This document shows, one piece after another, positions 1 through 64,000 of a stretch of DNA of 64,000 nt. Made by a program: the position numbers and the translations under genes. The stretch spans positions 1,930 to 65,929 of the forward strand of contig CP129478.1 of assembly GCA_030583845.1 (NCBI GenBank), written 5' to 3'. The notes below the pieces were generated by a model. The model did not search any database. It saw nothing but the letters and a program-made list of their open reading frames with translations, and was not told the DNA's origin. The first letter of the stretch is position 1; the number at the start of each line of letters is the position of its first letter. Source of the stretch: Candidatus Dojkabacteria bacterium (GTDB lineage: Bacteria; Patescibacteriota; Dojkabacteria; SC72; JAHDCA01).

Positions 1-262
1 ATACAGACAATTTCTGTAGATTACTCTTCCGTGGAAATTATGCTCCTGACAGAGCCCTTACCAGTGGCCCCGCCGGAGCCTTCGCAATCATCATAAGCTT
101 TTCGTGTAAGCCATCAAGGATTCCGATCCTCAAACATTCAGAGATTGTGAGATCGATACCGATCCGCCCGATGAAGCTAGCATCGACTAGAACTGACGGG
201 GAGGGTTCATCTCATAAATTTTCTTAATGATCACGAATGTCCTTTGACTTACACACTTCCTA

Positions 263-297
263 GTCTCAACAAAAAAATCGCGGAGCCTAAGCCCCAC
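263..297 (-). terminator. Putative Rho-independent terminator downstream of the SWIB gene (minus-strand hairpin AAAUCGUGGGG..CUCCGCGAUUU followed by a U7 run)
   Basis: Imperfect ~10-bp stem plus T-run read on the minus strand, just 3' of the 326..601 CDS. Confidence 0.35.
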
Positions 298-325
298 GAT
301 TTCAGTATTCTTCGCAATAAAATTC

Positions 326-601
326 CTAAGACAGATGAGCTGACACCAATTTTGTCATCTCAAACATCGTTACCTCGTCCTTACCATCGAAAACCTTCTT
401 CAGTTTCTCGTCGGCTTTAATATTTCGCTTATTCTCTGGGTTCTGTAGATTGTTTGCTTTGATATATTCCCAAAGCTTCTTTGTAACTTCTGTTCTTGGC
501 ATTGGGCCTGAGCCAACTACTGCCTGTAGATCCGCCGACAGGTTCATAGGTTTAGAGAGTCCTGAATTTGCCATATTATGTGTAGATGAAAATTTATACA
601 T
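326..601 (-). CDS. SWIB/MDM2 domain protein (small basic DNA/chromatin-associated domain)
   Basis: 91 aa; motif VTKKLWEYIKANNLQNPENKRNIKADEKLKKVF is typical of the SWIB/MDM2 fold. Confidence 0.7.
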   Translation of the reverse strand: MYKFSSTHNMANSGLSKPMNLSADLQAVVGSGPMPRTEVTKKLWEYIKANNLQNPENKRNIKADEKLKKVFDGKDEVTMFEMTKLVSAHLS

Positions 602-692
602 TCAGCTTAGCATAGTTTTGCAAATTCATGAATAAATTCGCAGGCTATTGCGAGCTAGGCATTATATAGATGCAATTTATACTCTTTAAGCT

Positions 693-2192
693 CTACTGCT
701 CAATTAATGGATTAATATATAATCCACTCTTGCCAGAGTCATTACTGTATCCGCCCCACTGAATTCCACCATGATCTACAGGTCTCTCATGCTTATTCAA
801 GTCTATTGCCCAAATCGCAGGATAATATCCTGAGTGGCCATCCCAATACTTACCTGCAATGATTATTTCATTAAACCCATCAGCATCAATGTCAGCGATT
901 GCATTTGATCTGCCTGTTGAAATAGGGTAAAGCTGATTCCCGTCCCACTTCTCAACCTCAGAACCGTCGTGGTTAAATATTTTAATTGTTCCGAAATTTG
1001 TATTACCTGATTTATGCGTATATACAACTTCGGGATACTCTCTATCTCCGTCAGACACGATGTCGCCAACGACAATGTTTGAGTCATTATTGTATGAAGA
1101 AGTAGGAAAATGTACCTTTGGCCATCCAGGCAGATGATTTCCTTGATGATCCATTACATAAGTAAGGTCGTTTGTCATAAAGAGCATCTCAGGAATACTG
1201 TCTGCATTCATATCAGCAAGTGATGCTTGAGTGCCGTAACTAGTTCTATCGTCAACTGTATATGATGCCTGTAATGTACCATCATAATTAAATATATTTA
1301 GCTGTGCATTATAAGGTGAAGAACTTTGCCTACCTATGACAACAATCTCGAGTTCTCCATCACCATCCACATCACCAATCACTGGATATACCCTTACCTG
1401 TAGACCAAAACTTGCCGTTTCACTAAGGAGAGTTGCATCCTTTCTATATATTTGAAGCGTAGTGTGATCATTACCACTCTGAGGGGCAACTACAATCTCG
1501 TTCTCACCATCATCGTCAAAGTCTGCAGTTGCAAAAGTATGCGGGTTGCTAAATTTTGGCCAACCAGGAAGTGTATCTCCTTCAATATCAACCAAATAAG
1601 TATTATAGCTATCTTCATATATGATGAAAATTTCCCCTCCCTCTTTGTACATAACTGGAGCTGCAGTCACACCCACTCCTAAAGTAACCTTGCTCCACAG
1701 AAGTGTACCCGTGCCATCATACAAGTTGAGTCTAGAATTACAACCAGGATCACAGATTACATGAAAGGCAGCAACCACATAGTTATCGATCGATGCAGAG
1801 TAAGCCACACCTCCACCAGTTATAGGAAATCCAGACCTGATACTACCGTCATGATTAAATCCGTTAAGTGGACCACTAGCAAGTGAGGAAATTAGAAGTT
1901 CTGAGTATAGGTCACCATCAAAATTTGTTACTGTGACATCTATAAACTTACCACCCTGGAATGACCCACTTGTATGCCAAATTGATAGTGGATAATTATC
2001 CTCTATGTAATCACTATTTGCATCAGGAGTTCTCTCAGATGAGAGTAAAGACTTCGTCGCAACTCGGTTGTAAGTTACCAATCCATTTGAATTAATTGTG
2101 ACAGGAGCAAGTGCCGCATCGGCTTTTTGTAGTGCCAAACTAAATGAGATTAGTAGTAGCGCTGAGAGAAAAATTGCTGAGATTTTGTTCAT
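693..2192 (-). CDS. Secreted FG-GAP/VCBS-repeat beta-propeller protein
   Basis: N-terminal signal peptide; repeated Ca-binding-like DxDxDGxxE motifs (DFDDDGENEIVV, DVDGDGELEIVV, DIDADGFNEIII) flanked by FG/GW. Confidence 0.7.
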   Translation of the reverse strand: MNKISAIFLSALLLISFSLALQKADAALAPVTINSNGLVTYNRVATKSLLSSERTPDANSDYIEDNYPLSIWHTSGSFQGGKFIDVTVTNFDGDLYSELLISSLASGPLNGFNHDGSIRSGFPITGGGVAYSASIDNYVVAAFHVICDPGCNSRLNLYDGTGTLLWSKVTLGVGVTAAPVMYKEGGEIFIIYEDSYNTYLVDIEGDTLPGWPKFSNPHTFATADFDDDGENEIVVAPQSGNDHTTLQIYRKDATLLSETASFGLQVRVYPVIGDVDGDGELEIVVIGRQSSSPYNAQLNIFNYDGTLQASYTVDDRTSYGTQASLADMNADSIPEMLFMTNDLTYVMDHQGNHLPGWPKVHFPTSSYNNDSNIVVGDIVSDGDREYPEVVYTHKSGNTNFGTIKIFNHDGSEVEKWDGNQLYPISTGRSNAIADIDADGFNEIIIAGKYWDGHSGYYPAIWAIDLNKHERPVDHGGIQWGGYSNDSGKSGLYINPLIEQ

Positions 2193-2482
2193 GCTATGTT
2201 ACGTGTAATGTAAAATATAGGTTATTATACTCGGGATTAATGATATTCTCAATAAGATGCCGGCGGACGATGTCAACATTACCTTCGACTGGCTTAACAT
2301 AAGGATGGGGCCTAACTCGCTACTATAAAGGCTATTACTAGACAGCCATATTGTTTATTTAGCATGGGTGGCACAGTCCTACACAATCTTGAAACTACTC
2401 CCCATGAGCAGTTTTCATAGTCCCACATATTGATTCCGTTTGACTGAGAGCACTATTTACAATTAAAATTCATGTTAAAAAT

Positions 2483-3211
2483 ATGGCTAAAAATAAACAT
2501 TCAAAAGCAAAAAAAGGACCCTCTATTGAGGAAGCATTCTTAGCAGCAGGTATCCCAGAGAAAGTTCAACCTCGAAGTAGATCTGCGTCGGCACCCAGAG
2601 ATTATAAAAGGCGTGGAATAAGCCGCCAAACACTTCAGGTAATATGGGATTACCGGAAGATATTTCTTATATCCCTCAGTGTAGGTCTAATCTGGTTTGT
2701 ATCTATGGCCGTAACTTTCGTTTATATTAATCTTTCCAATTACAACACTCTACTAACCTTAACCCTCTTATCGGGAATACTATTTCTGCTCCTACTCTTA
2801 TATCTGGCGTCACTATTTATTAAGAGAAGGAGATATCTGCCGCTGGTGACAATCGCAATTCTAGTACTTTTCGCCATAACACTCCTGAAGCCGTACGCAG
2901 TCTATCTGACAACTGGCGTCCAAGAGTACCGAGGCACCTGTGATATATATGTAGGACGCACGGAGAGTAGACGTAATAGTAGTGGCCACTACTACATTAT
3001 GGAGTCGTATGTATCATTTGATAGTGAGATTGAGAGTTCGGGAGTAACCCCGAAAACTAGTGAAAGAGAGTTCGCTCAACTAACTGGACTTGACTCATAC
3101 CCGAATTTTGCAGAGGGTAGATCAACTATTATCGACTGTGATGGTGCATTCAGTATCTACTATCTCTCCAATGGTTCTTCGGGAGTATTATTGCAGGTTG
3201 AAAAACTGTAG
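2483..3211 (+). CDS. Hypothetical membrane protein (basic N-tail, ~3 TM helices, C-terminal soluble domain)
   Basis: Hydrophobic segments after a Lys/Arg-rich N-terminus; no recognisable family. Confidence 0.5.
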   Translation: MAKNKHSKAKKGPSIEEAFLAAGIPEKVQPRSRSASAPRDYKRRGISRQTLQVIWDYRKIFLISLSVGLIWFVSMAVTFVYINLSNYNTLLTLTLLSGILFLLLLLYLASLFIKRRRYLPLVTIAILVLFAITLLKPYAVYLTTGVQEYRGTCDIYVGRTESRRNSSGHYYIMESYVSFDSEIESSGVTPKTSEREFAQLTGLDSYPNFAEGRSTIIDCDGAFSIYYLSNGSSGVLLQVEKL

Positions 3212-3349
3212 CTATGCCCTTATCAGACATAGGTATAGACCAATGAATCAATAATTAACTTCTCTACATACCGGCAGGCTTTTTCTCAATTTCAGGTATC
3301 AACTCACGAGGAATTTTCCTGACAACTACGCTATCATTTCCCTCCATGA

Positions 3350-4303
3350 TTAGCTAATATCCGCTTTGAAATTATTATATATTAATGAGTGGCATGTAGT
3401 TAGTGCAGATTGAGCATCTGTTCTACTCATAGAATGGCCTTTATGTAAGACGGCTATACGTTTATCATTAATATCTTTCTCTACTGAACCATAGTCAATA
3501 TCTTTGACTTGCTTATCCTTCAATTTCCTGCATAAGCTACCAAGACCAAGTTTGTTCTTAGATATTTTTGTTATCTCTCCAGGAAACTTAATCTTAAGTA
3601 TTTTTGCTAAACCTAACTCGCAGGCTATAGCACTCTCAATCACACTTTGCCGATAGTTATCTTCATTAAAAAACTTTTTCGCATACATGAGGTTCATAAA
3701 GTATGGCGCTGGAGACTTGCCAGATGATGCTTTATTCAAAGCCATTTGAAAATCCGCTTTCGTTAGAGCCGACTCTCTCATCATAATTTCTATTGTGTTA
3801 ATACCTGTTTTGACACGCTTCGGTTCTGCACCTTCTCGTAGAAAGCAGACGTCAAAGGGGTTCTGGTCTCGTATTCTGGAGTATTGCTCTTCCAGGTCTA
3901 TAAAATTAATAACCTCAATCCAACTTATAAAGAGCTTCTGCCAAGAGTGTAGTTTAGTAACAACCTTTTTCACACTATCAATGCGCATCTCGCGCTGAGA
4001 TTTGACAACAAATTGATTACAAAGAAAATCGATAAGTTGCTCATCATTATCTACCTCATGTTGTTGGATAAAATAGTCATGATAATCCTGACGTACCTCC
4101 CACATAAGCCCTTCATCAAATATAGGTTTATGAAATTTTGGCTTACCTGTTTTAGAATCAAAATCAGGAAAGCAAATCTTTAACTCGTAGCCCTCATATT
4201 TAAATGGCAATTCAGTACCGACAAGCTCTGCAGAAAGGTGGAAGTTGTGATGAGGAAATTTGACTAGCGCCTCAAAGTTACCCTTGGACATTCTTTTTGT
4301 CAC
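3350..4303 (-). CDS. Hypothetical protein with possible C-terminal HEPN-like R-x4-H motif (KRIAVLHKGH)
   Basis: 317 aa ORF co-directional with, and 68 bp downstream of, the C39-like gene; Rx4-6H motif near the C-terminus in a predicted helical region. The HEPN assignment is inference only. Confidence 0.45.
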   Translation of the reverse strand: MTKRMSKGNFEALVKFPHHNFHLSAELVGTELPFKYEGYELKICFPDFDSKTGKPKFHKPIFDEGLMWEVRQDYHDYFIQQHEVDNDEQLIDFLCNQFVVKSQREMRIDSVKKVVTKLHSWQKLFISWIEVINFIDLEEQYSRIRDQNPFDVCFLREGAEPKRVKTGINTIEIMMRESALTKADFQMALNKASSGKSPAPYFMNLMYAKKFFNEDNYRQSVIESAIACELGLAKILKIKFPGEITKISKNKLGLGSLCRKLKDKQVKDIDYGSVEKDINDKRIAVLHKGHSMSRTDAQSALTTCHSLIYNNFKADIS

Positions 4304-4371
4304 TAAACTTATCTATAAGTCCACTCGATATTCTAATACTACGTTACAATCGGAATAATGATTCTATAACA

Positions 4372-5238
4372 CTATTCAAAGATCACTACAAAGTGACTCC
4401 CATCTCTCTTACCCCCTTCACGCCCGACCAACCCACCCTCAATTTCCACTAATCCAACCTCTCTCACACCAGCCCCATCATGTGGGACAGCAGGATCTAC
4501 AACAGTAACGCTATCTTTGCCACCACCTGGCAGCACTCCTAACACATGGGTCTCAGACTTGTATCTATTTGTGTAATTAACTCCAGCTGGCCTGCCAATT
4601 TCGTCATGAGACACCGATGCCATGACAAAAAGCCTCATCGAAGGCAGAATTATCGTACTACCAAGCTCCACCGGACCATTTTGCCCGACAATATTTCTAA
4701 AGATATCCAGAAATTCCCGCTCAATAGAAGTAAATATATGTTTCTCACTGCCCACTGCATGGCTTCCGTCACGGACATACTCAACCAATATCGCTTTTAG
4801 TCCCCATCTTTCTTTGAGCCATTCAACTGCACCACGCGCATCAGTCCCGCGGTCAATGAAAAATGTCGGCATGTAGACCGTTTGACCAACGACAGGAGGT
4901 TGAAGCTCGATTTTATACTGCTCGGTTCTTCGCTCTACTCCATCTATGGTGACAGAATCAAACCGTCGGAGTAGCTTCTTAGCATGCTTAAGGTCATCTC
5001 CTAGTGAAACCGGGACCGATAGCTGTGAGCCGTTTATATTGTAGCCAGGAAACGAGACCTGTACAGATGGACGAGTATACCGCCCGTATGAGGCGAAATC
5101 TTGGATAGTCGAAAGTAAGTCGAGGCTTAGGCCACGAAAGTATCTCACTGCGGAGATCATTACAGCGATTCCACAAGCAGTTCTTTGGAGCTGGGTAGGT
5201 AGGGCGGGGTTAAATTGTGTGACGTGAATCTGATCCAT
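4372..5238 (-). CDS. Papain-fold (peptidase C39-like) domain protein
   Basis: Q-x5-CG-x-A-x-M-I-x-x-x-x-Y-F-x-G motif (QLQRTACGIAVMISAVRYFRG) matches the oxyanion-Gln/catalytic-Cys signature of C39 peptidases. An HFVVI His-motif occurs at the extreme C-terminus. Confidence 0.5.
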   Translation of the reverse strand: MDQIHVTQFNPALPTQLQRTACGIAVMISAVRYFRGLSLDLLSTIQDFASYGRYTRPSVQVSFPGYNINGSQLSVPVSLGDDLKHAKKLLRRFDSVTIDGVERRTEQYKIELQPPVVGQTVYMPTFFIDRGTDARGAVEWLKERWGLKAILVEYVRDGSHAVGSEKHIFTSIEREFLDIFRNIVGQNGPVELGSTIILPSMRLFVMASVSHDEIGRPAGVNYTNRYKSETHVLGVLPGGGKDSVTVVDPAVPHDGAGVREVGLVEIEGGLVGREGGKRDGSHFVVIFE

Positions 5239-5356
5239 GAGAGTCGAGGAATACTTGTTAGTTCTTTAATTCGGATATTTTATCACTTTATGGTCATAAA
5301 CCAACTACTGTATATTGAAAATGTAGGGGTTAACTAAATTTTATCCAATATGACTA

Positions 5357-5770
5357 ATGGAGTTTGAGGTAAACTATTTAGCTGTCTTTCTTGCCGCACT
5401 ATCGGCATTTTTCTTAGGTTTTGTCTGGTATACACTGCTGTTCTCCAAGCCATGGCAGAAAGAGATTGGCATGAAGGCCGATTCCAAAGAGACAAAAGAG
5501 GCGATGCAGCAATCTAATATGGCCAAGATACTCATCGGTTCATTTGTCCTTGAGCTAATCATGGCATTCAACCTCGCGGCATTTATTGGTACTGATGCTG
5601 ATTGGATGTTTGGTCTAATGGCAGGTCTTGCTGCTGGATTTGGCTGGGTTGGTCTCTCATTTGGTGTAAACTATATGTTCGAGGGTAGGTCGTTTAGGCT
5701 TTGGTGGATTAACACTGGTTACGTCACAGTGATGTTTGCGGTGATGGGGTTGATTATTGGAGCGATGTAG
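5357..5770 (+). CDS. DUF1761 family membrane protein
   Basis: 137 aa; N-terminal LxxxxSFxLGFxWYxxLF..W motif and 4 hydrophobic segments characteristic of DUF1761. Confidence 0.6.
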   Translation: MEFEVNYLAVFLAALSAFFLGFVWYTLLFSKPWQKEIGMKADSKETKEAMQQSNMAKILIGSFVLELIMAFNLAAFIGTDADWMFGLMAGLAAGFGWVGLSFGVNYMFEGRSFRLWWINTGYVTVMFAVMGLIIGAM

Positions 5771-5820
5771 ATTAACCCGATTAAGCTATTTATCGCTAGC
5801 ACATTTGCGCACCTCAGCGA

Positions 5821-6426
5821 GTGAGTATATACTCCTCTCGTGAATTATATTTTTCCTGTTCTGTAGACATGGGTATTACAATACTCGATACTGCCGCGCC
5901 AGAAGTAGAAATTGACTCGCCGTTTGATGATACAATAAGAGAAGCATTGACAAATGCTGGTATTTTCGACGTCGAAGGCGCTCTGGAGTTTCTAGTAGAG
6001 AAGAATCCGATAGCTGCAGCTTGCATGCGTGGGTTAGAGCCACCGCTAGATACGGATTGGTATAGAGAGTATGAAGGATTGTATCGCGAAGCTCTAGAAC
6101 ACCCAGGCCATACTTTGTGGGAACATAGTAGATGCATGAGCTACTTGGAAAAGCATTTAGCAGTACTTGCGAATATGACACTTCGGAACGTCCTCCTATC
6201 AGACGATGAAGAAATCAAAAGTAGAGAATTAAAGTACTTCACCCGTATCGCAGAGATTTACCAGATTGCAGCAGCGGGATGTTGGGATAATCCCGAACGA
6301 TTGATACCTACTGATGAAGAGCTAGCTACTGGTGATCAGAGGCTCATTGTACTTGATGTTGTCTGCTTCTCATTATGGAAGCCCACCTATGATGAGTATG
6401 AGATAAATACCTGGCCTGCGAGGTAG
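5821..6426 (+). CDS. Hypothetical protein (start may be the internal ATG at ~5869)
   Basis: 201 aa ORF, no recognisable domain. Confidence 0.45.
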   Translation: MSIYSSRELYFSCSVDMGITILDTAAPEVEIDSPFDDTIREALTNAGIFDVEGALEFLVEKNPIAAACMRGLEPPLDTDWYREYEGLYREALEHPGHTLWEHSRCMSYLEKHLAVLANMTLRNVLLSDDEEIKSRELKYFTRIAEIYQIAAAGCWDNPERLIPTDEELATGDQRLIVLDVVCFSLWKPTYDEYEINTWPAR

Positions 6427-6456
6427 GGGTTGACCGTAGGTTTCAGATTTCGCGTA

Positions 6457-6726
6457 TCATAGAAAGATCTCTCCGTCCTGAACCCGTATTGCTGCAATCC
6501 ATCCCTGTGGACTATACACCCGCTTATAATCCTCAGCTTTTATCATAAACTCACGCTGATTACGCCCAAGCCCAATTGTAAAAGGATCAAACATAGCCAA
6601 CTGATAATCATTTCCATAAACTGAGAGTAGCTCAGGGAAGAACCTAGAGGTGGACAGGAGAGATAAAGTGGGTGTGGAGCTTCGAAGAGAAGCAGGGGGC
6701 TTAAATGGAATAGACCAGAAAGACAT
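6457..6726 (-). CDS. Small hypothetical protein (real start may be an internal Met)
   Basis: 89 aa ORF in an intergenic gap; overlaps an alternative-frame ORF (6543..6821), so weakly supported. Confidence 0.25.
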   Translation of the reverse strand: MSFWSIPFKPPASLRSSTPTLSLLSTSRFFPELLSVYGNDYQLAMFDPFTIGLGRNQREFMIKAEDYKRVYSPQGWIAAIRVQDGEIFL

Positions 6727-6824
6727 TTACAATCAAATTGTGAGCGATCCTGCTTACAACAATTGCCCCCCGCAAAATTCCTGATATCATGGAGTGAATC
6801 AAAAATAAGCTGCTCACACACTCC

Positions 6825-8297
6825 GTGAAGAACATTCGAAAACTACATATCGCTTACCTACTAATACTGTTTGCTGCAGCCACGCTCTTCTTTGCACAGT
6901 TTCTCGAGAAAAAGAGGATGGATATCCACTCATCAGGTGCTGTGGATGTAAGCGTCATCATCTACAACCCCACAGTGTCCCCCGGGGTGACACTCGTCCA
7001 AGACCGCGGTTGGAATGACCCATCTACACTCTCCAATCAGATAAGGAGTACATTTGCACAGAGGTCGGGCGGCTATGTCAATTACAGTATTGCCGAGACA
7101 ATTGTCATAGATGGATTCCCGATCAAAGAGGATGGGTTCACCTACACCGTACAAAGCTACATGGATTGCATGGCAAATAGCAGCAACTGCCATATGCCTG
7201 ATATAGCCAACTACACCACCATAATGAATAACAACGATGTGTGTAGCAAAGTCAATTCGGGTCAGATCGACGAGGTATGGGTGTGGGGCGGACCATATTT
7301 TGGGTATTACGAGTCGAGATTAGTTGGTCCAAACTCTGGCTTCTGGTATAACTCATCCCCTGTATATCTACCTGCTTGTGGACAGCTGGTTCCTGTGATG
7401 GGCTTCAATTATGAGCGTGGCCTAGATGCGGCACTACACAGCTTTGGGCATAGGATGGAATCAACAATGACGCAGGTGTATGGGGGATGGTCACAAAATA
7501 ATATTAGCACTAGGTGGGCGAAATTTGGTCTCGTCGACTTCCAGTCACCAGATTACAACTATTCTGGATGTGGAAGCATTCATTATCCATCGAATGCTGA
7601 TTCTGAGTATGATTATAATGATACAAGTAATATACCTTCAACTTGCAACAGTTACGTTAATTTTCCGAATTCTGGCGAGCCAGGGCAAGCGATACCACTC
7701 TCATGTAGTAGCTGGGGTTGTAGCGAGCTTGGTTTTCTAGGCTGGTGGTTTAGCCATATACCCCGTAGAAGTGGAGTCGGCTCAGACGGTGTTTTAATGA
7801 ACTGGTGGGTCTATTTCCTTGATCCAGACCATGTATATGTTGACTACCCACCTGGTGATGATGGTAACCCGCCACCACCGCCTCCTCCAGAACCTACACC
7901 AAGCACAAATCCTGAGCCAGAGCCTGACCCTGATAATGAGCAAGGTGAAGAAGGTAATGAAGGAAACTCCGATGGTGATGGTAACAGTAATAATACCGAT
8001 TCTGGTGGTGATAGCGGTACAGATAACGAAATTATCGATGAAGGCAATGAAGATAGTACAGACAGTTCGGATAACGAAGTGAATGAAAGTGTAACTGAAA
8101 AGACAAAAGATCTAATCACCGGAATTCTCAGAGACGGAGATAATGAAAGTAGCGAAGAAGATAAGAAGATCCTAACTGTTGTGCGGCATGGCGCGCTACT
8201 GTCGGTAATTATATTAGCAACATATACAGCAACAGCATTATCTATAATTTGGTACTTAAGAAAACGTTACCCAAAGTTTAGCTCGATACATCGTTGA
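6825..8297 (+). CDS. Cell-surface protein: signal/TM N-terminus, Cys-rich globular domain, Pro/Glu and Asp/Ser/Gly low-complexity stalk, C-terminal TM anchor
   Basis: N-terminal hydrophobic segment; PPPPPPPEPTPSTNPEPEPDPD linker; C-terminal LLSVIILATYTATALSIIWYLRKRYPK anchor. Confidence 0.6.
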   Translation: MKNIRKLHIAYLLILFAAATLFFAQFLEKKRMDIHSSGAVDVSVIIYNPTVSPGVTLVQDRGWNDPSTLSNQIRSTFAQRSGGYVNYSIAETIVIDGFPIKEDGFTYTVQSYMDCMANSSNCHMPDIANYTTIMNNNDVCSKVNSGQIDEVWVWGGPYFGYYESRLVGPNSGFWYNSSPVYLPACGQLVPVMGFNYERGLDAALHSFGHRMESTMTQVYGGWSQNNISTRWAKFGLVDFQSPDYNYSGCGSIHYPSNADSEYDYNDTSNIPSTCNSYVNFPNSGEPGQAIPLSCSSWGCSELGFLGWWFSHIPRRSGVGSDGVLMNWWVYFLDPDHVYVDYPPGDDGNPPPPPPPEPTPSTNPEPEPDPDNEQGEEGNEGNSDGDGNSNNTDSGGDSGTDNEIIDEGNEDSTDSSDNEVNESVTEKTKDLITGILRDGDNESSEEDKKILTVVRHGALLSVIILATYTATALSIIWYLRKRYPKFSSIHR

Positions 8298-8351
8298 CAT
8301 TAAAAATGTTGCATGCGAGACTGATTTAAATAAACATATGCCCAATTTACT

Positions 8352-10241
8352 ATGAAATATCTCTACTTCATATTAGCCCCAGTTACTTTTCTTTCACTAT
8401 TACTACTTGCTTTGATTTATCCGTATGATGCTAATGCTGAGATCTTCCAAGTAGACCAGGGATTTGGAACCTCAGGCGAGACACTCTTACCCCTTGAAGG
8501 CATTGGTCAGCAGTTCTTCTCCATTGACATGGCTGCAAACGGCAAGTATCTTGTCGCGGGCAGCATATTAGGGGAGGATGAGCTTTCTGGAGCAACTTTA
8601 TGGCTGCTTAACAGTAATGGTACTGTCGACACGGCATTCAACACTACTGGCTACAGGATCTACAACCCAATACCAGGTGAGAGTGATCACTTTTATGATG
8701 TAGTAGAGGATGACGATGGTAGATATGTCGCACTGGGTGGTTACTCAGAAGGACTTGAGGCAATTGGCATAATTAGTAGGATTAATCCAAACTCCACTCT
8801 GGACACGACATTCAATGACGATGGCTATGCGTATTGGACAGGTACTGGAGGAGGAGATGCAGATTTCCCTAAAGTACTAATTATTGATTCTAGCGGCAAA
8901 TATGTAGTTATCGGTAGTACATGGGATGAAGACATGATAAATGTTGGTGCAATATGGCGGTTCAATACCGATGGGCTGTTGGATAACACATTTAGCGTCG
9001 ACGGAGCGGCACTCGTCCCCGAGATTGAACCAGATTACTCTTCTGTACTATTGAGTGTAGTTGAAGATAGCTCGGGTAAATATTATGCCTTAGGTAATGA
9101 TCAGAACAATACCGATCTGTTCGTGATTAGCTTTGACAATGATGGTTCTATTAATACTGATTTCGGTACTGCTGGATACTCCATCGTGGATGTTGGTATG
9201 GCAAGCTACGATGAATCTGTCGAGATGATATTGGATGGAGATAATCTTGTCATAACTGGATTTGCAGATACAGGCCCCGATGGCGATAACGATATATTTG
9301 TATTGAGAATGAATTTAGAGGGTGAAATGGATACTTCCTTCGGTACTGGCGGTATCATGCAATATGATATGGAAACCTCACCTACCGATGAAAGCAGCGA
9401 TCGACCCGATAATATTGCTGTCGACAGCCAGGGCAGATATTTGGTGAGTGCGTCTACGACATCAGAAGAGCTTTCAGAGAGTCTCTACTATGTGATGCGG
9501 ATAACAGCGGCTGGTGAGCTTGATACGACATTTGCGGATGAAGGATTTTTCTACGTAGATTCAGCATATATACTTGATCTACATGTAGACCAGCTTGATC
9601 GACAGACCTATTTACAAGCTGACATAAGCAGTGTAATGAGGGCAGAGCTTCTTTACAACGTTACCAATCTAGCTGCCGGTTTAGCAGTGGAATATAATGA
9701 GGTAAGTGTTGAAGAGGGTTCCGGCAATGGTGCTGTAGGAAATGTAGTACTCCGTCTCAGTGATGCTTCTGGTGTGATTGCTGAGGTCGTTACGAGTATG
9801 ACTCAGGATCGTGATTGGTCGACAGTCACAGCGGGAATGAGCCTTACAGAATTCAAATCTTTCGTACACAATCTACTTGACGCGGAAGGCACAGCAGCCT
9901 CATTTACCCTGTACATACCGAAACGTGCTGATGACAATAGAGTAGGGATCTGCCCAGGCGCGACAAGCCTTGCTGAAGTCACATTGGAGTGCCCAGGCTT
10001 TGTGGAATATGCTCAGGGCGATCCTGGTGTGTCAGTTGTAACGATTGATTCAGTGGAATATTGGGTAATTAGCGGCTTGACTGGAACCGGCGGTATTTCT
10101 TACAGTGAGGAAGACCTTGCGACAAGTGGGATAAACCTTGTAGCCATTATTGCACTCTCAATTCTATCAATAACTGCAGTCACAATCCTAATACTCAGAA
10201 AGTACAAAACGAAGTCGTCGAGTATCTCCGACATTAATTAA
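8352..10241 (+). CDS. Cell-surface delta-60-repeat protein with C-terminal TM anchor
   Basis: Signal peptide; at least 6 repeats of L/V-D-T-[ST]-F-x-x-x-G-[YF] spaced ~55-60 aa (LDTTFNDDGY, MDTSFGTGGI, LDTTFADEGF ...); C-terminal hydrophobic segment plus RKYKTK tail. Confidence 0.7.
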   Translation: MKYLYFILAPVTFLSLLLLALIYPYDANAEIFQVDQGFGTSGETLLPLEGIGQQFFSIDMAANGKYLVAGSILGEDELSGATLWLLNSNGTVDTAFNTTGYRIYNPIPGESDHFYDVVEDDDGRYVALGGYSEGLEAIGIISRINPNSTLDTTFNDDGYAYWTGTGGGDADFPKVLIIDSSGKYVVIGSTWDEDMINVGAIWRFNTDGLLDNTFSVDGAALVPEIEPDYSSVLLSVVEDSSGKYYALGNDQNNTDLFVISFDNDGSINTDFGTAGYSIVDVGMASYDESVEMILDGDNLVITGFADTGPDGDNDIFVLRMNLEGEMDTSFGTGGIMQYDMETSPTDESSDRPDNIAVDSQGRYLVSASTTSEELSESLYYVMRITAAGELDTTFADEGFFYVDSAYILDLHVDQLDRQTYLQADISSVMRAELLYNVTNLAAGLAVEYNEVSVEEGSGNGAVGNVVLRLSDASGVIAEVVTSMTQDRDWSTVTAGMSLTEFKSFVHNLLDAEGTAASFTLYIPKRADDNRVGICPGATSLAEVTLECPGFVEYAQGDPGVSVVTIDSVEYWVISGLTGTGGISYSEEDLATSGINLVAIIALSILSITAVTILILRKYKTKSSSISDIN

Positions 10242-10716
10242 AAGGATTTAACGGATCCCAAACAAATCGTCCAGCAGGATTATCGAATGAGTTAAAAAGT
10301 ATCCCTTCTACGGTATTTCGTGAAGGATTGTCAATATAGGCGGTGATACTGTCTGCATCTTCTGGGATCTCATCAAAGCATAACAGGGTATGACCCTCAG
10401 CAGTTATAAATTTCTCAGTTGTAACAACGCTGTTAACACCATACCTATCTGTCACAGAAACCTCACTCACACCATGGTTGAAAATGACCACTTTAAACAT
10501 GGTGACACCTGGCACCATACTGAAAATAATTTTGCCGCCACCGGCCTTCACTTCGGGAATCGGTGGCCTGTTAAAAGCTTCAGCCCATGTCTCATCAGTT
10601 GTCGGGAAAGTATTGCAGTAATTTTCCTGAGATATGGATTGCGTGCCTCCATCACTACACCCAGCTGCCATTATTGTAACTAGGCTAAGCGCCGTCAAAT
10701 ATCTCTTCATGAGCAA
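10234..10716 (-). CDS. Putative lipoprotein
   Basis: Signal peptide ending IMAAGC (lipobox-like), followed by a soluble domain. Confidence 0.5.
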   Translation of the reverse strand: MLMKRYLTALSLVTIMAAGCSDGGTQSISQENYCNTFPTTDETWAEAFNRPPIPEVKAGGGKIIFSMVPGVTMFKVVIFNHGVSEVSVTDRYGVNSVVTTEKFITAEGHTLLCFDEIPEDADSITAYIDNPSRNTVEGILFNSFDNPAGRFVWDPLNPFN

Positions 10717-10769
10717 GGATTATACAGGATGAATGTCACAAGTACGAGTGCACACTATGAATTGCTAGG

Positions 10770-12593
10770 CTATCTATAACCCTTCGACTGCAATTCAAAA
10801 GCATGAGCATACTTCCCACCAAGCTTCATCAGCTCATCATGGCTTCCCTCTTCGACGATCTCCCCTTTATCAAAAACAATAATCCTGTCAGCATTCCTCA
10901 CAGTAGAGAAACGATGCGAGATAATAATGACCGTCTTGCCATTGATAAATTCATATATTCTATTGAAGATGTTTGCTTCCGCTACAGCATCAATTGCAGC
11001 TGTTGGCTCGTCAAGTATCAGGATAGGTGCATTGCGATAAAAGAAACGCGCAATCGCAATCTTCTGCCACTGACCAGTAGATGGTCGAGTACCTCCCTCA
11101 TATCGCTCGCTCAGTACCTGCTCAAATTGGTCGTCAAATTTCATGATAAAGTCATAAGCATCAGCCTTCTTTGCTGAGCCTATCAATGCCTCATCTTTTA
11201 TCTCCTCATCGATACGGCCAATAGCAATATTCTGCGCGGCGGTCAGGTCTTCATACTTATTGAAATCCTGAAACAGCACGCCAAGATTTCTATACCATGA
11301 AGCCGATTTAATGTTATTAAGATCCTCACCATCGATCAGTATTTTACCCTTTGTTACGGGGTAGATGCTGCTGATTAATTTAACAAGTGTCGTCTTTCCC
11401 GCACCGTTTTCACCTACGATGGCTATTTTCTCACCAGGATTAATCTTAAGGTTGAGGTTCTTTATCACATAGCGGCTTGCGTTGGGGTATTTAAACGAGA
11501 TGTTCTGGAGGTCGATTGTTGGAGGGACTATGAGCTTCTCGATTGGTTTTTTCATTGATTCGTCGTCTTCAGGCCACTCGAGAAGTTTGCGAACTTCAGT
11601 AATTCGCTCATTTTCAGCTGCAAAATCAGCATAATTTGCTGTAAAGCTGTCGATCGTCCAGCTAATACTTGTTAGTGCGCCTACAAGAAATGTCAGTCCT
11701 CCTATTGTGATTTCACCTAAAGCGGCAAGCTGGATCAGCTGGTATAAACCAACTAATATGACAGCGCATGATAACAACGTATTCAGCACATCAAAGTTGC
11801 TCCATCTCTTAAAGATTTTCGATTTCTCTTCATGAAACTTGCCCATGTACTCCTCGAAGAAGCTTTTAATAAACTGATAAGCATTCAGTAGTCGTATCTC
11901 CTTGAGAGTGGCTGGTGAACTAAGCATGCCCACCGTACCCCAAGCCACTCTACTTGATACCAGTGTCTCCTTATCCAAATCCCAAAGTTTCTTCAATTCA
12001 CGACGATTAACGAATAATGCAGGAATAGATGCGAGTACAGCCAACATTGTCACTAACGGTAACTGAGTAAACAGAGGTGTTATTGCTAAGAGCATTGCAC
12101 CTGTTACGCCAATGAGCGTGTGAACCTTCCTCGTAGACTCTCTGAAAAGATAATCATTCTGTCCATACAGATTAATCAGATTTTGGACCTTCGAATCTTC
12201 TAAGGCTGCTGTATCAAGCCTACTTAGTTTCTCATAGAGAAGTCTTGAGGGTAATTCACGGCCTAACTTAAGCCCAATCAAATTAGCAGAATAGTTTCGT
12301 ACTACACTCATCAGGCCAGAAAAGAGAAAAAAGACCGCAAAAAGTGATAACGATTTTAAAATCAGCAGGTCGTTATCTGGTGAGTTAACATATTGAATAC
12401 TCCAATCGATGACAAGACCCAATACGAATGCCCTCACTAATGCGCCACTGTTGTTCCATATGCTTGCTACAGTGCTGGCTATAACCAAAAATGGCTCTGA
12501 TACATAACTGAGCTTCAAAATCCAGTAGCTATTTTTAATAAGACTTTGCTTATCCTTTTGATTGTTTGTTATTTCTAAGGCCTTTTTAGACAT
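10770..12593 (-). CDS. ABC transporter, fused permease/ATP-binding exporter (MsbA/bacteriocin-exporter type without a C39 domain)
   Basis: N-terminal 6-TM domain; Walker A GENGAGKTT, signature STGQWQKIAIAR, Walker B ILILDEPT. Confidence 0.9.
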   Translation of the reverse strand: MSKKALEITNNQKDKQSLIKNSYWILKLSYVSEPFLVIASTVASIWNNSGALVRAFVLGLVIDWSIQYVNSPDNDLLILKSLSLFAVFFLFSGLMSVVRNYSANLIGLKLGRELPSRLLYEKLSRLDTAALEDSKVQNLINLYGQNDYLFRESTRKVHTLIGVTGAMLLAITPLFTQLPLVTMLAVLASIPALFVNRRELKKLWDLDKETLVSSRVAWGTVGMLSSPATLKEIRLLNAYQFIKSFFEEYMGKFHEEKSKIFKRWSNFDVLNTLLSCAVILVGLYQLIQLAALGEITIGGLTFLVGALTSISWTIDSFTANYADFAAENERITEVRKLLEWPEDDESMKKPIEKLIVPPTIDLQNISFKYPNASRYVIKNLNLKINPGEKIAIVGENGAGKTTLVKLISSIYPVTKGKILIDGEDLNNIKSASWYRNLGVLFQDFNKYEDLTAAQNIAIGRIDEEIKDEALIGSAKKADAYDFIMKFDDQFEQVLSERYEGGTRPSTGQWQKIAIARFFYRNAPILILDEPTAAIDAVAEANIFNRIYEFINGKTVIIISHRFSTVRNADRIIVFDKGEIVEEGSHDELMKLGGKYAHAFELQSKGYR

Positions 12594-12783
12594 GTACAGA
12601 TTATACCAGCAAAAACAGCTTATATAAAGGCTTAATTTACTATTTACATATCAAACCCTACCTTTACCTGATCCTAGCAAACACCATGTCGGCTTAGCAA
12701 CAGCAAGTCTATGAGTATTTTTGCATTTAACAAACAGATGATATGATTGTAGTTAAATAATCTGTGATAACTGTGCGGTTTAC

Positions 12784-13509
12784 ATGAAGGCTATCTTTTT
12801 CGACCTCGATAATACTCTATATGACTATGATTCTGTAGATGTAATAGCAACTGAGGCGCTATTCAAGGAGTTTCAAAATGATAAGAAAATGGAGTTTGAG
12901 GAGTTTAATAGGCTTTACAAAGAATCAAAGGATGAAATCAAGCGGGAGCTAGTCGGATCTGCCGCTTCGCATAATAGGATTCTTTATATACAAAGGTTAA
13001 CTGAAAAAGTGCATAAAACAGCTACTCCGGAAAGGATTTTAGCTCTTTACCATGCATACTGGGATACCCTTATTGAGAATATGAAGCTGCTTGATGGAGT
13101 CATTGAGCTGTTTAAGTACCTACAAGATGAAGGCTTAAAGATTATTATCGTTACAAACCTCACTGCCTACATACAGATGCGCAAAATCAAGACATTAGGT
13201 ATCTCAGAATATGTCGATGACGTCATTACCAGTGAAGAGGCAGGTTTTGATAAGCCGCATCCCTCAAATTTCTTGCTGGCACTTCATCAATCCAACCTTC
13301 TACCCGCTGATGTCGTAATGGTTGGCGACAATCTGCTAGCCGATATTGAGGGTGCGAAAGCAGTCGAAGTTAAGACGGTATGGTTCAAATTTGGAAAGCA
13401 TGGTGCGGAAGAGCCTAAGAACCCATATCAACAGCCTGATTACACTGTATCATCGCATATGGAGTTAATGGCATTGATTAAAAGCTGGAGAGAAGTCGTG
13501 ACAGCCTAG
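12784..13509 (+). CDS. HAD-superfamily hydrolase (subfamily IA-like)
   Basis: Motif I FFDLDNTLYD; motif II VTN; VGDNLLADIEGA motif IV. Confidence 0.85.
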   Translation: MKAIFFDLDNTLYDYDSVDVIATEALFKEFQNDKKMEFEEFNRLYKESKDEIKRELVGSAASHNRILYIQRLTEKVHKTATPERILALYHAYWDTLIENMKLLDGVIELFKYLQDEGLKIIIVTNLTAYIQMRKIKTLGISEYVDDVITSEEAGFDKPHPSNFLLALHQSNLLPADVVMVGDNLLADIEGAKAVEVKTVWFKFGKHGAEEPKNPYQQPDYTVSSHMELMALIKSWREVVTA

Positions 13510-13515
13510 AGGTAA

Positions 13516-13950
13516 CTACTTTTTCTCGCCGAAAATCCTCTTAGCATCCACGTACGATTTCTTGACTATCTCCTCAAGTACATCCATATCTACATCTGCG
13601 AGCTTGTTGATATAAAGACAGCCCACGCTTGTCTTGCACTTACCAAGCTTCTCAACCAGATGTTCAATTCCTTCGAAGCCACGCATCACATATAGGGTGA
13701 GGCTCTGTTTACGCGGTGAGAAAGCTACAAGCGGCCAATCGCCTTCCTGGCTACTACGTTCGGATTTGTAATGATACATGCCGTAACCAACTATTGCTGT
13801 ACCCCACATTTGCGGCTCAAGGCCTGTGACCTTCTTATACAGTTTCAATAGTACTTGAGAATCCTCTCGGCGAGTCTTATTCTCTACTGAATTGATGAAA
13901 TCCTCTACACTAGCGTCCGTTGGTTTTGTTTTTAGTTCTGCCATGCTCAA
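13516..13950 (-). CDS. DUF1801 (YdhG-like) domain protein
   Basis: 144 aa; conserved MWG...YGMYHY...FSPRKQSLTLY pattern. Confidence 0.65.
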   Translation of the reverse strand: MSMAELKTKPTDASVEDFINSVENKTRREDSQVLLKLYKKVTGLEPQMWGTAIVGYGMYHYKSERSSQEGDWPLVAFSPRKQSLTLYVMRGFEGIEHLVEKLGKCKTSVGCLYINKLADVDMDVLEEIVKKSYVDAKRIFGEKK

Positions 13951-14080
13951 TTTTAGCCTGTGTATATGCAGGAATCAAGCTCGAGTTGGCAGCAAGTATT
14001 CGGTAGATGCTAGCAGTAATCTATATTATACTAAAATCAGACATGAATTCGTGTTCCTACATATTTTTCTCACTGCTCTA

Positions 14081-17000
14081 ATGAATAGGATGTCATTACG
14101 AAAAATAAAGGTCTCAATAGTATTAGCTATCGCAATATTGGCTTCGGCCTTACTATTCAATCTGATACCAAGAACAGAGGCTACAGCTGCTACCTTTACG
14201 GTAACTAACACGAATGATAGCGGCGCAGGGAGCTTGAGACAGGCTATCACAGATGCTAATGCGACCTCTGCTCCGGACATAATAGAATTTGCAATCCCAA
14301 CAAGTGATCCTAACTACAATGCTACCTATGGATTTTTCAATATCGATATCCAAACAGTGCTTCCGACTATTACATTCCCATTACACATAGACGGCGCAAG
14401 CCAGGCAACAAATATAGGTGATACTAATCCGGGCACAATTGGAAGTGCACTACCTGTTGGCAATCTTGGCGCTACATTATCACCAATAGATAAGCCCGAA
14501 ATAGTAATCAGACCTGAGACAGGCTTCTTTGTAAATATTGGTCTATACACCCTTGCCTCCAGCAGCACAACTATAGAAGGTCTAGCGATATACGGATTTG
14601 GTCCTAGTGGGGGATCAGGCAACTCTGCACATGGAAACATCAGGGTGGGAGCTGGTAACGTCACGGTTCGCAATAATGTAATTGGTACTGCCCCAATCGA
14701 CTTTGCTTCTGGGCCAGCTGGATACACTAACCTGGCAAACCACATTTCGGGTAACTATTTCCAAAACCTACAAGTCGAAAATAATCTATTCGGGTATAGC
14801 AATTATGCTGGGGTTGCACTGATCAACTCTGCCTTCGACCAGATCATGAACGGAATAGTGATTCAAGAAAATCAGTTTATCGACTTAGGAGGATTAAATT
14901 CTACCAACCCTATCGAGATCCAGAACAGGTATCAAACTATTACAGCCTCAATCGAGCGCAACTACTTCTCCAGTAATAAGGGTGACCCACAAATAGACCT
15001 CGTCGGAGCGCAAACTGGAGGGATTGGATCAATTGTGACAGTAACATGTAACGAGAACAGTATAGTAAACAGCTCCAATACACTTGCTTCGCCTGCTGGG
15101 ATCAGACTTTGGGGAGTACAGAGCTCTACAATAATGAATAACGTCATCACAGCAAACCATAGCTCTGGGGTAAAGGTTGTGACCAGTTTGGGACATGCAA
15201 CAGCTCCAACACCCTCGTACTACAACAGGATAAGCCAAAACAGCTTTGGAGATAACGATACTATAGCAATCGATAACTGTGTTAACTGTGTGTCGGTACC
15301 AGCGAATCAAGGTATTACAGTGAACGATGGGGTGTATGACAACACATATGGAAATATGGGGCTAGATTATCCTGTTCTCTCTTCTGCAACTCTAATAAAT
15401 GAGAGATGGCTGCAGATAGATGGATCAGCCGAGCCTGAGAGTGATGTAGAGGTTTATAGAGCTGTGGCAGATGGTGACGGTAGTGATACCAGTGCATCAA
15501 TCAACTATGGCGAAGGAGTAGAGTATCTCGCTACTTCCACATCAGACTTAGCAGGAGACTTTGGGGGAGTATTTGACACACTCGGCAGTGGACTAACATC
15601 CTCAGGCTCGATTAGCTCGCTAACTATAGATTCAGATAACAATACTTCCGAATTTAGCAACAATTCAACGCTCAACACGCAGCAGGCATATCTTGGATTG
15701 GCAAAAAGCGCCTCAAGCATCGCTCGCACTAGCAATAACAGCTACAACGTAACATATCTTTACACAGTAACAAACACAGGGGATGTACCAGCACAGCTTA
15801 CAAGCTTAGTTGATGATCTTAATCCTATAAACTCCCAGGTTGCAGAGATGACCATTGTCTCGCTTACATCTGCGAATCTAACAATCAACAACAATTATAA
15901 CGGATTAAATGACACCGAGCTTCTCGGAGCTGACTACACCTTGGCCGCCTCAGCCAGCGTCCAGCTTTCCCTGACATTACATATCACGATTGAGAGCTCA
16001 GTGGACCTTTCGAATAGCGCATCTCTTGCCGGTACAGCACTTTCTGTCATCCCATTGGCTGACACCTCCCACACAGGGACAAATCCCGACCCGAACAGCA
16101 ACGGCAATCCGACAGAGGCGGAGGAGTCGAGCCCGACTATCGTATCGTTGGAGCTAATTGAGGAGCCACCACCAGAGCCTGTGCCTGAGCCTGAGCCAAC
16201 GCCTTCTCCGGCTCCGCAACCAACCCCCGAGCCAGAGCCCGAGCCGGAGGAGCAGCTGACAGAAGAACCACAAGTGCCGGAGGCGCCTATCGTTATCCCT
16301 CCAGTTGACGACCCACCTGTAAGCACACCAACAGAAGGCAGTCAGCTCAGCCGACTAAACGCTCAGATAGGTGAGATTGCGGAGGAGATCTATAGCGCTA
16401 CATTGCAAGCAGCTGAAGTATGGGAAGAAGAGCGATACGACATCGTTACTGTTGGGACGGTCTCTTCTGTACTCATTGCCTATCTGCTTTTCTTTATAAA
16501 TGAATTACCGGCGTTGGTACTTAGGGGCTGGCTTGCGCTGCTAACTCTACTCGGGCTTAGACGCACAGTGCCATTCGGAGTTGTCTACGACTCACTCGAC
16601 AAGGTGCCAATAAGCAATGCTATAGTAAGGGCATATGACCCCAATCGTAGGCTTGTGTCGACCAATGTGACTCAATATAACGGTGTGTTCAATATGTCCC
16701 TTACCAATGGTCAATACGACTTGAGTGTGGCCAAGCCTGGTTACAATTTCCCTTCACAGCTAATCAAGACCCCAACCGACGGAAGTTACCAGAACATCTA
16801 TACTGGAGGTCAATTTACACACAACTCGGAGATCACAGTCGATAAGGCTGTGCCAATTGACAGGTCTGATTTCGACAAGGTTGAGGCGCTTGCGAAAATT
16901 GCGAAGAGCTATCTGGTCAATGGATTCTTCGTGCTGGTTAAGCTACTAACATTTGTAGGGCTCTTCTTCTCGGTATTTATCTTCTTGCACAATAGGAACA

Positions 17001-17386
17001 CTCAAAACCTTGTAATTATGCTGATTTATACCATACCTGTGGTTTTGATTCTTGCTCAGCGAGTGCTGAAGAAAAGCTACTCATGGGGTGTTATAAGAGA
17101 TGTGGAGGATAAGCCTGTCGAGGGAGTTGAGCTCATGGTTGTTGAAGATGAAACCGACCGAATCATCCAGAAGGTGAAGAGCGACTCGGCAGGTAGATAT
17201 AGGTTTGTTGTAAATAAGGGGAAGTACCGGATAGAAGCGATGGGGATGTACAGGATAGTTGGGGGGAAGACGAAGTTTAGTGCGCGGCGGCAGCATACGA
17301 TTATTGAACCGAATCTTACGGTCTCCAGAGAGTTCGCAGGAAATGTCGCATCACCCCAGTCAATGCCGGCTGCTGCGACTGGTTAG
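14081..17386 (+). CDS. Giant surface protein (~1100 aa): signal peptide, right-handed beta-helix region, DUF11-like repeat, PEP-rich linker, multi-TM segment with two CarboxypepD_reg-like domains
   Basis: Start moved to ATG 14081 (MNRMSLRK..) because the upstream ORF start overlaps the convergent DUF1801 gene. Evidence: TFTVTNTNDSGAGSLRQAITDANA beta-helix lead motif; TYLYTVTNTGDVPAQLTSLVDDL (DUF11-like); EPPPEPVPEPEPTPSPAPQPTPEPEPEPEE linker; several TM helices; VRAYDPNRRLV..GQYDLSVAKPGYNF and GVIRDVEDKPVEGV..GRYRF carboxypeptidase-regulatory-like motifs. Confidence 0.7.
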   Translation: MNRMSLRKIKVSIVLAIAILASALLFNLIPRTEATAATFTVTNTNDSGAGSLRQAITDANATSAPDIIEFAIPTSDPNYNATYGFFNIDIQTVLPTITFPLHIDGASQATNIGDTNPGTIGSALPVGNLGATLSPIDKPEIVIRPETGFFVNIGLYTLASSSTTIEGLAIYGFGPSGGSGNSAHGNIRVGAGNVTVRNNVIGTAPIDFASGPAGYTNLANHISGNYFQNLQVENNLFGYSNYAGVALINSAFDQIMNGIVIQENQFIDLGGLNSTNPIEIQNRYQTITASIERNYFSSNKGDPQIDLVGAQTGGIGSIVTVTCNENSIVNSSNTLASPAGIRLWGVQSSTIMNNVITANHSSGVKVVTSLGHATAPTPSYYNRISQNSFGDNDTIAIDNCVNCVSVPANQGITVNDGVYDNTYGNMGLDYPVLSSATLINERWLQIDGSAEPESDVEVYRAVADGDGSDTSASINYGEGVEYLATSTSDLAGDFGGVFDTLGSGLTSSGSISSLTIDSDNNTSEFSNNSTLNTQQAYLGLAKSASSIARTSNNSYNVTYLYTVTNTGDVPAQLTSLVDDLNPINSQVAEMTIVSLTSANLTINNNYNGLNDTELLGADYTLAASASVQLSLTLHITIESSVDLSNSASLAGTALSVIPLADTSHTGTNPDPNSNGNPTEAEESSPTIVSLELIEEPPPEPVPEPEPTPSPAPQPTPEPEPEPEEQLTEEPQVPEAPIVIPPVDDPPVSTPTEGSQLSRLNAQIGEIAEEIYSATLQAAEVWEEERYDIVTVGTVSSVLIAYLLFFINELPALVLRGWLALLTLLGLRRTVPFGVVYDSLDKVPISNAIVRAYDPNRRLVSTNVTQYNGVFNMSLTNGQYDLSVAKPGYNFPSQLIKTPTDGSYQNIYTGGQFTHNSEITVDKAVPIDRSDFDKVEALAKIAKSYLVNGFFVLVKLLTFVGLFFSVFIFLHNRNTQNLVIMLIYTIPVVLILAQRVLKKSYSWGVIRDVEDKPVEGVELMVVEDETDRIIQKVKSDSAGRYRFVVNKGKYRIEAMGMYRIVGGKTKFSARRQHTIIEPNLTVSREFAGNVASPQSMPAAATG

Positions 17387-17415
17387 GTTATCTACTGAAC
17401 AACTGCCGTTGATGA

Positions 17416-17967
17416 ATGATAGGATTGACGCGCTATACTGTTTGTATGGCAAGAATTGAAATACTTATTCCCGTATTAAGCAGCGCACGCGAACCAGTGT
17501 TCGAGGGCAAGGTAATAGATGTGTGGGAGGGTTGGAGTATAAACAGTCTAAGAGCACATAATGTAGGGACACTAACGACAGAGCTGTCTCGTAGAAGGGG
17601 CACGAATAGGAGAGAGACATTAAGCTTTTATGACCCACGTTCAGGGCAACGGGTACCAATATTCATAGCAGGACAAGTTCTCGATGATAGAACAGCGCTC
17701 TTTGCAAAATATGAACTTTATAATGGCGACGCCTACAGATATGTAGAGACACAAGTCAGCGGGGAATTCATAACACCAATTTTTGAAAATAATGGACAGC
17801 TATACAGCTCACGGCGGGAGAACACATCAACATGGCCAGCAACACATCTATTTTTTCCTAATGTCATTACCTTTCAAGAATTGTTTGCAAGATATGCCAC
17901 TGAACCAGAGGATGACTTTGCTCAGATATTTACATTCTATCCACCAGAGCCGCTGGAAGAGCTTTAA
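17416..17967 (+). CDS. Hypothetical protein (likely start MARIEIL at 17446)
   Basis: 183 aa ORF, no recognisable domain. Confidence 0.4.
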   Translation: MIGLTRYTVCMARIEILIPVLSSAREPVFEGKVIDVWEGWSINSLRAHNVGTLTTELSRRRGTNRRETLSFYDPRSGQRVPIFIAGQVLDDRTALFAKYELYNGDAYRYVETQVSGEFITPIFENNGQLYSSRRENTSTWPATHLFFPNVITFQELFARYATEPEDDFAQIFTFYPPEPLEEL

Positions 17968-18016
17968 ACCGAACCGCCGTGCATGTATTATGAGTAGTAG
18001 CTAACATGTAACTCAC

Positions 18017-19237
18017 ATGACTATGAGCAGACGCAAAAAGATCTTCCTTTCAGTTCTTTCCGCTTTAATCTTACTCCTGCTTGTCCCACTCGGTTACATT
18101 GTATATCAGATCCTTGAGACGCAAAGTGTCGTGCAAACCCAGGAATTTGTCGAAGACGATGGCGATGATAAGTGGGACTACTTTATCTCAGACGAGATAC
18201 CAGAATTTACCGAGGAGACAGTACTCACAGGGCTCGATAAGCCATGGGATATGGGGATGTTTACAGATGGAACATTCATCCTTACTGAGAAACCCGGACG
18301 AATCAATTACTACGATGGTGAGGAGGTAACCGTCCTGGAGACCCCTAGCGACGCATACATAAGAGGCGAGGGTGGAATGCTTTCTCTCGCCGTTGACCCT
18401 CAATTTGACCAGACAAATTATATTTTTGTCTGCTTTAATAGCGAGCTTGATAATGAGCCTGACGTGCGGGTTGTTAGATACAGCTTCGACAAAGAAAACA
18501 AACAGCTTTCAGATAGAGAAGATATCATCACCGGAATGCCTTCGAATGCAAGTGGCCGCCACTCGGGTTGTCAGCTTGAATTTGGCCCGGACAACAATCT
18601 CTGGGTGGGAACAGGCGACGCGGCAGATTCGTCAAACCCACAAGACCCCAAAAACTTAGGTGGTAAGATTCTGCGAGTAGATAGGGACGGACAAGCTGTC
18701 GAAGGCAACTTAGAGTCTCCATTTGACCCACGAATCTATAGCTACGGTCACAGAAACACACAAGGGTTAGCGTTTTTCGATACCGAGGCAGGATTTGATT
18801 CGCTGGGAGTGAGTGTAGAGCATGGCTCAATAATTGATGACGAGGTGAATAATCTGATACCTGGTAATTTTGGATGGGATCCAAATCCGAATTACAATGA
18901 ATTTGGCGTACCTATGACCGATAGGGGGAAGTTCCCAGATGCTATCCCAGCTCTCTGGTCATCTGGACGATCTACAGAGGCCACTTCAGGTGCCACAATT
19001 GCATACGGCTCACAGTGGAAAGCCTGGGATCAAGCGCTATTTATAGGCGTGCAGAAAAATAAGAAGGTGATTGTGTTGGAATTTAACCGCGATCTTACTT
19101 TGAAGCGCGAGACAGTGCTGTTCGAAGGTAAATATGGTCGGATCAGGACAGTCATCAGGGGGACTGACGGGCATCTTTATTTTCTGAGTGACAATGGGGG
19201 AGGGGAGGATGTTATTGTGAGGCTTGTGGCTGAGTAG
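18017..19237 (+). CDS. PQQ-dependent sugar dehydrogenase (glucose/sorbosone dehydrogenase family), membrane-anchored
   Basis: N-terminal TM; GSDH-like beta-propeller motifs (KPWDM..F.PDG, GGMLSLAVDP, LWVGTGDAADSSNPQD, LGGKILRVD, YSYGHRNTQGLAF). Confidence 0.8.
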   Translation: MTMSRRKKIFLSVLSALILLLLVPLGYIVYQILETQSVVQTQEFVEDDGDDKWDYFISDEIPEFTEETVLTGLDKPWDMGMFTDGTFILTEKPGRINYYDGEEVTVLETPSDAYIRGEGGMLSLAVDPQFDQTNYIFVCFNSELDNEPDVRVVRYSFDKENKQLSDREDIITGMPSNASGRHSGCQLEFGPDNNLWVGTGDAADSSNPQDPKNLGGKILRVDRDGQAVEGNLESPFDPRIYSYGHRNTQGLAFFDTEAGFDSLGVSVEHGSIIDDEVNNLIPGNFGWDPNPNYNEFGVPMTDRGKFPDAIPALWSSGRSTEATSGATIAYGSQWKAWDQALFIGVQKNKKVIVLEFNRDLTLKRETVLFEGKYGRIRTVIRGTDGHLYFLSDNGGGEDVIVRLVAE

Positions 19238-19919
19238 CAACTCCGTACCAATACACCCGCTCGAACTCACCGCCGAACGCCTTGGTCACATTTTCGCGTG
19301 CCTCAAGCTCAACTAGGGTTAACGGCTTTAACATATCCTCCAGCTCCTCTTTCGTAAATGCCTTCTCTGTCACAGTATGCCCTTTGCTATAAAACTTGTA
19401 TGAGTTCACTTCTTTACCTGGATTATCTCTAACCAGCCTTTCAAATTCGTCTCCCTTCGCAGATAATGTGTAAAACAGGAAAAACCCGCCAGGCTTAAGC
19501 AATCGCTTGACTGACTGCATCATCTTTTCACGCTCATTCAGTGAGAGGCTATGCATCACCATCATATCTAGGATTAGATCAAAGCTTGCATCTGGATACT
19601 TAATCTCCTCTGCAACGCTCTGATGAACAAATGTAACTTTGTCTGAGAGGTCGTGTAGCTTTGCATTTTGATTCGCTTGATCTACTGCTGGCTCCGAAAA
19701 CTCAAGCCCCACACATCCCCACCCAAGCCTTGCCAAATGAATGGAGTTTCTTCCGTTACCCGATCCTAGATCGAGAGCTCGACCTGGTTTGAGTGTCTTT
19801 TCACTCTCAAGAAATCGTTGAAGTGCTGCTGATGAGTGCAGCGTGTTTGAAGAGGGGATCTGCTTGATCTTACTATACTCTTTGTCCCAACGGTCTGATT
19901 TCTTTGTAGCCATATGCAA
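19212..19919 (-). CDS. Class I SAM-dependent methyltransferase (TehB-like)
   Basis: Motif I LDLGSGNGRNSIHLA; motif post-I VGLEFS. Confidence 0.85.
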   Translation of the reverse strand: MHMATKKSDRWDKEYSKIKQIPSSNTLHSSAALQRFLESEKTLKPGRALDLGSGNGRNSIHLARLGWGCVGLEFSEPAVDQANQNAKLHDLSDKVTFVHQSVAEEIKYPDASFDLILDMMVMHSLSLNEREKMMQSVKRLLKPGGFFLFYTLSAKGDEFERLVRDNPGKEVNSYKFYSKGHTVTEKAFTKEELEDMLKPLTLVELEARENVTKAFGGEFERVYWYGVATQPQASQ

Positions 19920-19956
19920 TTATACCTCATTTCTGTCTCATGCTATTATCAAGTAT

Positions 19957-20829
19957 ATGTCTGCAATATAAGTCAAAAACCTCAAAAAGCATTTCGGCGA
20001 CACCAAAGCAGTTGATGACATTTCTTTTGAGGTCAAGGAGGGTGAGGTAGTTGGCTTCCTCGGACCAAACGGTGCTGGCAAGAGTACTACCATCCGGTGC
20101 ATGATGGATTTCCTACGACCCACAGATGGTGAGGTCACTATTTTCGGGAAGAATGTACTTAACGGGGGTAAGTGGATTCGCGAAGAGATAGGATTTCTCT
20201 CAGGTGAAGTCAATCTATACAATAACTGGAGTGGTAAGGAGCACATCCGTCTCATCAAAGGGGTAAAGCATACCAAGACCGTAGAGAAAGAGCTAGTTGA
20301 GCGGCTTGATTTCGACCAGAGCAAGAAGGTAAAGCAGCTGTCATCTGGTAACAAGCAGAAGCTCGGGCTCATTCTAGCCTTTATGCATAACCCAAAGTTG
20401 CTGATGCTGGACGAGCCGACGACAGGTCTCGATCCATTTCTTCAGCAAAATGTTACCCAATTGGTACGTGAGCGGGCAGAGCAGGGGAGTACCGTATTCC
20501 TCTCTTCGCACAACCTCGCCGAAGTTGAGCGCACATGTGACCGAGTCATCATCATTAAAGAAGGCAAAATCGTTGCAATGCAGTCAATCACAGAACTGAA
20601 GAGGAAAAAGCTTTATACTGCATATGTACATTTCGATGGTAAGCCGCCTAAGAACAGCGAGCTTGAAAGCAAAGGTATCTCAGTGATCCGAAGAGTAAAC
20701 AACGGCTATCAGATACAGGTGAAAGGGGATATAGATCCATTTCTTAAAGAGCTGACCAAGTATAAGTTGAGCGATGTGGAGATACTGCATGCCTCATTGG
20801 AGGAGATATTTCTTGAATTTTATCAATAA
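19957..20829 (+). CDS. ABC transporter ATP-binding protein, interrupted by an in-frame TAA at codon 5 (ATG TCT GCA ATA TAA GTC AAA AAC CTC AAA AAG = MSAI*VKNLKK)
   Basis: Conceptual translation upstream of the ORF-track start (20101) continues as VKNLKKHFGDTKAVDDISFEVKEGEVVGFLGPNGAGKSTTIRCMMDF (Walker A). The only in-frame ATG is 19957, and it is followed 4 codons later by TAA. Confidence 0.8.
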
Positions 20830-20832
20830 AAT

Positions 20833-21630
20833 ATGCTGGCGATTTTCTTAAGCACAATTAAATCTCACTGGAAAACTGTAGCTATCTTGCTGATCGTAAA
20901 TCTCACTTTTCTCTTTATGTTTACCTCTATCTGGCCGTCACTTCTAGAGCAGGCAGAGGATCTTGAGCAGCTATATGCAGCCTATCCTGAAGAATTCCTA
21001 GATGCACTTGGCGCAACTGGGAATATTTTCTCAAACTTTGAGTCGTTCTTAGCGGTGGAGCATTACAGTATTACCTGGCCACTAATGATGGCGATCTTGG
21101 TCATAGGCATGGCAGGAGCCGCATTTGCCGGCGAGATCGAGCGGGGCACGATGGATCTACTGATGTCGCAACCTTTGAGGCGCATTGAGCTTTTTCTCTC
21201 GAAATTCGGAGCAGGGGTTGTGGTTTTAGCGATATTTTCGCTGCTCACTATACTGATGCCGATCCCACTAGCTGCGATGTTTGATATCGAGCTAAATGTG
21301 AGCGGGCACTTTGCATTGCTTGCATTGGGATTGCTATTCGGGCTGGCGGTGTACTGTATGGGAGAAATGTTGTCTGCGATGTTTGCTTCGCGTGGCATGG
21401 TTGGAGCGATAATGGCAGGAGTGTTGATAGTGATGTATGGGATATCGATAGTGGCTAGGCTTGAGGAGTCGTTGGAATTTCTCCAGTATGGGTCATACTT
21501 CTACTATTTTGACTTTATGGCAGCATTGACGGGGAGGACTGTGGATCAGCTTGCGGTGGCTGTGTTTGCGTTAAGTTCGCTGGTGTTTACCATAATTGGA
21601 GTCTTTGCCTTCAATAAGCGGGATTTATAA
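20833..21630 (+). CDS. ABC-2 type transporter permease
   Basis: 6 predicted TM helices; immediately downstream of the ABC ATPase with a 3-bp gap. Confidence 0.7.
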   Translation: MLAIFLSTIKSHWKTVAILLIVNLTFLFMFTSIWPSLLEQAEDLEQLYAAYPEEFLDALGATGNIFSNFESFLAVEHYSITWPLMMAILVIGMAGAAFAGEIERGTMDLLMSQPLRRIELFLSKFGAGVVVLAIFSLLTILMPIPLAAMFDIELNVSGHFALLALGLLFGLAVYCMGEMLSAMFASRGMVGAIMAGVLIVMYGISIVARLEESLEFLQYGSYFYYFDFMAALTGRTVDQLAVAVFALSSLVFTIIGVFAFNKRDL

Positions 21631-21705
21631 TTCCTTCGAAGGATTGTCTCAATGCTTTTCGTCGCATTACTTTGACATTCATACCTTACAAGCCTACTAT
21701 TTGTT

Positions 21706-22035
21706 ATGGACTTTTTTAGCAACATACGCGAATTTCGCATAGGAGAATTTACAATCTTCGACACAACACTTGCATTTCTCGGGGTACTCTTGCTTTCACC
21801 ATTACTAACAAAGCTTTTCCTTAAAGTAGGCTTGATGATACCAACAGTAAGCTGGATGCTATTTGTCATACCGATGGGAGTGATTGGACATCTAATCGCT
21901 GGGATAGATACACCTTTGACGCAAAATTTTATCGATCCAGATGGACATTATTTCACAAAAATAATCGTACTTGGCATGAGTGTAGCAGGGATCGCACTCA
22001 TTAAAAGAGTCGATCGGAAGAAGGTGACAAAGTAG
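21706..22035 (+). CDS. Small hypothetical membrane protein
   Basis: 109 aa, 2-3 hydrophobic segments. Confidence 0.45.
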   Translation: MDFFSNIREFRIGEFTIFDTTLAFLGVLLLSPLLTKLFLKVGLMIPTVSWMLFVIPMGVIGHLIAGIDTPLTQNFIDPDGHYFTKIIVLGMSVAGIALIKRVDRKKVTK

Positions 22036-22114
22036 AGTAGGCGAGGCTCAGCTATTAAACATTCGGCGTGATTATGCTACTCTTTGCTATTAAAGTCTTA
22101 GGCTAAAATTATCA

Positions 22115-22489
22115 ATGAATGAGGTATTTAGGAAAAGCGCGCACTGGGTTTCAAATGCGATGGGCAACCCATGGACATTTATGCTAGCTTTCTTTGTAAT
22201 TGTACTGTGGCTTGTCACCGGCCCGCTTTTTGGTTACTCAGATACTTGGCAACTGGTAATTAACACCGCCACAACGATTGTCACCTTTCTTATGGTCTTC
22301 CTGATCCAAAATACACAGAATCGCGAGGCGAGAGCGATCAACCTGAAACTAGACGAGCTGTTGCGTGTTATGCGCGCCGCCCGAAACGACCTAATTGACC
22401 TCGAAAATATGAGCGATGAGCAACTAGACTCCATAGAAGAGCAATTTAAGAAGCTAGTCGCAAAACGCCCAACAAAGAAGGTTGCCTAA
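22115..22489 (+). CDS. Low-affinity iron permease-like small membrane protein (PF04120-like)
   Basis: 124 aa; TATTIVTFLMVFLIQNTQNREARAINLKLDELL matches the conserved core of this family. Confidence 0.55.
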   Translation: MNEVFRKSAHWVSNAMGNPWTFMLAFFVIVLWLVTGPLFGYSDTWQLVINTATTIVTFLMVFLIQNTQNREARAINLKLDELLRVMRAARNDLIDLENMSDEQLDSIEEQFKKLVAKRPTKKVA

Positions 22490-22538
22490 AGCCAATTGTA
22501 GATGCGGTTTAGCCCAGCTTAGCCCGCCTCTGTGCTTC

Positions 22539-23153
22539 CTAACTATCCGCTGCACTCCAGAGAGCCATTGAAGCATATGTTCTATAAGGAGACCATCTCT
22601 TACTCCTGCTCAAAATTGTCTTGGAACTAGGTATTTTCTTATAGCCATATAGCTTTTGGAAACCTTTTCTTAGCCCTAAATCTCCGAGAGAGAAAACATC
22701 TTCCCTCCCAAGCGTAAACATCAGAAACATCTCAGCAGTCCACTGACCAACCCCTTTGATCTGCGTAAGGTGGTCAATCACATACTGATCATCTTTATCA
22801 TCAAGCTTTTCAAACTGCACCGTGCCATCGAGTGCTGCGGCTGCGATATTCTTGACGTAGTTGCCTTTGGCATTCGAAAGTCCCGCATTCCTGAGCTTTG
22901 CCTGCTCAATTGCCACAACTTTTTCGGGTGTGATTTCTCCATCAAAAAGCTGCTCATACCTTCCATATATCGTCCCAGCTGCCTTTCCCGATAGCTGCTG
23001 GTAAATTATCGAGCGGCAAAGCTTGATAAAGTACTGGTCTGAAGAAGTCTTGCTGATGGGCTCAAGGTCAAGCATAGTCAGCAGCTGTGCATAAATGGCT
23101 GGATCTTGCTGCTCAAAAAAATGTTTTACTTCTTCTAATCGATTCATACCCAA
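22539..23153 (-). CDS. HhH-GPD DNA glycosylase (DNA-3-methyladenine glycosylase II / AlkA-like)
   Basis: LTQIKGVGQWTAEMFLMFTLGREDVFSLGDLGLRKG helix-hairpin-helix plus Gly/Pro-Asp motif. Confidence 0.8.
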   Translation of the reverse strand: MGMNRLEEVKHFFEQQDPAIYAQLLTMLDLEPISKTSSDQYFIKLCRSIIYQQLSGKAAGTIYGRYEQLFDGEITPEKVVAIEQAKLRNAGLSNAKGNYVKNIAAAALDGTVQFEKLDDKDDQYVIDHLTQIKGVGQWTAEMFLMFTLGREDVFSLGDLGLRKGFQKLYGYKKIPSSKTILSRSKRWSPYRTYASMALWSAADS

Positions 23154-23275
23154 TTATACAGGTCTGACCTTCACAGGGCGTCCCGGACCAGGGACGCCCT
23201 GTGAACGAAATCGGCTCCCAGAGCCGCAAAACTACACATGGTATAATCAGCTGGCTAAACTTTTACAGTAATTTT

Positions 23276-23695
23276 ATGAATCCTACAGTAAAAGCATTTC
23301 TCGAGAAGGAACGTGTGTGCGGATTAACCATCTTGCAGCAAGATGGTTCATTACATTCAGCCGCCATGCATTTTTCATTAGTTGAAGAGCCTTTCCAGCT
23401 ATATTTCTCGACAGATATAACCACTCGCAAAGGAAGCAAGGTGGCTAATGAGCCTACCAAAGCTGCATTTACCATCGGATTTTCGGAGGAAGAATGGAAA
23501 ACATTGCAAATCGAAGGCGATATACGTGTCGCTACCGACGAAGAAGTTCCGGCCATCAAAGAGGTTCATTATTCAAAGAATCCTGGCTCGAAGAAGTTTG
23601 AAGGTGATCCAAACACCCGCTTTCTGATTCTAACACCAACCTGGTGGAGGTATACAGATTTCATGAAAGACCCGCTTGAGATTATTGCTGCTTAG
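23276..23695 (+). CDS. Pyridoxamine 5'-phosphate oxidase-like FMN-binding split-barrel protein
   Basis: About 140 aa from the internal ATG at 23276; pattern typical of the general-stress-protein-26/PNPOx family. The 5' extended ORF (from 23201) is antisense-overlapped and less likely. Confidence 0.55.
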   Translation: MNPTVKAFLEKERVCGLTILQQDGSLHSAAMHFSLVEEPFQLYFSTDITTRKGSKVANEPTKAAFTIGFSEEEWKTLQIEGDIRVATDEEVPAIKEVHYSKNPGSKKFEGDPNTRFLILTPTWWRYTDFMKDPLEIIAA

Positions 23696-23993
23696 AAGCC
23701 AGATCAGGCTCGATGCTAGCTTTGATCTTTTGGGTAATTTTCCCAAAACCAACCCTTTCCATATACTCTACGGTTTTAATGAAGAATGGCCTTGTATAGA
23801 TCCAGTTAGCGAATCTTTTATCGACCTTTGTGAAGAACCATACAGCAAGTAGTAAGAAAATAACTGTCGGCATAATAGGCAAAATCGTGCCAATCACCGC
23901 TAAAATCACATTTACTATTCCTGCTGTTAGGTACACTGCTCTCATAATTTTGTCACCCGATCTATTATATAATAAATCGTTTAAACCCTGCAT
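23682..23993 (-). CDS. DUF454 (YbaN-like) inner-membrane protein
   Basis: LPIMPTVIFLLLAVWFFTKVDKRFANWIYTRPFF matches the DUF454 core. Confidence 0.65.
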   Translation of the reverse strand: MQGLNDLLYNRSGDKIMRAVYLTAGIVNVILAVIGTILPIMPTVIFLLLAVWFFTKVDKRFANWIYTRPFFIKTVEYMERVGFGKITQKIKASIEPDLASKQQ

Positions 23994-24005
23994 AAGTAAC
24001 AGTAA

Positions 24006-24593
24006 ATGAGCAAAACAAAATACAAAGGCAAGTTTGTCTCTAGGGGAGGGGAAAAATTAGAGCATGCGTTAAGAGAGTTTAATATTTCAGTCGAGGGATT
24101 GGTCTGCGCCGACTTTGGGAGCAGCACTGGCGGGTTTACCGATTGCCTTCTACAGCACGGAGCAGCCAAAGTCTACTCTGTTGATACCGGATATGGCGTG
24201 CTCGATTACAAGTTAAGAACCGATCCGCGTGTAGTCGTGATGGAGCGAACAAACGCTATGCACGTGGTAATTCCAGAGAAGGTTGACCTGGTGACAATTG
24301 ACACGAGCTGGACTAAGCAAAAAAACATTTTGAAGAATGCGATAGCTAATCTGAAGCCAGAAGGTATGATTATCTCCCTAATAAAGCCGCATTATGAGGC
24401 AGGTGGAGCTGAGCTAGAAGCAGGAAAGCTTGATGATGAGGTCGCGATAGGTGTTGTCGCAGACCTACTTGGCAAAATTGAAACATTGGGACTAAAAGTA
24501 AACGGAGTCCCTATTGAATCACCAATACGCGGTGGTAGGGCAGGTAATATGGAGTATCTTATTACAGCAATTCACTCTAGTTACCAGCAGTAG
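24006..24593 (+). CDS. tlyA: TlyA-family (FtsJ-like) rRNA 2'-O-methyltransferase, lacking the S4 domain
   Basis: RGGEKLEHAL...CADFGSSTGGFTDCLLQHGAAKVYSVDTGYGVLDYKLRTDPRV is highly similar to TlyA. Confidence 0.8.
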   Translation: MSKTKYKGKFVSRGGEKLEHALREFNISVEGLVCADFGSSTGGFTDCLLQHGAAKVYSVDTGYGVLDYKLRTDPRVVVMERTNAMHVVIPEKVDLVTIDTSWTKQKNILKNAIANLKPEGMIISLIKPHYEAGGAELEAGKLDDEVAIGVVADLLGKIETLGLKVNGVPIESPIRGGRAGNMEYLITAIHSSYQQ

Positions 24594-25443
24594 ATTGGCT
24601 ATACTGCTGAGAGATCTTGTACTCAGCCTGCCGTGCTCTTTCTATTCCTAACTTACCAATAATACTGCTCATTGGATTGCCAGAGCTGTAGACATCAAAA
24701 ATCCTTTCTTCTCGAGCAATACCCATTCGCATGAAAATATCTCCCCACAAGATGTTATCAGTAGCTGTCTGTACTGGGTTTACGGTTACAATATCCATCC
24801 CACTATAAAGTGCTCTAAGCGCATACCGATTAAGAAGATCTACAGCTGCGACATTAAAGGCTCCAAACTCATTATTTCCTTCAGGGAACCTTCGCATCTC
24901 GAAGCCATTCCACATATTGTATACGTTCGTTGTGTCACTCGATCCATACCCAGCGTTATAGTACCCATCAGTCTCTACAGCACCCTCAGCAATTATAAAC
25001 GATCTACCAACCTCCCTTATCAATAGATCAACAACATTTGCAGCCCCAAGTCCTTGATCATAAAAGGTAGCTATATCGATTCGGGTCGTTGGTCTACCAG
25101 CATCATTGTATTCACGCGCAACTGGCTGGGGATTACCTTCAATTCTACTATCATAGAAGCTTATAGAATCTGCGACTCTATGCTCATACCCAGTGCCATA
25201 CACATGACCATACCAATTCAAGGTATGCCCAACAATGTCTCTGCGTGTAATAGGATCAATTGCATCTAATGACGTTGCCTCATCTGTCGATAGGATTAGG
25301 TTCTGTAACCAATGACGTGAAATCTCAGGGCTGAATGAGTACTTTTCTCCTCCAGGCAATAAGGCCCGCCGACCTAGTATCGCTGCTGCTCCTGCGCCTG
25401 CTCCTACAGCGAGCAAACAGAATTTACGCCTCGTAACAAACAT
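24577..25443 (-). CDS. Secreted hypothetical protein with twin-arginine-like signal peptide
   Basis: Probable start MFVTRRKFCLLAVGAGAGAAAIL (T-R-R-x-F motif then a hydrophobic run); no recognised catalytic domain. Confidence 0.5.
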   Translation of the reverse strand: MFVTRRKFCLLAVGAGAGAAAILGRRALLPGGEKYSFSPEISRHWLQNLILSTDEATSLDAIDPITRRDIVGHTLNWYGHVYGTGYEHRVADSISFYDSRIEGNPQPVAREYNDAGRPTTRIDIATFYDQGLGAANVVDLLIREVGRSFIIAEGAVETDGYYNAGYGSSDTTNVYNMWNGFEMRRFPEGNNEFGAFNVAAVDLLNRYALRALYSGMDIVTVNPVQTATDNILWGDIFMRMGIAREERIFDVYSSGNPMSSIIGKLGIERARQAEYKISQQYSQSTAGN

Positions 25444-25738
25444 CTGAAAATATTGATCCCAATTTATAACAATAATTATAACATACAGAGTCCAGGTTAT
25501 GGCTGGATACACTGCTATAATCAGCCAATATTACTCTACACTAGACCTACTTACACGGCTCAACCGACCTATCTGCCTCCAAATCCCCAGAGCTACTATA
25601 CTGAACCTTCACATATCCAGCGTTCTCAAGAGTCCCAATTAATACTCCACAAATTACCAACGTCCCAAACACTGCCAGACAGATTATCCCAATAGCCTTC
25701 ATCAACATAGCTTAACTTTTAATAAATAAATTAATGAA

Positions 25739-26023
25739 TTACTTTGCATCAGCATCTTTTTTACCCTTCTTCTCCTCTCCCCATTGCCACCTCGGCGGCT
25801 CGCCTTTCAGATAACTTATGGATATGAGTATGAGGGTATTAATTGTCATAACTACTAAAACTACATATGCACTTTGTGTCTCAGAAAGCTTGAGTGCACT
25901 CACATAAGCTATTGCCGCGAAGGAAATCGCTAGATACACAGCAATTACCAACCATCCCTCCCAAGTAGAAGGATACCAACCCCATCCATATGTTTTGCGC
26001 TTGAACCATAGTTTTCTCACCAT
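25739..26023 (-). CDS. Small hypothetical membrane protein
   Basis: 94 aa, 2 TM segments, Lys-rich C-tail. Confidence 0.4.
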   Translation of the reverse strand: MVRKLWFKRKTYGWGWYPSTWEGWLVIAVYLAISFAAIAYVSALKLSETQSAYVVLVVMTINTLILISISYLKGEPPRWQWGEEKKGKKDADAK

Positions 26024-26050
26024 TTATCTGCTTACAAGTTATCAGATGCT

Positions 26051-26479
26051 CTAATTGTATATAAACCAACCCAGCACCAGACCCGATACCAAATATGTCG
26101 CAAATTGGTGACCCCAATTCAATGCGATCAGCTTTGGATTGCGACCTTCCCACACAATTTCGTTACCCAATACTGGGATTATGAAAACGGTTGCAACCAT
26201 TCCGGCTGATACAAGCACATTTTGTAAATAGTCCAGACCTGAAACATCTCGAGCAAAGTGGAGTATAGAGTTCATACCTATTGCTATCAATGTTGCCATA
26301 ACAATAGCAACCAAGATATCAGTCGGTTTCATAACTAAATCTTCCTTTTTCTTACCCACTAGCGACACCCACTGCTTTCCTAAGATAGGTCCATACCAAA
26401 GCATTCCCAATACCATATTTGCAACAACTGCAAGGGTAATTGCCAATAAACTAACCTCAACACCTAATACGTTAAACAT
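26051..26479 (-). CDS. DUF1761 family membrane protein (paralog of 5357..5770)
   Basis: LGMLWYGPILGKQW plus 4 hydrophobic segments. Confidence 0.6.
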   Translation of the reverse strand: MFNVLGVEVSLLAITLAVVANMVLGMLWYGPILGKQWVSLVGKKKEDLVMKPTDILVAIVMATLIAIGMNSILHFARDVSGLDYLQNVLVSAGMVATVFIIPVLGNEIVWEGRNPKLIALNWGHQFATYLVSGLVLGWFIYN

Positions 26480-26623
26480 AAATTTCTAATCAAAATTTAT
26501 TAGTTAAGTATAAATAATCGTCATAAACTTTTCCAATCGCTAGATTTTGTACTACTTTGCTGTTATAAACTGTGCTTATTGATATATAATCTGTAATAAT
26601 TTTACGGCAACACGCCACACATT

Positions 26624-27940
26624 ATGGACAACTACCGCCAGCTGCTCGCCCAATTCGTGCAACTTAGAAGTATCTCGACCGATCCTCAGTACCATAAGGA
26701 GATCGTTAAAACCACAGAGTGGCTCAAGAAGCTGTTTCAAGAGAATAATTTCGAGGTAGAGATAATAGAAGGGTACGAGAATCCAGTGGTTTTTGCCCAG
26801 TATATTACCGACAAGGGATATGAGAGCGTGCTGGTCTATGGCCACTACGATGTGCAACCAGCTACTGTTGAGGATGGGTGGGATAGTGACCCGTTTGAAT
26901 TGACCGAGCGTGATGGGAAGCTATTTGCAAGAGGCGTAGTAGATAATAAGGGGCAAATCTTAGCCCATATCTCATCGGTGATTGATCTAATTGAGAGTGG
27001 CGAGCTCAAATACAACGTGAAATTCCTGATCGAGGGTAATGAAGAAACTGGTGGAAGCGGTGTAGGGCAGTTATTGAAAGATCAGCAAGAGAAATTGTCT
27101 GCTGACCATATCGTCATCTCTGATGGGGAGCTACCATACAAGCCAGTGATTACAGCCTCATTCCGTGGTACCTTCAATCTTACGGTGAAGTATAAGACGG
27201 CTGCAATGAACTTGCACTCGGGATTATATGGGGGAAATGTGCCAAACGCAGCTCAGGAGCTAGCTAAATTGATCGCCTCGCTTTATGACGAACAGTACAA
27301 GTCGACTATTCAGCATCTCTATGATGGTCAAGATGAGATGAGCGACTCCGACCTAGGCAACTGCAAGGTTATGGATAAAGAGAAAGAGGCAAGCATTAAG
27401 CACGCCGGCGTGAAGAAAATATTTGGCGGTGAGCATGACAGCTTTAGCGCGAATCTCGGATTTACTACGATGTATACAGTCAGCGGATTTAAGTCTGGCT
27501 ATACGGGAGAAGGCTACTCGAACATTGTGCCTAGTCAGGCTGAAGCAAGAATAAACTTCAGGGTCGCTGCATCTCAAAACCCTCAGGATGTATATTATAG
27601 GTTTGAAAAGTTTGTTAAGGAAAACACTCCAGAATATGTTGATTGGGAGATAGTAAATCTAACAGAATTTACCAAGCCTGTACGAGTCGATCTTACTTCA
27701 CCAAAGCATGTTGAGGTAAATGAGTTGCTTTCTGAAGTGTATGGCGAAGAGGTGCTAGTTGATTATTGCGGAGCTACAATCCCTGTAGTTGTTGATTTCA
27801 AAGAAGAGCTAGGAGTTGACCCGCTGCTTATCTCGCTTGGCAATGATGATTGCAACATGCATGGTCCAAATGAAAATTTTGATCTAGGCTTGGTCGAGAA
27901 GGCATTACATTTCTCGAAGCGCTTTTTCTCGAAAAACTAG
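26624..27940 (+). CDS. M20-family metallopeptidase/dipeptidase
   Basis: YGHYDVQPA, DNKGQ and EGNEETGG motifs (M20 metal-binding residues). Confidence 0.85.
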   Translation: MDNYRQLLAQFVQLRSISTDPQYHKEIVKTTEWLKKLFQENNFEVEIIEGYENPVVFAQYITDKGYESVLVYGHYDVQPATVEDGWDSDPFELTERDGKLFARGVVDNKGQILAHISSVIDLIESGELKYNVKFLIEGNEETGGSGVGQLLKDQQEKLSADHIVISDGELPYKPVITASFRGTFNLTVKYKTAAMNLHSGLYGGNVPNAAQELAKLIASLYDEQYKSTIQHLYDGQDEMSDSDLGNCKVMDKEKEASIKHAGVKKIFGGEHDSFSANLGFTTMYTVSGFKSGYTGEGYSNIVPSQAEARINFRVAASQNPQDVYYRFEKFVKENTPEYVDWEIVNLTEFTKPVRVDLTSPKHVEVNELLSEVYGEEVLVDYCGATIPVVVDFKEELGVDPLLISLGNDDCNMHGPNENFDLGLVEKALHFSKRFFSKN

Positions 27941-28555
27941 ATGCGGTCTGGTTGGAGGGAGGAGGATGCTAGGATATTTTACAAGCCTCTGCCGTAATTC
28001 GGCAGCCGAGTGTATGCAGGGCAGTTTGCATGCCACAGACTAACATCTGTGCTGTCGACCTTTACTGGCCTAAATATATCATCTCCAGAGCACCTGATTC
28101 CTTCCCCCAGCTTCATCTAAAATATCCACTTCCTGAAATGAGGATTTTTATGGAGCTGGAATTATCCAACCATTCCTGAATAGGAGCAGCAGCTGTTACT
28201 ATTCAGGGATGGTCGTAGCAGTTTTTAAATGATCGCCGGGGAATTTGTATAGCCGGGCAGCCCTACCATTTCCAACTTACACCATTTGTCACCACCTGTG
28301 AAGATAGCGGTGTATTGTGACGTCATACAAACCATATTCTACCCACCCCCTTATAAAGGGATTAAAGACACTTCTGCATGATTTGCTCCTTAGGATGCAT
28401 CTTAAAATAATTTCACATCTTTACCCGCCGATGATTTTGTGTGTATTATGTAAAAGGGTACAGACAGGTTAGCGACATATAGCGTCGATATATAGTCATG
28501 TCGAATATTGATTTACATACCTATATATTGAGCACCAATATGACATACCCAACTT

Positions 28556-29854
28556 ATGACGGTCTTGATCCGATACTCTATCCGAGCCTCGGCGAGTCAA
28601 ATAAATTTTAACGTTACTCTAATGGGGAGAAGAGGACAAACAGTAGCAGCTATTATCTCTATTCTAGTTGTGATTGCAGGCTTCGGCTATATTGTAACGA
28701 AAGCAGGATTTCCGACAAACGCATCTACCGTAGTAGGTGGCGATAAGGGAGGAGTAATACTTAAGGCGTATACAAAACAGATCTGTGTTCCTGAGGAGAC
28801 AGATATAACACTAGAAAATGTATCCTTGGGCGAGTATTTCCTACAAGCAAAAATCATAGGCTCACCAACAAAATTGCATGAAAAGTTTTACATGACTGAG
28901 CTCGAGATAGCAGATGCGGTAAACACAGAAAATTTGAGCGAGAAAATCAAGGTAACGCTTGAAAAGACTCATTTTAACGGCTATCCAGGCATGCCAGACA
29001 GTTCTGCACCAGGTCAGAACCCTCTCAACCCAGTTGTTCGATTCACCACACCTGATGTCAACGACGAAATATTCTCCAAGTCATATGAGTCGAAAGTGAA
29101 ACTAACTGCGAGAGAATTTATGAAATCTCAGAAGTGGGGTACGTTAGTGCCAAATGATATGATCTCACTGCAGACGGAGCCTGGCCATGGTGTGCGCATT
29201 ACTGTAGAACATAAGAACTCCGCTCCAGTCATATTAGCCGTCGCACACAAGCCAGTCGAGAAAGGTGATGGTAAGTTCGATCTGTATGTGGAGGCCGATG
29301 TGAAGGACGAAGAGGGAAACGAAATCGACGTACTGTTTGAGATAAGCAATGATGACTTCCAAACAATTCTAGATCAATACATTTATAAGAACATTGACGC
29401 CCAGCCAAACACACCGCTCAAGCAGAGTCATGATTTCAAAGATCTTACTGATGGGCATTATAAGTGGCGAGTGAAAACAATCGAGACAGGTATCGATATC
29501 AAACCAACCTGTGATGGTGGTCAGTTTGAAATCCCAGCAAACCCAAAGACATCCAATCAACCCGAAACAGAAGTTGTGCTTACCGTTACAACTGTTGAGC
29601 CACCTGAGCCAGACCCAATACCAGAGCCAGATCCAACTTCGGACCCTATAGATCCTTCGATTGAGCCTGGGGCTACGACAAACACAAATACTGGAGGTAC
29701 ACCAGCAACCTTGGGGACATCGACCAGAGCAGAGGTGCTCTCAAACACTGGACGGAACCTTCGCCCAGTAGTAGCTCTTGCTGCTGTGATGGTAACAGCG
29801 GGAGTAGTGTACACTGTCGTATCAAATGGTAAGAAGCACAAGGGTAAAAAATAG
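28556..29854 (+). CDS. Cell-surface protein with N-terminal signal-anchor, PEP-rich stalk and C-terminal sorting-signal-like anchor (likely true start MGRRGQ at 28622)
   Basis: EPPEPDPIPEPDPTSDPIDPSIEP linker; C-terminus LSNTG plus a 22-aa hydrophobic segment plus KKHKGKK. Confidence 0.6.
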   Translation: MTVLIRYSIRASASQINFNVTLMGRRGQTVAAIISILVVIAGFGYIVTKAGFPTNASTVVGGDKGGVILKAYTKQICVPEETDITLENVSLGEYFLQAKIIGSPTKLHEKFYMTELEIADAVNTENLSEKIKVTLEKTHFNGYPGMPDSSAPGQNPLNPVVRFTTPDVNDEIFSKSYESKVKLTAREFMKSQKWGTLVPNDMISLQTEPGHGVRITVEHKNSAPVILAVAHKPVEKGDGKFDLYVEADVKDEEGNEIDVLFEISNDDFQTILDQYIYKNIDAQPNTPLKQSHDFKDLTDGHYKWRVKTIETGIDIKPTCDGGQFEIPANPKTSNQPETEVVLTVTTVEPPEPDPIPEPDPTSDPIDPSIEPGATTNTNTGGTPATLGTSTRAEVLSNTGRNLRPVVALAAVMVTAGVVYTVVSNGKKHKGKK

Positions 29855-29899
29855 CTAGAAGCCAAACAGGGTAGTGATGCACAAGATAACAGTGCATTG

Positions 29900-30946
29900 C
29901 TACTCTGTTATCTCCACCCACCTTTCAAAAACAGCCTTTGACTGGCCTTTATATGTTCTCATCCCTGTAGAGTTAGCTAGCGGCATCTGGAGTGTAGCAC
30001 CATTCTCCCAATCTACCGGATCATTTAGGAAGAGCCAGTTTGCGAAATGGAGCCTACTGCTAGCTACTAGGAAGTTAAACCGATTTAGAAAATGCAGCTG
30101 CTCTTCCTCGCTACCTTCATAGCCAGTGCCGTTCAACGTCTCGAAAGCACCTTCAAATTGTGATTGGGAAGGCCAGCCAATCTCGCTGAAGGCAACAGGG
30201 AGATGTGAGTGCTCCGAGATGCGCGAATAGTAATCGTCCGGGATCTGATCTGGAGTCGGATAATCAAAAGATGGATAGCTAGTAAATACTGCGAGATCCA
30301 TATATCCATCAAGCTCTTGCAGCAGATACCAATCTTCTTCATATACATCTATTTTACCTGAGAGGTAGCTATTACCCAAGAAGGCCTCGTACTGAAACAC
30401 CGTAAAAAAAATCACATCAGGATAGGCTGTCTTTAGCTCTGTATATATCTCTTTATAGTACTCATAAAAACTGTCGCCGACGTCAGGATACTGATACTTG
30501 AACAGGTTTGTCTCATTGCCAATGCCGAAATACTTAATCTCGGGATATTTTTCGAGTAGCTGCAACGCCTTTGCAATATACTCATCTTGATCATTCTCCC
30601 ACTGGGCTGGATCTTGGAAACCTAAAACTACTACCAGATCCAGATCGCTATTCTGGATCGTTGCATCAACTATACTGGTTTCCTCCCAGTCAGTGTGCAC
30701 ACCATATATCTCTGCATACTGGTCGATATCTCTGTAGAACTGTCTAGCCTCTTCGGCGGTTGAATCTGGAAAATTGGTTGGAGTATATCCGGCAAAACCG
30801 TAATAGGGTATCTGCTCAGTTTCAACCTGTTCACTGCTGTCTTGCTGGCTGTCGTCATTGTCGTGTAGGCTAACTCTTGATATCGCGAAGCCGAGAGAGA
30901 GCATGACCACAAGCATTATAATTACCCCAATCAGGATGCTTTTCAT
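29900..30946 (-). CDS. Secreted glycoside hydrolase, clan GH-A TIM-barrel (GH5/GH26/GH113-like)
   Basis: Signal peptide; catalytic acid/base motif GIGNETN and nucleophile motif FSEIGWPS at the expected spacing. Confidence 0.6.
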   Translation of the reverse strand: MKSILIGVIIMLVVMLSLGFAISRVSLHDNDDSQQDSSEQVETEQIPYYGFAGYTPTNFPDSTAEEARQFYRDIDQYAEIYGVHTDWEETSIVDATIQNSDLDLVVVLGFQDPAQWENDQDEYIAKALQLLEKYPEIKYFGIGNETNLFKYQYPDVGDSFYEYYKEIYTELKTAYPDVIFFTVFQYEAFLGNSYLSGKIDVYEEDWYLLQELDGYMDLAVFTSYPSFDYPTPDQIPDDYYSRISEHSHLPVAFSEIGWPSQSQFEGAFETLNGTGYEGSEEEQLHFLNRFNFLVASSRLHFANWLFLNDPVDWENGATLQMPLANSTGMRTYKGQSKAVFERWVEITE

Positions 30947-31022
30947 AATTTATTAAACAAGAAATGTTTAGAAATTTCCAGAAATATCTAACTCTTTCAT
31001 CTGCAATCTTTTTTCAGTATAT

Positions 31023-32459
31023 TTGAGTATGGTCAAAAAATTGGTATTCACACTGGTTCTGATTCAGCTGCTTCTACTAGTTGGAGCAAAGAGTACTTAC
31101 GCACAATTTGTCACAGAGCAGGGGGATAGTACGCATACTCTTCAAATTGCGTCATTCCCATATTCACCCGAGCTAAGCCCAATGATCCGCACAATAGAAG
31201 GAAATCAGATCCACGCCATGTCGAGCTCAAACAGCTTCTTGTGCAATATTTCACCTATGAACTTCTTGACCTCCAACGTGCTAGTTCCTTACAGTGATTG
31301 CTTTCTGACCACCAAAGCCCTTGTAAATAGTAGCATTAGCTCTAATGGTGGGATAAATTACCTGCCACCAGATCAGCTAGGAAATGATGATTGGAGATTT
31401 ACCTATAATGGAATTACTGGACTGGACACAATCGACGTAAACGGGCAGAAATATTTAATTACAATAAAGCATAATGAGCATCAGAATTTACGTGCAGGCG
31501 AGTACCTCTACCAAGGCAGAATCCTGACACATGTCCTTGCAGAAGATTGCGCATCCGGGTATGTGAATAATGTATACCAACACTGCTGGGAATCATTTAG
31601 TAGCTTTGTCTCTATCGGATATGCACCTATTAATAGTGCTGGCGAAGTGAACGGGGCTCAGTTTATCGACATTGGTCCAATAGTTTGGCCTCCGAATGGA
31701 TATATCGACGAAAATCGCAATCGCAGAAGCTCTGGCTTTTACCACCCAACTCTCTTTGTCGACGATGATTATATTTATGCATACTACCTAAACGACAACA
31801 ACCTTCAATCAGGACAGAGAAAGTGTTTATCAGCCTCAAGGGTGGCAATTAGTCAGTTCAACGATCCAGAAGCATGGCAGAACTACTATCAGGGCAGCTT
31901 CTCTACGACATCGCTTCCTGAAGGATTTGATAAAGATAACATGGAGCAGTTCTATACCGTTGGTGGCGGCAATGCAGATTGTGTAAGCCTTCCCAATTCC
32001 ACAAGCGATGCAATTATCTTCTTCAACGCGGCCAAAATAAGCGGTACTGACCTATACATAGGTACAGAAGAATCTGCCGTCGAGAATCAGAACTGGCAGG
32101 TTGGAGTAAGAGTCTCTAGGGATCTGGTCAACTGGTCAGAGATGCAAGTGCTAGCGACCGCACCTGGTCCATGGGGCAACGGCACGCTATCATACCCAAC
32201 CTTTATCGATAACCAAGGTCTAAATACAAATGAGGTGGTCGACCCAAGTAACTTCTACCTTGTTGGTAAGAGTGCAACCAACTCTGAGGGCTACGAGCTT
32301 AATTCAACTAGGCTTACGCTTGACACTGGTGAGCTCTTTATGTGGGATGTCACCAACCTATTGAGTCGATATGGTCAGCAGCAATACAACGACCCGAACA
32401 ACGACGGTGTTGTTAACGGTATGGACCTGGTAGAAGCTATCAACAGGCTAGGTGACTAA
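31023..32459 (+). CDS. Secreted protein with C-terminal dockerin-like Ca-binding module
   Basis: Signal peptide MSMVKKLVFTLVLIQLLLLVGAKSTYAQ; C-terminus YNDPNNDGVVNGMDLVEAINRLGD resembles one dockerin type I repeat. Confidence 0.6.
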   Translation: MSMVKKLVFTLVLIQLLLLVGAKSTYAQFVTEQGDSTHTLQIASFPYSPELSPMIRTIEGNQIHAMSSSNSFLCNISPMNFLTSNVLVPYSDCFLTTKALVNSSISSNGGINYLPPDQLGNDDWRFTYNGITGLDTIDVNGQKYLITIKHNEHQNLRAGEYLYQGRILTHVLAEDCASGYVNNVYQHCWESFSSFVSIGYAPINSAGEVNGAQFIDIGPIVWPPNGYIDENRNRRSSGFYHPTLFVDDDYIYAYYLNDNNLQSGQRKCLSASRVAISQFNDPEAWQNYYQGSFSTTSLPEGFDKDNMEQFYTVGGGNADCVSLPNSTSDAIIFFNAAKISGTDLYIGTEESAVENQNWQVGVRVSRDLVNWSEMQVLATAPGPWGNGTLSYPTFIDNQGLNTNEVVDPSNFYLVGKSATNSEGYELNSTRLTLDTGELFMWDVTNLLSRYGQQQYNDPNNDGVVNGMDLVEAINRLGD

Positions 32460-32496
32460 GCAAGTCAGCTTTCAGCGACCTGCATATGCGATCTAC

Positions 32497-34398
32497 TTAG
32501 TAAACCACGACGGAATGATTTTCTTTATAGTCAACCGCGAATATGAATAGTGTTATCTTTGATGGATCAGCCTGATATGCGTTCTCAGTCCAACCAAAAT
32601 CATTGGCCAAGGTCATAGTCTCGCTGCCCTCCACAAGAGACATCTGCCCGCTGTTCCTGCTTATCACTCGGTAGTATCCCTGAACTACATCTCCTGATAC
32701 TAGCTCCATCTGCACCTTTGAAGGGAAGATCTTTGAGCCTGAAGTTGTGTAGGTAATATACCACTGATCTTGCACATCTCCGTCGTCATCAAATTGCAAG
32801 AATATCACAGCCTTGTTTCCATTAACTATCGCTGGTGAGATGTAACGATTGCCATCACCTACCTTCATCTGATTTAAGGCAAGGGACAAGCTTTGTGCGC
32901 AGCCGCCTAAGCCCGGATTGCAAAGTCCGAATACATTGGTCACATTCTGGTTGGCGTAATAGCCAGTAGAAGAGTAGTTATCGAGCAGCTCTGAGCGATA
33001 TACCAAGAAATTATCCGCGTCGAGCATATACCCATTTGCAAGCGCTGCAGTCATTACACCTACATTATCGGTGATCGTGGCGCAGAACTCATGCTCTTCA
33101 CCATCTTGGCACTTCCCGACATCTGAGATCTGTGGTCTTTCTGTGTCATTTCTGACATCAGTAAATAATTGATCTACAGCTTCATACCAAGCATCGGTCG
33201 CAGCTACCTCTTCACTGTATGTGCCACTATCCCACATCTTGAAATTTTCAACACTGTAGATTGAAACACCAGAGGAGCCTGGTCTTGTGCCGTCATCTTT
33301 CGAGTAGATAACATAGTCGTCAATCGCATTCGCAAGAGCGCTGAGATCCTGACTGCTTCCCTCATCTGCACTTTGTACTAGTCCGCGCAGATCTATCGCA
33401 TATGCTGAAAATTCTGTCACTAACATACCGTAAGGCTGAGAGTTATCAACAGCCTCCAAGAAATTCTGGTACGAATTCTCACCCTCCGAGATTGCTAAGT
33501 CTATCTCGCTCTTCAAATTTTGAAGCAGACTAATGTCAACTAATGATAATGTTTTACCGCTAGTAGCTTTATGGCTTCGAGAATCAACAAACGAGTCCAC
33601 CATACCTTTACCGACCTCTACGACATCATTACTATTAGCCATAACCTCCACAACCTCTGTATACTGCCATCCATGACCTGGCTCTACCTCCTCAGAGGCC
33701 AAGAGATAGGGTGTAGCACCCTCAACTGAGTTCGCAACCTCGATGCTGGCCATCAAGCATGCATCAAATCCGATCATGTCGTAGGAGCTGTTCGAGTCGG
33801 TAAGTGCTGACTTAATCTCATCAAGCTCAAGAATATCACCATCAAAGTTTGTATCTGCACCAAACCCTAAATAGTCACCACCGTGATCCCAATTCACTAG
33901 ATACACTCTGTCATAGCCGGCTTTCCGAGAGTTTGCATAGCTCAAGAATGCTTCATATGTTTTCTGCTCAGACATATTCACTTTGGCCTCACGCTTCTCA
34001 TAACAATCGGCGTCGCCATATACATCATTGTTCGAATCCTCCATCAAACAATCAGTATCCATATACTTAATTCCTTGCCATCCTGGAGTCCTAGCGCCAC
34101 CAAAACCGATCAAGACATCTACATTGTTTGAGCGATTCTTCTTCAATCCTTTGACAAGCTCATTCAGATCTTGAGTTGCATACCCTCCTGGATCATTAGA
34201 TTCATCACCGACTCCATCTCTTGGATTTGTGTCATCCTCAAGATCACTTCCGACCATATACATTACTATAAGGCTCTCTCCAACAGAGCTGCCTCCAAAC
34301 TTAGTAATTGAGTCGCTCTTATCCTGATAAAGCACGACTAGCAATATAGTTACTATAATAGCGATTGCCCCACCTATTAAAACTTTATACCTTCCCAT
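32497..34398 (-). CDS. Clostripain-like cysteine peptidase (MEROPS C11 family), secreted
   Basis: N-terminal TM/signal; His motif VNWDHGGDY and Cys motif IGFDACLMAS match the C11 catalytic dyad context. Confidence 0.75.
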   Translation of the reverse strand: MGRYKVLIGGAIAIIVTILLVVLYQDKSDSITKFGGSSVGESLIVMYMVGSDLEDDTNPRDGVGDESNDPGGYATQDLNELVKGLKKNRSNNVDVLIGFGGARTPGWQGIKYMDTDCLMEDSNNDVYGDADCYEKREAKVNMSEQKTYEAFLSYANSRKAGYDRVYLVNWDHGGDYLGFGADTNFDGDILELDEIKSALTDSNSSYDMIGFDACLMASIEVANSVEGATPYLLASEEVEPGHGWQYTEVVEVMANSNDVVEVGKGMVDSFVDSRSHKATSGKTLSLVDISLLQNLKSEIDLAISEGENSYQNFLEAVDNSQPYGMLVTEFSAYAIDLRGLVQSADEGSSQDLSALANAIDDYVIYSKDDGTRPGSSGVSIYSVENFKMWDSGTYSEEVAATDAWYEAVDQLFTDVRNDTERPQISDVGKCQDGEEHEFCATITDNVGVMTAALANGYMLDADNFLVYRSELLDNYSSTGYYANQNVTNVFGLCNPGLGGCAQSLSLALNQMKVGDGNRYISPAIVNGNKAVIFLQFDDDGDVQDQWYITYTTSGSKIFPSKVQMELVSGDVVQGYYRVISRNSGQMSLVEGSETMTLANDFGWTENAYQADPSKITLFIFAVDYKENHSVVVY

Positions 34399-34543
34399 AA
34401 AATATATAAGTGTGAAAATTTAGCGCTGTAATAAACAGTATATTCATTACTATAATACCTTCTAAGTAGCACATTCGCAAGATTATGAAATCGCTTTAAC
34501 TCTACCCATAAGCCTTTCCTAAGTGTATATTTAGCTAGTTAAT

Positions 34544-34963
34544 ATGGAGTTTAATAATTATATGGCAACCGAAAATCCGAAACCAAGCAAAAAAGCACGG
34601 GTAAAAGGCGTTGGCAATGAATTCAAAGATTTCATCATGCGTGGAAATGTGGTCGATATAGCAATAGGTCTCACAGTGGGTGTGGCTTTTAACGGTGTCG
34701 TGAATTCACTGGTCAATGACATAATCATGCCGCCGATTTCATATCTAACTGGCGGTACTACATTTGAAGAGTGGTATATCCCACTTTCTAACCAGACCTT
34801 TGAATCGCTCGAGGCAGCACAGGCAGCAGGTGTACCCATAATAATGTATGGCCACTTCATATCGCAGCTTCTTGATTTTCTTATCATCGCGCTATCTGTT
34901 TTTGTTGTCATTAAGCTACTTGCTAGGCTTCATATCACAAGTATGCCTGAGAAGAAGAAATAG
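34544..34963 (+). CDS. mscL: Large-conductance mechanosensitive channel MscL
   Basis: EFKDFIMRGNVVDIAIGLTVGVAFNGVVNSLVNDIIMPPI. Confidence 0.9.
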   Translation: MEFNNYMATENPKPSKKARVKGVGNEFKDFIMRGNVVDIAIGLTVGVAFNGVVNSLVNDIIMPPISYLTGGTTFEEWYIPLSNQTFESLEAAQAAGVPIIMYGHFISQLLDFLIIALSVFVVIKLLARLHITSMPEKKK

Positions 34964-35024
34964 TAGCGGCATTTTTACGATCACTCTTAATCCTTCTATA
35001 GTGTCGTACACTGGAAAATAGTCT

Positions 35025-35732
35025 ATGCAAAATCGTTATTTAAAAGAAACAGAGAGGGCAATTAATAAGCTCCTCAAGCAGAGAAAATTTAACCTCGCGT
35101 CATTGATCATGTTGGTTATATTATTTGCTGTTATCGCTTATTACGAATCTAGGCCAACTGATGATGGAGCCAATAACAAAGAGCAAGCTGCAACCGATAC
35201 GACACTCCACGAGGTTACACGGGTAATTGATGGTGACACTATCGAAATTATTTACCAGGGAGAGCCCGTAAGCGTCAGACTAATTGGTATTAATGCACCA
35301 GAGCTCTCGCCGGAAGAGTGCTACGCCAACGAATCTAAGCAATATCTCGAGTCACTACTGCCAGTAGGATCTCAGGTTGCAATTCAATTTGATGAGACAC
35401 AGGGAGAGCGGGACCGATATGACCGGCTTCTCCTTTATATATGGAACGACGAGCTATTTATAAATGAGATGCTGATCGCAGAAGGAGCTGCAACCGAATA
35501 TACATATGATAATTCTTACGAGTATGATCTGAGCTTCAAAGAGGCTGAGCATATTGCTGAGATCTCAAACAAAGGGCTCTGGGGTGGGAGCTGCGCATGT
35601 GATAGGTCGGAAAGTATAAGGTGTAGCGATTGTGAGCTAGCAGAAGTGACACGGATCGCTTGGGATTGTTCAATTGAGAAAAGCACACTGAGGGATACAT
35701 CATGCACACAACAGTGCGACGTGCCGCTTTAA
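35025..35732 (+). CDS. Thermonuclease (staphylococcal nuclease homolog), membrane-anchored with Cys-rich C-tail
   Basis: VTRVIDGDTIEI..VRLIGINAPE...RDRYDRLLLYIW SNase motifs; N-terminal TM. Confidence 0.8.
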   Translation: MQNRYLKETERAINKLLKQRKFNLASLIMLVILFAVIAYYESRPTDDGANNKEQAATDTTLHEVTRVIDGDTIEIIYQGEPVSVRLIGINAPELSPEECYANESKQYLESLLPVGSQVAIQFDETQGERDRYDRLLLYIWNDELFINEMLIAEGAATEYTYDNSYEYDLSFKEAEHIAEISNKGLWGGSCACDRSESIRCSDCELAEVTRIAWDCSIEKSTLRDTSCTQQCDVPL

Positions 35733-35819
35733 GCACTCTAGATTATAGAGCCAGTTGCGTTACATCAAGGTATAAAAAGGTTATAATTCCACGAACTATT
35801 TCAACAACCCGACCGCGAT

Positions 35820-36359
35820 TTGAAAAAAGATGAGAATAAAAAACAGCTCAAGTACCTCAGGTTTCCAGTGCTACATATAGGCCAAAATGAGAAGCAGCTT
35901 AGAGAGCCATCGAAGCCTGTAGATCTAGCAGAAGTTGGCACGGCTGAGTTCGAGGATTTTTTAGAGCAGCTTTTTGTTGCGATGCATTCCGAGCCTATGA
36001 GGGAAGGATGGATGGCTGCAGGCATTTCTGCAGTGCAGGTTGGTGTGCCAAAGCAGGTCTTCTATGCTTACAATAGCAACACTGAGACTTACGATATTTT
36101 TATCAACCCCCAAGTTGAATACCTTGGCGAGGCGCAAGATATAAAGATTGAGAGCTGCCTTAGCATTCCTGATGTGATCGGTGGAGTAAGAAGGCATAAG
36201 AGAATACGCGTGTCATATTACGATAGGGAGGGGCAGAAGCAGAGGAAGACTTTCACCGGATGGAATGCGCGGGTGATACAACACGAGTATGACCATCTAC
36301 AAGGTGTACTTTTTACAGACAAGATCGTAGAGGGATACAGTGGTGAAGAGTATGCATAA
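35820..36359 (+). CDS. def: Peptide deformylase
   Basis: GxGxAAxQ-like ISAVQVGV, ESCLSIPD and QHEYDHLQG metal-binding motifs. Confidence 0.85.
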   Translation: MKKDENKKQLKYLRFPVLHIGQNEKQLREPSKPVDLAEVGTAEFEDFLEQLFVAMHSEPMREGWMAAGISAVQVGVPKQVFYAYNSNTETYDIFINPQVEYLGEAQDIKIESCLSIPDVIGGVRRHKRIRVSYYDREGQKQRKTFTGWNARVIQHEYDHLQGVLFTDKIVEGYSGEEYA

Positions 36360-36375
36360 CTAATCAGGCTGTCCA

Positions 36376-38049
36376 ATGGAGCTAGATATTATTTCCCTAA
36401 GAAAAAAGCAGAGAGTAAAGTATATCGGTTTTCTATTTTCGATTGGGTTGATTGCATTTGTAATTTTGGCTGTAAGCATTAAATTACTTTATAACCCAGT
36501 TGAGGATAAGAATCCGGCTCCAAAGAATGTAAGTAGCTCAGAAGAAGTAACAAGACTATGTCTTAGTAACTATATAAGTACAGAGCTCGAGGAGGCACTT
36601 GTTGCGATTATAGGCCAAAAGGTAGGCGAGGTAGAGCTTCTAATTTCAGCCGATGTATCCGAGTGCGACATCTCGATTGTGCGAAACTTAAATGTCGACA
36701 GCAGGTTTGAGACTTTGTGGAGCAAGCTTTATGTACTCACTACTTCTCATGGCAATCCTGCCAGCAGTGTAACCGAGAATCAGCTAGGCGAGTCTATCGC
36801 AAACCAAGGATTGAACAGTGAGCCATTGATCTGGAGTGATGAGAGCAATCTATTTGTAAAGTCTAGGTTCGAAAGTATCTCCGGCCAGCAATATTCCACT
36901 GACATAGATGTGAAAGAAGAGCTGATCAGTGACAATTCATACGGATTACTTCCTTTCAGTGAGCTATCTCCATCTATGGTCGTCATCCCAATCGATGGGA
37001 ATAGCCCACTTGATTCGAATTTTGATATTGATGAATATCCACTCGTAGACAGCTATTCAATTTATAATGCTATCCCTGAGCAAGTTAGCAATGAAGAGCT
37101 AACGGAAACGGCTGAAGCCATACTCGGGCATGCCGAGTTCAATAAAGAGGGTATCTTAACAGCCTACACCGTAGGATCTTCATCACTTGCACAAAATAGT
37201 GTGAGTGTACAACCGGAGCTACTGGCCGAACTAAATAGTGCCGACATACTAGTAGCCCATGAGGATGCTGCATATTTTGATAGTTGTAACTATCTCGCTG
37301 GATCTTTATATGTTTGTGGCGAAACCGATCTTATCGACCGTTATACTGAGCTTGGGGTCGACGCACTGGGTGTAACAGGAAACCACATTCTGGACTTTGG
37401 TCATGAAAGTTTCTCTGATTACCTTGAAAGCCTTACCGGAAGAGAAATCAGCTACTTTGGTGGAGGTGCTAACGCCTCAGAAGCATTAACACCATTGATA
37501 GTTGAGCAGGGCGGACATAAGGTGGCGGTTCTAGGTTTTAACATGAATTGGCCTACATCATATTACGCAAGAAGCAGGGTACCAGGAAGCGCATCTCCAG
37601 ACTTCATGCTTGGAGATGGCAGTAATTTGGCAAACTCGCTTAAGGAGGCCTCGCTCGCCGATCCCGACCTTATTATTGTGCAATTTCATTGGGGAGGAGC
37701 AATGCAGCAGGAAGCATCTCAGCTCCAAAGGTCATATGCACATCTGGCAATAGATAATGGGGCAGATATCGTAGTTGGGGTGAATCCAACATATGTCGGG
37801 CCATTTGAAGTGTATAAGGAAAAGCTAATCGCATACTCATTGGGGAATCTTCTCATGCCCGACTTAATCCAGAAGGAGCTTCACGGAGCGATTTTAAAAA
37901 GTATCTACTATGACGGAGAGCTTATAGCAGTAGAGGTTATTCCGTTGACCATCCAAGATGGTGTAATTTCTAAGGGAAATGTCTCACTTTTGGGCCAGCT
38001 ATTTAATGAAGAACTTGCTGTACAGCTTGAGGCAAGCAACGAGGAATGA
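36376..38049 (+). CDS. CapA/PGA_cap family protein (poly-gamma-glutamate capsule-synthesis-like metallophosphoesterase) with N-terminal TM and long extracellular N-domain
   Basis: C-terminal half: GNHILDFG, IVQFHWGGAMQQEAS, ADIVVGVNPTYVGPFEVYKEKLIAYSLGNLL. Confidence 0.7.
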   Translation: MELDIISLRKKQRVKYIGFLFSIGLIAFVILAVSIKLLYNPVEDKNPAPKNVSSSEEVTRLCLSNYISTELEEALVAIIGQKVGEVELLISADVSECDISIVRNLNVDSRFETLWSKLYVLTTSHGNPASSVTENQLGESIANQGLNSEPLIWSDESNLFVKSRFESISGQQYSTDIDVKEELISDNSYGLLPFSELSPSMVVIPIDGNSPLDSNFDIDEYPLVDSYSIYNAIPEQVSNEELTETAEAILGHAEFNKEGILTAYTVGSSSLAQNSVSVQPELLAELNSADILVAHEDAAYFDSCNYLAGSLYVCGETDLIDRYTELGVDALGVTGNHILDFGHESFSDYLESLTGREISYFGGGANASEALTPLIVEQGGHKVAVLGFNMNWPTSYYARSRVPGSASPDFMLGDGSNLANSLKEASLADPDLIIVQFHWGGAMQQEASQLQRSYAHLAIDNGADIVVGVNPTYVGPFEVYKEKLIAYSLGNLLMPDLIQKELHGAILKSIYYDGELIAVEVIPLTIQDGVISKGNVSLLGQLFNEELAVQLEASNEE

Positions 38050-38154
38050 TGTTAAGATAGAGAAGACTCTCGATTGCAATTTTAGATGAGAAATATTAGA
38101 TTGTATTGAGCAAAATTTTTGACTTTACACTGCTAAAATTACGTGAACAGATAG

Positions 38155-39549
38155 ATGAATAGCTCGCAAATTCCTATGAAATTTATGACTGTATTGCTTG
38201 CTGTGTTTGCATTTTTGGCTCTGCTTGGGTCACATGCTTATGCAGAAGGCGAAGCACAGCCCGAGGTAGCAACTGACCCACGAGAGAAGCTTGAACAAGA
38301 GCTTTTACTAACCCTACCAGAGGAAACCGAGAACCCAAACTTCTCTATAACCTTCACAGATCCATCAGGTCAGGGTGTGCATCTTACGATCGATAGCCAG
38401 AGCGAGATCACAATAAATAATCCGTACACATTGCCATCGCTTGGCATCGGCGAGCATATCTTAAAGTTTAGATTCACTGATAAATCAGGATCTGAGCAAA
38501 CTGTAGAAGACATTCTTATTATTACACCAAGGCCAACAGAGCTAAAGGCTCCAGAGATTGTAGATGGCCGGATACGCGTCTCAGGAGAGGCTGTAGCGCT
38601 AGCAGAGATCCAGCTATTTATTAGCGGGGGGAAGCTTACGGAGCGCGGTGAGGCCCTGGTAGGAGATGATGGTGTGTGGGTTCACACGTTTGAAGGTGAA
38701 TTTACACCAGGAATTTACACAGTTGTTGCTTATGTCAAAAAGGGAGGCTTTGCGAGTAACTATTCCGAGCCAAAAACATTCCAGATCGATGATGGCACAT
38801 CAGATCCAGTCGAGAATGTTGATACACCACAAGACGTTAGGTTTACGCTGTCTGACTTTGCTTTTTCTGATCTAAGTGTGAGAGGTCTTGCCAGCGACAT
38901 AAAGAACAACCCACAGTCTGGTGCTTTCCTCGGTGCTTTTGTGCTTTTTGGAGTAATTACCGGCATGATACTTGTGGCGGTATTTGCAAGGGGCAAGGAT
39001 AAATCAGCGGAAAAGATGCTGAAAGAGGCGTTCGCATCGAAAGGGCAATCAGGCAAGAAGAACGAGCCAGCTCCTAAAGCTGAAGAGAAGCCTTCTATCG
39101 CTAATAAGCTGGGCAAGAAAGATGCAGACTCGAAGAAAGAGGATAAAAAAGGCGATGAGCCTGTGAAGCAGGATAAAGAAAAGCATCTTGAAATCGACTT
39201 AGACAAAGAGGTAAAAGGCAAAGATAAGAAGGAGAAGAAAGCGGAGGCTGCTCCTGATAAACCAGAGAAGAAAGAATCACTATCCGAGAAATTAAAGAAA
39301 GCTGAGCTAGAGCTGTCAAAAGATGAGTTCCTCAAAGAGTATCAGGCATATGATCCCGACCCAAAGAAGGGTACAAAAGCCGAGAAGGATCAGAAAAAGA
39401 AGCAGGAAAAACCATCTGAGAAGCCTGTGAAGAAGGATAAGTCCAGTAAGAATGAGAAGAAAGAATCAAAAGATTCAACAGCTGAAGATAGAAACATAAA
39501 GATTACATTGACCTCCGAGTCATTGGGCAACGATAAGAGTAGCGAGTAA
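38155..39549 (+). CDS. Membrane-anchored protein: signal peptide, Ig-like ectodomain, single TM, ~180-aa Lys/Glu-rich low-complexity cytoplasmic tail
   Basis: TM AFLGAFVLFGVITGMILVAVFA followed by KEKKEDKK-type low complexity. Confidence 0.55.
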   Translation: MNSSQIPMKFMTVLLAVFAFLALLGSHAYAEGEAQPEVATDPREKLEQELLLTLPEETENPNFSITFTDPSGQGVHLTIDSQSEITINNPYTLPSLGIGEHILKFRFTDKSGSEQTVEDILIITPRPTELKAPEIVDGRIRVSGEAVALAEIQLFISGGKLTERGEALVGDDGVWVHTFEGEFTPGIYTVVAYVKKGGFASNYSEPKTFQIDDGTSDPVENVDTPQDVRFTLSDFAFSDLSVRGLASDIKNNPQSGAFLGAFVLFGVITGMILVAVFARGKDKSAEKMLKEAFASKGQSGKKNEPAPKAEEKPSIANKLGKKDADSKKEDKKGDEPVKQDKEKHLEIDLDKEVKGKDKKEKKAEAAPDKPEKKESLSEKLKKAELELSKDEFLKEYQAYDPDPKKGTKAEKDQKKKQEKPSEKPVKKDKSSKNEKKESKDSTAEDRNIKITLTSESLGNDKSSE

Positions 39550-39649
39550 TGCGACCACTTCAGATCAGTAAATCTTGTCTAGTCTGCACGAATGAGTTTA
39601 TGACACCTTAAGAGCCACTTTTGTGTCAATCACGACCCAAGTGGTCGGA

Positions 39650-41344
39650 TTATCTATCAATCTCCCAGTTCTGGATATCCCTAAACCGCTCGTGAGGATA
39701 TATAAACCCCTCCAAGCTTACATTCTTCACATAGTCGTTCATTATGATATGGTACTCGGGCTCAAATAGGACTATCGCTGGGACATCCTGACTAAGGTAC
39801 TTCTGGAATAGCTGGTAGTCTGTTGTCCTGGCTTCACGATCCTGGCTTACACGTGCTCTCTCAAGCAGGACGTCGACGCGGCTATACTCATAGCCCGATA
39901 CATTCAGGTCGGGGTACTGCTTCTTAGTAGAGTGCCAAAGGTTGTACTGGTCTGGATCAATATTTGTCTCTACCTCGAGCAGCAGCATCTCAAAATCGCG
40001 CGTAGCTAGCACCTCATTAACAAGCCTCCCATAATCCACGGCGCGAGTATCAAGCTGGATACCTACCTCTTTGAGCATTTCTGCTAGCTCTTTGATAAGC
40101 TCATTATTCTTCGGCTCGTCATGATATGTAATGGTTAGAGTCATGATATTGCCATCCTTATCCTTGTAATACTCTTCACCTTCAGCTTTGGTATATCCGG
40201 CTGCCTCGATAGATTTGACTGCAGATTCCAGGTTGAATTTATAATACACATCCTTGCTATTGAGTGCCCATGAATCAGACATCACTGGTGAGAATGAGGC
40301 GGAACCCTTGATTCCAGCCTGCTCAAGCAACCGATCCTTATCAATTGAGTATGAAATTGCTTTCCTCAACTCCAGCTGCTTAGTCTTCTCCTTATTCATA
40401 TTGAAATAGAGAAGCTTCTTATGGTTCTTCAGCTGCATGCTGTAAATAGAGGGCTTATACTCATTTACAAATTGGTATTGACCTTCTTCAAGCCCATTTA
40501 TACCATCGACCTGACGATTCATATAAACAACCTGGATATCCTCTGCGGTATCAAACAGGGAATACTCAATTGTCTCTATTGATGGCTTCTTACCATCGAA
40601 TGGGAATTGAGTATTTAACCTTAGGTCAATCCTATCCGGATGTAGCTCTATGATGGAGTACATCCCTGAGCCGACTGGAGGGACTCGCAATCCATATGTG
40701 AAAAACTCCTCTTCGTCCAATCCTTCCAGCAGGTGCTTAGGCACGACATAGAAAGATAAGGTCTCAAGCAAGGTGCTTGAGTATGTATCAAGCGTTACAA
40801 TCATTGTTCGATCGTCAACCTTGCTTACTGTTACACCGACAAGAGCATTGCCAAATGTATCAAATCTGCTGCTACCGGAGAGCTCCATCGCCTTCTGTAT
40901 AGTAAAAAGCACATCGTCAACTGTCACCTTCTCTCCATCATGCCAATAGTACTTATCACTAATCTTTATTCGTAGCTGCTTCCCATCTTCTTCAAACTCC
41001 CAAGACTCAGCAATAGCAGGCTGCGCCTCACCGTTTGGCGCAATATATAGAAGTTTCTCATAAACAAGTTGGTGGATATCTCTATCAATCTGATTCTGGT
41101 TGATATAGATCGGATTTAGTGTCACGACTTGCCCTACAGCAGCCTCTCGATAAAGAGTTGAAGATCCGTTATCGATCGCCAATAGACCCGATGGTTGAAG
41201 TCTGGCAAGATAGCCAAAAGTAGCTACTGCCAGCGCGAGGCTTACGACAATATAACCTACCGGCCTGGTTGCCGAAAAGAATCTGGCAAAACCATCAGGA
41301 TACCCCCAAACCCATTCCCTGAAATTGTAGGCTGATAGCGACAT
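39650..41344 (-). CDS. ABC transporter substrate-binding protein, family 5 (oligopeptide/nickel type)
   Basis: N-terminal TM anchor; overall SBP_bac_5 architecture and conserved motifs. Confidence 0.8.
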   Translation of the reverse strand: MSLSAYNFREWVWGYPDGFARFFSATRPVGYIVVSLALAVATFGYLARLQPSGLLAIDNGSSTLYREAAVGQVVTLNPIYINQNQIDRDIHQLVYEKLLYIAPNGEAQPAIAESWEFEEDGKQLRIKISDKYYWHDGEKVTVDDVLFTIQKAMELSGSSRFDTFGNALVGVTVSKVDDRTMIVTLDTYSSTLLETLSFYVVPKHLLEGLDEEEFFTYGLRVPPVGSGMYSIIELHPDRIDLRLNTQFPFDGKKPSIETIEYSLFDTAEDIQVVYMNRQVDGINGLEEGQYQFVNEYKPSIYSMQLKNHKKLLYFNMNKEKTKQLELRKAISYSIDKDRLLEQAGIKGSASFSPVMSDSWALNSKDVYYKFNLESAVKSIEAAGYTKAEGEEYYKDKDGNIMTLTITYHDEPKNNELIKELAEMLKEVGIQLDTRAVDYGRLVNEVLATRDFEMLLLEVETNIDPDQYNLWHSTKKQYPDLNVSGYEYSRVDVLLERARVSQDREARTTDYQLFQKYLSQDVPAIVLFEPEYHIIMNDYVKNVSLEGFIYPHERFRDIQNWEIDR

Positions 41345-41376
41345 CGCTTTTAAGAAGAAATCTCAACTAACTATTC

Positions 41377-41610
41377 TTATTGAGTATACTTTACTATTAT
41401 AAAAGAGAGTGTAGCAAGTAGTACTGCGAGAATAATAGTTGCGTAGTACAGTAGCTTTTCAAATCCTCGCTTAGTTCTATAAACCTCTCCACCTCCTCCA
41501 AACATCTGGCCTAAACCCTCTGCTCGATTCTGTAGAAGGATCGATACTACCAAAAGGACTGCCACGACAATCTCAATTCCCATCAATACGTTCAACACTT
41601 GGTCATTCAT
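41377..41610 (-). CDS. secG: Preprotein translocase subunit SecG
   Basis: 77 aa, two TM helices flanking a Gly-rich loop (GQMFGGGGEV). Confidence 0.75.
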   Translation of the reverse strand: MNDQVLNVLMGIEIVVAVLLVVSILLQNRAEGLGQMFGGGGEVYRTKRGFEKLLYYATIILAVLLATLSFIIVKYTQ

Positions 41611-41733
41611 GCTATCTGAAACAAAATTTAAACATGCAGTGCATACTCATTATTAATAGTCGAGTATACATTCCATAGATGAAAAATTGATTAACTCGCT
41701 TATTAATCGGGTACATTATAACCCCGACCAATT

Positions 41734-42150
41734 TTATTTGTCGAGTCGCGATACACTATTAACTAGTGCGTAGACCAGACCGGTTGTTAGCGACACTAGA
41801 ATAATTGTGCCGACCTTCGTGAGGGTAAAGTCTTGAATAGTAATGAATTCGAGATTCTGAGCTGAGAGTACAATATTATTCACATGCAATCCAGGCATTG
41901 TATAGTCTAGTATGTAGAGCCCTGCTCCAACTAAAATAGAGATCGTAAGGAAGATTGTAAGAAAAACCCTTGATACCGTCAGAAAAATTAGAATATTCTT
42001 ATGCACTAGTACCAGTAAACTCATCAGAACCATGAAAAGTAACGTATAGAAAATATCCTCAGGTAGCGTTATTGCGTCGTAAATCGAGAAAGAGAAGTAA
42101 AATATTAAAAAGCTGATGATAATGTTGTAAAGTATGGCCCGTACTTCCAT
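41734..42150 (-). CDS. Hypothetical polytopic membrane protein
   Basis: 138 aa, 4 hydrophobic segments. Confidence 0.4.
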   Translation of the reverse strand: MEVRAILYNIIISFLIFYFSFSIYDAITLPEDIFYTLLFMVLMSLLVLVHKNILIFLTVSRVFLTIFLTISILVGAGLYILDYTMPGLHVNNIVLSAQNLEFITIQDFTLTKVGTIILVSLTTGLVYALVNSVSRLDK

Positions 42151-42226
42151 ATTCTGGGACAGTGAAATTAGTACGCTATGAACAGATTTAGTGTAGTATA
42201 ATTATTAAGATCTATCAACAAATTTA

Positions 42227-43639
42227 ATGCACGAGCTTCCAAAAACCAAAATTATCGCCACAATTGGGCCTTCCACATGGGACGATGACACTCTCACAGA
42301 GATGATAAATTACGGATTTACAGTTGCCCGTGTTAACGCATCTTTTGCAGATTTTGACGAGCAGGAGCGTGTAATCACTCAGCTGAGACGCCTTTCACCC
42401 AAGGTGGCAGTGATGCTAGATACCATGGGCCATAAGGTTCGTGTAACCGGCTTTGATAAAGATAGAGTAATCGCGCCGGGCGATGAAATTATCTTGCTAT
42501 CAGAGAAAAACAAATCAAAGAAGCGCAACAGCATCAAAGTAACATACCCAACCCTCGAGAAAGATGTCACACGCAACACCAAAATCCTGATCGACGACGG
42601 CAACATTGAGCTAAAGGTCAAAGACATCGTGGGCAAAGAGGTTGTTTGCGAGGTGATACACGGCGGGGTGCTCAAGAAGCGCAAAACCGTCAATGTGCCA
42701 GGCGTCCATCTTAACTTCCCAGCATTGAGCGAGAAAGATGAAACAGACATTAAAAATGCGGTAAAACTAGGTTATGATTTCATCTCTGCTTCATTTGTAC
42801 GCAACTTGGAAGATGTGAAACTGGTGCGAGAGGCGATGGGTAAGTCAGATCTTAAGTTAATCGCTAAAATCGAAGACTACGAGGGTGTTAGAAATTTCGA
42901 CAAGATCTTAGAGAAAGTCGACGGTATCATGGTTGCACGAGGCGATCTAGGCGTAGAGCTGCCTTTAGAAGAGGTGCCAATCCTCCAGAAGCAGTTTATC
43001 CAGAAATGCAGGATGAAAGGGAAGATCGTCATTGTCGCAACACAGATGCTCGAGTCAATGCGAGAAAGCACTCGCCCGACCCGCGCGGAGACTAGCGATG
43101 TAGCGAATGCCGTGATGGATGGTGCAGATGCAGTAATGCTCTCTGCAGAGACTTCTACAGGCAAGAACCCTGTTGAGACTGTTAAGCACATGGCTAGGAT
43201 CGCCAAGAGAGCTGAAGAGGTGCTCCGCCCACAGATCGTAGAAGGACGAACTGACGCTTACGAGATTTCAGATATTATATGCAAACATCTTTTTGGTATA
43301 ACGGAAGAAGTAGCGCTTAAAGGAGTTATAATTTTCAGCGATTCCGGTAATACCGTGAAGTCGCTTGCGCGTCATAGACTTAACATCCCTATCTGGTGCG
43401 TCAGCAACAACCATAAAATCATCCGCCAACAGCAGATGATCCGTGGCGTTACTGGCATTTATGTCGAAAATATGGAGAGCGACAGAGACGAAATCGCCAA
43501 GCATGCTGTATCAGCTATTTATGGCCGCGGTTACTTGGAAATGGGAGATAAAGTTGCTATTATTAGCGGAGGTACAGTACATAATCGAAGATATAACACT
43601 ATCCTCGAAATTCTCGAGGTTCAGGCAGTCTTGGAATAG
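42227..43639 (+). CDS. pyk: Pyruvate kinase
   Basis: TKIIATIGPS, MVARGDLGVE and C-terminal regulatory domain. Confidence 0.95.
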   Translation: MHELPKTKIIATIGPSTWDDDTLTEMINYGFTVARVNASFADFDEQERVITQLRRLSPKVAVMLDTMGHKVRVTGFDKDRVIAPGDEIILLSEKNKSKKRNSIKVTYPTLEKDVTRNTKILIDDGNIELKVKDIVGKEVVCEVIHGGVLKKRKTVNVPGVHLNFPALSEKDETDIKNAVKLGYDFISASFVRNLEDVKLVREAMGKSDLKLIAKIEDYEGVRNFDKILEKVDGIMVARGDLGVELPLEEVPILQKQFIQKCRMKGKIVIVATQMLESMRESTRPTRAETSDVANAVMDGADAVMLSAETSTGKNPVETVKHMARIAKRAEEVLRPQIVEGRTDAYEISDIICKHLFGITEEVALKGVIIFSDSGNTVKSLARHRLNIPIWCVSNNHKIIRQQQMIRGVTGIYVENMESDRDEIAKHAVSAIYGRGYLEMGDKVAIISGGTVHNRRYNTILEILEVQAVLE

Positions 43640-43675
43640 CCAGCCACGAAATTTGTACTTACCCACTGTTTACCC

Positions 43676-44098
43676 AGTTCACGAGGAGAGTAAAGTACCT
43701 CACTCAGGGATGGTATTATAGTGGAGCACCATTTTTTATTTAACTTTTTGTGAACGTTGAAATTAAATTCGATGCCATTTTTTAGAATACATTTTATGAA
43801 CGTTAAGTGATCTACGATCACAGTGAGCAGAGCAGTGGCGGTAAAGATAAGCGAACAAGGATGTTTAGGTTACAATTTTATGAACGTAAAGAGATCTCTA
43901 TCTCGGTGAGGGAGAAGTTAACTCAGGAATGGTATATAGTGGAGCACCATCTTTTATTTAACTTTTTGTGAACGTTAAGTGATCTACGATCACAGTGAGC
44001 AGAGTAGTGGCGGTAAAGATAGCGAACAAGGATGTTTAGGTTACAATTTTATGAACGTAAAGAGATCTCTGATCTCAGTGAATAAAATTGTAACCTAA
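43676..44098. repeat. Tandem direct repeat, about 2.2 copies of a ~175-220 bp unit, filling the pyk-tRNA intergenic region; unit 1 carries a 46-bp internal duplication
   Basis: Copy 1 (~43697-43916) and copy 2 (~43917-44098) align at ~90% identity. The motif TT(G/A)TGAACGT(T/A)AAG(T/A)GATC recurs 5 times. There is an internal palindrome GTGATCtacGATCAC. A 20-bp inverted repeat (44026-44045 / 44079-44098) ends 1 nt before tRNA-Cys. Confidence 0.8.
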
Positions 44099-44099
44099 A

Positions 44100-44172
44100 C
44101 ATCTGGTCGTGTAGCCAAGCTGGTAAGGCAAGAGTCTGCAAAACTCTGATGCGCGGGTTCGAATCCCGCCAC
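44100..44172 (+). tRNA. tRNA-Cys (anticodon GCA)
   Basis: Manual cloverleaf fold: acceptor GGTCGTG/CACGACC, anticodon loop CTGCAAA, T-arm GCGGG-TTCGAAT-CCCGC, discriminator U; CCA not encoded. Confidence 0.9.
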
Positions 44173-44196
44173 GACCTTATTTAATAAAGAGAAACT

Positions 44197-44280
44197 GCTA
44201 AGCCGGGGTGGTGGAATAGGCAGACACGCGGGACTTAAAATCCCGTGCTAGCAATAGCGTGCGGGTTCGATTCCCGCCCT
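44197..44280 (+). tRNA. tRNA-Leu (anticodon TAA), type II with long variable arm
   Basis: Acceptor GCCGGGG/CCTCGGC (one G-U), anticodon loop CTTAAAA, T-arm GCGGG-TTCGATT-CCCGC, discriminator A. Confidence 0.9.
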
Positions 44281-44304
44281 CGGCACATTTCCTAAGTATT
44301 GAGA

Positions 44305-44640
44305 CTAATTTGTATCGGTAAACCGATCTGGGTCTGCATTGCCGCAGCGTGGGCAACTGTTTAGAGGCTTCTGCCCTTCATATACATAGTTACATTGTAA
44401 GCATTTCCAGTTTCTCCATCGGGCATCTAGGTCTTCTGGCATGACCTTGTCTGTAAGAAGTGGATCGTCTGTGACGGCTCCATCTGCAGCTGGAGCAACT
44501 GGCTGTACTGGAGCCTGTGCGGCTGGAGCAGGGGCAGCGGGTGTCTGAGCGTTTGGCAGAGTTGTGCTGGGAGGCGTACCCATAGACGGGGTACTTGGTG
44601 TATTCGTAACGGTTGGGTTAATCGGAGAGGTATTTTCCAT
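44305..44640 (-). CDS. Pro/Thr/Ala-rich protein with C-terminal CxxC...CxxC zinc-ribbon
   Basis: KCLQCNYVYEG...CPRCG; the N-terminal 60 aa are low-complexity P/T/A. Confidence 0.5.
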   Translation of the reverse strand: MENTSPINPTVTNTPSTPSMGTPPSTTLPNAQTPAAPAPAAQAPVQPVAPAADGAVTDDPLLTDKVMPEDLDARWRNWKCLQCNYVYEGQKPLNSCPRCGNADPDRFTDTN

Positions 44641-45250
44641 CGTAGATTAATGTTAAAAGTTTATTGAAAGTATCGCCTGCGTTATATGCAGTCGAGTTAA
44701 ATACTATGTCGTTGTACTTGCTAGGATCTGAGCAGTCTACCTGGTATTTTTTCGTAATTCTTTTGGTCTCCTTGAGCAGATCTGTTTCAAGCGATGTGAC
44801 AACCTCCTTGAACATCTTGCTTTCAGTAGAGAGTTTTTTGCCAATGTCTAGTTTGTGGACGCGGTGGAGGTATCGCCTTGCGCGCTTATCGATGTCTACT
44901 TCAAGCCAGATCCTGACGGTACAGGCGATTTTCAGCTTGTGGGCGATGACAGCGAAATACCTACTTTCAATAATCAGATTGTGCCATGAGCTGGCTTGGA
45001 TTAGCTTGTCATCAAGCATCGAATATAGCTCCTCATAATGCTCATTGTAGTAGTCCGACAGGAGGAATTTATTAAAAGAGGAGTAGCCATTTTGGGCTGC
45101 AATATCCCGAAGAATTACCTCATCTGAGAACAGATGCATACCTAGGTTTCGCGCCATCATCTTGGAGATAGTGGACGCGCCAGCTCCTTCGTGACCACCT
45201 ACCACGATTAGATAACCCATATCTTTCGGTCTGCTATCCCGGACAGGCAC
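44618..45250 (-). CDS. P-loop NTPase of the cytidylate-kinase-like family with a degenerate Walker A (GGHEGAGAST, no Lys)
   Basis: Probable start MGYLIVVGG (about 45220); overall nucleoside-monophosphate kinase-like layout. Confidence 0.55.
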   Translation of the reverse strand: MPVRDSRPKDMGYLIVVGGHEGAGASTISKMMARNLGMHLFSDEVILRDIAAQNGYSSFNKFLLSDYYNEHYEELYSMLDDKLIQASSWHNLIIESRYFAVIAHKLKIACTVRIWLEVDIDKRARRYLHRVHKLDIGKKLSTESKMFKEVVTSLETDLLKETKRITKKYQVDCSDPSKYNDIVFNSTAYNAGDTFNKLLTLIYDGKYLSD

Positions 45251-45416
45251 TTTGCATCCCCACTGAATTTACCTAGTAGCGATAGATACTCCACACGTAG
45301 TTAGACGTATCTACCTGTCATATTAATCAATTCATTTTGTAAAGTAAATCACCAGCAGTTAGCCGGGGATGGTTTGTATAGGGAACTTTAGTATGGAATG
45401 TGCTAATCTAGTTGAG

Positions 45417-46637
45417 ATGAAACCTATGGCACGCAAAAAACCAAAAAAACGCCTGATCGAAGCATCAAAGCCACATGCTCCAAATATGACAATACTGGCT
45501 TTCACCATAGCTATGGTAACTTTCGGTGCGATAATGATCTTTGACTCGAGCATCTACATCGCCAACAATCCACCTTTTAATGATCAGTTTCACTTCTTGC
45601 GACTCCATCTGATCTGGCTACTGATAGGGGTGATCCCTGCATCATTAATCTACTTCTGGGACTATAGAAAATTCGTGAAGCTTGCTTTTCCAGCTTTGAT
45701 TGTGGTTATTGTAATGCTTGTAGCAGTCTTGCTCCAACCAGGCGACGCGAACGGTTCCAAGAGGTGGTTGCAAATAGGATTTGAGCAGCTAGTTGTGCAA
45801 CCCGCAGAGCTGCTAAAACCAGTCTTCATACTTTTTCTAGCCGGATGGCTGGCAAAAGAGCGCAAACAGTATAAATCCTTTAACGAGGCATTCCGGTACG
45901 GTTTTGGGCAGAAGCTTATCGGATTCGCAGTGCTGCTTGGTACTGTATTAGCGCTTGTGCTGCTTGAACCAGATCTTGGGACTACGATGATTATCTGCGC
46001 AACAGCCTTTATAATTTTTTATGTTTCAGGAACCGATTCGGCTCACATAGTTGGATCGGGTATTGTAAGTGGTGTGCTTGTCCTTCTTGCTGCTGCTGCA
46101 GCGGTTCTAGCTCCATATCGACTTGAGAGGGTTAAAACCTATTTTCATCTTCTATTAACTGGCGAGGTGAAAGATAGCTCAGATACTGGATACCAAGTTA
46201 TGCAGATATTGATAGGAATTGGATCTGCAGGATTTTGGGGTAAAGGCTTCGGGCAATCAAGGCAGCGTTTTGCCTATCTTGTCGAAAATACAGCATTTAC
46301 TGATTCAATATTTGCAGTGATATTAGAGGAGTTGGGCATGCTTGGAGGGATTCTTCTAATCCTGAGCTGGATACTGTTTTTAGCGGCTGGGTTCAAAATT
46401 GCCGAAGCCGCACCAGATCGAACAGGCAAATTGCTTGCGATTGGTATAACTGTCTGGCTTACACTTCAGGCTTTGCTAAATATGGCCGCAAATGTCGGTT
46501 TAATTCCGCTTACAGGTATTCCACTGCCATTTGTGACATATGGTGGATCTGGAACTATCGTGGCTTTGATCGGATCTGCTATACTTCTCAATATAAGTAG
46601 ATTTACGGTAGAGAAGAAGTCCAATGCAATCATCTAA
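45417..46637 (+). CDS. ftsW: SEDS-family peptidoglycan glycosyltransferase FtsW/RodA
   Basis: 10 TM; FTDSIFAVILEELGMLGG and C-terminal PLPFVTYGGSG motifs; start chosen at ATG 45417 (MKPMARKK). Confidence 0.85.
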   Translation: MKPMARKKPKKRLIEASKPHAPNMTILAFTIAMVTFGAIMIFDSSIYIANNPPFNDQFHFLRLHLIWLLIGVIPASLIYFWDYRKFVKLAFPALIVVIVMLVAVLLQPGDANGSKRWLQIGFEQLVVQPAELLKPVFILFLAGWLAKERKQYKSFNEAFRYGFGQKLIGFAVLLGTVLALVLLEPDLGTTMIICATAFIIFYVSGTDSAHIVGSGIVSGVLVLLAAAAAVLAPYRLERVKTYFHLLLTGEVKDSSDTGYQVMQILIGIGSAGFWGKGFGQSRQRFAYLVENTAFTDSIFAVILEELGMLGGILLILSWILFLAAGFKIAEAAPDRTGKLLAIGITVWLTLQALLNMAANVGLIPLTGIPLPFVTYGGSGTIVALIGSAILLNISRFTVEKKSNAII

Positions 46638-47820
46638 TTCAAATCGCCCCTCTAGCACTCTCACAAAGAGAATCCTCATTACAGGTGGTGGATCAGGTGG
46701 CCATATCTCTGCTGCGACTGCGATAATTGATGGGCTAAAGGGTCGATACAGCAATGCCACTGAGCAGATACTTTATGTCGGTGGTAAATTGGGCATGGAG
46801 GGTGAGAAGAACGGCACAAGCCTCGAGCAGCGGATTTTCAAAGACTCAGACATCAAATTTGTAGCCATCAGGGCGGGAAAGCTTCAACGTTACCTCTCAT
46901 GGAATAGCATTAAGCTTCTTCTGGGCGTTTTTGGCGGTGTGATCGACGCAAGAAAGGTAATTAAAGAGTATAAGCCCGACATTGTGATCTCTACAGGAGG
47001 TTATGTAACAGTTCCGGTATGCTTTATTGCATGGCTGAACAAGATACCTGTATACATTCATGAACAGACTGCAGCCGTGGGTCTTACCAATAAGACAACA
47101 TCAAAGTTCGCTAGAAGGATCTACACCTCCTTCCCATCTTCAGAGCAATACTTTCCAAGGAAGAAGGTCTTGCATGTCGGCAATGCTGTACGCGAGAAGG
47201 TTTTTATGACCGATGGTCAGGGAGAGGTGGTTGATGCGGTTAGGGATATGCAGCAAGATAGGTCAAAGCTGCCGATTTTGTTATTTACCGGTGGTGGCCA
47301 GGGATCACATAAGCTCAATATCACCGTGCGCCAGATGGTTCCCTACATAGTCGAAGAGTTTCAGGTAATTATCCAAACTGGGCAAAATGAGCTAAATAAA
47401 GATTATGACCTACTGCTAAAAGAGAGGGCTAAGCTTACAGATGAGAAAAAGAGACGATTCTTCCCTGTGAAGTATATTGATGCAGACCAGATCGGCTACC
47501 TGTTTGATAACATTGATATGCATATCGGCAGGGCAGGGGCGAACTTTGTGTATGAGATGGGTGTCTTAAAAATCCCATCAATCTTTATACCGCTGCCATT
47601 TGTGACACACAACGAGCAGGAGAAGAATGCACAGACCTTGGTACAGTTCGGGATAGCGAAAATATTGCCAGAGGGTGAGCTTACTTCAGAAAGGCTTTTT
47701 AATGAGATTAAAAAGTTTAATTCCGAAATTAAAAAAGGTCTCACTGTTGACACTGCCGGCCTAGAATCCACTTTCAGGACGGACGCTGTGGAGAAGATCT
47801 TGGCAGACCTCGACCTTTAG
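46624..47820 (+). CDS. murG: Undecaprenyldiphospho-muramoylpentapeptide beta-N-acetylglucosaminyltransferase MurG
   Basis: ILITGGGSGGHISAATAI G-loop 1 and C-terminal GT-B domain motifs. Confidence 0.9.
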   Translation: MQSSNSNRPSSTLTKRILITGGGSGGHISAATAIIDGLKGRYSNATEQILYVGGKLGMEGEKNGTSLEQRIFKDSDIKFVAIRAGKLQRYLSWNSIKLLLGVFGGVIDARKVIKEYKPDIVISTGGYVTVPVCFIAWLNKIPVYIHEQTAAVGLTNKTTSKFARRIYTSFPSSEQYFPRKKVLHVGNAVREKVFMTDGQGEVVDAVRDMQQDRSKLPILLFTGGGQGSHKLNITVRQMVPYIVEEFQVIIQTGQNELNKDYDLLLKERAKLTDEKKRRFFPVKYIDADQIGYLFDNIDMHIGRAGANFVYEMGVLKIPSIFIPLPFVTHNEQEKNAQTLVQFGIAKILPEGELTSERLFNEIKKFNSEIKKGLTVDTAGLESTFRTDAVEKILADLDL

Positions 47821-47954
47821 CACTCATCACCACCGCTTGCTAACACACCATTCCCAGTGATAGAATATCTGACAAGAGGTTAGCACAAACTATGGCTTTC
47901 CTACATCGTTTCGTGCTACTTTAGTAGATATAGTTATTTAAAAGTATTGCTCCT

Positions 47955-50408
47955 ATGAATTACGGTCCTAGCGGCTATTCAGACGATCCGTTTGGGAGGT
48001 CTGAAAGGATAGACATAACTAAATACTTTTCTGAAAGAGCAACAACCGCAATCCAAAATGCTGCGGCAATTGCCGTGCAAAATAACCTTCGCTCAATTGA
48101 TAGTGAGCAGCTACTTCTTGGAGTAATTCAAGATGATCCTGTCGTATCCAGGGTATTAAAAGAGCTTGGCGTCGACTTGCAATTACTGAAAGAGCAGCTT
48201 GAAGAGTATATAAATAAAGGTGAAGAGGAGATAAGTACTCCAAACCTCTCTCCACGTGCTAAACAGGCACTCCAATTAGCATTTCAAGAAGCGATGGAGC
48301 TTGGCCACAACTACATAGGTGGCGAGCACATCCTATTGGGATTGATCGCCGAGGGGGAAGGGCTAGCGGCACAGCTTCTCAATAATTTTGGTGTCACTCA
48401 TGTTAAGGCCAGGCAAGCAGTCTTAAAGATTGTGGGTGAGGGGGACAAGGAAGGTAGCCATGCTGCAGAGAAATCTGAGACACCAAATTTGGATAAATTT
48501 TCTCGAGACCTCACCGAATTAGCTAAAACAGGAAAAATTGATCCTGTAATTGGCCGTGGCGATGAGATTACACGAGTCGTGCAGATATTGTCACGTAGAC
48601 GCAAGAACAATCCTGTACTGATAGGTGAGCCAGGAGTAGGAAAAACTGCAATCGCAGAAGGACTTGCTTATAGAATCAGCAAAGGCAATGTTCCTGAAGG
48701 GCTGAAAGATAAAGTTGTGAAAGAGCTCGATGTTGCAAGCTTGGTCGCAGGTGCAAAATTTAGAGGCGAGTTTGAGGAGAGAGCCAAGAAGATTATTGAC
48801 GAGCTTGAGAAATCCGGGCGAGGCATCATCCTGTTTATCGACGAGCTACACACTATCGTCGGGACAGGTGCGCAGGAAGGGCAGATGGATCTTTCAAATA
48901 TGCTAAAGCCCGCGCTGTCGCGTGGTGAACTTCAGGTAATCGGTGCTACAACTTTAAATGAGTACAAAAAATATATTGAAAAAGATGCAGCACTTGAGCG
49001 CAGGTTTCAACCTGTACTAGTTGGTGAGCCAACAGTTGAGCAAACAATCGAAATTCTCCGCGGGCTGAGTGACCGATATGAGGCACACCATAAAGTAAAA
49101 ATCGATCAAGAAGCAATAGATGCAGCTGCCTACCTATCTGACCGCTACATCAAAGATCGGTTCTTGCCCGATAAAGCCATTGACTTGATCGATGAGGCAG
49201 CAAGCCGAGTAAAGCTTCTTACCTCAACAGAGCCAGATCATTTACGCCAGCTACGGGATGAGATAGACCAGATGGAGAAAGAGCGGGAGTCGTTGAGCCG
49301 TGCTGGGCAGCATGAAGAGAGCGCAAAGGTGAAGATGGAGGTCGAGAAAAAGAAGAAGGTGCTGGCACCGGCTGAAGAGCAGTGGCTCAAAATTCGTGGG
49401 ACTGGCAATCCAATACTGCTAGCAAAGGATATTGCTGAGCTAGTAGCCAACATGACCGGAATTCCGGTAACAGATCTGCAAAAAGAAGAGAAGGAGCGAC
49501 TACTTAAATTAGAAGAGACATTGCATCAAAGCGTAGTTGGACAAGAGCAAGCAGTGCAGGCAGTCTCTGAAGCTGTGCGTAGGGCCAGAGTAGGACTTAA
49601 AGATCCAAACAAGCCTATCGCTTCATTTATTTTCCTCGGACCAACCGGTGTGGGCAAGACATTGCTAGCCAAGAGCCTTGCAAAGCAGATATTCGGTGAC
49701 GAGGAGGCAATGATCAGACTTGATATGAGCGAGTATATGGAGAAGCATACTGTATCCAGAATGATCGGCTCGCCACCAGGCTATGTCGGATATGAAGAGG
49801 GAGGGCAGCTAACAGAAGCTGTCCGTAGGAAGCCATACTCAGTAATCCTACTCGATGAGATTGAGAAAGCCCATCCAGATATATTCAATACATTGTTGCA
49901 GGTGCTCGATGAGGGAAGACTGACCGATTCAAAAGGTCGTACCGTAGATTTTAAAAATACTATCATTATTGCAACCAGCAATATCGGTGCGGAGAAAATC
50001 ATTAAGTACATGCAGCTGCAATCTGAAGACAAAAAGTGGGAGGTATTGCAGGAGCAGCTCATGCAAGAGCTTCAAGCAAGGTTTAGGCCGGAGTTCCTAA
50101 ACAGACTTGACGATATAATTATCTTTAAGAGCCTCGACAAAGCTCAACTTGTAAATATCGTAAAGATGCTCCTTGAAGAGACCAAGCAGCTCCTTCACGG
50201 CCAGGGGTTGGAGGTGGATTTTAGCGATGCGGTAATTGAGCATCTCGCCGAGGTTGGATATGAGCCAGAATTTGGTGCACGACCGATGAAAAGAGTAATT
50301 CAACGCGAAATTGAGAACACTTTGGCAAATAGGATTCTCAATTCGGATGTGACAGATGATGGGAAGGTCACAGTTGACTTTAAAGATGGGAAGATCGTCT
50401 TTGAGTAA
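47955..50408 (+). CDS. clpC: Clp/Hsp100 AAA+ chaperone (ClpC-like) with two Clp_N repeats and two AAA+ modules
   Basis: GEPGVGKTA and GPTGVGKT Walker A motifs; Clp_N repeats; ClpB/C sensor motifs. Confidence 0.9.
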
Positions 50409-50409
50409 G

Positions 50410-51258
50410 CTACTTTGATGACCGTGCGACTGCGACTGTGAAAGCAGCTCTCGGATAGCGAATTTCATCACTTTTAGTCAGTCGATATGAGTATAGCTTG
50501 TCGTTTTGTGCCGATTCATAGGTGCAGATAGCAGTATCGTAGAAACTGCTGATCCCATACTTATCCCTCATCCTGTCCTTCACCCTTCTGACAAAATCAA
50601 ATCCTTTCTTCTCTTTATCTTCTACCTCCACACAATACTCTTCGATCCAATCTACGCTAGATGACATCTTCTCTATAAAATCTAACCCGTATTCATAATG
50701 CTGGGGACAGATATAAGGAAATATGTATACTTCCGCACGTGACATATTCTCAAGCGAAGCCCGGACAGAAAACAGATCCAGAACATCTTCATATATTCCA
50801 ACAAAAGCCTCCTTGGAGCCGACATGGATATACGCAAAGTGATCTGTGTCAGGATGAGCAATTACGATTATTGCGCAATCGGAAGGAGAAGTCATCACGC
50901 CTTGTCCGGTGAGCGATGTGAGAACGGCGTTAACGTTCAGCTCGTATAAGCCTATATCATCCTGCTGAGATTGACTGTTTCTTATAACTGCCTGAGACTC
51001 TTTGCCGAAGTGAATAAAGCCTGCTTCGAGAGGGCACTTCATTACAACAAATTCATCGGTGCCGACGAGGTTTGCTACCTTTGTACGCTTCTGTGCTATT
51101 AGTGGTTTTTCTTCCTCGTTCTTTGCAAGCTTCTCTGACATGTTTCCCCACTTACCATTATCATAGGTAGCAAGGTTGTTAATGCCGAACTGCTCTTTAA
51201 GTCTAGGAAAAAACAGAATACCGTTTTCAGAATCGAGCTCGTAATTTTGCTGCATCAA
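50410..51258 (-). CDS. YfiH/PgeF-like (DUF152, purine-nucleoside-phosphorylase/laccase-domain) protein, putative peptidoglycan editing factor; apparent TTG start
   Basis: SPSDCAIIVIA and AYIHVGSKEAFVGI resemble the T-x-DC..[IV] and A-x-H-x-GW-[RK] signature blocks of the family. Confidence 0.5.
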   Translation of the reverse strand: MMQQNYELDSENGILFFPRLKEQFGINNLATYDNGKWGNMSEKLAKNEEEKPLIAQKRTKVANLVGTDEFVVMKCPLEAGFIHFGKESQAVIRNSQSQQDDIGLYELNVNAVLTSLTGQGVMTSPSDCAIIVIAHPDTDHFAYIHVGSKEAFVGIYEDVLDLFSVRASLENMSRAEVYIFPYICPQHYEYGLDFIEKMSSSVDWIEEYCVEVEDKEKKGFDFVRRVKDRMRDKYGISSFYDTAICTYESAQNDKLYSYRLTKSDEIRYPRAAFTVAVARSSK

Positions 51259-51261
51259 GGA

Positions 51262-51447
51262 TTACTTCTCTTCTTCGATTATCTCGACTTCAACTTTCTT
51301 AGTGCCGTTCTCATCCTGGCCAACAGATACAACTTCTAGCTCTGTACCACAGACAGAACACTCCAATATTTCACCTACTGAATACTCCTTATCCTCTAAT
51401 ACGATTTCGTTGCCACACTCTGGGCACACAATTTTTGTGTTATCCAT
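51262..51447 (-). CDS. LysW/ArgW-like zinc-ribbon amino-group carrier protein homolog with acidic C-tail (ends EVEIIEEEK)
   Basis: 61 aa; CPECGNEIVLED...GEILECSVCGTELEVV closely parallels the LysW core CPECGAEL.LE..ELGE...C..CGAELEVV. Confidence 0.55.
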   Translation of the reverse strand: MDNTKIVCPECGNEIVLEDKEYSVGEILECSVCGTELEVVSVGQDENGTKKVEVEIIEEEK

Positions 51448-51495
51448 ATTAAACTTTTTCGTTTTTATGTAAAATATTTCTACATTATATCACGC

Positions 51496-52452
51496 ATGAA
51501 GGTGACAATGTCCATTTGGAAATATGCTGAACAGTACAACCCGATAGTAGATATCGCTGCCAGGATTGAAAATAATGCCGGCAATACAGAGCTAACCCAG
51601 ATTGAAATAGATGGTCATGCTGTCTGGCTTAAGCGAGAAGACCAGAACCCAACAGGCTCACACAAAGACCGCTCACTTGCATTTCAGCTTTCAGCACACA
51701 TTGCCGATGGTAGGCAGGATTTCGTTATATCCTCTTCTGGGAATTCTGTAATCAGCGCTGCAAATATTGTAAAGCAATTGCCGAATATCAAGCTGAATAT
51801 TTTCCTTTCCCCAAAGCTTTCAGAGAGCAAGAAAGCAAGATTAGAAAAATACCTCGGATCTGAGATTGACATATCTAGCAAAGAGCCTCAGCTGATTGGG
51901 AACATAACTCTGCACTTCAGTAGGCGAGCGCTTTCCGACTCATTCCGCTTCGCCAAGGAGCATGAATATGTCCTACTACGCGGATCACAAGATCCATATG
52001 CAGTCGAAGGGTTCAAGAGTCTTGGATATGAGCTACTAGAACAGCTGCCAGATATCACAGATATCTTTATGGCCACATCGAGCGGGACCACACTCGTCGG
52101 AGTGGCAAAGTCTATGACAAATGTAAGAGTACACGCTTGCCAATCTAGCTCGATAAATCTTATTGCTAGCCATTTTGATAGAAATTTTGTGCCATCTGAG
52201 AGCTCAATTGCAGACAGCATAGTTGATAGGGTTGGTCATAGGAAAGATGAGGCAATCAGGGTAATTAATGAATCAGAGGGTAGCGGCTGGGTTATCTCTG
52301 ATGAAGAGATAAATAACTCGCTCGAGATGTTAAAGATAAACGGAGTAAACAGCTCGGCGGAGGGAGCACTCGCACTCGCAGCCTACCGTAAAGCCATAAA
52401 TTCCGGATGGGAAATTAGCAAGCCTGTATGTATAATTTCGGGTATAGCCTAA
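51496..52452 (+). CDS. PLP-dependent enzyme of the tryptophan-synthase-beta fold (threonine-synthase/cysteine-synthase-like)
   Basis: LKREDQNPTGSHKDR Lys-containing PLP motif (compare LNPTGSFKDR); Gly-rich loop SSGNS. Confidence 0.8.
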   Translation: MKVTMSIWKYAEQYNPIVDIAARIENNAGNTELTQIEIDGHAVWLKREDQNPTGSHKDRSLAFQLSAHIADGRQDFVISSSGNSVISAANIVKQLPNIKLNIFLSPKLSESKKARLEKYLGSEIDISSKEPQLIGNITLHFSRRALSDSFRFAKEHEYVLLRGSQDPYAVEGFKSLGYELLEQLPDITDIFMATSSGTTLVGVAKSMTNVRVHACQSSSINLIASHFDRNFVPSESSIADSIVDRVGHRKDEAIRVINESEGSGWVISDEEINNSLEMLKINGVNSSAEGALALAAYRKAINSGWEISKPVCIISGIA

Positions 52453-52458
52453 CTGTCT

Positions 52459-54678
52459 ATGAGCAATACCACTCCTACAATTTTCTATATCTGCAATGAC
52501 CCAGAGCGAGCATTAGGTCCTGAAGCCTTTATTGATAACTACCACATTGTATGTATCGACAATAGCCCCTTGCTACCCTTGCTTAAAGCCAAGGGGATCA
52601 AGTATTTCTCGTTGGGCGAGACTCTCGGTGACAGCAACACAATTTTCCGCAATTCCAATAAACTGCTCGCTCGCAAAGAGGTGCAAGAGTATATTGCTGC
52701 AAATTGTGGAGACCAGGCTTATGTCCAGTTTTTTAAAATCGCCCCAAATATTGAGCGAGAATCGGCTAAATTGGGGTATACAGTATTAAACAGCTCTTCT
52801 GTTCTCAACCGTAAGTTCGAAAATAAGCTCTCACAGTATGAATCACTTTCTGGGTCGGTCAAGAATTTTCCTCCGACTGTCATAACCAAACTGTTGGATG
52901 CAAGCTACCAAGATCTCAGTGATGAGCTTGGTGAAGAGATGGTCGTTCAGTTTGACCGAGGACATACTGGCTCTGGGACTCTCTTCATTAAAAGCGAGTC
53001 GCAATTTAATGAAGTTAAAGATGAATTCCCAAACAGGGTCGCACGCATTGCGAAAATGATTGAAGGCGAGGCATGGACTCTGAATGCATGCGTTACAAGA
53101 TTCGGCATAGCATATGGTGGTCTTTGTAAGCAGATAACTGGAATACCAGAGCTAACTTCAGAAGCTGGCGGAACAGTTGGCAATGATTGGACTCAGGTAT
53201 CAGGTCTGAGCCAAGAAATGCTGCAGCAGATTGGCGAGCTGACCGAGCGGGTAGGAGAGCTTATGGCAGCGGATGGATATAAAGGACTATTTGGACTTGA
53301 CCTAATTATTACACCAAACAACGAGCTATATCTTATTGAAATCAATGCGAGGCAGCCTGCCTCAACAGGCATGCACAGCAAACTAATGCTTCAGTCCGAG
53401 CAGATCCCGCTTATTGCTTTCCATATAGCTGAGTTTGCTTTCAAAGGAGATGAGCAATATTTAGCCTTTATTAATCAGACATTTAATAAGCAGTTTAATG
53501 AAGATAAAATTTCACACTTCATTAAATCCCAAAACCACACTTCTTTAAGTTCATTAAATGCCTCTCAGATTATCATTCGCAACAAGTCAGGAAAGGATCT
53601 TAAAATTAAAGATGCAATTCCAGCAGGAGAATATAACAGCAGCTTGGAAAAAGCAGGCGAGAACTATTCAATCTCTGAGATAGATCGAGCAAACTTTATT
53701 CTACTTCACACTGCTCAAGGGCAAGAAGTATCACCTGGCAGCGAGATTGCCCGTATCCAAGCTCCAGAAAGCGTGCTAGACGGTGACAACCTCAAGCTGC
53801 AATATGCTAAGATGGTTGAGCTGATAAATCAGAACAACGACAATATGAGCAGCGAGCATAGATCAGAGCAACAAACAGCTCCCAGCATTACTTCGCAGGC
53901 CGAAAATATCGTAACGAAAGAGCTCCCAACCGAAGTTCAGCAATATATTCGTAAATACTTCGAGCTGCCTATAAACGGCGTACTCGTAACTACTCCATAC
54001 TTTAGAAATGTTAAAAGAGTTCGTGCGGAGCTTCGCGTCCTTGTAGGGAAGGGAACTCCGGAAGAGCTTGTTGAGGAGACGCTTATATACGCTAAACTTC
54101 GAGGATTCGAGCTTCGAGGCAAGACAGCGGAAGAGATTAGAGAGTTTATGATGGAGCAGGGACTGGGTGTAGACTGCTCAGCATTTGTGGCACACACATA
54201 TAATTACTACATGCGAGTAACAGAAAGCGGCTCGCTTTGGGCGAAGGCAAAGTACCCAAACAAAGGCTTCTATCGAAACTTCATCCGCATGCTCCGACCC
54301 GTCGAGAATCTCGGAGCCGAAATCTTAACCAATCTGGAGAATTGCGACAAGATTGAACTCGCTCAAATTGAGCCTGGTGATCTTATCCGCATGAAAGGGC
54401 TAAAGGGCGGCGATCATCTCGCACTGGTATATGCTGTTCAGTATGACCAAAGCGACAGGCCAACAAAGTTTACTTATGTCCACTCGATTTCAAGGTATGG
54501 CAAAGCAAATGGCGTAAGATTTGGAGATGTCATAATCAACGATGCAAACGGTGAATTAAAAGACCAGGAATGGCTGGAAAAAGATGAGGATGGGATATGC
54601 TGGACATTGAAAGAGCTGAAAACAGAATATGAAGATAACGGACTCAGACGACCTAAATTCAAGCCCAATGCCCGATAA
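52459..54678 (+). CDS. Bifunctional-looking fusion: N-terminal ATP-grasp ligase domain plus C-terminal NlpC/P60 (papain-like) amidase domain
   Basis: ATP-grasp: EEMVVQFDRGHTGSGTLFI and GYKGLFGLDLIITPNNELYLIEINARQ. NlpC/P60: GVDCSAFVAHTY (Cys) and GDLIRMKGLKGGDHLALVY (His), then YVHSI. Confidence 0.7.
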   Translation: MSNTTPTIFYICNDPERALGPEAFIDNYHIVCIDNSPLLPLLKAKGIKYFSLGETLGDSNTIFRNSNKLLARKEVQEYIAANCGDQAYVQFFKIAPNIERESAKLGYTVLNSSSVLNRKFENKLSQYESLSGSVKNFPPTVITKLLDASYQDLSDELGEEMVVQFDRGHTGSGTLFIKSESQFNEVKDEFPNRVARIAKMIEGEAWTLNACVTRFGIAYGGLCKQITGIPELTSEAGGTVGNDWTQVSGLSQEMLQQIGELTERVGELMAADGYKGLFGLDLIITPNNELYLIEINARQPASTGMHSKLMLQSEQIPLIAFHIAEFAFKGDEQYLAFINQTFNKQFNEDKISHFIKSQNHTSLSSLNASQIIIRNKSGKDLKIKDAIPAGEYNSSLEKAGENYSISEIDRANFILLHTAQGQEVSPGSEIARIQAPESVLDGDNLKLQYAKMVELINQNNDNMSSEHRSEQQTAPSITSQAENIVTKELPTEVQQYIRKYFELPINGVLVTTPYFRNVKRVRAELRVLVGKGTPEELVEETLIYAKLRGFELRGKTAEEIREFMMEQGLGVDCSAFVAHTYNYYMRVTESGSLWAKAKYPNKGFYRNFIRMLRPVENLGAEILTNLENCDKIELAQIEPGDLIRMKGLKGGDHLALVYAVQYDQSDRPTKFTYVHSISRYGKANGVRFGDVIINDANGELKDQEWLEKDEDGICWTLKELKTEYEDNGLRRPKFKPNAR

Positions 54679-55796
54679 TGGAGTGGCCAGCATTCACAAA
54701 TGATGTAAGGACAACAATCTACTACATATTGGTCTCTTTCGTAGTATCGATGCTGTTAGCTCCGATATTGATCAAAGTGCTGTACAAGTATAACGTAGTC
54801 AGGAAGACAGATAAGGACTTTGCTTCGATCGTCGGTGACAGATTCCTCAAGGCTGGTACACCGATCATGGGTGGTACTCTTGTAGTTTTCACGACCACAA
54901 TATTGACGATTCTATTCAACTGGAACGGGAATACATATATCCCTATCGCTGTACTCCTTATATCAGCTCTATTGGGAGGTATGGACGATCTGCTAAATAT
55001 CTTCGGCAGGAAGAGAGTAGTGAGAACAATTAAGAAACAGGTGCTATTGGCCAGAGTACATAAGAGTCCACTCCACCGACTCTATCTGTGGCTAACTCTC
55101 CCTTGGATTGCATACAAAAATATCTGGTATGCTCTTGGCTCCTACCCAGGCTCGGGTATCCATGCAGGAGAGAAAATAATTGTGCAGCTCATGGCAGGGG
55201 CATTTGTGGCTTGGTGGATCTACTCCAAGCTAGGATGGGATACCGTATGGTTCCCATGGATTGGCACGGTAGAGCTGGGCTACCTGATGCCTATTTTTAT
55301 CATTTTCACAGTTGTCTCAATGACAAATGCTGTAAATATCTCAGACGGCATGGATGGGCTATCGTCGGGTTTGCTGATATTCTCATTCATTGCATATTTA
55401 ATAATCTCACTCATCCAGGGGAATTTTGAGATCGCTACACTTATAGCAGTTGCAGTTGGCTCGTTGATCGCATATCTCTACTTCAATATTAAGCCTGCCA
55501 GATTTGAGATGGGGGATGTAGGGACATTAGCCTTGGGGGCTATGCTGGCTACAGTTGCATTCGCACTGGACAGACCTATTCTGCTGCCAGTTATTGGCTT
55601 TATGTTTGTTGCTGAGATAGGCTCATCGCTGATTCAGGGTGTGTATAGGAGAATCTTCGGCAAGAGGCTGTGGAAAATGGCGCCTTTGCATCTACACTAC
55701 CAGATCAAGGGCTGGTCAGAAGAAAAAGTTGTCATGAGGTTTTGGCTGATGGCAGGATTGTTCGCTCTGGTCGGAGTTTGGCTTAGCTTGATGTAG
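54678..55796 (+). CDS. mraY: Phospho-N-acetylmuramoyl-pentapeptide transferase MraY
   Basis: NAVNISDGMDGL and APLHLHYQ (APLHHHF-type) motifs. Confidence 0.9.
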   Translation: MEWPAFTNDVRTTIYYILVSFVVSMLLAPILIKVLYKYNVVRKTDKDFASIVGDRFLKAGTPIMGGTLVVFTTTILTILFNWNGNTYIPIAVLLISALLGGMDDLLNIFGRKRVVRTIKKQVLLARVHKSPLHRLYLWLTLPWIAYKNIWYALGSYPGSGIHAGEKIIVQLMAGAFVAWWIYSKLGWDTVWFPWIGTVELGYLMPIFIIFTVVSMTNAVNISDGMDGLSSGLLIFSFIAYLIISLIQGNFEIATLIAVAVGSLIAYLYFNIKPARFEMGDVGTLALGAMLATVAFALDRPILLPVIGFMFVAEIGSSLIQGVYRRIFGKRLWKMAPLHLHYQIKGWSEEKVVMRFWLMAGLFALVGVWLSLM

Positions 55797-55797
55797 A

Positions 55798-56823
55798 CTA
55801 GTAGCCGCGTCGCTTATTTTCCAGATTTTCATAAACCCTAGTGGCATGTGCGAAAGGGTAAACGATCATATCGTGGGCATGCACAGTCTGAACTTCACTC
55901 CCCCCAAACCCACGCTTAAACAGCGATAATCCATACCATGGATGCTCTTTCTGATTTTCGGGAGATACACCCCACAAGTTATGGATCCTCATGCCAGCAG
56001 ACTTGGCATACTTAATCGCTTCCCACTGTAGCAGGTATGTTGAAGGTACCTCACGAAACTGTGTGAGCGAGCCACTATGGTGGTATACAGAGTGGCCATT
56101 GAAATATATGAATATGGCAGCCGCGATCGGCTTATTCTCGTACAGTGTGAAAAACATACGAGCCATATTATCTTTCGCAAATAGCTCAAACTCTTTCTGG
56201 ATATAGTTGCGTGAGTAAGCAGTCCATTTATTTCTACTCACTGCATCCTGATAGATTTCCCAAAACTGTTCAAAATTCTCCATCCCTGTTGTGCTTACAA
56301 CTTTGATCCCCATTTTCTCAGCCTTCCTTATATAGTAGCGAGTATTTTTGCGCATCTCAGCGAGTAGCTGATCTTCACTTTTGGAAAGGTCGAGCACCAA
56401 TGTATTCTCGGCATCGACAGCATGTGCCGTGGCTGGGATAAGTTTGCACTCTTTCAATAGATCATTGTGTAATGGGGTATTAGAAAGCAGCGGGCTTATG
56501 CGGACAAACTGCCAAGCCCCTTTCACAGCCATCTTCTTTAGAAATTTCAATACGGCTGCAACAAGCTCTCTGTTCTCCCAATCTATCAATGGGGCATGCC
56601 TCAGGTGAAGATAGCGACCACGCAAGGCCTTTACATGTTTTATCGGGAGTAGACCGACTATTGAATCGTTACTGTCATATACAGCATAGTTATCGAAAAC
56701 AGCCCCAAGTGATTTTTCAAATTCACCATAGTTCCACGACAGGACAAATGTTGCATTATCAAATCTTGATGCAACTTCATCCCACTTCTCCTTATCATTT
56801 AGCTTCTTAATGCTATACATCAT
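55798..56823 (-). CDS. FemABX-family aminoacyl-tRNA-dependent peptidoglycan peptidyltransferase
   Basis: VYHHSGS, YLLQWEAIKYAK, LFKRGFGG family motifs. Confidence 0.8.
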   Translation of the reverse strand: MMYSIKKLNDKEKWDEVASRFDNATFVLSWNYGEFEKSLGAVFDNYAVYDSNDSIVGLLPIKHVKALRGRYLHLRHAPLIDWENRELVAAVLKFLKKMAVKGAWQFVRISPLLSNTPLHNDLLKECKLIPATAHAVDAENTLVLDLSKSEDQLLAEMRKNTRYYIRKAEKMGIKVVSTTGMENFEQFWEIYQDAVSRNKWTAYSRNYIQKEFELFAKDNMARMFFTLYENKPIAAAIFIYFNGHSVYHHSGSLTQFREVPSTYLLQWEAIKYAKSAGMRIHNLWGVSPENQKEHPWYGLSLFKRGFGGSEVQTVHAHDMIVYPFAHATRVYENLENKRRGY

Positions 56824-56865
56824 ACAATCGTTAGGTCACTAAACCTTATACATATCTCGTAAACA

Positions 56866-58125
56866 CTATTTAGCTTCAACGCCGTAATACTCCTCGATCT
56901 TATCAACTATATAATTCGCATCTTCAACTGAAGTATTAATATGTGTCGGTAAATTTATTATCCGGTCACACACTGCCTCGCCACTCGGGCATTCACCACT
57001 CTTGTAGCCTACTGCCTTCGGATTTGCTTCCTTTGGAGAGATTGGATCTGAATACCAGTCGCCAAGATAGATATGGTGGTCGCTCAAAAATGCCAACAGA
57101 TGCTCTTTCCTATATGCAAGAGCCGGGAACCTCAAAGGCGCAGCATTTTCATCTATGCTGAAGCTTTCGACATACTTATTACCTTTTAGCCGTGATTTGT
57201 AAACTTTAGCTATGCTGTCACGATGATAATTGAGTGCTTCAAGGTCAAGTAGCTGTAGGTATGCAAGCTTAGCCAACGCGTTGGGTAAAAGCCGCGGCAC
57301 CGAAGAGGGTAGTGTACCCGATTTCTCCTCAGGTGTAGTTGCTCGGGTCACCAGACCTAATGTCATAGATATTTTATGAAATAGCTTGGCAACCTTGGGC
57401 GAATACTTGTAGAAGAACTTAAACTTGCTCCAAAATATAGGGAAATTTAGCTCCTTCCATACCCACCATCTAGTCGGATGCTCAAGGTCCATGTAGAGAG
57501 CATCAACTTCATCTAGGTAATCGTTATTATTTAACACCAGGACTCCGCCATCAACACCGGAAATCGCCTTATCCCGCCCGAAGCTGAAAACAGCAGCATC
57601 ACCATATGTACCGATTAGTTTACCTCGATGCTTTGTCAGTAATGTATGGGTACAGTCTTCAAGCAGAACAATATTGTGCTTCTTAGCAAGCTTCGCAACA
57701 GCTTCTATCTCTCCTTGAACCCCCAATGTATGCTGATACACAATAACTTTTGTTTTTTCTGTAATCTTCTCAGCCAGACTTGCAACTGAGAATGCCAAAG
57801 TCTCAGGAGAAATATCGGCATATACAGGCTTGAAGCCCGCCCACACAGCTGGATTAACGGCTGCTATGCAGGTGAATCCTTGAAAAATTACCTGATCGCC
57901 ACGCTTCGGTTTTAACGCCTTAAAGAATTGATACATGGCGGATCTGGCGTAATTGTACACAAAGTACTCCCGATCATCACCATACTTCTCTGCAAACCAC
58001 TGCTCAACCAAGTAAGGGTATCCACCCTTCTTCCATTTCCATGGTTGGAAATAGATTTTCAGATTGGCGTGCATATCCTTCCTGCGTGTACTTGGGGAAT
58101 AGGATGTGTATATCAGCCTGTTCAT
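56866..58125 (-). CDS. DegT/DnrJ/EryC1/StrS-family PLP-dependent sugar aminotransferase
   Basis: GDQVIFQGFTCIAAVNP and FSFGRDKAISGVDGG (PLP Lys) motifs. Confidence 0.85.
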   Translation of the reverse strand: MNRLIYTSYSPSTRRKDMHANLKIYFQPWKWKKGGYPYLVEQWFAEKYGDDREYFVYNYARSAMYQFFKALKPKRGDQVIFQGFTCIAAVNPAVWAGFKPVYADISPETLAFSVASLAEKITEKTKVIVYQHTLGVQGEIEAVAKLAKKHNIVLLEDCTHTLLTKHRGKLIGTYGDAAVFSFGRDKAISGVDGGVLVLNNNDYLDEVDALYMDLEHPTRWWVWKELNFPIFWSKFKFFYKYSPKVAKLFHKISMTLGLVTRATTPEEKSGTLPSSVPRLLPNALAKLAYLQLLDLEALNYHRDSIAKVYKSRLKGNKYVESFSIDENAAPLRFPALAYRKEHLLAFLSDHHIYLGDWYSDPISPKEANPKAVGYKSGECPSGEAVCDRIINLPTHINTSVEDANYIVDKIEEYYGVEAK

Positions 58126-58889
58126 CTATTTTGACGGATGAAGTTATCGATCTCAATGAAGATGTTCTCTGGCTGGCTTATTGGCAGGCTATGGCCAACC
58201 CCTTGATAGATTTTGATCTTTGATCCTGAAATTTTTTCATTTATCATTACAGCCTCTTCGACTGGTGTGTACCTATCTTGGTCGCCCCACAAGATCAGTG
58301 TGGGCTTATTAATTTTCTCCAGTCGGTCAGTGAGATCCTGGGTAATAATCTTGCGATAGCTCTCCTCAAGCTTAGGATTTTTCAATGTATCGGAAAGTGG
58401 ATAGAAAATCTTGTAGTACAGCTTTCTAAGTGGGCGAGCCTTCTCTTTATACTGTTCATAGTTCGGTACTACTTTCTTGATAGTTGAGCTGGCTTTGCTC
58501 TCTTTTGGTGAGCGCCTAATTGCCGCCGCACAGAGGATAAGATTTTTGATAAGATCGGGCGACTCTGCTGAAATATATGCACCAAGCCCACCGCCAAATG
58601 AGTGTCCGAAATAGATTACCTCATGCAACCCGAGCGCGACAATAAATTTCCTCAAGAAAAGCGCATATTCTTCAACCCCCCATGTAGTAGTAGGCGCATC
58701 GGAGTTGCCAAACCCAGGTAGGTCGAGCAGGTAAGCTTTGTAGCGATACTTTGAAGCAGTTGAAAAAAGCCCCCTAAGACTTTCTACGCTCCCTCCCCAA
58801 CCATGAACAAACAGAATTGGGACTTGGGAACCAACAGCTCCCTCTGACTCTAGGTAATTGATTTTCAGGCCATCTACATCTATCTTCAT
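58122..58889 (-). CDS. Alpha/beta-fold hydrolase
   Basis: HGWGGS oxyanion region, GHSFGG nucleophile elbow; 4-bp overlap with upstream degT-like gene. Confidence 0.75.
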   Translation of the reverse strand: MKIDVDGLKINYLESEGAVGSQVPILFVHGWGGSVESLRGLFSTASKYRYKAYLLDLPGFGNSDAPTTTWGVEEYALFLRKFIVALGLHEVIYFGHSFGGGLGAYISAESPDLIKNLILCAAAIRRSPKESKASSTIKKVVPNYEQYKEKARPLRKLYYKIFYPLSDTLKNPKLEESYRKIITQDLTDRLEKINKPTLILWGDQDRYTPVEEAVMINEKISGSKIKIYQGVGHSLPISQPENIFIEIDNFIRQNR

Positions 58890-59038
58890 ATTTCCTCTGA
58901 TTATGCTATTTTAAGCCGAAACAGTAAAGCTCCTAGGGTTTACAGCAACGTTGTTATTTCGCCAATTATTCGTATAAATGGGTGTAACTGCCCAATGTGA
59001 TAAAATTAGCCAATAGCTTAAGTAAATACGAATAGCAA

Positions 59039-60310
59039 ATGAGCAAGTTACTCCCACAAAACCTGAAGAACAAAAAGCACCTCCTGACCTCGAAGTTTTA
59101 CCATAACTTCTATGGCAAGCCTTCAAAGCAGCTTAAAATAATCGGCGTCACTGGCACCGATGGTAAGACGACTACGAGCACTATTTTATATGAAATGTTG
59201 AAGCTGGCTGGCTACAAAGTTGGCCTTATCTCAACGATCAGCGCCAAGATAGGCAGCAAGGAGTATTCGACAGGATTTCATGTTACCTCGCCTAGTCCGA
59301 AAGATTTGCAAAAATTTCTGAAGGAGATGGTGAAAGAGGGATTGGAGTATGTGGTGTTGGAGACCACCTCACACGGATTGGATCAGTATAGAGTAGGGGG
59401 AGTACAGTATTGTGCTGCTGTTTTTACAAATGTAAGCCACGAGCATCTGGACTACCACAAAACATACGACAACTACCTCCAGACCAAGGCCCGGCTTATG
59501 GAGCTACTAGATAAAGATGGTTTTGCGGTGATAAATAAAGATGACCAGTCGTATGAGAAATTTGTCTCCAAGGCCAAAGCTCTCGGAATTGACATGATCG
59601 ATTACGGCTTTAGCGATGGAAGCGATATGAAGGGCGATAACCTACAACAGAATGGCAGGATGTCATTTAGAGCGACACTTCACTCGACAGATCAGAATAT
59701 TGAGCTAAATTTCGACACCAATCTTCAAGGGAAATATAACGCGCAGAATATCATGGCTGCAGCTGTTGCAGCATATGAGCTGGGAGCCGAGGTAGAAGCA
59801 ATCGAAAAAGCCGTGCACAATGTAAAAAGCCTTAAAGGCCGATGGGAAGTGTTGCAAGAGCACCCTTTCAAAGCGGTAGTTGATTTCGCACATACTCCAA
59901 ATGCACTGGAGAATGTGCTTTCATTTGCTCGCGCTGACAACAGAGAAGGGAAGCTAATCGTGGTATTCGGAAGCGCTGGACTACGCGATGTAACCAAAAG
60001 GCCATTGATGGGTGAGGCTGCCGGGAAGCATGCAGACTACACCATCCTAACCGCCGAGGATCCACGTGGAGAAAGTGTTACCTCTATTTCAAATATGATC
60101 GCAGAGGGTATTAAAAAGCATTCCGGGAAGTATGAAATAATCGAGGACAGGAAAGAGGCAATAGCCGCTGCCATAAAGATGGCAAAGAAAGGAGATACGG
60201 TGGTAGTCACAGGCAAAGGGCACGAAGAGAGCCTCAATCTAGATGGCAAAAGCGAAATTCCGTGGAGTGACCAGAAGGTGATGGGGGAGCTATTAAATTC
60301 TAAAAAGTAA
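59039..60310 (+). CDS. murE: Mur ligase family protein (MurE-like) lacking the canonical N-terminal domain
   Basis: IGVTGTDGKTTTS P-loop only 38 aa from the start; in-frame TAG 6 nt upstream of the ATG; C-terminal Mur-ligase domain present. Confidence 0.75.
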   Translation: MSKLLPQNLKNKKHLLTSKFYHNFYGKPSKQLKIIGVTGTDGKTTTSTILYEMLKLAGYKVGLISTISAKIGSKEYSTGFHVTSPSPKDLQKFLKEMVKEGLEYVVLETTSHGLDQYRVGGVQYCAAVFTNVSHEHLDYHKTYDNYLQTKARLMELLDKDGFAVINKDDQSYEKFVSKAKALGIDMIDYGFSDGSDMKGDNLQQNGRMSFRATLHSTDQNIELNFDTNLQGKYNAQNIMAAAVAAYELGAEVEAIEKAVHNVKSLKGRWEVLQEHPFKAVVDFAHTPNALENVLSFARADNREGKLIVVFGSAGLRDVTKRPLMGEAAGKHADYTILTAEDPRGESVTSISNMIAEGIKKHSGKYEIIEDRKEAIAAAIKMAKKGDTVVVTGKGHEESLNLDGKSEIPWSDQKVMGELLNSKK

Positions 60311-60313
60311 CGT

Positions 60314-61003
60314 ATGAGACTTCATTTCAAAGAGACTAAAAACGCTGATTATCAAAACTACGAGTTCCCGTATAAAGTGTATGCGACTCGAGAAGATAGC
60401 GATAGCGTGGAATCTATGTACGAGCAAGGCTTCCTTCAGACAAGGATTGAGAAAGAGTACTATTACTTAGCGCGTGGTGTAAGAATCAAGCTTGAAGATT
60501 TCGAGTTAAATAGTGAGAATCGCCGCATCTTGAGGAAGACCGAATATATGGAGATGGCAATCGCCAGCCTAAGAGATTTTGAATACGACCACACGATTGG
60601 GAAGTTCGCTAAAGATTATTACGATAGTCGTTTTGGTCCAAAGACTTTATCGCCTCAGAAGATGAAGTGGATTTTCACATCGGGTGCTTTTACCGATGTG
60701 CTTATCTTCCGTGACAAGAGCAATGGAGAGATCATCGGATATTGCCCGGTACTGATGACCAACGAGATTATGCACTACGCTTACCCGTTCTTCCAGCTAA
60801 GCTACATGGAGAAGAATCTTGGCATCGGCATGATGACAGCCGCTATCCAATATGCCCAGGAGAAAGGGTTGAAATATGTATACCTCGGCACATGCTACAG
60901 TGAGCAGGCATTATATAAGACACAGTTTGATGGCGTTCAGTGGTTTGACGGGGAGACATGGAGTGATGATCTTGAACAGCTAAAGCAGCTTTGCAGAAAT
61001 TAA
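60314..61003 (+). CDS. ATE/Bpt-family (arginyl-/leucyl-tRNA--protein transferase C-domain-like) protein, divergent, without N-terminal Cys motif
   Basis: HYAYPFFQLSYMEKNLGIG and YVYLGTCYSEQALYKTQF...W align with the Bpt blocks FYTFFEPE..LSLGT and WLYLGYQIDECPAMNYKVRF...W. 229 aa, close to Bpt length. Confidence 0.5.
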   Translation: MRLHFKETKNADYQNYEFPYKVYATREDSDSVESMYEQGFLQTRIEKEYYYLARGVRIKLEDFELNSENRRILRKTEYMEMAIASLRDFEYDHTIGKFAKDYYDSRFGPKTLSPQKMKWIFTSGAFTDVLIFRDKSNGEIIGYCPVLMTNEIMHYAYPFFQLSYMEKNLGIGMMTAAIQYAQEKGLKYVYLGTCYSEQALYKTQFDGVQWFDGETWSDDLEQLKQLCRN

Positions 61004-61020
61004 GTTAACGAAATTAGATA

Positions 61021-62457
61021 ATGAAGTCACAGCATATACATTTCATCGGAATCGCAGGATCGGCAATTGCTCCAGTAGCAATCTTGATGAAAAGCCTTGG
61101 GCATAAAGTGACCGGATCAGATGAAGCGGTATATGAGCCAGCCAGAACTCTCTTGAGCGAAGCTGGAGTAGAGTGGAGCGAGGGGTATGATGCAGAGAGA
61201 ATTAAGCCAGCAGACCTAGTGATACTTGGTGGTGCACCACTTATGGTTGATATCAACAACCCTGAGTTTCTTGCGGCCAAGGAGCTCGGCAAACAGCTTG
61301 AAGGATATGCATACCTGCTCAAACAGTATGTTGTAAAAGATGAGTCGATTGTTGTGACTGGGACATATGGCAAGACCACAACCTCGGCACTTGTAAATTG
61401 GATATTAGATGTAGCTGGTGAGAACCCTTCATTTATGATTGGTGGTAAGCCGCAAAATTTCGAAAATGGCGTGAGGATGACAGATTCAAAATACTCTTGC
61501 CTGGAAGGTGATGAGTATCTTGCGGTCTTTCACTTCGACGAGGAGCCACGCTTCCTCAGATATGCACCGAAATATGCGATCTTATCGGCAGCCAAGTGGG
61601 ACCATATAAATGTATATCCAACCGAGGATTCATATGTGGATGCCTTCAAGAAACTGCCTGCTGAGGTGAACAAGAATGGTGGCAAAATGTATGTGTGTGC
61701 CTCAGGCGAGAACAACGCCAAGGCAGTTGCTGAGTATGATGGTGAGCTCATTCTTTATATGCTCGAAGGGAGAGACTCATCGCAGTTCGAGGGACGAGAT
61801 GTGAACTACCTCGCTAAAGAGATCAGGACTGAGGGTGGCAAGACCCTTTTTACTGTTGAACTTAATGGAGGGATTATAGGAGATTTTGAGACAGAGCTGA
61901 TAGGAGATTTCAATGTTGAGAACTGCCTCGCTGCTATCACAATTACCCATGACCTTGGTATCGATATTGCAAAGATCAAAGAGGCAATTTCTACTTTTAA
62001 GGGCATAATGCGAAGGCTTGAGCTGAAGGGCTATACAAGTCGTGGCTCTTCCGTTATTGACGATTTCGCACACTCTGCGGTGAAAGCAAAAGCCACTCTC
62101 GACACGCTTCGAGTAACTTATCCGGACCGCAAGCTTATCTGCATCTACTACCCAAGACCATCAGAGCGCGAGGATAAGAATGTGCTTAGCTGGTACGAGG
62201 GAGCATTTGACTCTGCGGACCTGATGATACTCCCAAGAATCTTCGTCAAGAAATCTACCGAGAAAGAGCAGAGGATCTATGGGAAAGATTATATTGAGGT
62301 AATAAGCAAGACACAGCCTAATGCGCATTATGTGCCAAGGAACGAAGATATCGTGAAGCTGATAAAAGAGAATGAAGAGGACGAAAGTATCATTGTATTC
62401 ATGAGTGCCGGTGGCTGGGGAGACTTAATGGAGAGTTTGATAGACAAGAAGGCGTAA
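61021..62457 (+). CDS. murC: MurC/Mpl-family UDP-N-acetylmuramate--amino acid/peptide ligase
   Basis: HFIGIAGSAIAPVAILMKSLGHKVTGSDEAVYEP...VTGTYGKTTTSALV; layout especially Mpl-like. Confidence 0.85.
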   Translation: MKSQHIHFIGIAGSAIAPVAILMKSLGHKVTGSDEAVYEPARTLLSEAGVEWSEGYDAERIKPADLVILGGAPLMVDINNPEFLAAKELGKQLEGYAYLLKQYVVKDESIVVTGTYGKTTTSALVNWILDVAGENPSFMIGGKPQNFENGVRMTDSKYSCLEGDEYLAVFHFDEEPRFLRYAPKYAILSAAKWDHINVYPTEDSYVDAFKKLPAEVNKNGGKMYVCASGENNAKAVAEYDGELILYMLEGRDSSQFEGRDVNYLAKEIRTEGGKTLFTVELNGGIIGDFETELIGDFNVENCLAAITITHDLGIDIAKIKEAISTFKGIMRRLELKGYTSRGSSVIDDFAHSAVKAKATLDTLRVTYPDRKLICIYYPRPSEREDKNVLSWYEGAFDSADLMILPRIFVKKSTEKEQRIYGKDYIEVISKTQPNAHYVPRNEDIVKLIKENEEDESIIVFMSAGGWGDLMESLIDKKA

Positions 62458-62459
62458 GC

Positions 62460-63545
62460 TTACACAATCTCAACCTCTGAGCGGAGCTCAATATCGTAAG
62501 CTTTCTTAACGCTCTCTTTCATCTGCATTGCAAAGTCATATATCTCTTTGCCTGTTGCCTCTTTGTTCGTGACTATCACTAATGAATGTTCCTTAAAAGT
62601 GCCAACATTACCAACCCATTTCCCCTTCCAACCCTGTTCCTCTAACAACCGGCCAGCAGGGATTTTCACTATCTCATCATCTCCTGTATCTTTCCAGTCG
62701 TGCCTGCCATAATCCATCTTGGTTGTCGGATACTGCTGAAGCTCGTTTATCTTCTCAGAGAGCTCATGAAACTTGCTTACAGGGACAAATGGATTCGTGA
62801 AAAAACTGCCGCAAGTCCCATATTCAGAAAGAAGGGGGAGCTTAAATTGTCTCAGCTTTGTAACTGCGGTAGCCACATCTTTTGGAGTGTATGGCCGCTC
62901 AGCTGTTTCCTCAAGCCATTTCTCGAGTGACTCGTTCGGCTTCCTTGAGTGATAGCTAGTATCGAAGTGCGCCTCTTTGCTCAATCTCATACGAACCTTA
63001 GTGACAATATACTTATCACGCAAGCTTCCCTTGAAAGCACTCGACCGGTATGCGAAGTCACACTGCTCAGCAGTGAATGTCTCTACACCTCCAGTTTTGC
63101 GGTTTACGACCTCCACGCTGACACAGATCTGGTCAAAGCTTTGACCATACGCAGCGATATTCTGTACAGGAGCTGCACCAACTGTTCCTGGGATGTAGGC
63201 CATATTCTCTACGCCGCTCCAGCCCTGCTCGACAGCCCACATCACAAATTCAGGCCAATCTTCACCCGCACCGATATCTACGATAACCTCATTACTATCT
63301 TGGCTTGCCACCTCTTTGCCCATTAGCTCAACCTTCAGCACCAAACCGTCAAAATCCTGCGTGAAAAGTGTGTTACTACCCCGGCCTAATATGAACCATT
63401 TCTGGCTCTTTAGCTCATCAATCGTTAAGAGTTCTTGAATATCCTCGACACTCTCTACCTTAGCGAAATATTTAGCGCTGACATCAACCGCGAATGTGTT
63501 GTACTCCTTTAGAGGGATGTTCTTCTCAAGCTTCATAGTCGGCAA
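62460..63545 (-). CDS. murB: UDP-N-acetylenolpyruvoylglucosamine reductase MurB (FAD-binding), complete
   Basis: N-terminal FAD-binding PCMH motifs (ILGRGSNTLF) and C-terminal MurB domain (GTCGSFFTNP). Confidence 0.85.
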   Translation of the reverse strand: MPTMKLEKNIPLKEYNTFAVDVSAKYFAKVESVEDIQELLTIDELKSQKWFILGRGSNTLFTQDFDGLVLKVELMGKEVASQDSNEVIVDIGAGEDWPEFVMWAVEQGWSGVENMAYIPGTVGAAPVQNIAAYGQSFDQICVSVEVVNRKTGGVETFTAEQCDFAYRSSAFKGSLRDKYIVTKVRMRLSKEAHFDTSYHSRKPNESLEKWLEETAERPYTPKDVATAVTKLRQFKLPLLSEYGTCGSFFTNPFVPVSKFHELSEKINELQQYPTTKMDYGRHDWKDTGDDEIVKIPAGRLLEEQGWKGKWVGNVGTFKEHSLVIVTNKEATGKEIYDFAMQMKESVKKAYDIELRSEVEIV

Positions 63546-63571
63546 AGTATATCACTTCAGATTGGCAACTA

Positions 63572-64000
63572 CTACTTGCCGTATATGGAAACTCCAGTAT
63601 CCAAGGTGATCCCAAATTTCTTCTCAACATTTTCTGCGATCTTCTTTGCGAAAGAGTAGACATCTTTTCCGCTTGCTTTACCGTAATTAACTACAATCGC
63701 AGGTGATTTAGCATAGATACCTACGTCTCCACTCCTCTCATTATCAAGCCCTGCCAACCTTATCAGCTGGCTTGCTGGCACCTGGATTTCGCCATTCTGC
63801 TCATTTAGTGCTTTCAACTCATACTTTTTCGCAAGCTTGTCATATAGCTCCTTTGGGATATATGGGCTCATAAAGAAGAAGCCAGAGGTTCCGATCTTGC
63901 CTAGCTCTGGGAACTCGTCATCGTAAATTCGCTTAATAATATTCGGGATATCTTGGAGTGTAGGATTCTTATAACCCATCTCTTCAGCTTTCTCTTTCAA
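63572..64000 (-). CDS. Second MurB-like gene, 3' portion only (N-terminus lies beyond the window edge)
   Basis: GTSGFFFMSPY...GLDNERSGDVGIYAKSPAIVVNYGKASGKDV..FGITLDTGVSIYG matches the MurB C-terminal domain. Confidence 0.7.
   Translation of the reverse strand: MKEKAEEMGYKNPTLQDIPNIIKRIYDDEFPELGKIGTSGFFFMSPYIPKELYDKLAKKYELKALNEQNGEIQVPASQLIRLAGLDNERSGDVGIYAKSPAIVVNYGKASGKDVYSFAKKIAENVEKKFGITLDTGVSIYGK

Follow-up and report, generated by a model that had tools for sequence, protein, structure and literature searches.

Introduction

Hairpins of the enterobacterial REP/BIME type and the inverted repeats found at the 3' ends of chloroplast mRNAs are intergenic elements of co-transcripts that do not act as terminators but shield the upstream mRNA from 3'-to-5' exonucleases. 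The copy number and arrangement of REP/BIME-type hairpins vary between strains, and REPs occur in hundreds of dispersed copies with a conserved GTAG head, accompanied by a cognate RAYT transposase. The early RNase III signals of phage T7 (R1.1) are intercistronic structures of another kind, in which two helices, about two turns of duplex, surround a sequence-conserved asymmetric internal loop. After cleavage of the R1.1 type, a protective hairpin forms the end of the upstream RNA. In mitochondrial tRNA punctuation and in E. coli secG-leuU a tRNA comes immediately after an mRNA, whose 3' end is set when the tRNA is excised.

The genomes of the CPR bacteria (Patescibacteria) are tiny and tightly packed, and to our knowledge next to nothing is known of their RNA processing. 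RNase III, PNPase and RNase J are retained in this group (PMC12641178). Stem-loops at the 3' end block PNPase and RNase II, and the tRNA genes of E. coli sit in operons that can also hold mRNAs (PMC2190699). The spacers of such operons can themselves yield functional RNAs, as does the glyW-cysT-leuZ operon with 3'ETS-LeuZ (PMC6191717).

Here we describe a repeated, structured spacer between the pyruvate kinase gene (pyk) and tRNA-Cys in a member of Candidatus Dojkabacteria. "The window" denotes the whole 64-kb stretch of DNA that was analysed, which comes from a 1.04-Mb genome.

Results

The spacer between pyk and tRNA-Cys

The pyk product encoded in the window is 100% identical to WKZ31188.1, from an NCBI MAG of Ca. 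Dojkabacteria, and its gene is separated from tRNA-Cys by 465 nt of non-coding DNA (Table 1). We presume pyk to be the source of a transcript that runs into the tRNAs; tRNA-Leu is probably on the same transcript as tRNA-Cys.

Both Logan contigs listed for an identical pyk, from two samples, end at 43826, and four contigs from four samples start at 44041. These ends are the k-mer positions at which the repeat copies diverge. The short-read contigs of independent samples thus break at repeat boundaries, so the spacer is not an assembly artefact. The repeats, the recurrent motif and the inverted repeat, all first noticed in a sequence-only reading of this DNA, are confirmed.

Table 1. Features of the pyk-tRNA region (window coordinates).
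Feature	Position	Strand	Details
pyk, pyruvate kinase, 470 aa	42227..43639	+	ORF; Pfam PK and PK_C
Upstream border of spacer	43639	+	pyk stop codon
Unique spacer head	43640..43675	+	36 nt; outside all repeats
X0, purine-rich head of repeat unit 1	43676..43716	+	partly diverged counterpart X1 43911-43934 (alignment)
Module Sa1a, truncated	43717..43762	+	5' motif only (TGAACGTT at 43751-43758)
Module Sa1b	43763..43849	+	loop GAACGTTAA 43798-43806; inner hairpin GTGATC-TAC-GATCAC 43807-43821; AGTGAG 43822-43827; without long outer stem
Module Sb1	43850..43910	+	left-arm copy 43860-43881, identical to 44031-44052; without own right arm; GAACGTAAA 43882-43890; inner hairpin GAGAT-CTCT-ATCTC 43891-43904; GGTGAG 43905-43910
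X1, head of repeat unit 2	43911..43934	+	alignment
Module Sa2	43935..44020	+	GAACGTTAA 43970-43978; inner hairpin GTGATC-TAC-GATCAC 43979-43993; AGTGAG 43994-43999
Terminal module Sb2, complete hairpin	44030..44104	+	MFE -35.8 kcal/mol, z -9.1; 5' loop GAACGTAAA 44053-44061; inner stem GAGATC 44062-44067 / GATCTC 44071-44076; 3' loop AGTGA 44077-44081
tRNA-Cys (GCA)	44105..44177	+	no encoded CCA; ARAGORN; Rfam 68.7 bits
tRNA-Leu (UAA)	44202..44286	+	24 nt 3' of tRNA-Cys; ARAGORN, Rfam

Repeated modules

Direct repeats with a 172-nt period run through the spacer: 43775-43849 is 89% identical to 43947-44021, 43792-43899 is 97% identical to 43964-44070, and 43850-43899 is 100% identical to 44021-44070. 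Within the window, direct repeats of at least 30 nt were confined to this spacer. TRF reported no tandem repeat there because the copies differ by indels. The initial proposal that the whole spacer is built of repeat copies holds for the 172-nt repeats but not for the first 36 nt, which are unique.

Each module consists of 5'-TGAACGTWAAG, a short hairpin and (A/G)GTGAR-3', and there are five copies, one of them truncated. Allowing up to two mismatches, TGAACGTTAAGTGATC matched the window four times (43797, 43881, 43969 and 44052) against 0.63 expected, always inside the spacer, the four matches being copies of each other and not independent occurrences. With the truncated copy at 43751 they make up the five motif copies that had been claimed. 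The copies are 46, 84, 88 and 83 nt apart, and the two conserved blocks of the module are separated by 15-33 nt depending on the copy, a spacing that makes sense only in a folded single strand.

Copy 1 of the large unit is longer by 46 nt (43717 vs 43763). The 5' part of Sa1a is 98% identical to 43935-43976, and its 3' end enters 46 nt (43759-43804) that are present in unit 1 and absent in unit 2. The two 46-nt copies are 64% alike, compared to 89-100% for the large units, and the 46-nt element is therefore not a fresh slippage duplication. It is an older partial module missing from copy 2, with the breakpoint in TGAACGTT. The suggestion that the element is "actively slipping" is thus only half right: module number and arrangement do vary, between species and between strains 93.7% identical in pyk DNA, but the 46-nt element is old.

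Small ORFs were discarded. One starting ATG-AAC-GTA is not conserved (15 aa in the window, 6 aa in the sister-species locus L006, 4 aa in the Sa modules), and the 172-nt period cannot be divided by 3. Neither of the longer spacer ORFs (54 aa on the + strand, 66 aa on the - strand) has a Pfam match.

The terminal hairpin

Among the modules of the window, only the copy adjoining the tRNA has a long outer stem. Its arms, 44031-44052 and 44082-44103, are perfect (22/22 nt), and counting G44030-U44104 the outer stem (44030-44052 / 44082-44104) comes to 23 bp, with its base against the +1 of tRNA-Cys at 44105. It is the longest inverted repeat of the window and folds with a z-score of -9.1 against shuffles. 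The sequence-only reading had recognized this structure, albeit with coordinates about 5 nt off.

Sister-species loci (described below) carry two further terminal hairpins, and in each of the three cases the + strand folds better than the - strand (-35.8 vs -33.1, -38.6 vs -31.8 and -40.1 vs -28.7 kcal/mol). All five G-U pairs of the stems (5/5) are valid on the + strand only. Together, these pairs and the folding energies favor the + strand as the one that folds.

The predicted structures were compared with two known RNA shapes. In all three terminal hairpins the model gives the features of an RNase III signal, at least about 20 bp of dsRNA with an asymmetric internal loop (outer stem 20-23 bp, loop 9+5 nt, inner stem 6-13 bp). 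A kink-turn has a 3-nt bulge directly before tandem sheared G-A pairs, with G-A on the opposite strand next to the C helix. Here a tandem G-A / A-G may adjoin the outer helix, with AGU as the potential bulge, but the non-bulged strand has 7 additional nt (ACGUWRA).

The stem of Sb2 is A+U-rich, unlike the G+C-rich stem of an intrinsic terminator, and it is followed by the tRNA, not by a U tract. No intrinsic terminator was found in the spacers, and no terminator-like site on the + strand in 43400-44500.

Relatives and the sister species

In five more distant Dojkabacteria, pyk and tRNA-Cys are 6-35 nt apart, which identifies the element as an insert. Such short spacings leave no room for a promoter and point to pyk-tRNA co-transcription as the ancestral state. 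A scan of GTDB genomes with pyk found only three relatives, at 61-64% identity, and a scan of JGI metagenomes found none. The element is confined to one small clade.

A homologous element is present, in at least two arrangements, in a sister species (pyk 81% identical in amino acids and 71.6% in DNA), where the spacers measure 216 nt (L006) and 155 nt (L133). These two loci are 93.7% identical in pyk DNA and 96% in the tRNA region. Their spacers are the same through GCGAACGTTAAG and then wholly different up to the tRNA. The number of cores is five in the window, three in L006 and two in L133. A further locus, L136 (cmk 69% identical), ends within tRNA-Leu.

The terminal hairpins of the window, L006 and L133 have outer stems of 23, 20 and 20 bp that end 0, 0 and 1 nt before tRNA +1, inner stems of 6, 13 and 13 bp, and z-scores of -8.7 to -9.4. 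Their loops read GAACGUARA or GAACGUUAA on the 5' side and AGUGA on the 3' side. The helix sequences differ between the species while pairing is retained. As MAFFT alignments misplaced the 3' half of these hairpins, whose inner stems differ in length, pairs were counted by script. Between the outer stems of the window and L006, in a gap-free register, 9 pairs are the same, 10 have changed on both sides, one went from G-C to G-U and one is broken; an alternative alignment of the arms, with a 3-bp indel, leaves about 3 two-sided changes instead of 10, together with a coordinated change in length. Between the inner stems of L006 and L133, 9/13 pairs are the same and 4/13 have changed on both sides. 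This covariation has little statistical weight, as only two species, with four alleles in all, carry the element. The arms of different modules are paralogous.

One possibility for these observations is that the spacer is functionless, self-propagating quasi-palindromic DNA whose perfect stems are unselected by-products of mutation. A hairpin-prone sequence would have arisen once between pyk and tRNA-Cys, and slippage, unequal recombination and template switching would since have expanded, contracted and re-perfected it. Turnover is fast, as the divergence of the L006 and L133 spacers after GCGAACGTTAAG shows, and indel breakpoints, including that of the window's 46-nt indel, fall on the repeated motif. 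The upstream modules look decayed, the loop is polymorphic (GAAGGU replaces GAACGU in allele L137/L138, so that it is not invariant), and 22/22 perfect arms are what a recent template switch would leave (PMC8794818). The same process, however, should erase the asymmetric loop too, and GAACGUWRA / AGUGA is unpaired in every module of both species. Each arrangement moreover has exactly one full hairpin of 20-23 bp, 0-1 nt from tRNA +1, stem mismatches are G-U on the + strand only, and a useless insert of 155-465 nt would be conspicuous in a dense genome of about 1 Mb. We regard this explanation as unlikely, though it deserves to be kept in mind.

The 5' motif is also kept in non-terminal modules across species, with Sa matching M2 (GAACGTTAAG) and Sb matching M3 (GAACGTARAG). 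Another possibility is a small RNA that binds or titrates a protein, in which the core (UGAACGUWAAG, hairpin, AGUGAR) would be a multi-copy site for an RNA-binding protein or nuclease. RNase P would release this RNA from the pyk-tRNA transcript and the terminal hairpin would protect its 3' end. Conserved blocks around a variable hairpin, present in 5, 3 or 2 copies and retained where the outer stem is lost, would suit such a role, and sponges of the CsrB/RsmZ type likewise vary in module number. Functional RNAs do arise from tRNA-operon spacers, an example being the 3'ETS of glyW-cysT-leuZ (PMC6191717). On the other hand, no candidate partner protein is encoded nearby, two cores suffice in L133, the motif was found nowhere else (window, about 140 kb of related loci, JGI metagenomes, IMG/VR), and GGA is not enriched. 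Such a small RNA seems to us distinctly improbable.

A CsrA/RsmZ-like sponge was rejected: the GGA count of the spacer is about 8, with about 7 expected from composition, and there is no Rfam match. So was a ToxI-like array of the type III toxin-antitoxin systems, in which near-identical 34-45 nt tandem repeats precede a toxin gene; here each unit measures about 85 nt, or 172 nt in the case of the large repeat, the units have diverged, and tRNAs lie downstream.

Searches for promoters, known families and other copies

The sequence-only reading had also proposed that the motif and the small palindromes are operator sites. In a DNA-level array of this kind, TGAACGTWAAG and the palindromes would act as operators or promoters for tRNA-Cys and tRNA-Leu; the repeated motif does lie upstream of the tRNA operon, and there is a weak -10-like TAAAAT at 44083-44088. 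The palindromes (GTGATCtacGATCAC, GAGATCtctGATCTC), however, are the inner stems, and they change sequence between copies and species while staying paired, so that pairing alone is conserved. The distance between the conserved blocks varies, and the spacing of the copies is not iteron- or operator-like. No sigma-70 promoter (-35 and -10 hexamers 16-18 nt apart) reached the 9/12 threshold in the window spacer, where weaker sites are not conserved, and none reached 8/12 in L006 or L133. The same scan detected, as a positive control, a conserved TTAYCA-N17-TAGAAT before tRNA-Leu in relatives (L003-L005), and where the spacer of a relative measures 6-15 nt a promoter would not fit. We consider a DNA-level array very unlikely.

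Other DNA sites were rejected as well. Seven GATC in 465 nt is ordinary and not a Dam cluster (4.6 per kb in the window, where 406 windows of 465 nt hold at least seven). There is no GC-skew switch that would mark a replication origin, and by eye the spacer resembles DnaA boxes and parS only weakly. Compared by eye with LexA boxes (GAAC-N4-GTTC or GAAC-N7-GAAC), the modules differ in the second half-site.

With Rfam 15, only the two tRNAs reached the gathering score in the region. Sub-threshold matches were generic long-hairpin miRNA models, different in each of the three genomes, and there was no signal at E up to 10 for hammerhead, twister, hatchet, pistol or HDV-like ribozymes, 6S, Y RNA or T-box.

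A dispersed MITE and scars of serial integration at the tRNA gene had also been suggested. The element could indeed be a mobile remnant (a MITE- or REP-like palindrome, a transposon end, or the product of serial integrations), since its inverted repeat encloses a short interior, other Dojkabacteria show it to be an insert, and short-read assemblies break in it; the local repeats alone explain those breaks. Against this, the module has no further copy outside the spacer in the window or in about 140 kb of related loci, the exact motif has no match in JGI metagenomes or IMG/VR, and blastn against phage and plasmid collections gave no match. A gapped-motif scan of IMG/VR returned at least 120 single matches, of which a screen for flanking complementarity left one, L054; with a 12-bp stem, several G-U pairs and no tRNA on the contig, it was judged a chance match. 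No target-site duplication surrounds the hairpin (flanks ...ACAAG|GATG... and ...CATC|TGGTCG...). The spacer holds no tRNA-derived sequence, and the element sits at the tRNA 5' end and not at the 3' end usual for att scars, two findings that also led us to reject a tRNA-targeted att scar. The neighboring genes examined are housekeeping genes (SBP_bac_5, SecG, RUBY_RBDX, a cytidylate-kinase-like protein, FtsW and MurG) together with one 138-aa protein without a significant Pfam match; no integrase- or transposase-like gene was seen among them, and the flanking gene order is the same in both species. Of the explanations considered, a mobile remnant is the least probable.

An integron attC site was rejected too: GTTAAGT of the Sa modules fits GTTRRRY, but it lies in the loop and not at the stem base, it is missing from Sb and M3, and the neighbors examined include no integrase-like gene.

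Discussion

We give close to an even chance to an interpretation in which a pyk / tRNA-Cys / tRNA-Leu co-transcript contains the element as a modular, structured RNA spacer particular to this clade, where it serves as a processing or 3'-end-stabilizing signal. Of the four roles originally offered for it, a tRNA leader or processing structure fits best, as the sister species keeps the hairpin in the same length class, at the same position relative to tRNA +1 and with the same internal loop, although the helix sequences are different.

The spacer would serve pyk as a 3' UTR and, at the same time, tRNA-Cys as a 5' leader. Its modules are predicted to share one plan: an outer helix, G-A, A-C, a 5-nt bulge (GUWRA) and an inner helix of 5-13 bp, then on the return strand A, G-U and G-A before the outer helix resumes. 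Selection would act on the copy adjoining the tRNA, the only one to retain a complete outer helix; this helix is 20-23 bp long, or about two dsRNA turns, and its base lies 0-1 nt from the RNase P cleavage site. A cut by RNase P at tRNA +1 would leave the upstream pyk mRNA ending flush in a long hairpin, which may block 3'-to-5' decay by PNPase. Alternatively, or in addition, the two-turn helix and the conserved asymmetric loop could be a recognition signal for RNase III or another protein that separates mRNA from tRNA. The upstream modules would then be older or duplicated copies that lost the outer helix and kept the core, and the array may grow and shrink by slippage, unequal recombination and template switching between repeated TGAACGT motifs.

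Some points weigh against this interpretation. Co-transcription and every cleavage step are inferred, and no role is given to the upstream modules without outer stems. A helix flush with -1 leaves the bacterial RNase P protein no single-stranded leader, so that cleavage could be slowed rather than helped. Template switching during replication can make and maintain perfect stems without selection on RNA (PMC8794818).

It is also conceivable, though quite unlikely, that the element is an undescribed structured RNA motif in its own right, two helices around the conserved asymmetric loop GA-AC-GUWRA / A-GU-GA. Such a motif could be recognized specifically by a nuclease or an RNA-binding protein, or could even process itself. 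The clade would use it to punctuate the shared transcript, defining where tRNA-Cys starts at its 5' end and where pyk mRNA stops at its 3' end, with modules born beside the tRNA and decaying upstream.

The reach of these observations is limited to one locus in the two species known to carry the element. Within that range, a clade tolerates and apparently maintains a structured insert of 155-465 nt at an mRNA-tRNA junction that takes 6-35 nt in relatives. Should the hairpin be a signal for processing or stability, it would provide a concrete case of mRNA and tRNA being separated and stabilized out of one transcript by a reduced set of RNases, namely RNase P, RNase III, PNPase and RNase J. The element is likewise an example of hairpin turnover in which helices are replaced while the asymmetric loop and helix length are kept, and it bears on the question of template switching versus selection.

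Among known systems, the element is like REP/BIME hairpins and chloroplast 3' inverted repeats in being an intergenic, non-terminator hairpin of variable copy number in a putative co-transcript. Unlike REPs, it occupies one locus, and neither the window nor about 140 kb of related loci contain a dispersed copy. Its stem is much longer, at 20-23 bp, its asymmetric internal loop is conserved, and its position with respect to the tRNA 5' end is fixed.

With T7 R1.1 it shares two helices, a conserved asymmetric internal loop, a length of about two turns and a place between the cistrons of an inferred polycistronic transcript. The two have no sequence similarity, and the loop is 9 nt + 5 nt here compared to about 4 + 5 in T7. 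Moreover, the Dojkabacteria element adjoins a tRNA, where RNase P alone could cut, and RNase III cleavage is putative.

3'ETS-LeuZ is comparable as a spacer RNA of a tRNA-Cys / tRNA-Leu(UAA) operon that may have a role of its own after processing of the precursor. The E. coli element, however, lies 3' of leuZ, has a Rho-independent terminator and base-pairs with RyhB (PMC6191717), while that of Dojkabacteria is modular and lies 5' of tRNA-Cys. Finally, the relatives with spacers of 6-15 nt look like tRNA punctuation and secG-leuU, whereas those systems do without the long hairpin that, in this clade, stands flush against the 5' end of the tRNA.

Modular structure of the pyk to tRNA-Cys spacer

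The 465-nt non-coding spacer between the pyruvate kinase gene pyk and tRNA-Cys contains direct repeats with a period of 172 nt, and the first copy of this unit carries 46 extra nt. Direct repeats of at least 30 nt occur only here within the 64-kb window, and the longest inverted repeat of the window also lies in the spacer. TRF reported nothing on the spacer because the repeat copies differ by indels. A sequence-only reading had proposed a recurrent 16-mer and a long inverted repeat next to the tRNA. The 16-mer is indeed repeated, with four matches at ≤2 mismatches (0.63 expected), all in the spacer, and a truncated fifth at 43751. The inverted repeat also exists, with its arms about 5 nt away from where they had been placed. 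The rest of that description stands, except that a 46-bp internal duplication had been taken for a recent slip: the two 46-nt copies in unit 1 are only 64% identical, versus 89-100% between the large units.

Features of the spacer and its surroundings (window positions unless another locus is named)
Feature	Position	Remarks
pyk ORF	end 43639	upstream border of spacer
Sa1a	43717-43762	truncated, 5' motif only
Sa1b	43763-43849	core complete; no long outer stem
Sb1	43850-43910	core complete; left arm only
Sa2	43935-44020	core complete; no long outer stem
Sb2	44021-44104	complete hairpin adjoining tRNA
tRNA-Cys(GCA)	start 44105	
tRNA-Leu(UAA)	start 44202	
Direct repeat	43775-43849 / 43947-44021	172-nt period, 89% identity
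Direct repeat	43792-43899 / 43964-44070	97% identity
Direct repeat	43850-43899 / 44021-44070	100% identity
Inverted repeat	44031-44052 / 44082-44103	22 nt, perfect
Second left arm	43860-43881	identical to 44031-44052
Sb2 outer stem (predicted)	44030-44052 / 44082-44104	base closed by G44030-U44104
M1 (L006)		TTTATGAAAGTAGAG
M2 (L006)		GCGAACGTTAAGG
M3 (L006)		TTTATGAACGTAGAG; complete hairpin

The 172-nt unit is itself built of smaller modules of ~85 nt, in which a short 5-6-bp hairpin separates 5'-TGAACGTWAAG from (A/G)GTGAR-3'. Sa2 begins like Sa1a (5' part, 98%) and continues like Sa1b (3' part, 97%), with the junction at TGAACGTT. Copy 2 therefore lacks a partial module that is older, and the breakpoint falls within the motif.

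The right arm is present in Sb2 only. The predicted Sb2 outer stem ends at 44104, and its base therefore abuts tRNA-Cys +1. Inward from this stem, the 5' side is predicted to have GA, then two base pairs forming an AC/GU mini-helix, then the bulge GUAAA (5 nt) and the inner stem, while the return strand consists of A, GU and GA. The two identical left arms compete for the single right arm, for which long-range pairing with a 200-nt loop is a possible alternative to the local hairpin.

Both of the contigs from independent samples (Logan) shown for an identical pyk (two samples) end at 43826, and four others, from four samples, start at 44041; at these positions a 31-mer is first shared with, or first distinguishes, repeat copies. 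The spacer repeats are not an assembly artefact. Two short-read contigs of the sister species (L134 and L135) end inside the spacer, 60 nt past the pyk stop, after ...TTCAGCAAATCAA, which suggests strain heterogeneity or repeats at the locus in those samples too.

ORFs within the spacer had no Pfam match, and the period of 172 nt is not divisible by 3. A 67-aa minus-strand ORF in the Logan gene calls (43621-43821), which crosses the repeat and overlaps the pyk stop, is probably a spurious call since it has no Pfam match and lies in repeats. Elsewhere in the window, the second-longest hairpin, a G+C-rich inverted repeat with 15 bp of perfect pairing around a 6-nt loop (23170-23205; TTCACAGGGCGTCCC / GGGACGCCCTGTGAA) between ORFs 22539-23153 (-) and 23201-23695 (+), looks like a terminator.

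The spacer in related genomes

WKZ31188.1, encoded on a 1,036,382-bp contig of a Candidatus Dojkabacteria MAG, matches the window pyk protein at 100% identity. In all five more distant Dojkabacteria compared, tRNA-Cys lies close behind the pyk stop, and by sequence comparison the spacer element is an insert relative to them. Since a promoter would not fit into spacers of 6-15 nt, pyk and the tRNA would most simply have shared one transcript in the ancestral state, with RNase P cutting it.

Spacer length and terminal hairpin by locus (z against dinucleotide shuffles)
Locus	pyk aa identity to window	Spacer (nt)	Outer stem (bp)	Unpaired nt before tRNA +1	5' loop	3' loop	Inner stem (bp)	z
L003, L004, L005	61-64%	6, 12, 9						
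L008	67%	15						
L007	74%	35						
L006 (P0002), sister species	81%	216	20	0	GAACGUAGA	AGUGA	13	-9.4
L133 (P0121), sister species	same 90% cluster as L006	155	20	1	GAACGUUAA	AGUGA	13	-8.7
Window	100% (reference)	465	23	0	GAACGUAAA	AGUGA	6	-9.1

The L006 pyk is 71.6% identical to that of the window at the DNA level, and its spacer holds three motif copies, M1-M3. When modules were aligned across the window and the sister species (alignment A1), M2 fell with Sa (GAACGTTAAG) and M3 with Sb (GAACGTARAG); both module types are therefore older than the species split. L133 resembles L006 closely in pyk (93.7% DNA identity) and the tRNA region (96%). Its spacer, which has a single complete hairpin, equals that of L006 through GCGAACGTTAAG and is entirely different from there to the tRNA. 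L137 and L138 share the L133 arrangement with GAAGGT replacing GAACGT in the terminal module (L137 4654-4726, - strand), an allele in which the C-G pair predicted for the 2-bp internal-loop mini-helix would be lost. L139 agrees with L133 over its covered part, from the inner stem onward.

The tRNA region differs among these genomes in other ways. A 168-aa NUDIX-domain ORF (Pfam E = 1.4e-14, scored on the L003 ORF) separates the two tRNAs in L003 (4505-5011), L004 and L005; it is absent from the window, L006 and L133, where the tRNAs are 24-63 nt apart. The window tRNA-Cys (44105-44180 region) is followed by TTATTT and encodes no CCA, and ...T-CCA is encoded by tRNA-Cys in every relative examined (L003-L008 and L133; e.g. 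L006 5651-5730, L133 2236-2315). Where checked (window, L003, L006), tRNA-Leu(UAA) has no encoded CCA. The sister species carries a second hairpin of ~10 bp (ATATGGATGC ... GCATCCATAT) between the tRNAs (L006 ~5727-5770, L133 ~2312-2355), which the 24-nt spacer of the window lacks.

The genes examined around the spacer are housekeeping genes in the same order in the sister species: upstream SBP_bac_5, SecG, a 138-aa protein (no significant Pfam match) and pyk, and downstream the two tRNAs, a RUBY_RBDX protein (-), a cytidylate-kinase-like protein (-), FtsW and MurG. Searches with blastn-short and a two-block regular expression, applied to the window and ~140 kb of loci, found no copy outside the spacer; a single match inside murG is due to chance. 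Neither the JGI metagenome nor the IMG/VR collection gave an exact match to the degenerate 22-nt motif, a looser gapped IMG/VR scan gave chance matches only, and blastn of the spacer against phage and plasmid collections gave no match. A MITE or integration scar is the least probable explanation, as there is no second copy in the regions searched, no target-site duplication, no tRNA fragment in the spacer and no mobile-element gene among the neighbors examined.

Conservation of pairing and strand

Counted from the loop in a gap-free register, the outer stems of the window and L006 share 9 pairs and differ by 10 two-sided changes, one G-C to G-U change and one broken pair; these counts call for caution, as there is paralogy between arms of different modules (GTTTGTGAA is similar to GTTTATAAA), and an alignment of the two sets of arms with a 3-bp indel (GATGTTTAGG vs GAAGTTTATA) is also possible and gives ~3 two-sided changes and a coordinated length change. 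Between L006 and L133, 9 of 13 inner-stem pairs are the same and the other four are two-sided changes. Helix change with pairing kept, in two species and four alleles, is suggestive rather than statistical.

A single event of replication template switching can make and re-perfect hairpins (PMC8794818). Functionless quasi-palindromic repeat DNA maintained in this way would account for the turnover and the perfect arms, but it leaves the conserved loop and the constant length and position of the helix unexplained, and we consider it a less likely alternative. Three observations speak for selection: the asymmetric loop was never "corrected" into stem, exactly one two-turn helix is kept per arrangement, and the tRNA is where this helix ends in every case.

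All five G-U pairs (one each in the window and L006, three in L133) are valid on the + strand only, and predicted folding is stronger on the + than on the - strand (window -35.8 vs -33.1, L006 -38.6 vs -31.8, L133 -40.1 vs -28.7 kcal/mol). The distance between the two conserved blocks varies by copy from 15 to 33 nt, so the blocks meet only in a folded single strand. This variable spacing, together with non-conserved palindromes and the lack of a conserved promoter, makes a DNA operator or promoter array very unlikely.

Scans found neither a sigma-70-type promoter nor a + strand terminator in the window spacer. A relaxed promoter scan (8/12 or better) found none in the L006 or L133 spacers, and the sites it gave in the window spacer were weak and not conserved. 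In L003-L005 it recovered a promoter conserved as TTAYCA-N17-TAGAAT, which lies 8-10 nt ahead of tRNA-Leu, so the scan can detect promoters of this group. Rfam 15, also proposed earlier as a check, returned at gathering score only the two tRNAs; E values up to 10 added only generic miRNA-hairpin models, different in each genome.

A putative processing signal and its relation to known systems

The spacer thus carries a two-helix structure that is conserved together with its asymmetric loop. This structure is on the tRNA strand and flush with the RNase P site, and the scans detected no promoter or terminator in the spacer. We tentatively favor a structured spacer in a pyk-tRNA co-transcript, acting as a signal that protects the mRNA end or directs processing. 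Pyk, spacer and tRNAs would form one transcript, and an RNase P cut at 44104/44105 would leave the pyk mRNA ending in the 23-bp hairpin with no 3' overhang. PNPase would be expected to be blocked by this hairpin, as it is inhibited by 3' stem-loops (PMC2190699) and is retained, like RNase III, in CPR bacteria (PMC12641178). Alternatively or in addition, the helix and loop may be a recognition signal for RNase III or a protein. Upstream modules would be older or duplicated copies that kept the core and lost the outer helix, and the array may change by slippage and by recombination between TGAACGT copies. Two points speak against the favored reading: the loop is polymorphic in one allele, and the RNase P protein would have no single-stranded leader to bind if the helix reaches -1.

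An RNA with several protein-binding sites, or a sponge RNA, set free by RNase P would also account for the variable number of modules and for cores being conserved in modules other than the terminal one; this is rather improbable, and no candidate partner protein is encoded nearby. Only slightly less improbable is a new protein- or nuclease-recognized RNA motif punctuating an mRNA-tRNA transcript in CPR bacteria.

The element is a real, clade-restricted, fast-rearranging yet structurally constrained non-coding element of the structured intercistronic or leader hairpin type; its distribution is narrow and its function putative. Among the known families tested for membership, it agreed only with RNase III signals, in purely structural terms. 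Spacers of this operon type can be functional RNAs, as in the 3'ETS of E. coli glyW-cysT-leuZ (PMC6191717). While the element belongs neither with this 3'ETS nor with any of the following systems, it is like REP/BIME and chloroplast 3' inverted repeats in its presumed working as an intercistronic stabilizer hairpin, like the phage T7 RNase III signals in having a conserved asymmetric loop between two helices, and like mitochondrial tRNA punctuation and E. coli secG-leuU in its presumed tRNA-punctuation logic.

Follow-up and report, generated by a model that had tools for sequence, protein, structure and literature searches.

A lysine-ended LysW homologue and its enzyme partners: a candidate carrier-protein module in peptidoglycan precursor synthesis

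The locus and its neighbours

The window, that is, the whole 64-kb stretch of Candidatus Dojkabacteria DNA analysed here, contains all three of the open reading frames that had been singled out in an earlier reading of the sequence alone (the sequence-only reading). A minus-strand gene at 51262..51447 encodes a protein of 61 residues with a four-cysteine zinc ribbon and the LysW fold, which is our proposed carrier protein. It is divided by an AT-rich region of 48 bp (51448..51495), presumably a shared promoter region and one in which a promoter consensus scan scored no higher than chance, from a divergent plus-strand gene at 51496..52452 for a threonine synthase (ThrC)-like, fold-type-II PLP enzyme of 318 residues, referred to below as PALP (one gene caller predicts an alternative start at 51508). 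On the same strand, a gene at 52459-54678 encodes a 739-residue ligase-peptidase fusion, in which an ATP-grasp ligase domain (residues 1-461; 52459..53841) is joined by a low-confidence linker (residues 462-484; 53842..53910) to an NlpC/P60 (papain-like) cysteine peptidase domain (residues 485-739; 53911..54678).

The stop codon of the fusion gene is overlapped by the start of mraY (54678..55796, plus strand; TIGR00445, 168.9 bits). The surroundings are those described previously, with MurG, ClpC and a PgeF-like gene upstream and MraY, FemAB, DegT, MurE, an ATE_C-like gene, a MurC-like gene and MurB downstream, and the suggested link with peptidoglycan precursor synthesis is a strong one, the module lying within cell-wall clusters. 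MurE (59039-60310), the ATE_C-like putative aminoacyl-tRNA transferase (60314-61003) and the MurC/Mpl-like ligase (61021-62457) make up a plus-strand block (59039..62457) of genes that frequently accompany the module in CPR clusters. Neither MurD nor MurF was found among the annotated large open reading frames of the 64-kb window.

The small protein and its three partner enzymes

The 61-residue protein is a genuine homologue of LysW rather than a generic zinc ribbon. It scores 45.6 bits against the Pfam model Zn_ribbon_LysW (PF21344; gathering score 27), in keeping with a four-Cys LysW-type ribbon, and its closest solved structures are those of LysW (3wwl, E 9e-6; 5k2m, E 1.7e-5). The profile support expected by the sequence-only reading was nonetheless partial, as both LysW equivalog models reject the protein (TIGR01206 lysW, 37.8 bits with a cut-off of 53.2; NF041070 LysW/ArgW, 33.3 bits with a cut-off of 75); these models align to the ribbon alone (residues 5-52). 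The tail is acidic (...VEIIEEEK) and its last residue, Lys61, is invariant in the family, so that the protein ends in IIEEEK and not in the canonical EDWGE with its terminal Glu. A tail motif [IVL][IVL][ED]E[EG]K, with Lys last, is present in 51/51 orthologues, and among 105 complete LysW-like neighbours of the module 98 end in K and three in KG, while the residues before the terminal Lys vary (EEEK, DEGK, TTYK, VLHK). Since three tails end in EEKG, the conserved element is the Lys side chain and not the terminal carboxylate. The same search supplied a control: DWGE-ended LysW proteins form a group separate from the Lys-ended ones and adjoin LysX (RimK+LysX_preATP_grasp) and homoisocitrate dehydrogenase (Iso_dh), and thus the tail type tracks the gene context. 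The 61-residue protein defines a sister subfamily of LysW, here named LysW-K. In the Dojkabacteria forms there may be little tail after the ribbon, a point against the carrier role proposed below. A passing remark in the sequence-only reading, that the EEEK ending could mean a different charging chemistry, has turned out to be the key point.

The 318-residue enzyme matches the Pfam PALP family (E 2e-36), and its landmarks are a Schiff-base Lys, K57 (GSHKDRS), a substrate loop SSSGN (79-83) and a PLP-phosphate loop SSG (195-197). K57, S80, N83, S195 and S196 are invariant in the family, as is appropriate for fold-type II, and the retained SSGN loop is common to racemases and CysK. Of the named families, ‘threonine synthase’ models score highest, all of them far below their cut-offs (the best, NF006205, gives 91.8 bits against 358, and TIGR00260 gives 40.7 against 167), and in profile comparison with the PDB the ThrC structure 2zsj (4e-28) is followed by serine dehydratases and serine/aspartate racemases (~1e-16). 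At the position aligned with NSxNPxRxEGQK, which we take from ThrC structures to be the phosphate-binding motif of ThrC, the protein reads LRGSQDPYAVEGFK and the family consensus is LRGSxDDxAxxGYK; Arg is replaced by Ala or Gly and Asn by Gly, and the phosphate-binding Arg and Asn have therefore been lost. The enzyme, called threonine-synthase-like in the sequence-only reading, is not a threonine synthase. Members of the PALP family outside the module adjoin glutamine-synthetase-like and GCS2 ligases, two families that both make γ-glutamyl amides.

These features bear on two conventional explanations, ordinary LysW-dependent lysine or arginine biosynthesis and the derivation of the small gene from the zinc-ribbon domain of an archaeal-type threonine synthase, which we consider to have next to no likelihood. 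The first agrees with the public annotation of the small protein by NCBI and JGI (‘lysine biosynthesis protein LysW’), but both LysW equivalog models fail, and a search of the 64-kb window and of the conserved neighbour families revealed no LysX, LysZ, LysY, LysJ, LysK or AAA-pathway genes; the full pathway is thus missing from the window and from the surroundings of relatives, an absence that the sequence-only reading had named in advance as support for a role other than lysine synthesis. Lysine biosynthesis via LysW is refuted by this context, true DWGE-ended LysW proteins being those that adjoin LysX and Iso_dh. For a split-off domain one may cite the ThrC profiles PRK08197 and PRK05638, which reach ~45-55 residues N-terminal of the start of the PALP alignment. 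However, the small protein has a conserved free C-terminal tail and is encoded on the opposite strand, the PLP enzyme lacks the ThrC phosphate site, and a profile search of 1.84 billion proteins yielded no ThrC-sized protein with an N-terminal match.

The ligase domain belongs to the ATP-grasp superfamily by its fold, its Mg/ATP-binding E-x-N (E294-x-N296-x-R298) and its conserved Lys and Arg. It had been likened to LysX/ArgX, but neither the RimK family model nor the LysX pre-ATP-grasp domain matches it, which places it outside the RimK/LysX clade; the fold is instead PylC-like or L-amino-acid-ligase-like, and the top structural match is PylC, at a sequence identity of 13%. PylC acylates the ε-amine of Lys. 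The assignment of the C-terminal domain to the NlpC/P60 (C40) peptidases has been upheld, with a papain-like fold and a Cys-His-polar triad consisting of Cys573, His653 and, probably, His675, and its best matches are γ-D-Glu-diamino-acid endopeptidases. It does not have the make-up of a secreted cell-wall hydrolase (signal peptide, wall-binding domains): in the window it follows a cytoplasmic ligase in the same polypeptide, and homologues that stand alone start with M-x-x-x-[IL]P... and have no hydrophobic leader. Lacking a signal peptide, the peptidase is therefore cytoplasmic. Linker residues 462-474 have a pLDDT below 50. In most relatives this point is marked by a stop codon and, after a short gap, by a new start codon, and in 73 of 80 loci the ligase and peptidase are encoded by two neighbouring genes. 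Assembly error does not account for the fusion, since the identical 739-residue protein occurs on four independent contigs and there are further fusions 61-63% identical. Catalytic residues are retained in all three enzymes of the module.

If an acidic ...EEK tail were the target of both an ATP-grasp enzyme and a papain-like peptidase, this would mirror TTL and vasohibin on ...EEY, and the ligase-amidase fusion mirrors glutathionylspermidine synthetase/amidase, which is among the matches of the NlpC/P60 domain. We nevertheless think it very unlikely that the peptidase removes the C-terminal Lys for the ligase to restore it, or that LysW-K is a protein tag ligated to targets and removed by the peptidase.

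Conservation and the association with murD

When the ATP-grasp gene is taken as the anchor and at least 9 kb of flanking sequence is required on either side, 31 genome loci are available; the NlpC/P60 gene is present in all 31 and LysW-like and PALP genes in 28 each. With PALP as the anchor and at least 4 kb on either side there are 26 metagenome loci, of which 24 contain a LysW-like gene, 24 an ATP-grasp gene and 23 an NlpC/P60 gene. This association is far beyond chance, and the co-occurrence of the trio in relatives, whose absence the sequence-only reading would have counted as a refutation, extends over many lineages (28/31 genome and 24/26 metagenome loci). At least several hundred species-level CPR genomes carry the module, as do unrelated high-GC bacteria; the well-flanked loci are spread over CPR classes and high-GC bacteria, with GC contents from 27 to 76%. 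Gene order is shuffled between loci while the gene set is retained: three loci (L015, L018, L022) have the LysW-K gene immediately 5' of the ATP-grasp gene and two (L084, L088) have it immediately 5' of PALP, and the divergent LysW-K/PALP arrangement is kept in 49/50 pairs. The most constant neighbour from outside the module is MraY, within 9 kb in 28 of the 31 well-flanked genome loci.

The tightest partner of LysW-K is PALP, and its distance from the ligase-peptidase pair can reach 4-8 kb; LysW-K could therefore serve the PLP enzyme only. This leads to an alternative with two independent pairs, in which LysW-K would associate non-covalently with the PLP enzyme as a regulator or scaffold, its tail plugging the active site as in CysE-CysK, and the ATP-grasp and NlpC/P60 enzymes would act directly on stem peptides. 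The latter pair might recover or rework muropeptides that the cell has imported, cutting the γ-D-Glu-diamino-acid bond as YkfC does and then religating, or it might attach a branch amino acid to Lys3 in the manner of a D-aspartate ligase. Consistent with such a division, the genes for LysW-K and PALP lie side by side in divergent orientation in nearly every pair, the ATP-grasp and NlpC/P60 genes are always adjacent and can be separated from them by MraY, ATE_C and MurC, and neither LysW-K nor PALP lies within 9 kb in 3/31 fully flanked ATP-grasp loci. The peptidase is similar to enzymes of recycling and to endopeptidases, CPR bacteria, being auxotrophs, would gain from salvage, and fold-type-II PLP enzymes are known to bind the C-termini of partners, as CysK does that of CysE. 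On the other hand, the four genes stay together in distant lineages despite their differing order, including tight operons outside dcw clusters, and some genomes encode LysW-K on the same strand as the ATP-grasp ligase and immediately upstream of it. The EEKG variants retain Lys but not the terminal carboxylate needed by a CysE-like plug, and other LysW homologues are known only as covalent carriers. We regard this alternative as unlikely, though less so than the other rivals of the carrier cycle.

A second association is with murD. Genes for MurD that pass TIGR01087 immediately adjoin the LysW-K gene in five loci (L088, L090, L096, L100, L146), and MurD lies within 3 kb in 9/9 well-flanked high-GC loci; the genes flanking L088 are not cell-wall genes, so that this copy of the module is outside a dcw cluster. 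Eight Paceibacteria-type loci have a MurD-like gene in convergent orientation to PALP, and in 10 CPR dcw clusters with MurE, MurC, MurF and MraY the module occupies the murD slot. The order MurE-ATE_C-MurC recurs in 10 metagenome loci, with MurD in none of them, and MurD is adjacent in just 5 of 55 low-GC loci; clustering of dcw genes could by itself account for part of the adjacency. One contig (L143) carries MurD-PALP-FtsW with no gene for LysW-K or the ATP-grasp ligase. The recurrent partnership with MurD, which the sequence-only reading had missed, points to position 2 of the stem peptide (D-Glu) rather than to the cross-bridge or the position-3 residue.

A proposed carrier cycle and its relation to known systems

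The sequence-only reading had envisaged an amino-group carrier of the LysW/LysX type, in which the substrate is attached by its α-amino group to a carboxyl in the tail of the carrier, either on a Glu side chain or at the C-terminus, then modified, and released as an unusual amino acid for the stem peptide or cross-bridge. The LysW fold and acidic tail are in line with this, as are Glu at position -3 in 48/51 CPR orthologues, an acidic residue at -4 in 51/51, and the presence of an ATP-grasp ligase and a releasing hydrolase comparable to LysX and LysK. However, a tether through the α-amine would block the PLP enzyme, whose substrate must have a free α-amine; acidic residues in the tail are not universal (TTYK, VLHK, VVDK, QTSK), whereas Lys is; the ligase is not of the LysX clade; and no LysZ/Y/J-type kinase, reductase or aminotransferase was found in the window or among the conserved neighbours. 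As the canonical C-terminal Glu, the site of attachment, is replaced by an invariant Lys, we consider this mechanism improbable. The opposite polarity, with the carboxyl of the substrate on the ε-amine of Lys, is a better fit.

We propose, with a probability of roughly 0.45, that the four components form a carrier-protein-dependent module in cytoplasmic peptidoglycan precursor synthesis, in a cycle of which we infer every step. On our best reading the functional group of LysW-K would be the ε-amino group of the conserved C-terminal Lys, on a flexible acidic tail, and not a Glu γ-carboxyl. The PylC-like ATP-grasp ligase would activate a carboxyl group of a free amino acid and amidate this amine, leaving a free α-amino acid head; the ThrC-like PLP enzyme, without the ThrC phosphate pocket, would take the head as an external aldimine and convert it; and the cytoplasmic NlpC/P60 peptidase would cut the isopeptide bond, freeing the product and regenerating the carrier. 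In favour of this cycle are the four-gene co-occurrence in reshuffled order, the fusion in the window, the invariant Lys, the tail-context control and the retained catalytic residues, together with PylC as top match of the ligase, the γ-D-Glu peptidase matches, the lost ThrC Arg and Asn, the MurD link, and the γ-glutamyl-amide-forming ligases beside PALP members outside the module.

The chemistry we favour is one in which L-Glu would be tethered via its γ-carboxyl and racemised at Cα by the PLP enzyme, ATP supplying directionality, and D-Glu would be set free by a γ-D-glutamyl-specific peptidase and pass to MurD for position 2 of the stem peptide. This choice of substrate is tentative and clearly less probable than the cycle in general. 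To our knowledge there is no fold-type-II PLP glutamate racemase. Making D-Glu with four genes would also be costly beside MurI, an activity that one member of the CPR, Saccharimonas, is reported to have (Penalver 2024, as cited in PMC11974145). More speculative again is the full proposition that a reverse-polarity LysW-K bearing γ-tethered Glu, a ThrC-derived racemase and release of D-Glu make up an ATP-driven pathway that replaces MurI, and possibly part of the MurD step in lineages with the module in the murD slot, across much of the CPR and in some high-GC bacteria.

We found no description of the LysW-K module in the literature. Peptidoglycan precursor synthesis is among the best-charted bacterial pathways and a major antibiotic target, and a conserved four-protein module of this kind would, if correctly interpreted, be an unrecognised step or supply route within it. 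The LysW carrier concept, at present one of amino groups protected on a terminal Glu, would come to include tethering to a terminal Lys; PLP enzymes of the threonine-synthase lineage would gain a new function, and NlpC/P60 peptidases a cytoplasmic biosynthetic role. The public names ‘lysine biosynthesis protein LysW’, ‘threonine synthase’ and ‘biotin carboxylase’ for proteins of the module are misleading and make CPR genomes look better equipped for amino-acid biosynthesis than they are. The carrier hypothesis concerns four small soluble proteins and is directly testable.

Among known systems, the nearest is that of LysW/ArgW (LysW-LysX-LysZ-LysY-LysJ-LysK in Thermus, Sulfolobus and Thermococcus; AmCP in Streptomyces), with which LysW-K has in common a homologous zinc-ribbon domain, an acidic flexible tail, a ligase of the ATP-grasp class and a hydrolase encoded nearby and, in high-GC members, the linker ...ELEVISLDP...; the logic, an amino acid built on a small protein, would be the same. 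The two differ in the tail (...EDWGE versus a final Lys), the ligase (with a LysX pre-ATP-grasp domain versus PylC-like or L-amino-acid-ligase-like without one), the modifying enzymes (kinase, reductase and aminotransferase versus a fold-type-II PLP enzyme), the releasing enzyme (M20 metallopeptidase versus NlpC/P60 cysteine peptidase) and the context (lysine/arginine genes versus murD and mraY). PylC, the ATP-grasp enzyme of pyrrolysine biosynthesis, acts on free L-lysine, whereas the module ligase would act on a protein tail, and its companions PylB and PylD do not accompany LysW-K. In glutathionylspermidine synthetase/amidase (Gsp), to be compared along with trypanothione synthetase, the amidase is N-terminal, the reverse of the 739-residue fusion, and the substrates are small molecules, with neither carrier protein nor PLP enzyme. 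The CysO-CysM-Mec and CysE-CysK systems offer a precedent for a small partner protein whose C-terminal tail either is worked on by a fold-type-II PLP enzyme or plugs it, and in the CysO system a peptidase afterwards frees the amino acid, as proposed here for NlpC/P60; CysO differs in its ubiquitin-like fold, its thiocarboxylate Gly-Gly end, its activation by an E1-like adenylase and its product, cysteine. Finally, MurI and the alternative D-Glu route MurD2/MurL of Xanthomonas (reviewed in PMC8788868) supply D-Glu to position 2 of the stem peptide, the role we would assign to the module. MurD2/MurL also has in common with the proposed cycle the epimerisation of a tethered glutamate and a genetic link to murD, but its tether is UDP-MurNAc-L-Ala and its epimerase is not PLP-dependent, whereas the module would use a protein Lys and PLP.

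A lysine-ended carrier-like protein and its conserved partners

The three ORFs picked out by an earlier sequence-only reading, for a LysW-like carrier, a threonine-synthase-like PLP enzyme and a 739-aa ATP-grasp/NlpC/P60 fusion, were found exactly where and as it stated. Their host, Candidatus Dojkabacteria bacterium, belongs to the Candidate Phyla Radiation (CPR). The assignment of the 61-aa protein (51262–51447, minus strand) to LysW stands in part: it passes PF21344, the Pfam LysW zinc ribbon (45.6 bits, gathering score 27), but fails both curated LysW models. Its closest solved structures are the LysW proteins of Thermus and Thermococcus (E values 9e-6 and 1.7e-5), and NCBI and JGI label it ‘lysine biosynthesis protein LysW’. 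A role in lysine or arginine biosynthesis was nevertheless rejected, as no LysX, LysZ, LysY or LysJ homologues were found in the window and its M20 enzyme is dipeptidase-like and distant. The M20 family takes in LysK, ArgE and DapE; this member (26624–27940) has dipeptidase models as its best matches (PRK08201, 316 bits, under the cut-off); 24 kb separate it from the LysW-like gene, and the two are not conserved together. Lysine biosynthesis is effectively excluded, as is a split ThrC zinc ribbon.

Scanning genomes with an alignment of the ATP-grasp ligase gave 80 loci from Patescibacteria, and scanning metagenomes with one of the PLP enzyme (PALP) gave 80 more; six-frame ORFs were annotated against HMMs made from the window proteins and their orthologues. 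Among the 31 genome loci with at least 9 kb on each side of the ligase, all 31 hold NlpC/P60, 28 hold the LysW-like gene, and the count is again 28 for PALP and for MraY. For the 26 metagenome loci with at least 4 kb on each side of PALP, the counts are 24 (LysW-like), 24 (ATP-grasp) and 23 (NlpC/P60). Conservation of the trio across relatives is therefore borne out in both collections (28/31 and 24/26). Lineages reshuffle the gene order yet retain the whole set: in 49 of 50 pairs PALP and the LysW-like gene are adjacent and point away from each other; at three loci (L015, L018 and L022) the small gene immediately precedes the ATP-grasp gene in the same orientation. The small gene is most tightly tied to PALP and may sit several kilobases from the ligase–peptidase pair; one contig (L143) reads MurD-PALP-FtsW, with neither the small gene nor the ligase gene. 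NlpC/P60 is nearly always a gene of its own, directly 3′ of the ligase; a minority of loci have it fused as in the window. The fusion is not an assembly artefact, since the identical protein occurs on four independent contigs and there are orthologous fusions of 61–63% identity.

In the window the set is preceded by MurG, ClpC and a PgeF-like gene and followed by MraY, FemAB, DegT, MurE, an ATE_C-like gene, a MurC/Mpl-like gene and two MurB genes. PgeF, ClpC, FemAB and DegT were discarded as members because none of them occurs in more than 7 of the 80 related loci. The PgeF/YfiH-like gene (50410–51258) adjoins the set only in the window and in locus L005; in its product the alignment to the family model starts at residue 106 (48.9 bits, cut-off 141), after an N-terminal extension of about 105 residues without any match. 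A scan of the locus for promoters and terminators gave signals no higher than chance.

The tail of the small protein and the three enzymes

All 51 orthologues from genome loci end in the motif [IVL][IVL][ED]E[EG]K. When 1.84 billion representative proteins were searched exhaustively with a profile, 182 matched, and the best 150 of these include 119 small proteins, of which 80 end in lysine (EEEK, DEGK and xEEK, also TTYK, VLHK and VVDK) and 11 in the canonical DWGE. Both CxxC motifs are present in 105 of the 113 distinct sequences encoded beside the other genes of the set; 98 of the 105 end in K, three in EEKG, and the remainder are contig-cut or aberrant-looking. Since the other tail positions vary among the Lys-ended sequences, lysine is the sole invariant residue, and the KG variants indicate that the feature under conservation is its side chain rather than the terminal carboxylate. 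Comparison of canonical LysW with the high-GC Lys-ended members (...ELEVISLDPLTFEVYEQEEK) makes the homology plain through the linker too. As a control, two DWGE-ended matches from the same search adjoin LysX (RimK plus LysX_preATP_grasp); the neighbours of one include homoisocitrate dehydrogenase as well. Because tail type tracks gene context, we place the Lys-ended proteins in a subfamily of their own, sister to LysW, and name it LysW-K.

The 318-aa protein belongs to the fold-type-II PLP enzymes (PALP, E value 2e-36). Its top models read ‘threonine synthase’, but it falls far under every cut-off (at best 91.8 against 358). The profile of its family finds ThrC first (2zsj, 4e-28), followed by serine dehydratases and serine/aspartate racemases (about 1e-16). 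No variation is seen in the Schiff-base lysine, the SSGN loop or the PLP-phosphate loop. The ThrC motif NSxNPxRxEGQK aligns with LRGSxDDxAxxGYK in this family, which lacks both the Asn and the Arg that in ThrC structures bind the substrate phosphate. By its sequence the protein is predicted to be an active PLP enzyme and not a threonine synthase, the latter being rejected on the scores and the lost phosphate site.

The ATP-grasp ligase gives no match to the RimK family model and lacks the LysX pre-ATP-grasp domain. The earlier proposal, a LysX-style amino-group tether on the small protein, is improbable, since such a tether would block the amine that PLP requires and the acidic tail residues are not universal. 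The NlpC/P60 peptidase probably works inside the cell, because it has no leader peptide and in the window is fused to a cytoplasmic enzyme.

MurD and the cell-wall cluster

We regard the gene contexts of Lys-ended relatives outside Dojkabacteria as decisive for a link to MurD. In a genome of 64% GC (locus L088) the operon runs NlpC/P60-MurD-LysW-K-PALP-ATP-grasp, with genes that overlap or follow one another closely, and its flanks are aconitase and an aromatic-amino-acid lyase, not cell-wall genes. The same order recurs in nine of nine well-flanked high-GC loci, and with 223–265 bits the neighbouring ligase exceeds the cut-off of 212 for the MurD equivalog (TIGR01087) in L088, L090, L096, L100 and L146. 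PALP is convergent with a MurD-like gene in eight Paceibacteria-type loci; in low-GC loci MurD adjacency is rare (5/55). Many CPR cell-wall (dcw) clusters read MurE-ATE_C-MurC-MurB-...-MurF-MraY-[NlpC/P60, LysW-K, PALP, ATP-grasp]-FtsW-MurG, where the set occupies the usual place of murD. MurD is absent from all ten loci that hold MurC, MurE, MurF and MraY, a count that covers the locus only. Among the annotated large ORFs of the window neither MurD nor MurF was found, and MurE and a MurC-like ligase are present. A motif scan for MurI over about 1.3 Mb of related loci found none, which is weak evidence of absence, since murI does not usually lie in dcw clusters. One CPR bacterium, Saccharimonas, is reported to have MurI activity (Penalver et al. 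2024, as cited in PMC11974145).

Other genes of the cluster have features of their own. MurE (59039–60310) passes the DAP-type equivalog (406 bits, cut-off 373), notable in a host expected to be without DAP synthesis; it aligns only from profile position 67/88 onwards and so seems to lack the N-terminal UDP-binding domain. The 229-aa ATE_C-like protein (60314–61003) resembles the C-terminal domain of arginyl-tRNA-protein transferase, with every arginyltransferase model under its cut-off; with MurE on one side and the MurC-like ligase on the other, its gene is a conserved member of CPR cell-wall clusters (26–27 of 80 related loci), and it may be an aminoacyl-tRNA-dependent transferase acting on peptidoglycan precursors besides FemAB (55798–56823). 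The MurC-family ligase (61021–62457) falls under both MurC (250 against 335) and Mpl (227 against 389), and its substrate may be L-Ala or a preformed peptide. Tandem MurB (UDP-N-acetylmuramate dehydrogenase) paralogues follow on the minus strand (62460–63545 and 63572–64000, the second continuing past the window end), a pair also present in L001. A DegT-type sugar aminotransferase and an α/β hydrolase (56866–58889), kept with the cluster in L005–L009, suggest that the wall polymer contains a modified sugar.

Elsewhere in the window, a 557-aa PGA_cap (CapA-like) protein (36376–38049) weakly matches MslH, the lasso-peptide C-terminal Trp epimerase (58 bits, far under the cut-off), and could be a further enzyme acting on peptide C-termini or poly-γ-glutamate. 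Large predicted surface proteins (693–2192, 8352–10241 and 13892–17386) carry FG-GAP repeats, a DUF5122 β-propeller and, in one of 1164 aa, CarboxypepD_reg and SdrD B-like domains; three ORFs of 348–478 aa (28556–32459) have no family match. Such proteins and ORFs are typical of CPR genomes.

A possible carrier cycle on LysW-K

Five considerations lead to a model in which an amino acid is processed on the carrier: the PLP enzyme requires an α-amine that is free; the lysine ε-amine is the only invariant group of the tail; the nearest fold to the ligase acylates lysine ε-amines; the peptidase family typically cleaves γ-D-glutamyl-diamino-acid bonds; and a D-Glu-adding ligase is encoded alongside as consumer. 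ATP-grasp would join the γ-carboxyl of L-Glu to Lys61 of LysW-K, the ThrC-like enzyme would racemise the free α-centre of the tethered glutamate, and NlpC/P60 would hydrolyse the γ-D-Glu adduct alone, regenerating the carrier and releasing D-Glu to MurD. In the second step the γ-amide would sit where homoserine phosphate would in ThrC, which would account for the remodelled pocket. We infer this cycle as the simplest that uses all the parts. To a general carrier cycle on LysW-K we give a probability of roughly 45%; D-glutamate chemistry specifically is doubtful.

A hint of γ-glutamyl chemistry comes from PALP-family members outside the set, one beside a glutamine-synthetase-like gene (L097, 398–3166) and one beside a GCS2 carboxylate-amine ligase, a GNAT and a circularly permuted ATP-grasp (L098, 8527–12789). 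The glutamine-synthetase-like and GCS2 families form γ-glutamyl amides, and these neighbourhoods, one case each and suggestive, may represent further γ-glutamyl-linked pathways. The main rival to the carrier cycle, in which the tail acts non-covalently, as that of CysE does in CysK, and the ligase and peptidase separately salvage or branch the stem peptide, we consider unlikely. A cycle of terminal-lysine removal and re-addition, or a protein tag, would leave PALP and MurD unexplained and is just barely possible.

The literature searches turned up no paper that ties LysW-like proteins to CPR, MurD, D-glutamate, ATP-grasp or NlpC/P60, and the set goes unmentioned in a survey of protein families enriched in CPR. 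Neither the carrier fold nor the principle of assembling amino acids on a carrier is new; the novelty lies in the Lys-ended tail, the accompanying enzymes and the peptidoglycan context.

Follow-up and report, generated by a model that had tools for sequence, protein, structure and literature searches.

In the LysW/AmCP pathways (LysW-LysX-LysZ-LysY-LysJ-LysK; ArgW; Vzb22), a small acidic Zn-ribbon carrier is encoded beside ATP-grasp and hydrolase genes, and an amino acid is tethered to the C-terminal end of that carrier by an amide, modified, and released by hydrolysis (PMC9303977, PMC12998189). The cargo of canonical LysW is attached to the γ-carboxylate of its C-terminal Glu (PMC12998189, PMC9303977), and the AmCP enzymes recognize the carrier electrostatically (PMC9303977). 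In the pearlin pathways to 3-thiaglutamate, 3-thiahomoleucine, and ammosamide, an amino acid is placed in peptide linkage on the phosphorylated C-terminus of a gene-encoded carrier, altered while it is attached there, and then split off by a dedicated protease, so that the carrier is regenerated (PMC9303977). The ligases LdmS (7R8P) and BesA (8YI6) join an acidic amino acid, through its carboxylate, to the α-amine of a second amino acid (PMC9486568); ldmS lies in an operon with hmrA, and the authors suggested that HmrA may degrade the dipeptide (PMC9486568). An ATP-dependent amide ligase and a papain-like Cys amidase are combined in one polypeptide in glutathionylspermidine synthetase/amidase (Gsp) and in trypanothione synthetase, where the amidase can reverse the type of bond that the ligase makes, the substrate of Gsp being a small thiol-polyamine conjugate that involves no protein carrier. 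In the CysO-CysM-Mec+ system of Mycobacterium tuberculosis, the aminoacrylate of a fold-type II, PLP-dependent O-phosphoserine enzyme is attacked by the C-terminus of a small carrier as the nucleophile, and a dedicated hydrolase then frees the new amino acid. That carrier is ubiquitin-like, bears a thiocarboxylate, and is activated by adenylation without an ATP-grasp enzyme, while the hydrolase is a JAMM metalloprotease.

The CPR/Patescibacteria account for a large share of bacterial diversity, and the general view is that their tiny genomes are without most pathways of amino-acid biosynthesis. Although they build peptidoglycan (PG), its chemistry is almost unstudied in this group. The open reading frame described here (52459..54678, plus strand, ATG start, 739 aa) lies in a 64-kb stretch of Candidatus Dojkabacteria DNA, called the window. 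The ORF was confirmed to be real, since an identical copy of the protein is present in an NCBI Candidatus Dojkabacteria MAG (1.04-Mb contig) and the protein was also recovered from an independent Logan assembly. The initial annotation had read it as an N-terminal ATP-grasp ligase fused to a C-terminal Cys/His domain of the NlpC/P60 type. Both assignments were borne out, the first by a Pfam match above cutoff and the second at the family level by profile, hhalign, and Foldseek comparisons.

The ATP-grasp ligase part (aa 1–460; 52459..53838, plus strand) comprises pre-ATP-grasp, ATP-grasp, and C-terminal subdomains. It is followed by a low-complexity, disordered linker (aa 461–485; 53839..53913, plus strand), for which the AF2 model gave pLDDT values below 50 at residues 463–479, and by the NlpC/P60-type (C40, papain-like) Cys peptidase part (aa 486–739 plus stop; 53914..54678, plus strand), in which an accessory subdomain precedes the catalytic core. 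The linker is placed where the standalone ATP-grasp homologues end and the standalone peptidase homologues start, and it corresponds to the former stop, intergenic, and start region of a two-gene arrangement. A middle region of about 250 aa had been described as belonging to no recognizable family. It indeed has no Pfam match, but its parts can be accounted for and do not make up a domain of an unknown kind. According to AF2 and Foldseek, residues ~300–460 complete a biotin-carboxylase/PurK-like ATP-grasp protein of three domains as its C-terminal subdomain; residues 486–~565 belong to the peptidase, whose standalone family has this accessory subdomain conserved at the N-terminus; and the linker lies between them.

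The ATP-grasp half matched Pfam ATP-grasp_3 (PF02655) over residues 121–299 with an E value of 1.5e-8 and 35.3 bits against a cutoff of 23.2. The NCBIfam models PRK06524 (E 1.6e-38) and LdmS (E 2.6e-6) also matched, both below their own cutoffs. Residues 1–462 were modeled with a pLDDT of 91.5, and Foldseek returned 739 PDB matches at E ≤ 1e-3, headed by biotin carboxylase, PurK, and PurD (E ~1e-16, TM 0.57–0.66), so that the predicted structure is that of a complete three-domain fold (N, central/ATP-grasp, and C) as in these enzymes. In the profile search against the PDB, LdmS (7r8p) was found at E 3e-5 and BesA (8yi6) at E 1e-3, and L-amino-acid ligases are thus, on sequence grounds, the nearest characterized relatives; the similarity is restricted to ~55 core residues of the ATP-grasp domain, and LdmS and BesA act on free amino acids without a carrier protein or a fused peptidase. 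The residue K123, the HTGSGT loop (H169-T170-G171-x-G173-T174), and E294-x-N296-x-R298 were invariant across 32 homologues and six fusions, and by the pattern of the family K123, the Gly-rich loop, and E-x-N are assigned nucleotide and Mg2+ roles. No RimK or LysX profile of Pfam or NCBIfam matched at E ≤ 0.01, no GSP_synth match was found among the Pfam matches of the fusion protein, and profile and sequence comparison gave no significant similarity to Ddl.

For the C40 half, the Pfam NLPC_P60 model (PF00877) remained below its cutoff of 23 on the target itself, with 17.5 bits for the whole protein and 20.0 bits for the domain alone. However, standalone homologues of ~255 aa were found with E values down to 7e-94, and 27 of 30 members of this family matched NLPC_P60 (E ≤ 0.1, best 2e-6); the related Amidase_6 was matched by 12 of the 30, and CHAP weakly by three (E ≥ 0.06). 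In hhalign, the family profile was aligned to E. coli MepS with a probability of 93.8% and an E value of 1.7e-7, pairing GIDCSGFV with GIDCSGFV and GHHVALI with GRHVGIY, that is, Cys with Cys and His with His. A displacement of these two residues from the NlpC/P60 catalytic positions had been named as grounds for abandoning the family assignment; the comparison with MepS placed both on those positions, and the attempted refutation failed. The peptidase part was modeled with a pLDDT of 91.2. The top Foldseek matches were all NlpC/P60 enzymes (Spr/MepS, Npun_R0659, and CwlO; E ~1e-3, TM 0.43 to the target), and the modeled fold is papain-like α+β, most similar to solved NlpC/P60 structures.

The motifs quoted in the initial annotation were all present and provide the predicted catalytic residues. 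Cys573 in GVDCSAFV (codon 54175..54177, plus strand), the predicted nucleophile, was present without exception in the standalone (30/30) and the fused (6/6) proteins and falls on the catalytic Cys of MepS. His653 in GGDHLALVY (54415..54417, plus strand), the predicted general base, was also invariant and falls on the His of GRHVGIY in MepS. His675 in YVHSI (54481..54483, plus strand) is the predicted third polar residue of the triad and follows the NlpC/P60 pattern; the Y-x-H-S position is H in most members, Q, E, or N in a few, and H in all six fusions, and the hhalign alignment ends before this site. The C40 half shares with MepS/Spr and YkfC-type enzymes the papain-like core, with the Cys in a DCSGF helix, the His in a β-strand, and a predicted third polar residue, but it is very distant from them. 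A large insertion separates Cys from His, and a conserved N-terminal subdomain of ~80 aa within the ~250-aa domain contains an invariant basic motif, PY..N.KR.RA.LR.LVGKG; with a pI of 8.07, the C40 part is the sole basic component of the module described below. No TM or signal-like segment was found in it, and because it is also fused to an ATP-using enzyme, the C40 domain is cytoplasmic. It departs from the MepS/Spr and YkfC-type enzymes in having an ATP-grasp ligase as its gene partner or fused domain and in lacking a signal peptide and any SH3 or LysM domain. Bonds between Glu and Lys or mDAP are the classical NlpC/P60 cleavage site and are cut by MepS/Spr and YkfC-type enzymes; the annotation of E. 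coli MepS further lists L,D-carboxypeptidase activity. Hydrolysis of γ-D-Glu-diamino-acid or related cell-wall bonds is a putative activity of the C40 half.

One alternative is the salvage of cell-wall peptides, in which the C40 half would be a YkfC-like cytoplasmic peptidase cutting γ-D-Glu from Lys or mDAP in imported host muropeptides, the ATP-grasp half would re-ligate the pieces, and the PLP enzyme encoded upstream would racemize or convert an amino acid. The closest folds do include the γ-D-glutamyl-L-diamino-acid endopeptidase family (2evr), the domain is cytoplasmic, the window contains a gene for an oligopeptide-binding protein (39650..41344), and CPR bacteria are generally held to rely on scavenged building blocks. 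Salvage is nevertheless very unlikely in our estimate, since it leaves the Lys-ended carrier of 41/43 loci without a role, and gene order and operon structure bind the pair to precursor synthesis rather than to transporters.

The comparison with Gsp drawn in the initial annotation stands as an analogy, with reversed domain order: Gsp carries an N-terminal CHAP amidase and a C-terminal synthetase. It does not stand as homology, since the CHAP matches were weak (3/30) and the ligase belongs to a different lineage, nearest to L-amino-acid ligases.

The fusion itself is rare. It arose in at least two lineages, and the six fused proteins keep Cys573, His653, and His675. In 43 of 52 representative loci, the two halves are adjacent separate genes, often overlapping, with a gap that is mostly −13 to +31 nt. 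A PLP enzyme of the ThrC/CysM-like type accompanied the pair in 42 of the 43 loci and a LysW-type Zn-ribbon carrier in 41, no carrier being present within ±6 kb in the other two. MraY adjoined this module in 24/43 loci. The module stayed together where MraY was not adjacent (L003/L004) and remained intact in rearranged gene orders (L010, L049, L079, and L088). The fusion ORF is thus the natural joining of two neighboring genes of a four-gene module that is widespread in Patescibacteria (CPR) and lies within the cluster of peptidoglycan-precursor genes. By sequence assignment, its parts are a very acidic, Lys-ended LysW-type carrier, a ThrC/CysM/SbnA-like PLP enzyme, an ATP-grasp enzyme related to L-amino-acid ligases, and a cytoplasmic NlpC/P60-type Cys peptidase. 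No published description of this module was found in the literature. The idea of a ligase working with its cognate hydrolase was strengthened, because the halves adjoin almost invariably in Patescibacteria and were fused in at least two lineages.

The neighbors had been named correctly as MraY, FemAB, Mur ligases, and a LysW-type ORF. MraY (54678..55796, plus strand; Pfam/NCBIfam mraY E 1.9e-49) begins within the stop codon of the fusion gene, a 1-nt overlap (TAATG) that places both genes probably in the same operon. The PG genes around the module in the window comprise MraY, MurE-like, MurC-like, MurB, FemAB, FtsW, MurG, and PgeF-like genes, and the related loci also hold MraY, Mur ligases, MurB, FtsW, and MurG around the module. 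Nine loci contain distant C40 paralogues (25–32% identity) by MraY and Mur ligases without the ATP-grasp enzyme, PLP enzyme, or carrier, which indicates that this peptidase lineage can act without the carrier and may act on UDP-MurNAc-peptides.

These neighbors raise the alternative that the enzymes act directly on soluble PG precursors. The ATP-grasp half would either extend a UDP-MurNAc-peptide by an amino acid, in the way that D-aspartate ligase acts on Lys3, or stand in for Ddl by making a dipeptide for a Mur ligase, the C40 half would proofread or trim like PgeF, and the LysW-like protein would be accessory or regulatory. The overlap with MraY, the PG genes that flank the module here and in the majority of loci, the carrier-less paralogues, and the fact that stem peptides are the normal NlpC/P60 target all argue for it. 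No homologue of Ddl, MurD, or MurF was found in the 64-kb window, which also favors it, but the absence of Ddl covers 64 kb only and carries little weight. Against it, the pair is more tightly linked to the carrier (41/43) and the PLP enzyme (42/43) than to an adjacent MraY (24/43), and this linkage persists where MraY is not adjacent; the ATP-grasp half has no significant similarity to Ddl, and the model does not account for a carrier-type protein with an invariant terminal Lys. We consider direct action on precursors unlikely. By the same counts, of the two targets offered in the initial annotation, the LysW-like carrier is better supported and the cell-wall precursor less so.

The carrier gene (51262..51447, minus strand), divergent from the PLP gene, encodes a strongly acidic protein of 61 aa (pI 4.05, net charge −12.5) that matched Pfam Zn_ribbon_LysW (PF21344) with 44.9 bits against a cutoff of 27. 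Its C-terminus is …EIIEEEK. Lys was the last residue of every one of the 48 carriers from the related loci (42 and a further 6 divergent ones), as it was in 31 of the 39 small matches in a scan of 1.84 billion representatives, with endings such as …EEEK, …DEGK, and …MMK, whereas canonical LysW relatives in the same scan ended in DWGE. Past the last β-strand the tail runs for only ~4 residues, whereas that of canonical LysW is much longer. Positions −1 to −3 were variable (E/G/M/I/Y/T/Q), and the variable −1 residue speaks for chemistry on the Lys itself or at the α-carboxyl group or peptide bond rather than at a Glu side chain. The terminal Lys could also be a recognition element or a removable cap only.

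A classical amino-group carrier with another anchor would be the closest copy of LysW/AmCP logic (PMC9303977, PMC12998189). The terminal Lys or a nearby Glu would then be the attachment and recognition site only, the ATP-grasp half would add a different amino acid via its α-amino group, the PLP enzyme would elaborate the side chain, and the C40 half would release the product. The linkage evidence is the same as for the route that we propose below. However, Glu is not conserved at −1, −2, or −3 (DEGK, EMMK, DMIK, and EEYK), which makes a Glu side-chain anchor unlikely. On chemical reasoning, activation of the α-carboxylate beside a free ε-amine would invite lactam formation, and an invariant residue is more simply the reacting residue. 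Such an anchor is, in our view, quite unlikely.

The PLP gene (51496..52452, plus strand) ends 6 nt before the start codon of the fusion and encodes a fold-type II, ThrC/CysM/SbnA-like enzyme of 318 aa (Pfam PALP E 2e-36) with an SSGN loop and the PLP-binding Lys57 in SHKDR, which was kept in 50/50 complete orthologues. Against the PDB, it matched ThrC (6cgq) over its full length at E 3.6e-10, with SbnA and CysM, that of M. tuberculosis included, at ~1e-6. These solved relatives are phospho-ester β/γ-replacement enzymes, with M. tuberculosis CysM deposited as an O-phosphoserine sulfhydrylase; the relatives further include threonine dehydratase and serine racemase, and the enzyme could be a supplier of a free amino acid, a racemase, or a dehydratase judging from these similarities.

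The constancy of this enzyme bears on a regulatory cycle without a small-molecule product, in which ligase and peptidase would add and remove the C-terminal residue of the carrier (compare tubulin tyrosine ligase and vasohibin, or RimK on S6), and so switch on and off the binding of this small protein by some cell-wall enzyme. Tubulin tyrosination follows this pattern, with an acidic …EE-X tail as the target of both an ATP-grasp enzyme and a papain-like peptidase, and the ligase and peptidase have fused here. Such a cycle would give the PLP enzyme of 42/43 loci nothing to do, and the module has no conserved sensor or regulator, so that we give it a slimmer chance even than salvage. Vasohibin is a papain-like enzyme (PMC10318531).

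The chemical steps, the cargo, and the fate of the product are proposed here from analogy and similarity. We give about even chances to a previously undescribed route in which a cell-wall amino acid would be built on a protein carrier by a loader, a PLP modifier, and an unloader. The amino acid would be held by an amide at the carrier's C-terminal end during modification, as in the LysW/AmCP and pearlin pathways. The ATP-grasp half, as the loader, would phosphorylate the terminal carboxylate of the carrier and couple the α-amino group of a free amino acid to it, and the C40 half, as the unloader, would use Cys573, His653, and His675 to cut off the modified C-terminal residue in the manner of a carboxypeptidase. 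The fusion would keep both activities on one carrier-binding scaffold. In favor of the route are the linkage of the four genes, the invariant Lys tail, the pairing of a strongly acidic carrier with a basic C40 part, the amino-acid ligases and replacement enzymes among the relatives of the ATP-grasp half and the PLP enzyme, and the classical NlpC/P60 preference for bonds between Glu and Lys or mDAP. Against it are the ligase lineage, which is not of the LysX/RimK type, the short carrier tail, the two loci with no carrier within ±6 kb, and the carrier-less C40 paralogues. Loading on a C-terminus, modification, and proteolytic release have a precedent, in which a genetically encoded C-terminal cargo was functional (PMC9303977).

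In the preferred version of this route, the cargo would be L-lysine itself, so that the gene-encoded terminal Lys would leave each new carrier 'pre-loaded'. With the α-amino group blocked, the free ε-amino group would attack an aminoacrylate (or vinylglycine-type) intermediate made by the PLP enzyme from a phospho- or acetyl-ester amino acid. CysM of M. tuberculosis, a relative of the PLP enzyme, takes the C-terminus of a carrier protein, CysO, as its nucleophile. The C40 half would then free a lysine-derived diamino-dicarboxylic acid that a linked MurE-like Mur ligase could use, and the ATP-grasp half would recharge the shortened carrier with fresh Lys. Stated in full, Lys-ended LysW-like proteins would mark an unrecognized CPR/Patescibacteria carrier pathway, in which the C-terminal lysine is the substrate, the PLP enzyme alkylates its ε-amine (lysinoalanine-type), the NlpC/P60 carboxypeptidase releases a surrogate of meso-diaminopimelate for peptidoglycan, and the fusion is an 'unload-and-reload' enzyme; this specific form is speculative and of low probability. 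The candidate consumer of the product, the MurE-like ligase (59039..60310, plus strand, 423 aa), matched E. coli MurE in phmmer at E 5.9e-64 and has EDPR at the DNPR position, and its use of the module product is possible on this similarity. DNPR is the mDAP-recognition motif of MurE (PMC3829189), and the EDPR motif does not discriminate between substrates.

If true, the carrier route would join LysW/AmCP and the pearlins as a third design in which an amino acid is made on the C-terminus of a carrier, and one that would sit in essential metabolism and not in a natural-product pathway. The module offers a testable route to the identity and source of the CPR cross-linking residue, and NlpC/P60, a family normally seen as secreted wall hydrolases, would gain an intracellular biosynthetic role. 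The fusion protein is a handy single-polypeptide reagent for tests of the module. If the module merely edits precursors or salvages peptides, it would be a modest extension of cell-wall housekeeping.

Compared with the pearlin pathways, the likeness is one of biosynthetic logic only. The pearlin loader is LanB-like and tRNA-dependent, whereas the candidate loader here is an ATP-grasp enzyme that would use a free amino acid, and no PEARL (LanB-like, aminoacyl-tRNA-dependent) domain was found in the window neighborhood or the related loci; moreover, the candidate carrier folds as a Zn-ribbon, the candidate protease belongs to C40, and the setting is primary CPR cell-wall metabolism instead of a natural-product cluster. 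With the CysO-CysM-Mec+ system, the link is CysM, one of the solved relatives of the module PLP enzyme. What the LysW/AmCP systems and the module have in common is a small, acidic carrier with a Zn-ribbon of the LysW family, encoded beside ATP-grasp and hydrolase genes. They differ in the carrier end (Lys here, the Glu of …DWGE with γ-carboxylate attachment in LysW), in the loader (LdmS/BesA-related here, LysX/ArgX of the RimK type there), and in the hydrolase (Cys NlpC/P60 here, the M20 metallopeptidase LysK there). The kinase LysZ, reductase LysY, aminotransferase LysJ, and LysK (M20) were not found among the conserved neighbors of the module, in which the fold-type II PLP enzyme is the sole modifier and the context is peptidoglycan synthesis. 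An M20 peptidase gene (26624..27940) is present in the window 25 kb away, outside the module.

The ORF at 52459..54678 (+) proved to be a genuine gene encoding a 739-aa protein from an ATG start codon. An identical protein is carried on a 1.04-Mb contig of a Candidatus Dojkabacteria MAG at NCBI as 'ATP-grasp domain-containing protein', and the same protein was also present in an independent Logan assembly. Five further fused homologues with 30–64% identity were found on other contigs. Since the protein occurs in two assemblies and has five fused homologues on separate contigs, an assembly or frameshift artefact was rejected as the origin of the fusion. The fused proteins fell into two groups, the first comprising the window protein and its homologues P0002, P0003, and P0004 (44–64% identity), and the second comprising P0115 and P0118 (~31% identity), in which the ATP-grasp C-domain is shortened. 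The motifs GVDCSAF (Cys573), GGDHLALVY (His653), and YVHSI (His675), all quoted in the initial annotation, were found in the protein, and the three residues were invariant across all six fused proteins.

In the N-terminal half, Pfam ATP-grasp_3 matched above threshold at residues 121–299, and most whole-protein homologues were standalone ATP-grasp proteins of ~470 aa covering query residues 1 to ~450. The AlphaFold2 model of residues 1–479 (pLDDT 91.5) was folded to residue 462 and disordered beyond, and matched biotin carboxylase, PurK, and PurD over its whole length (TM 0.57–0.66, Foldseek against the PDB). On the basis of the extents of the standalone homologues and the three-domain superposition of the model, the middle region of roughly 250 aa to which no family had been assigned was resolved into three ordinary pieces, namely the ATP-grasp C-domain (residues ~300–460), a 25-aa linker (residues 461–485), and, after the linker, the N-terminal subdomain of the peptidase family. 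Invariant features of the ATP-grasp homologues and fusions were K123, the glycine-rich loop, and E294-x-N296-x-R298. The nearest characterised sequence relatives were the L-amino-acid ligases LdmS (NCBIfam, E 2.6e-6; 7R8P profile, E 3e-5) and BesA (8YI6, E 1e-3), while the Pfam and NCBIfam profiles gave no LysX/RimK signal. Amine carboxylation of the biotin carboxylase or PurK kind was rejected, as the fold likeness is generic for three-domain ATP-grasps and the NCBIfam 'biotin carboxylase' model PRK06524 scored 132 against a cutoff of 684; this reading is further weakened by the closest characterised sequence relatives, which form peptide bonds.

With the fusion protein alone, Pfam NLPC_P60 remained sub-threshold (17.5–20 bits vs a cutoff of 23), and PDB sequence searches with the whole protein and with the profile of the C-terminal (C40) family gave no significant match to this half; its assignment came instead from an hhalign comparison with E. 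coli MepS and from Foldseek. Residues 470–739 as query retrieved a standalone protein of ~255 aa from many Patescibacteria, with E values down to 7e-94. In a 30-member alignment of this family, the D-C-S motif and the His of the G-x-H-H/L strand were invariant, as was a Tyr two residues ahead of an H/Q/E/N position; 27 of the 30 members matched NLPC_P60 (best 2e-6) and 12 matched the related Amidase_6. Profile–profile comparison of the family with E. coli MepS/Spr gave a probability of 93.8% (E 1.7e-7), pairing GIDCSGFV with the identical MepS motif and GHHVALI with MepS GRHVGIY, so that the Cys and His were placed on what we take to be the catalytic Cys and His of MepS. The finding that would have spoken against the initial annotation, a non-catalytic family with Cys and His off the NlpC/P60 catalytic positions, was thus not obtained. 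The AlphaFold2 model of the C40 part (pLDDT 91.2) had its best PDB matches in Spr/MepS, Npun_R0659, and CwlO, followed by IdeS and CHAP, with weak scores (E ~1e-3, TM ~0.43 to target). The C40 half is therefore a very divergent papain-like enzyme of the NlpC/P60 branch, carrying as extras a conserved N-terminal subdomain with the invariant PY..N.KR.RA.LR.LVGKG and a large Cys–His insertion. Since no signal- or TM-like segment was found in any family member checked, and since this half is fused to an ATP-using enzyme, it works in the cytoplasm. The classical cleavage target of NlpC/P60 enzymes is the Glu–Lys/mDAP bond; MepS is also annotated as an L,D-carboxypeptidase.

Profiles, hhalign, and Foldseek thus bore out the proposed order of an N-terminal ATP-grasp followed by an NlpC/P60-type domain, and we are highly confident of both domain identities, an ATP-grasp ligase and a divergent NlpC/P60-type peptidase. 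The comparison with glutathionylspermidine synthetase/amidase (Gsp) holds as an analogy only, because the two domains come in the opposite order, the amidase is not of the CHAP type, and the ligase belongs to another lineage. Taken as a whole, the earlier interpretation was supported in part.

The two halves also occur as adjacent separate genes, the second encoding 258–276 aa, in a Nomurabacteria genome and in another Dojkabacteria genome. Using the peptidase profile, 80 loci were fetched from one-genome-per-species contigs and their ORFs were scored with the window proteins, with linkage counted over the 52 loci of at least 12 kb. The ATP-grasp gene lay directly upstream of the peptidase gene in 43 of these, mostly with -13 to +31 nt between stop and start, and was fused to it in none. 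Although rare, the fusion is real and recurs, and such recurrence is classical evidence for cooperation between the two activities. Of the 43 pairs, 42 were accompanied by a PLP enzyme of fold-type II (51496..52452 in the window) and 41 by a LysW-type carrier, counting divergent carriers. This module was intact in L003/L004, where MraY is not adjacent, and in L010, L011, and L016, where the carrier and PLP genes are inverted; it was kept with these genes 4 kb downstream (L049–L078 group) and with the peptidase on the other side (L079–L082, L088). In L003 (7504..8004) and L004 (1375..1887), from another Dojkabacteria lineage, an extra ORF of 166–170 aa with weak methyltransferase-like matches (E ~1e-4) lies between the PLP enzyme and the ATP-grasp gene and could encode an additional tailoring step. 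Many of the MAGs behind L046–L082 are labelled 'uncultured Gammaproteobacteria' or 'Candidatus Saccharibacteria' (binchicken co-assemblies); these labels look unreliable because the nearest named relatives are Magasanikbacteria and Dojkabacteria.

The module was nearly always found among peptidoglycan-precursor genes. Its window neighbours encode FtsW, MurG, a PgeF-like protein, MraY, whose start overlaps the fusion stop by one base, FemAB, MurE-like and MurC-like ligases, an ATE_C/GNAT-type transferase, and MurB. In addition, distant C40 paralogues (25–32% identity) were found beside MraY and Mur ligases at nine loci (L050, L055, L057, L059, L062, L071, L072, L077, L080; two copies each in L062 and L080), all without ATP-grasp, PLP enzyme, or carrier. 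These paralogues may be cytoplasmic peptidases that process peptidoglycan precursors independently of a carrier, and because the other module genes are missing from all nine loci, the peptidase lineage appears able to act without a carrier. This leaves room for a direct action on UDP-MurNAc-peptides, which we consider rather unlikely. A phmmer search of all window ORFs with E. coli DdlB and MurC–F found only the MurE-like and MurC-like ligases, and with no Ddl-like similarity in the ATP-grasp half, a role as Ddl replacement survives only as part of this direct action.

The window carrier (51262..51447, (-)) is a 61-aa Zn-ribbon protein with a pI of 4.05, scoring 44.9 bits with Pfam Zn_ribbon_LysW against a cutoff of 27. 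Every carrier in the module loci ends in Lys, with the tails EEEK (21), DEGK (13), EDEK (3), xEEK (3), EEYK, and EVEK, and SEEEK, SEMMK, SDMMK, SDMIK, and SDREK among divergent carriers. As the word-indexed database returned only three proteins for the 61-aa query, 1.84 billion representative proteins were instead scanned exhaustively with HMMER; 31 of the 39 small matches had a C-terminal Lys, and canonical carriers lower in the list ended in …DWGE. The module carriers are a distinct Lys-ended subfamily of the LysW type. In canonical LysW, the cargo is held by the gamma-carboxylate of the C-terminal Glu (PMC9303977, PMC12998189). The residues preceding the Lys vary in the module carriers (E, G, M, I, Y, T, Q) and only the Lys is invariant, which argues against a Glu side chain as the universal reaction site. 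The NCBI name of the window carrier, 'lysine biosynthesis protein LysW', is probably misleading, since LysX, LysZ, LysY, LysJ, and LysK are not encoded in the module.

Pearlins accept genetically encoded C-terminal cargo, and a scheme of tethering, modification, and cutting is known both there and in the LysW/AmCP pathways (PMC9303977). By analogy, an amino acid would be tethered to the carrier C-terminus, modified, and then cut free, with the ATP-grasp as loader, activating the terminal alpha-carboxylate of the carrier and coupling a free amino acid, and the C40 domain as a carboxypeptidase-like unloader. We hold the chances of such a carrier-centred loader and unloader function to be evenly balanced. 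In the preferred version the Lys would be the cargo and not the anchor, because it is the sole invariant residue and because the carboxylate of a residue whose epsilon-amine is free would be awkward to activate; that the Lys serves as anchor only seems quite improbable to us.

The PLP lysine (SHKDR) was kept in all 50 complete orthologues of the PLP enzyme, whose solved relatives were threonine synthase (E 3.6e-10, full length), SbnA, and CysM, among the latter the M. tuberculosis CysM whose PDB entry names it O-phosphoserine sulfhydrylase; threonine dehydratase and serine racemase ranked lower. A peptide-bound residue would be unable to form an aldimine with such an enzyme. With Lys as cargo, the alpha-amine would be blocked and the epsilon-amine would be the sole available nucleophile, to which the PLP enzyme would offer an aminoacrylate-type electrophile. 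The released product would be a diamino-dicarboxylic acid derived from lysine, which could plausibly serve the linked MurE-like ligase as a cross-linking residue. This cell-wall amino acid version is put forward tentatively, as an unlikely but specific proposal. Salvage of imported wall peptides by the ligase–peptidase pair would give no function to one of the conserved components and is very unlikely; a regulatory tail cycle run by the pair, like tubulin tyrosination, would do the same, and we rate it slightly lower still.

By analogy, the module would run like an AmCP or pearlin pathway while belonging to neither. It shares the LysW-like carrier fold but lacks the terminal Glu, the LysX-type loader, and the LysZ/Y/J/K enzymes, and, unlike pearlin pathways, it has no PEARL. 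Literature searches on LysW with ATP-grasp or Patescibacteria, AmCP, CPR peptidoglycan, and NlpC with LysW returned no description of the module; Iyer et al. 2009, on amidoligases, might mention a related association. The significance lies mainly in a Lys-terminated carrier subfamily tightly coupled to a loader/unloader pair in a CPR cell-wall cluster.

The MurE-like ligase (59039..60310, (+)) is short, with 423 aa and no match to the Pfam N-terminal Mur_ligase domain. It has EDPR where mDAP-type MurE has DNPR, the mDAP motif (PMC3829189), keeping the Arg but not the Asn; the motif cannot discriminate substrates and was rejected as a specificity marker. Orthologues in related loci carry EDPR, DDTR, or VDPG. 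The 229-aa ATE_C/GNAT-fold protein, resembling aminoacyl-tRNA-protein transferases (60314..61003, (+)), and the MurC-like ligase (61021..62457, (+)) form a pair that adjoins the module in ~20 of the 52 loci and often immediately precedes the carrier and PLP genes.

Midway through the cell-wall cluster, MurG and the PgeF-like gene are separated by a gene for a ClpB/ClpC-type double-AAA+ chaperone (47955..50408, (+)), a position kept in L001, L012, and L036. The PgeF/YfiH-like ORF (50410..51258, (-)) ends 3 nt from the carrier gene and is listed with 282 aa counted from a TTG; since the L001 orthologue is called at 242 aa, translation probably begins further downstream. A FemAB-family transferase, a DegT/DnrJ-type aminotransferase, and an alpha/beta-hydrolase (55798..58889, (-)), convergent with the PLP–fusion–MraY genes, recur with an extra Mur ligase in L001, L008, and L009, a block that hints at further non-standard modification of the stem peptide or a sugar.

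Across the 64-kb window, Rfam gave only two matches at gathering score, both of them tRNA genes (44105..44177 and 44202..44285, (+)) a short way upstream of the cell-wall cluster; no riboswitch or RNA leader was among them, and promoter and terminator scans stayed at chance level. An M20/M25/M40 peptidase (26624..27940), 25 kb from the module and unlinked to it in other genomes, a clostripain-like C11 peptidase (32497..34398), a PGA_cap (CapA-like) protein (36376..38049), and a family-5 oligopeptide-binding protein (39650..41344) are consistent with a peptide-scavenging lifestyle.
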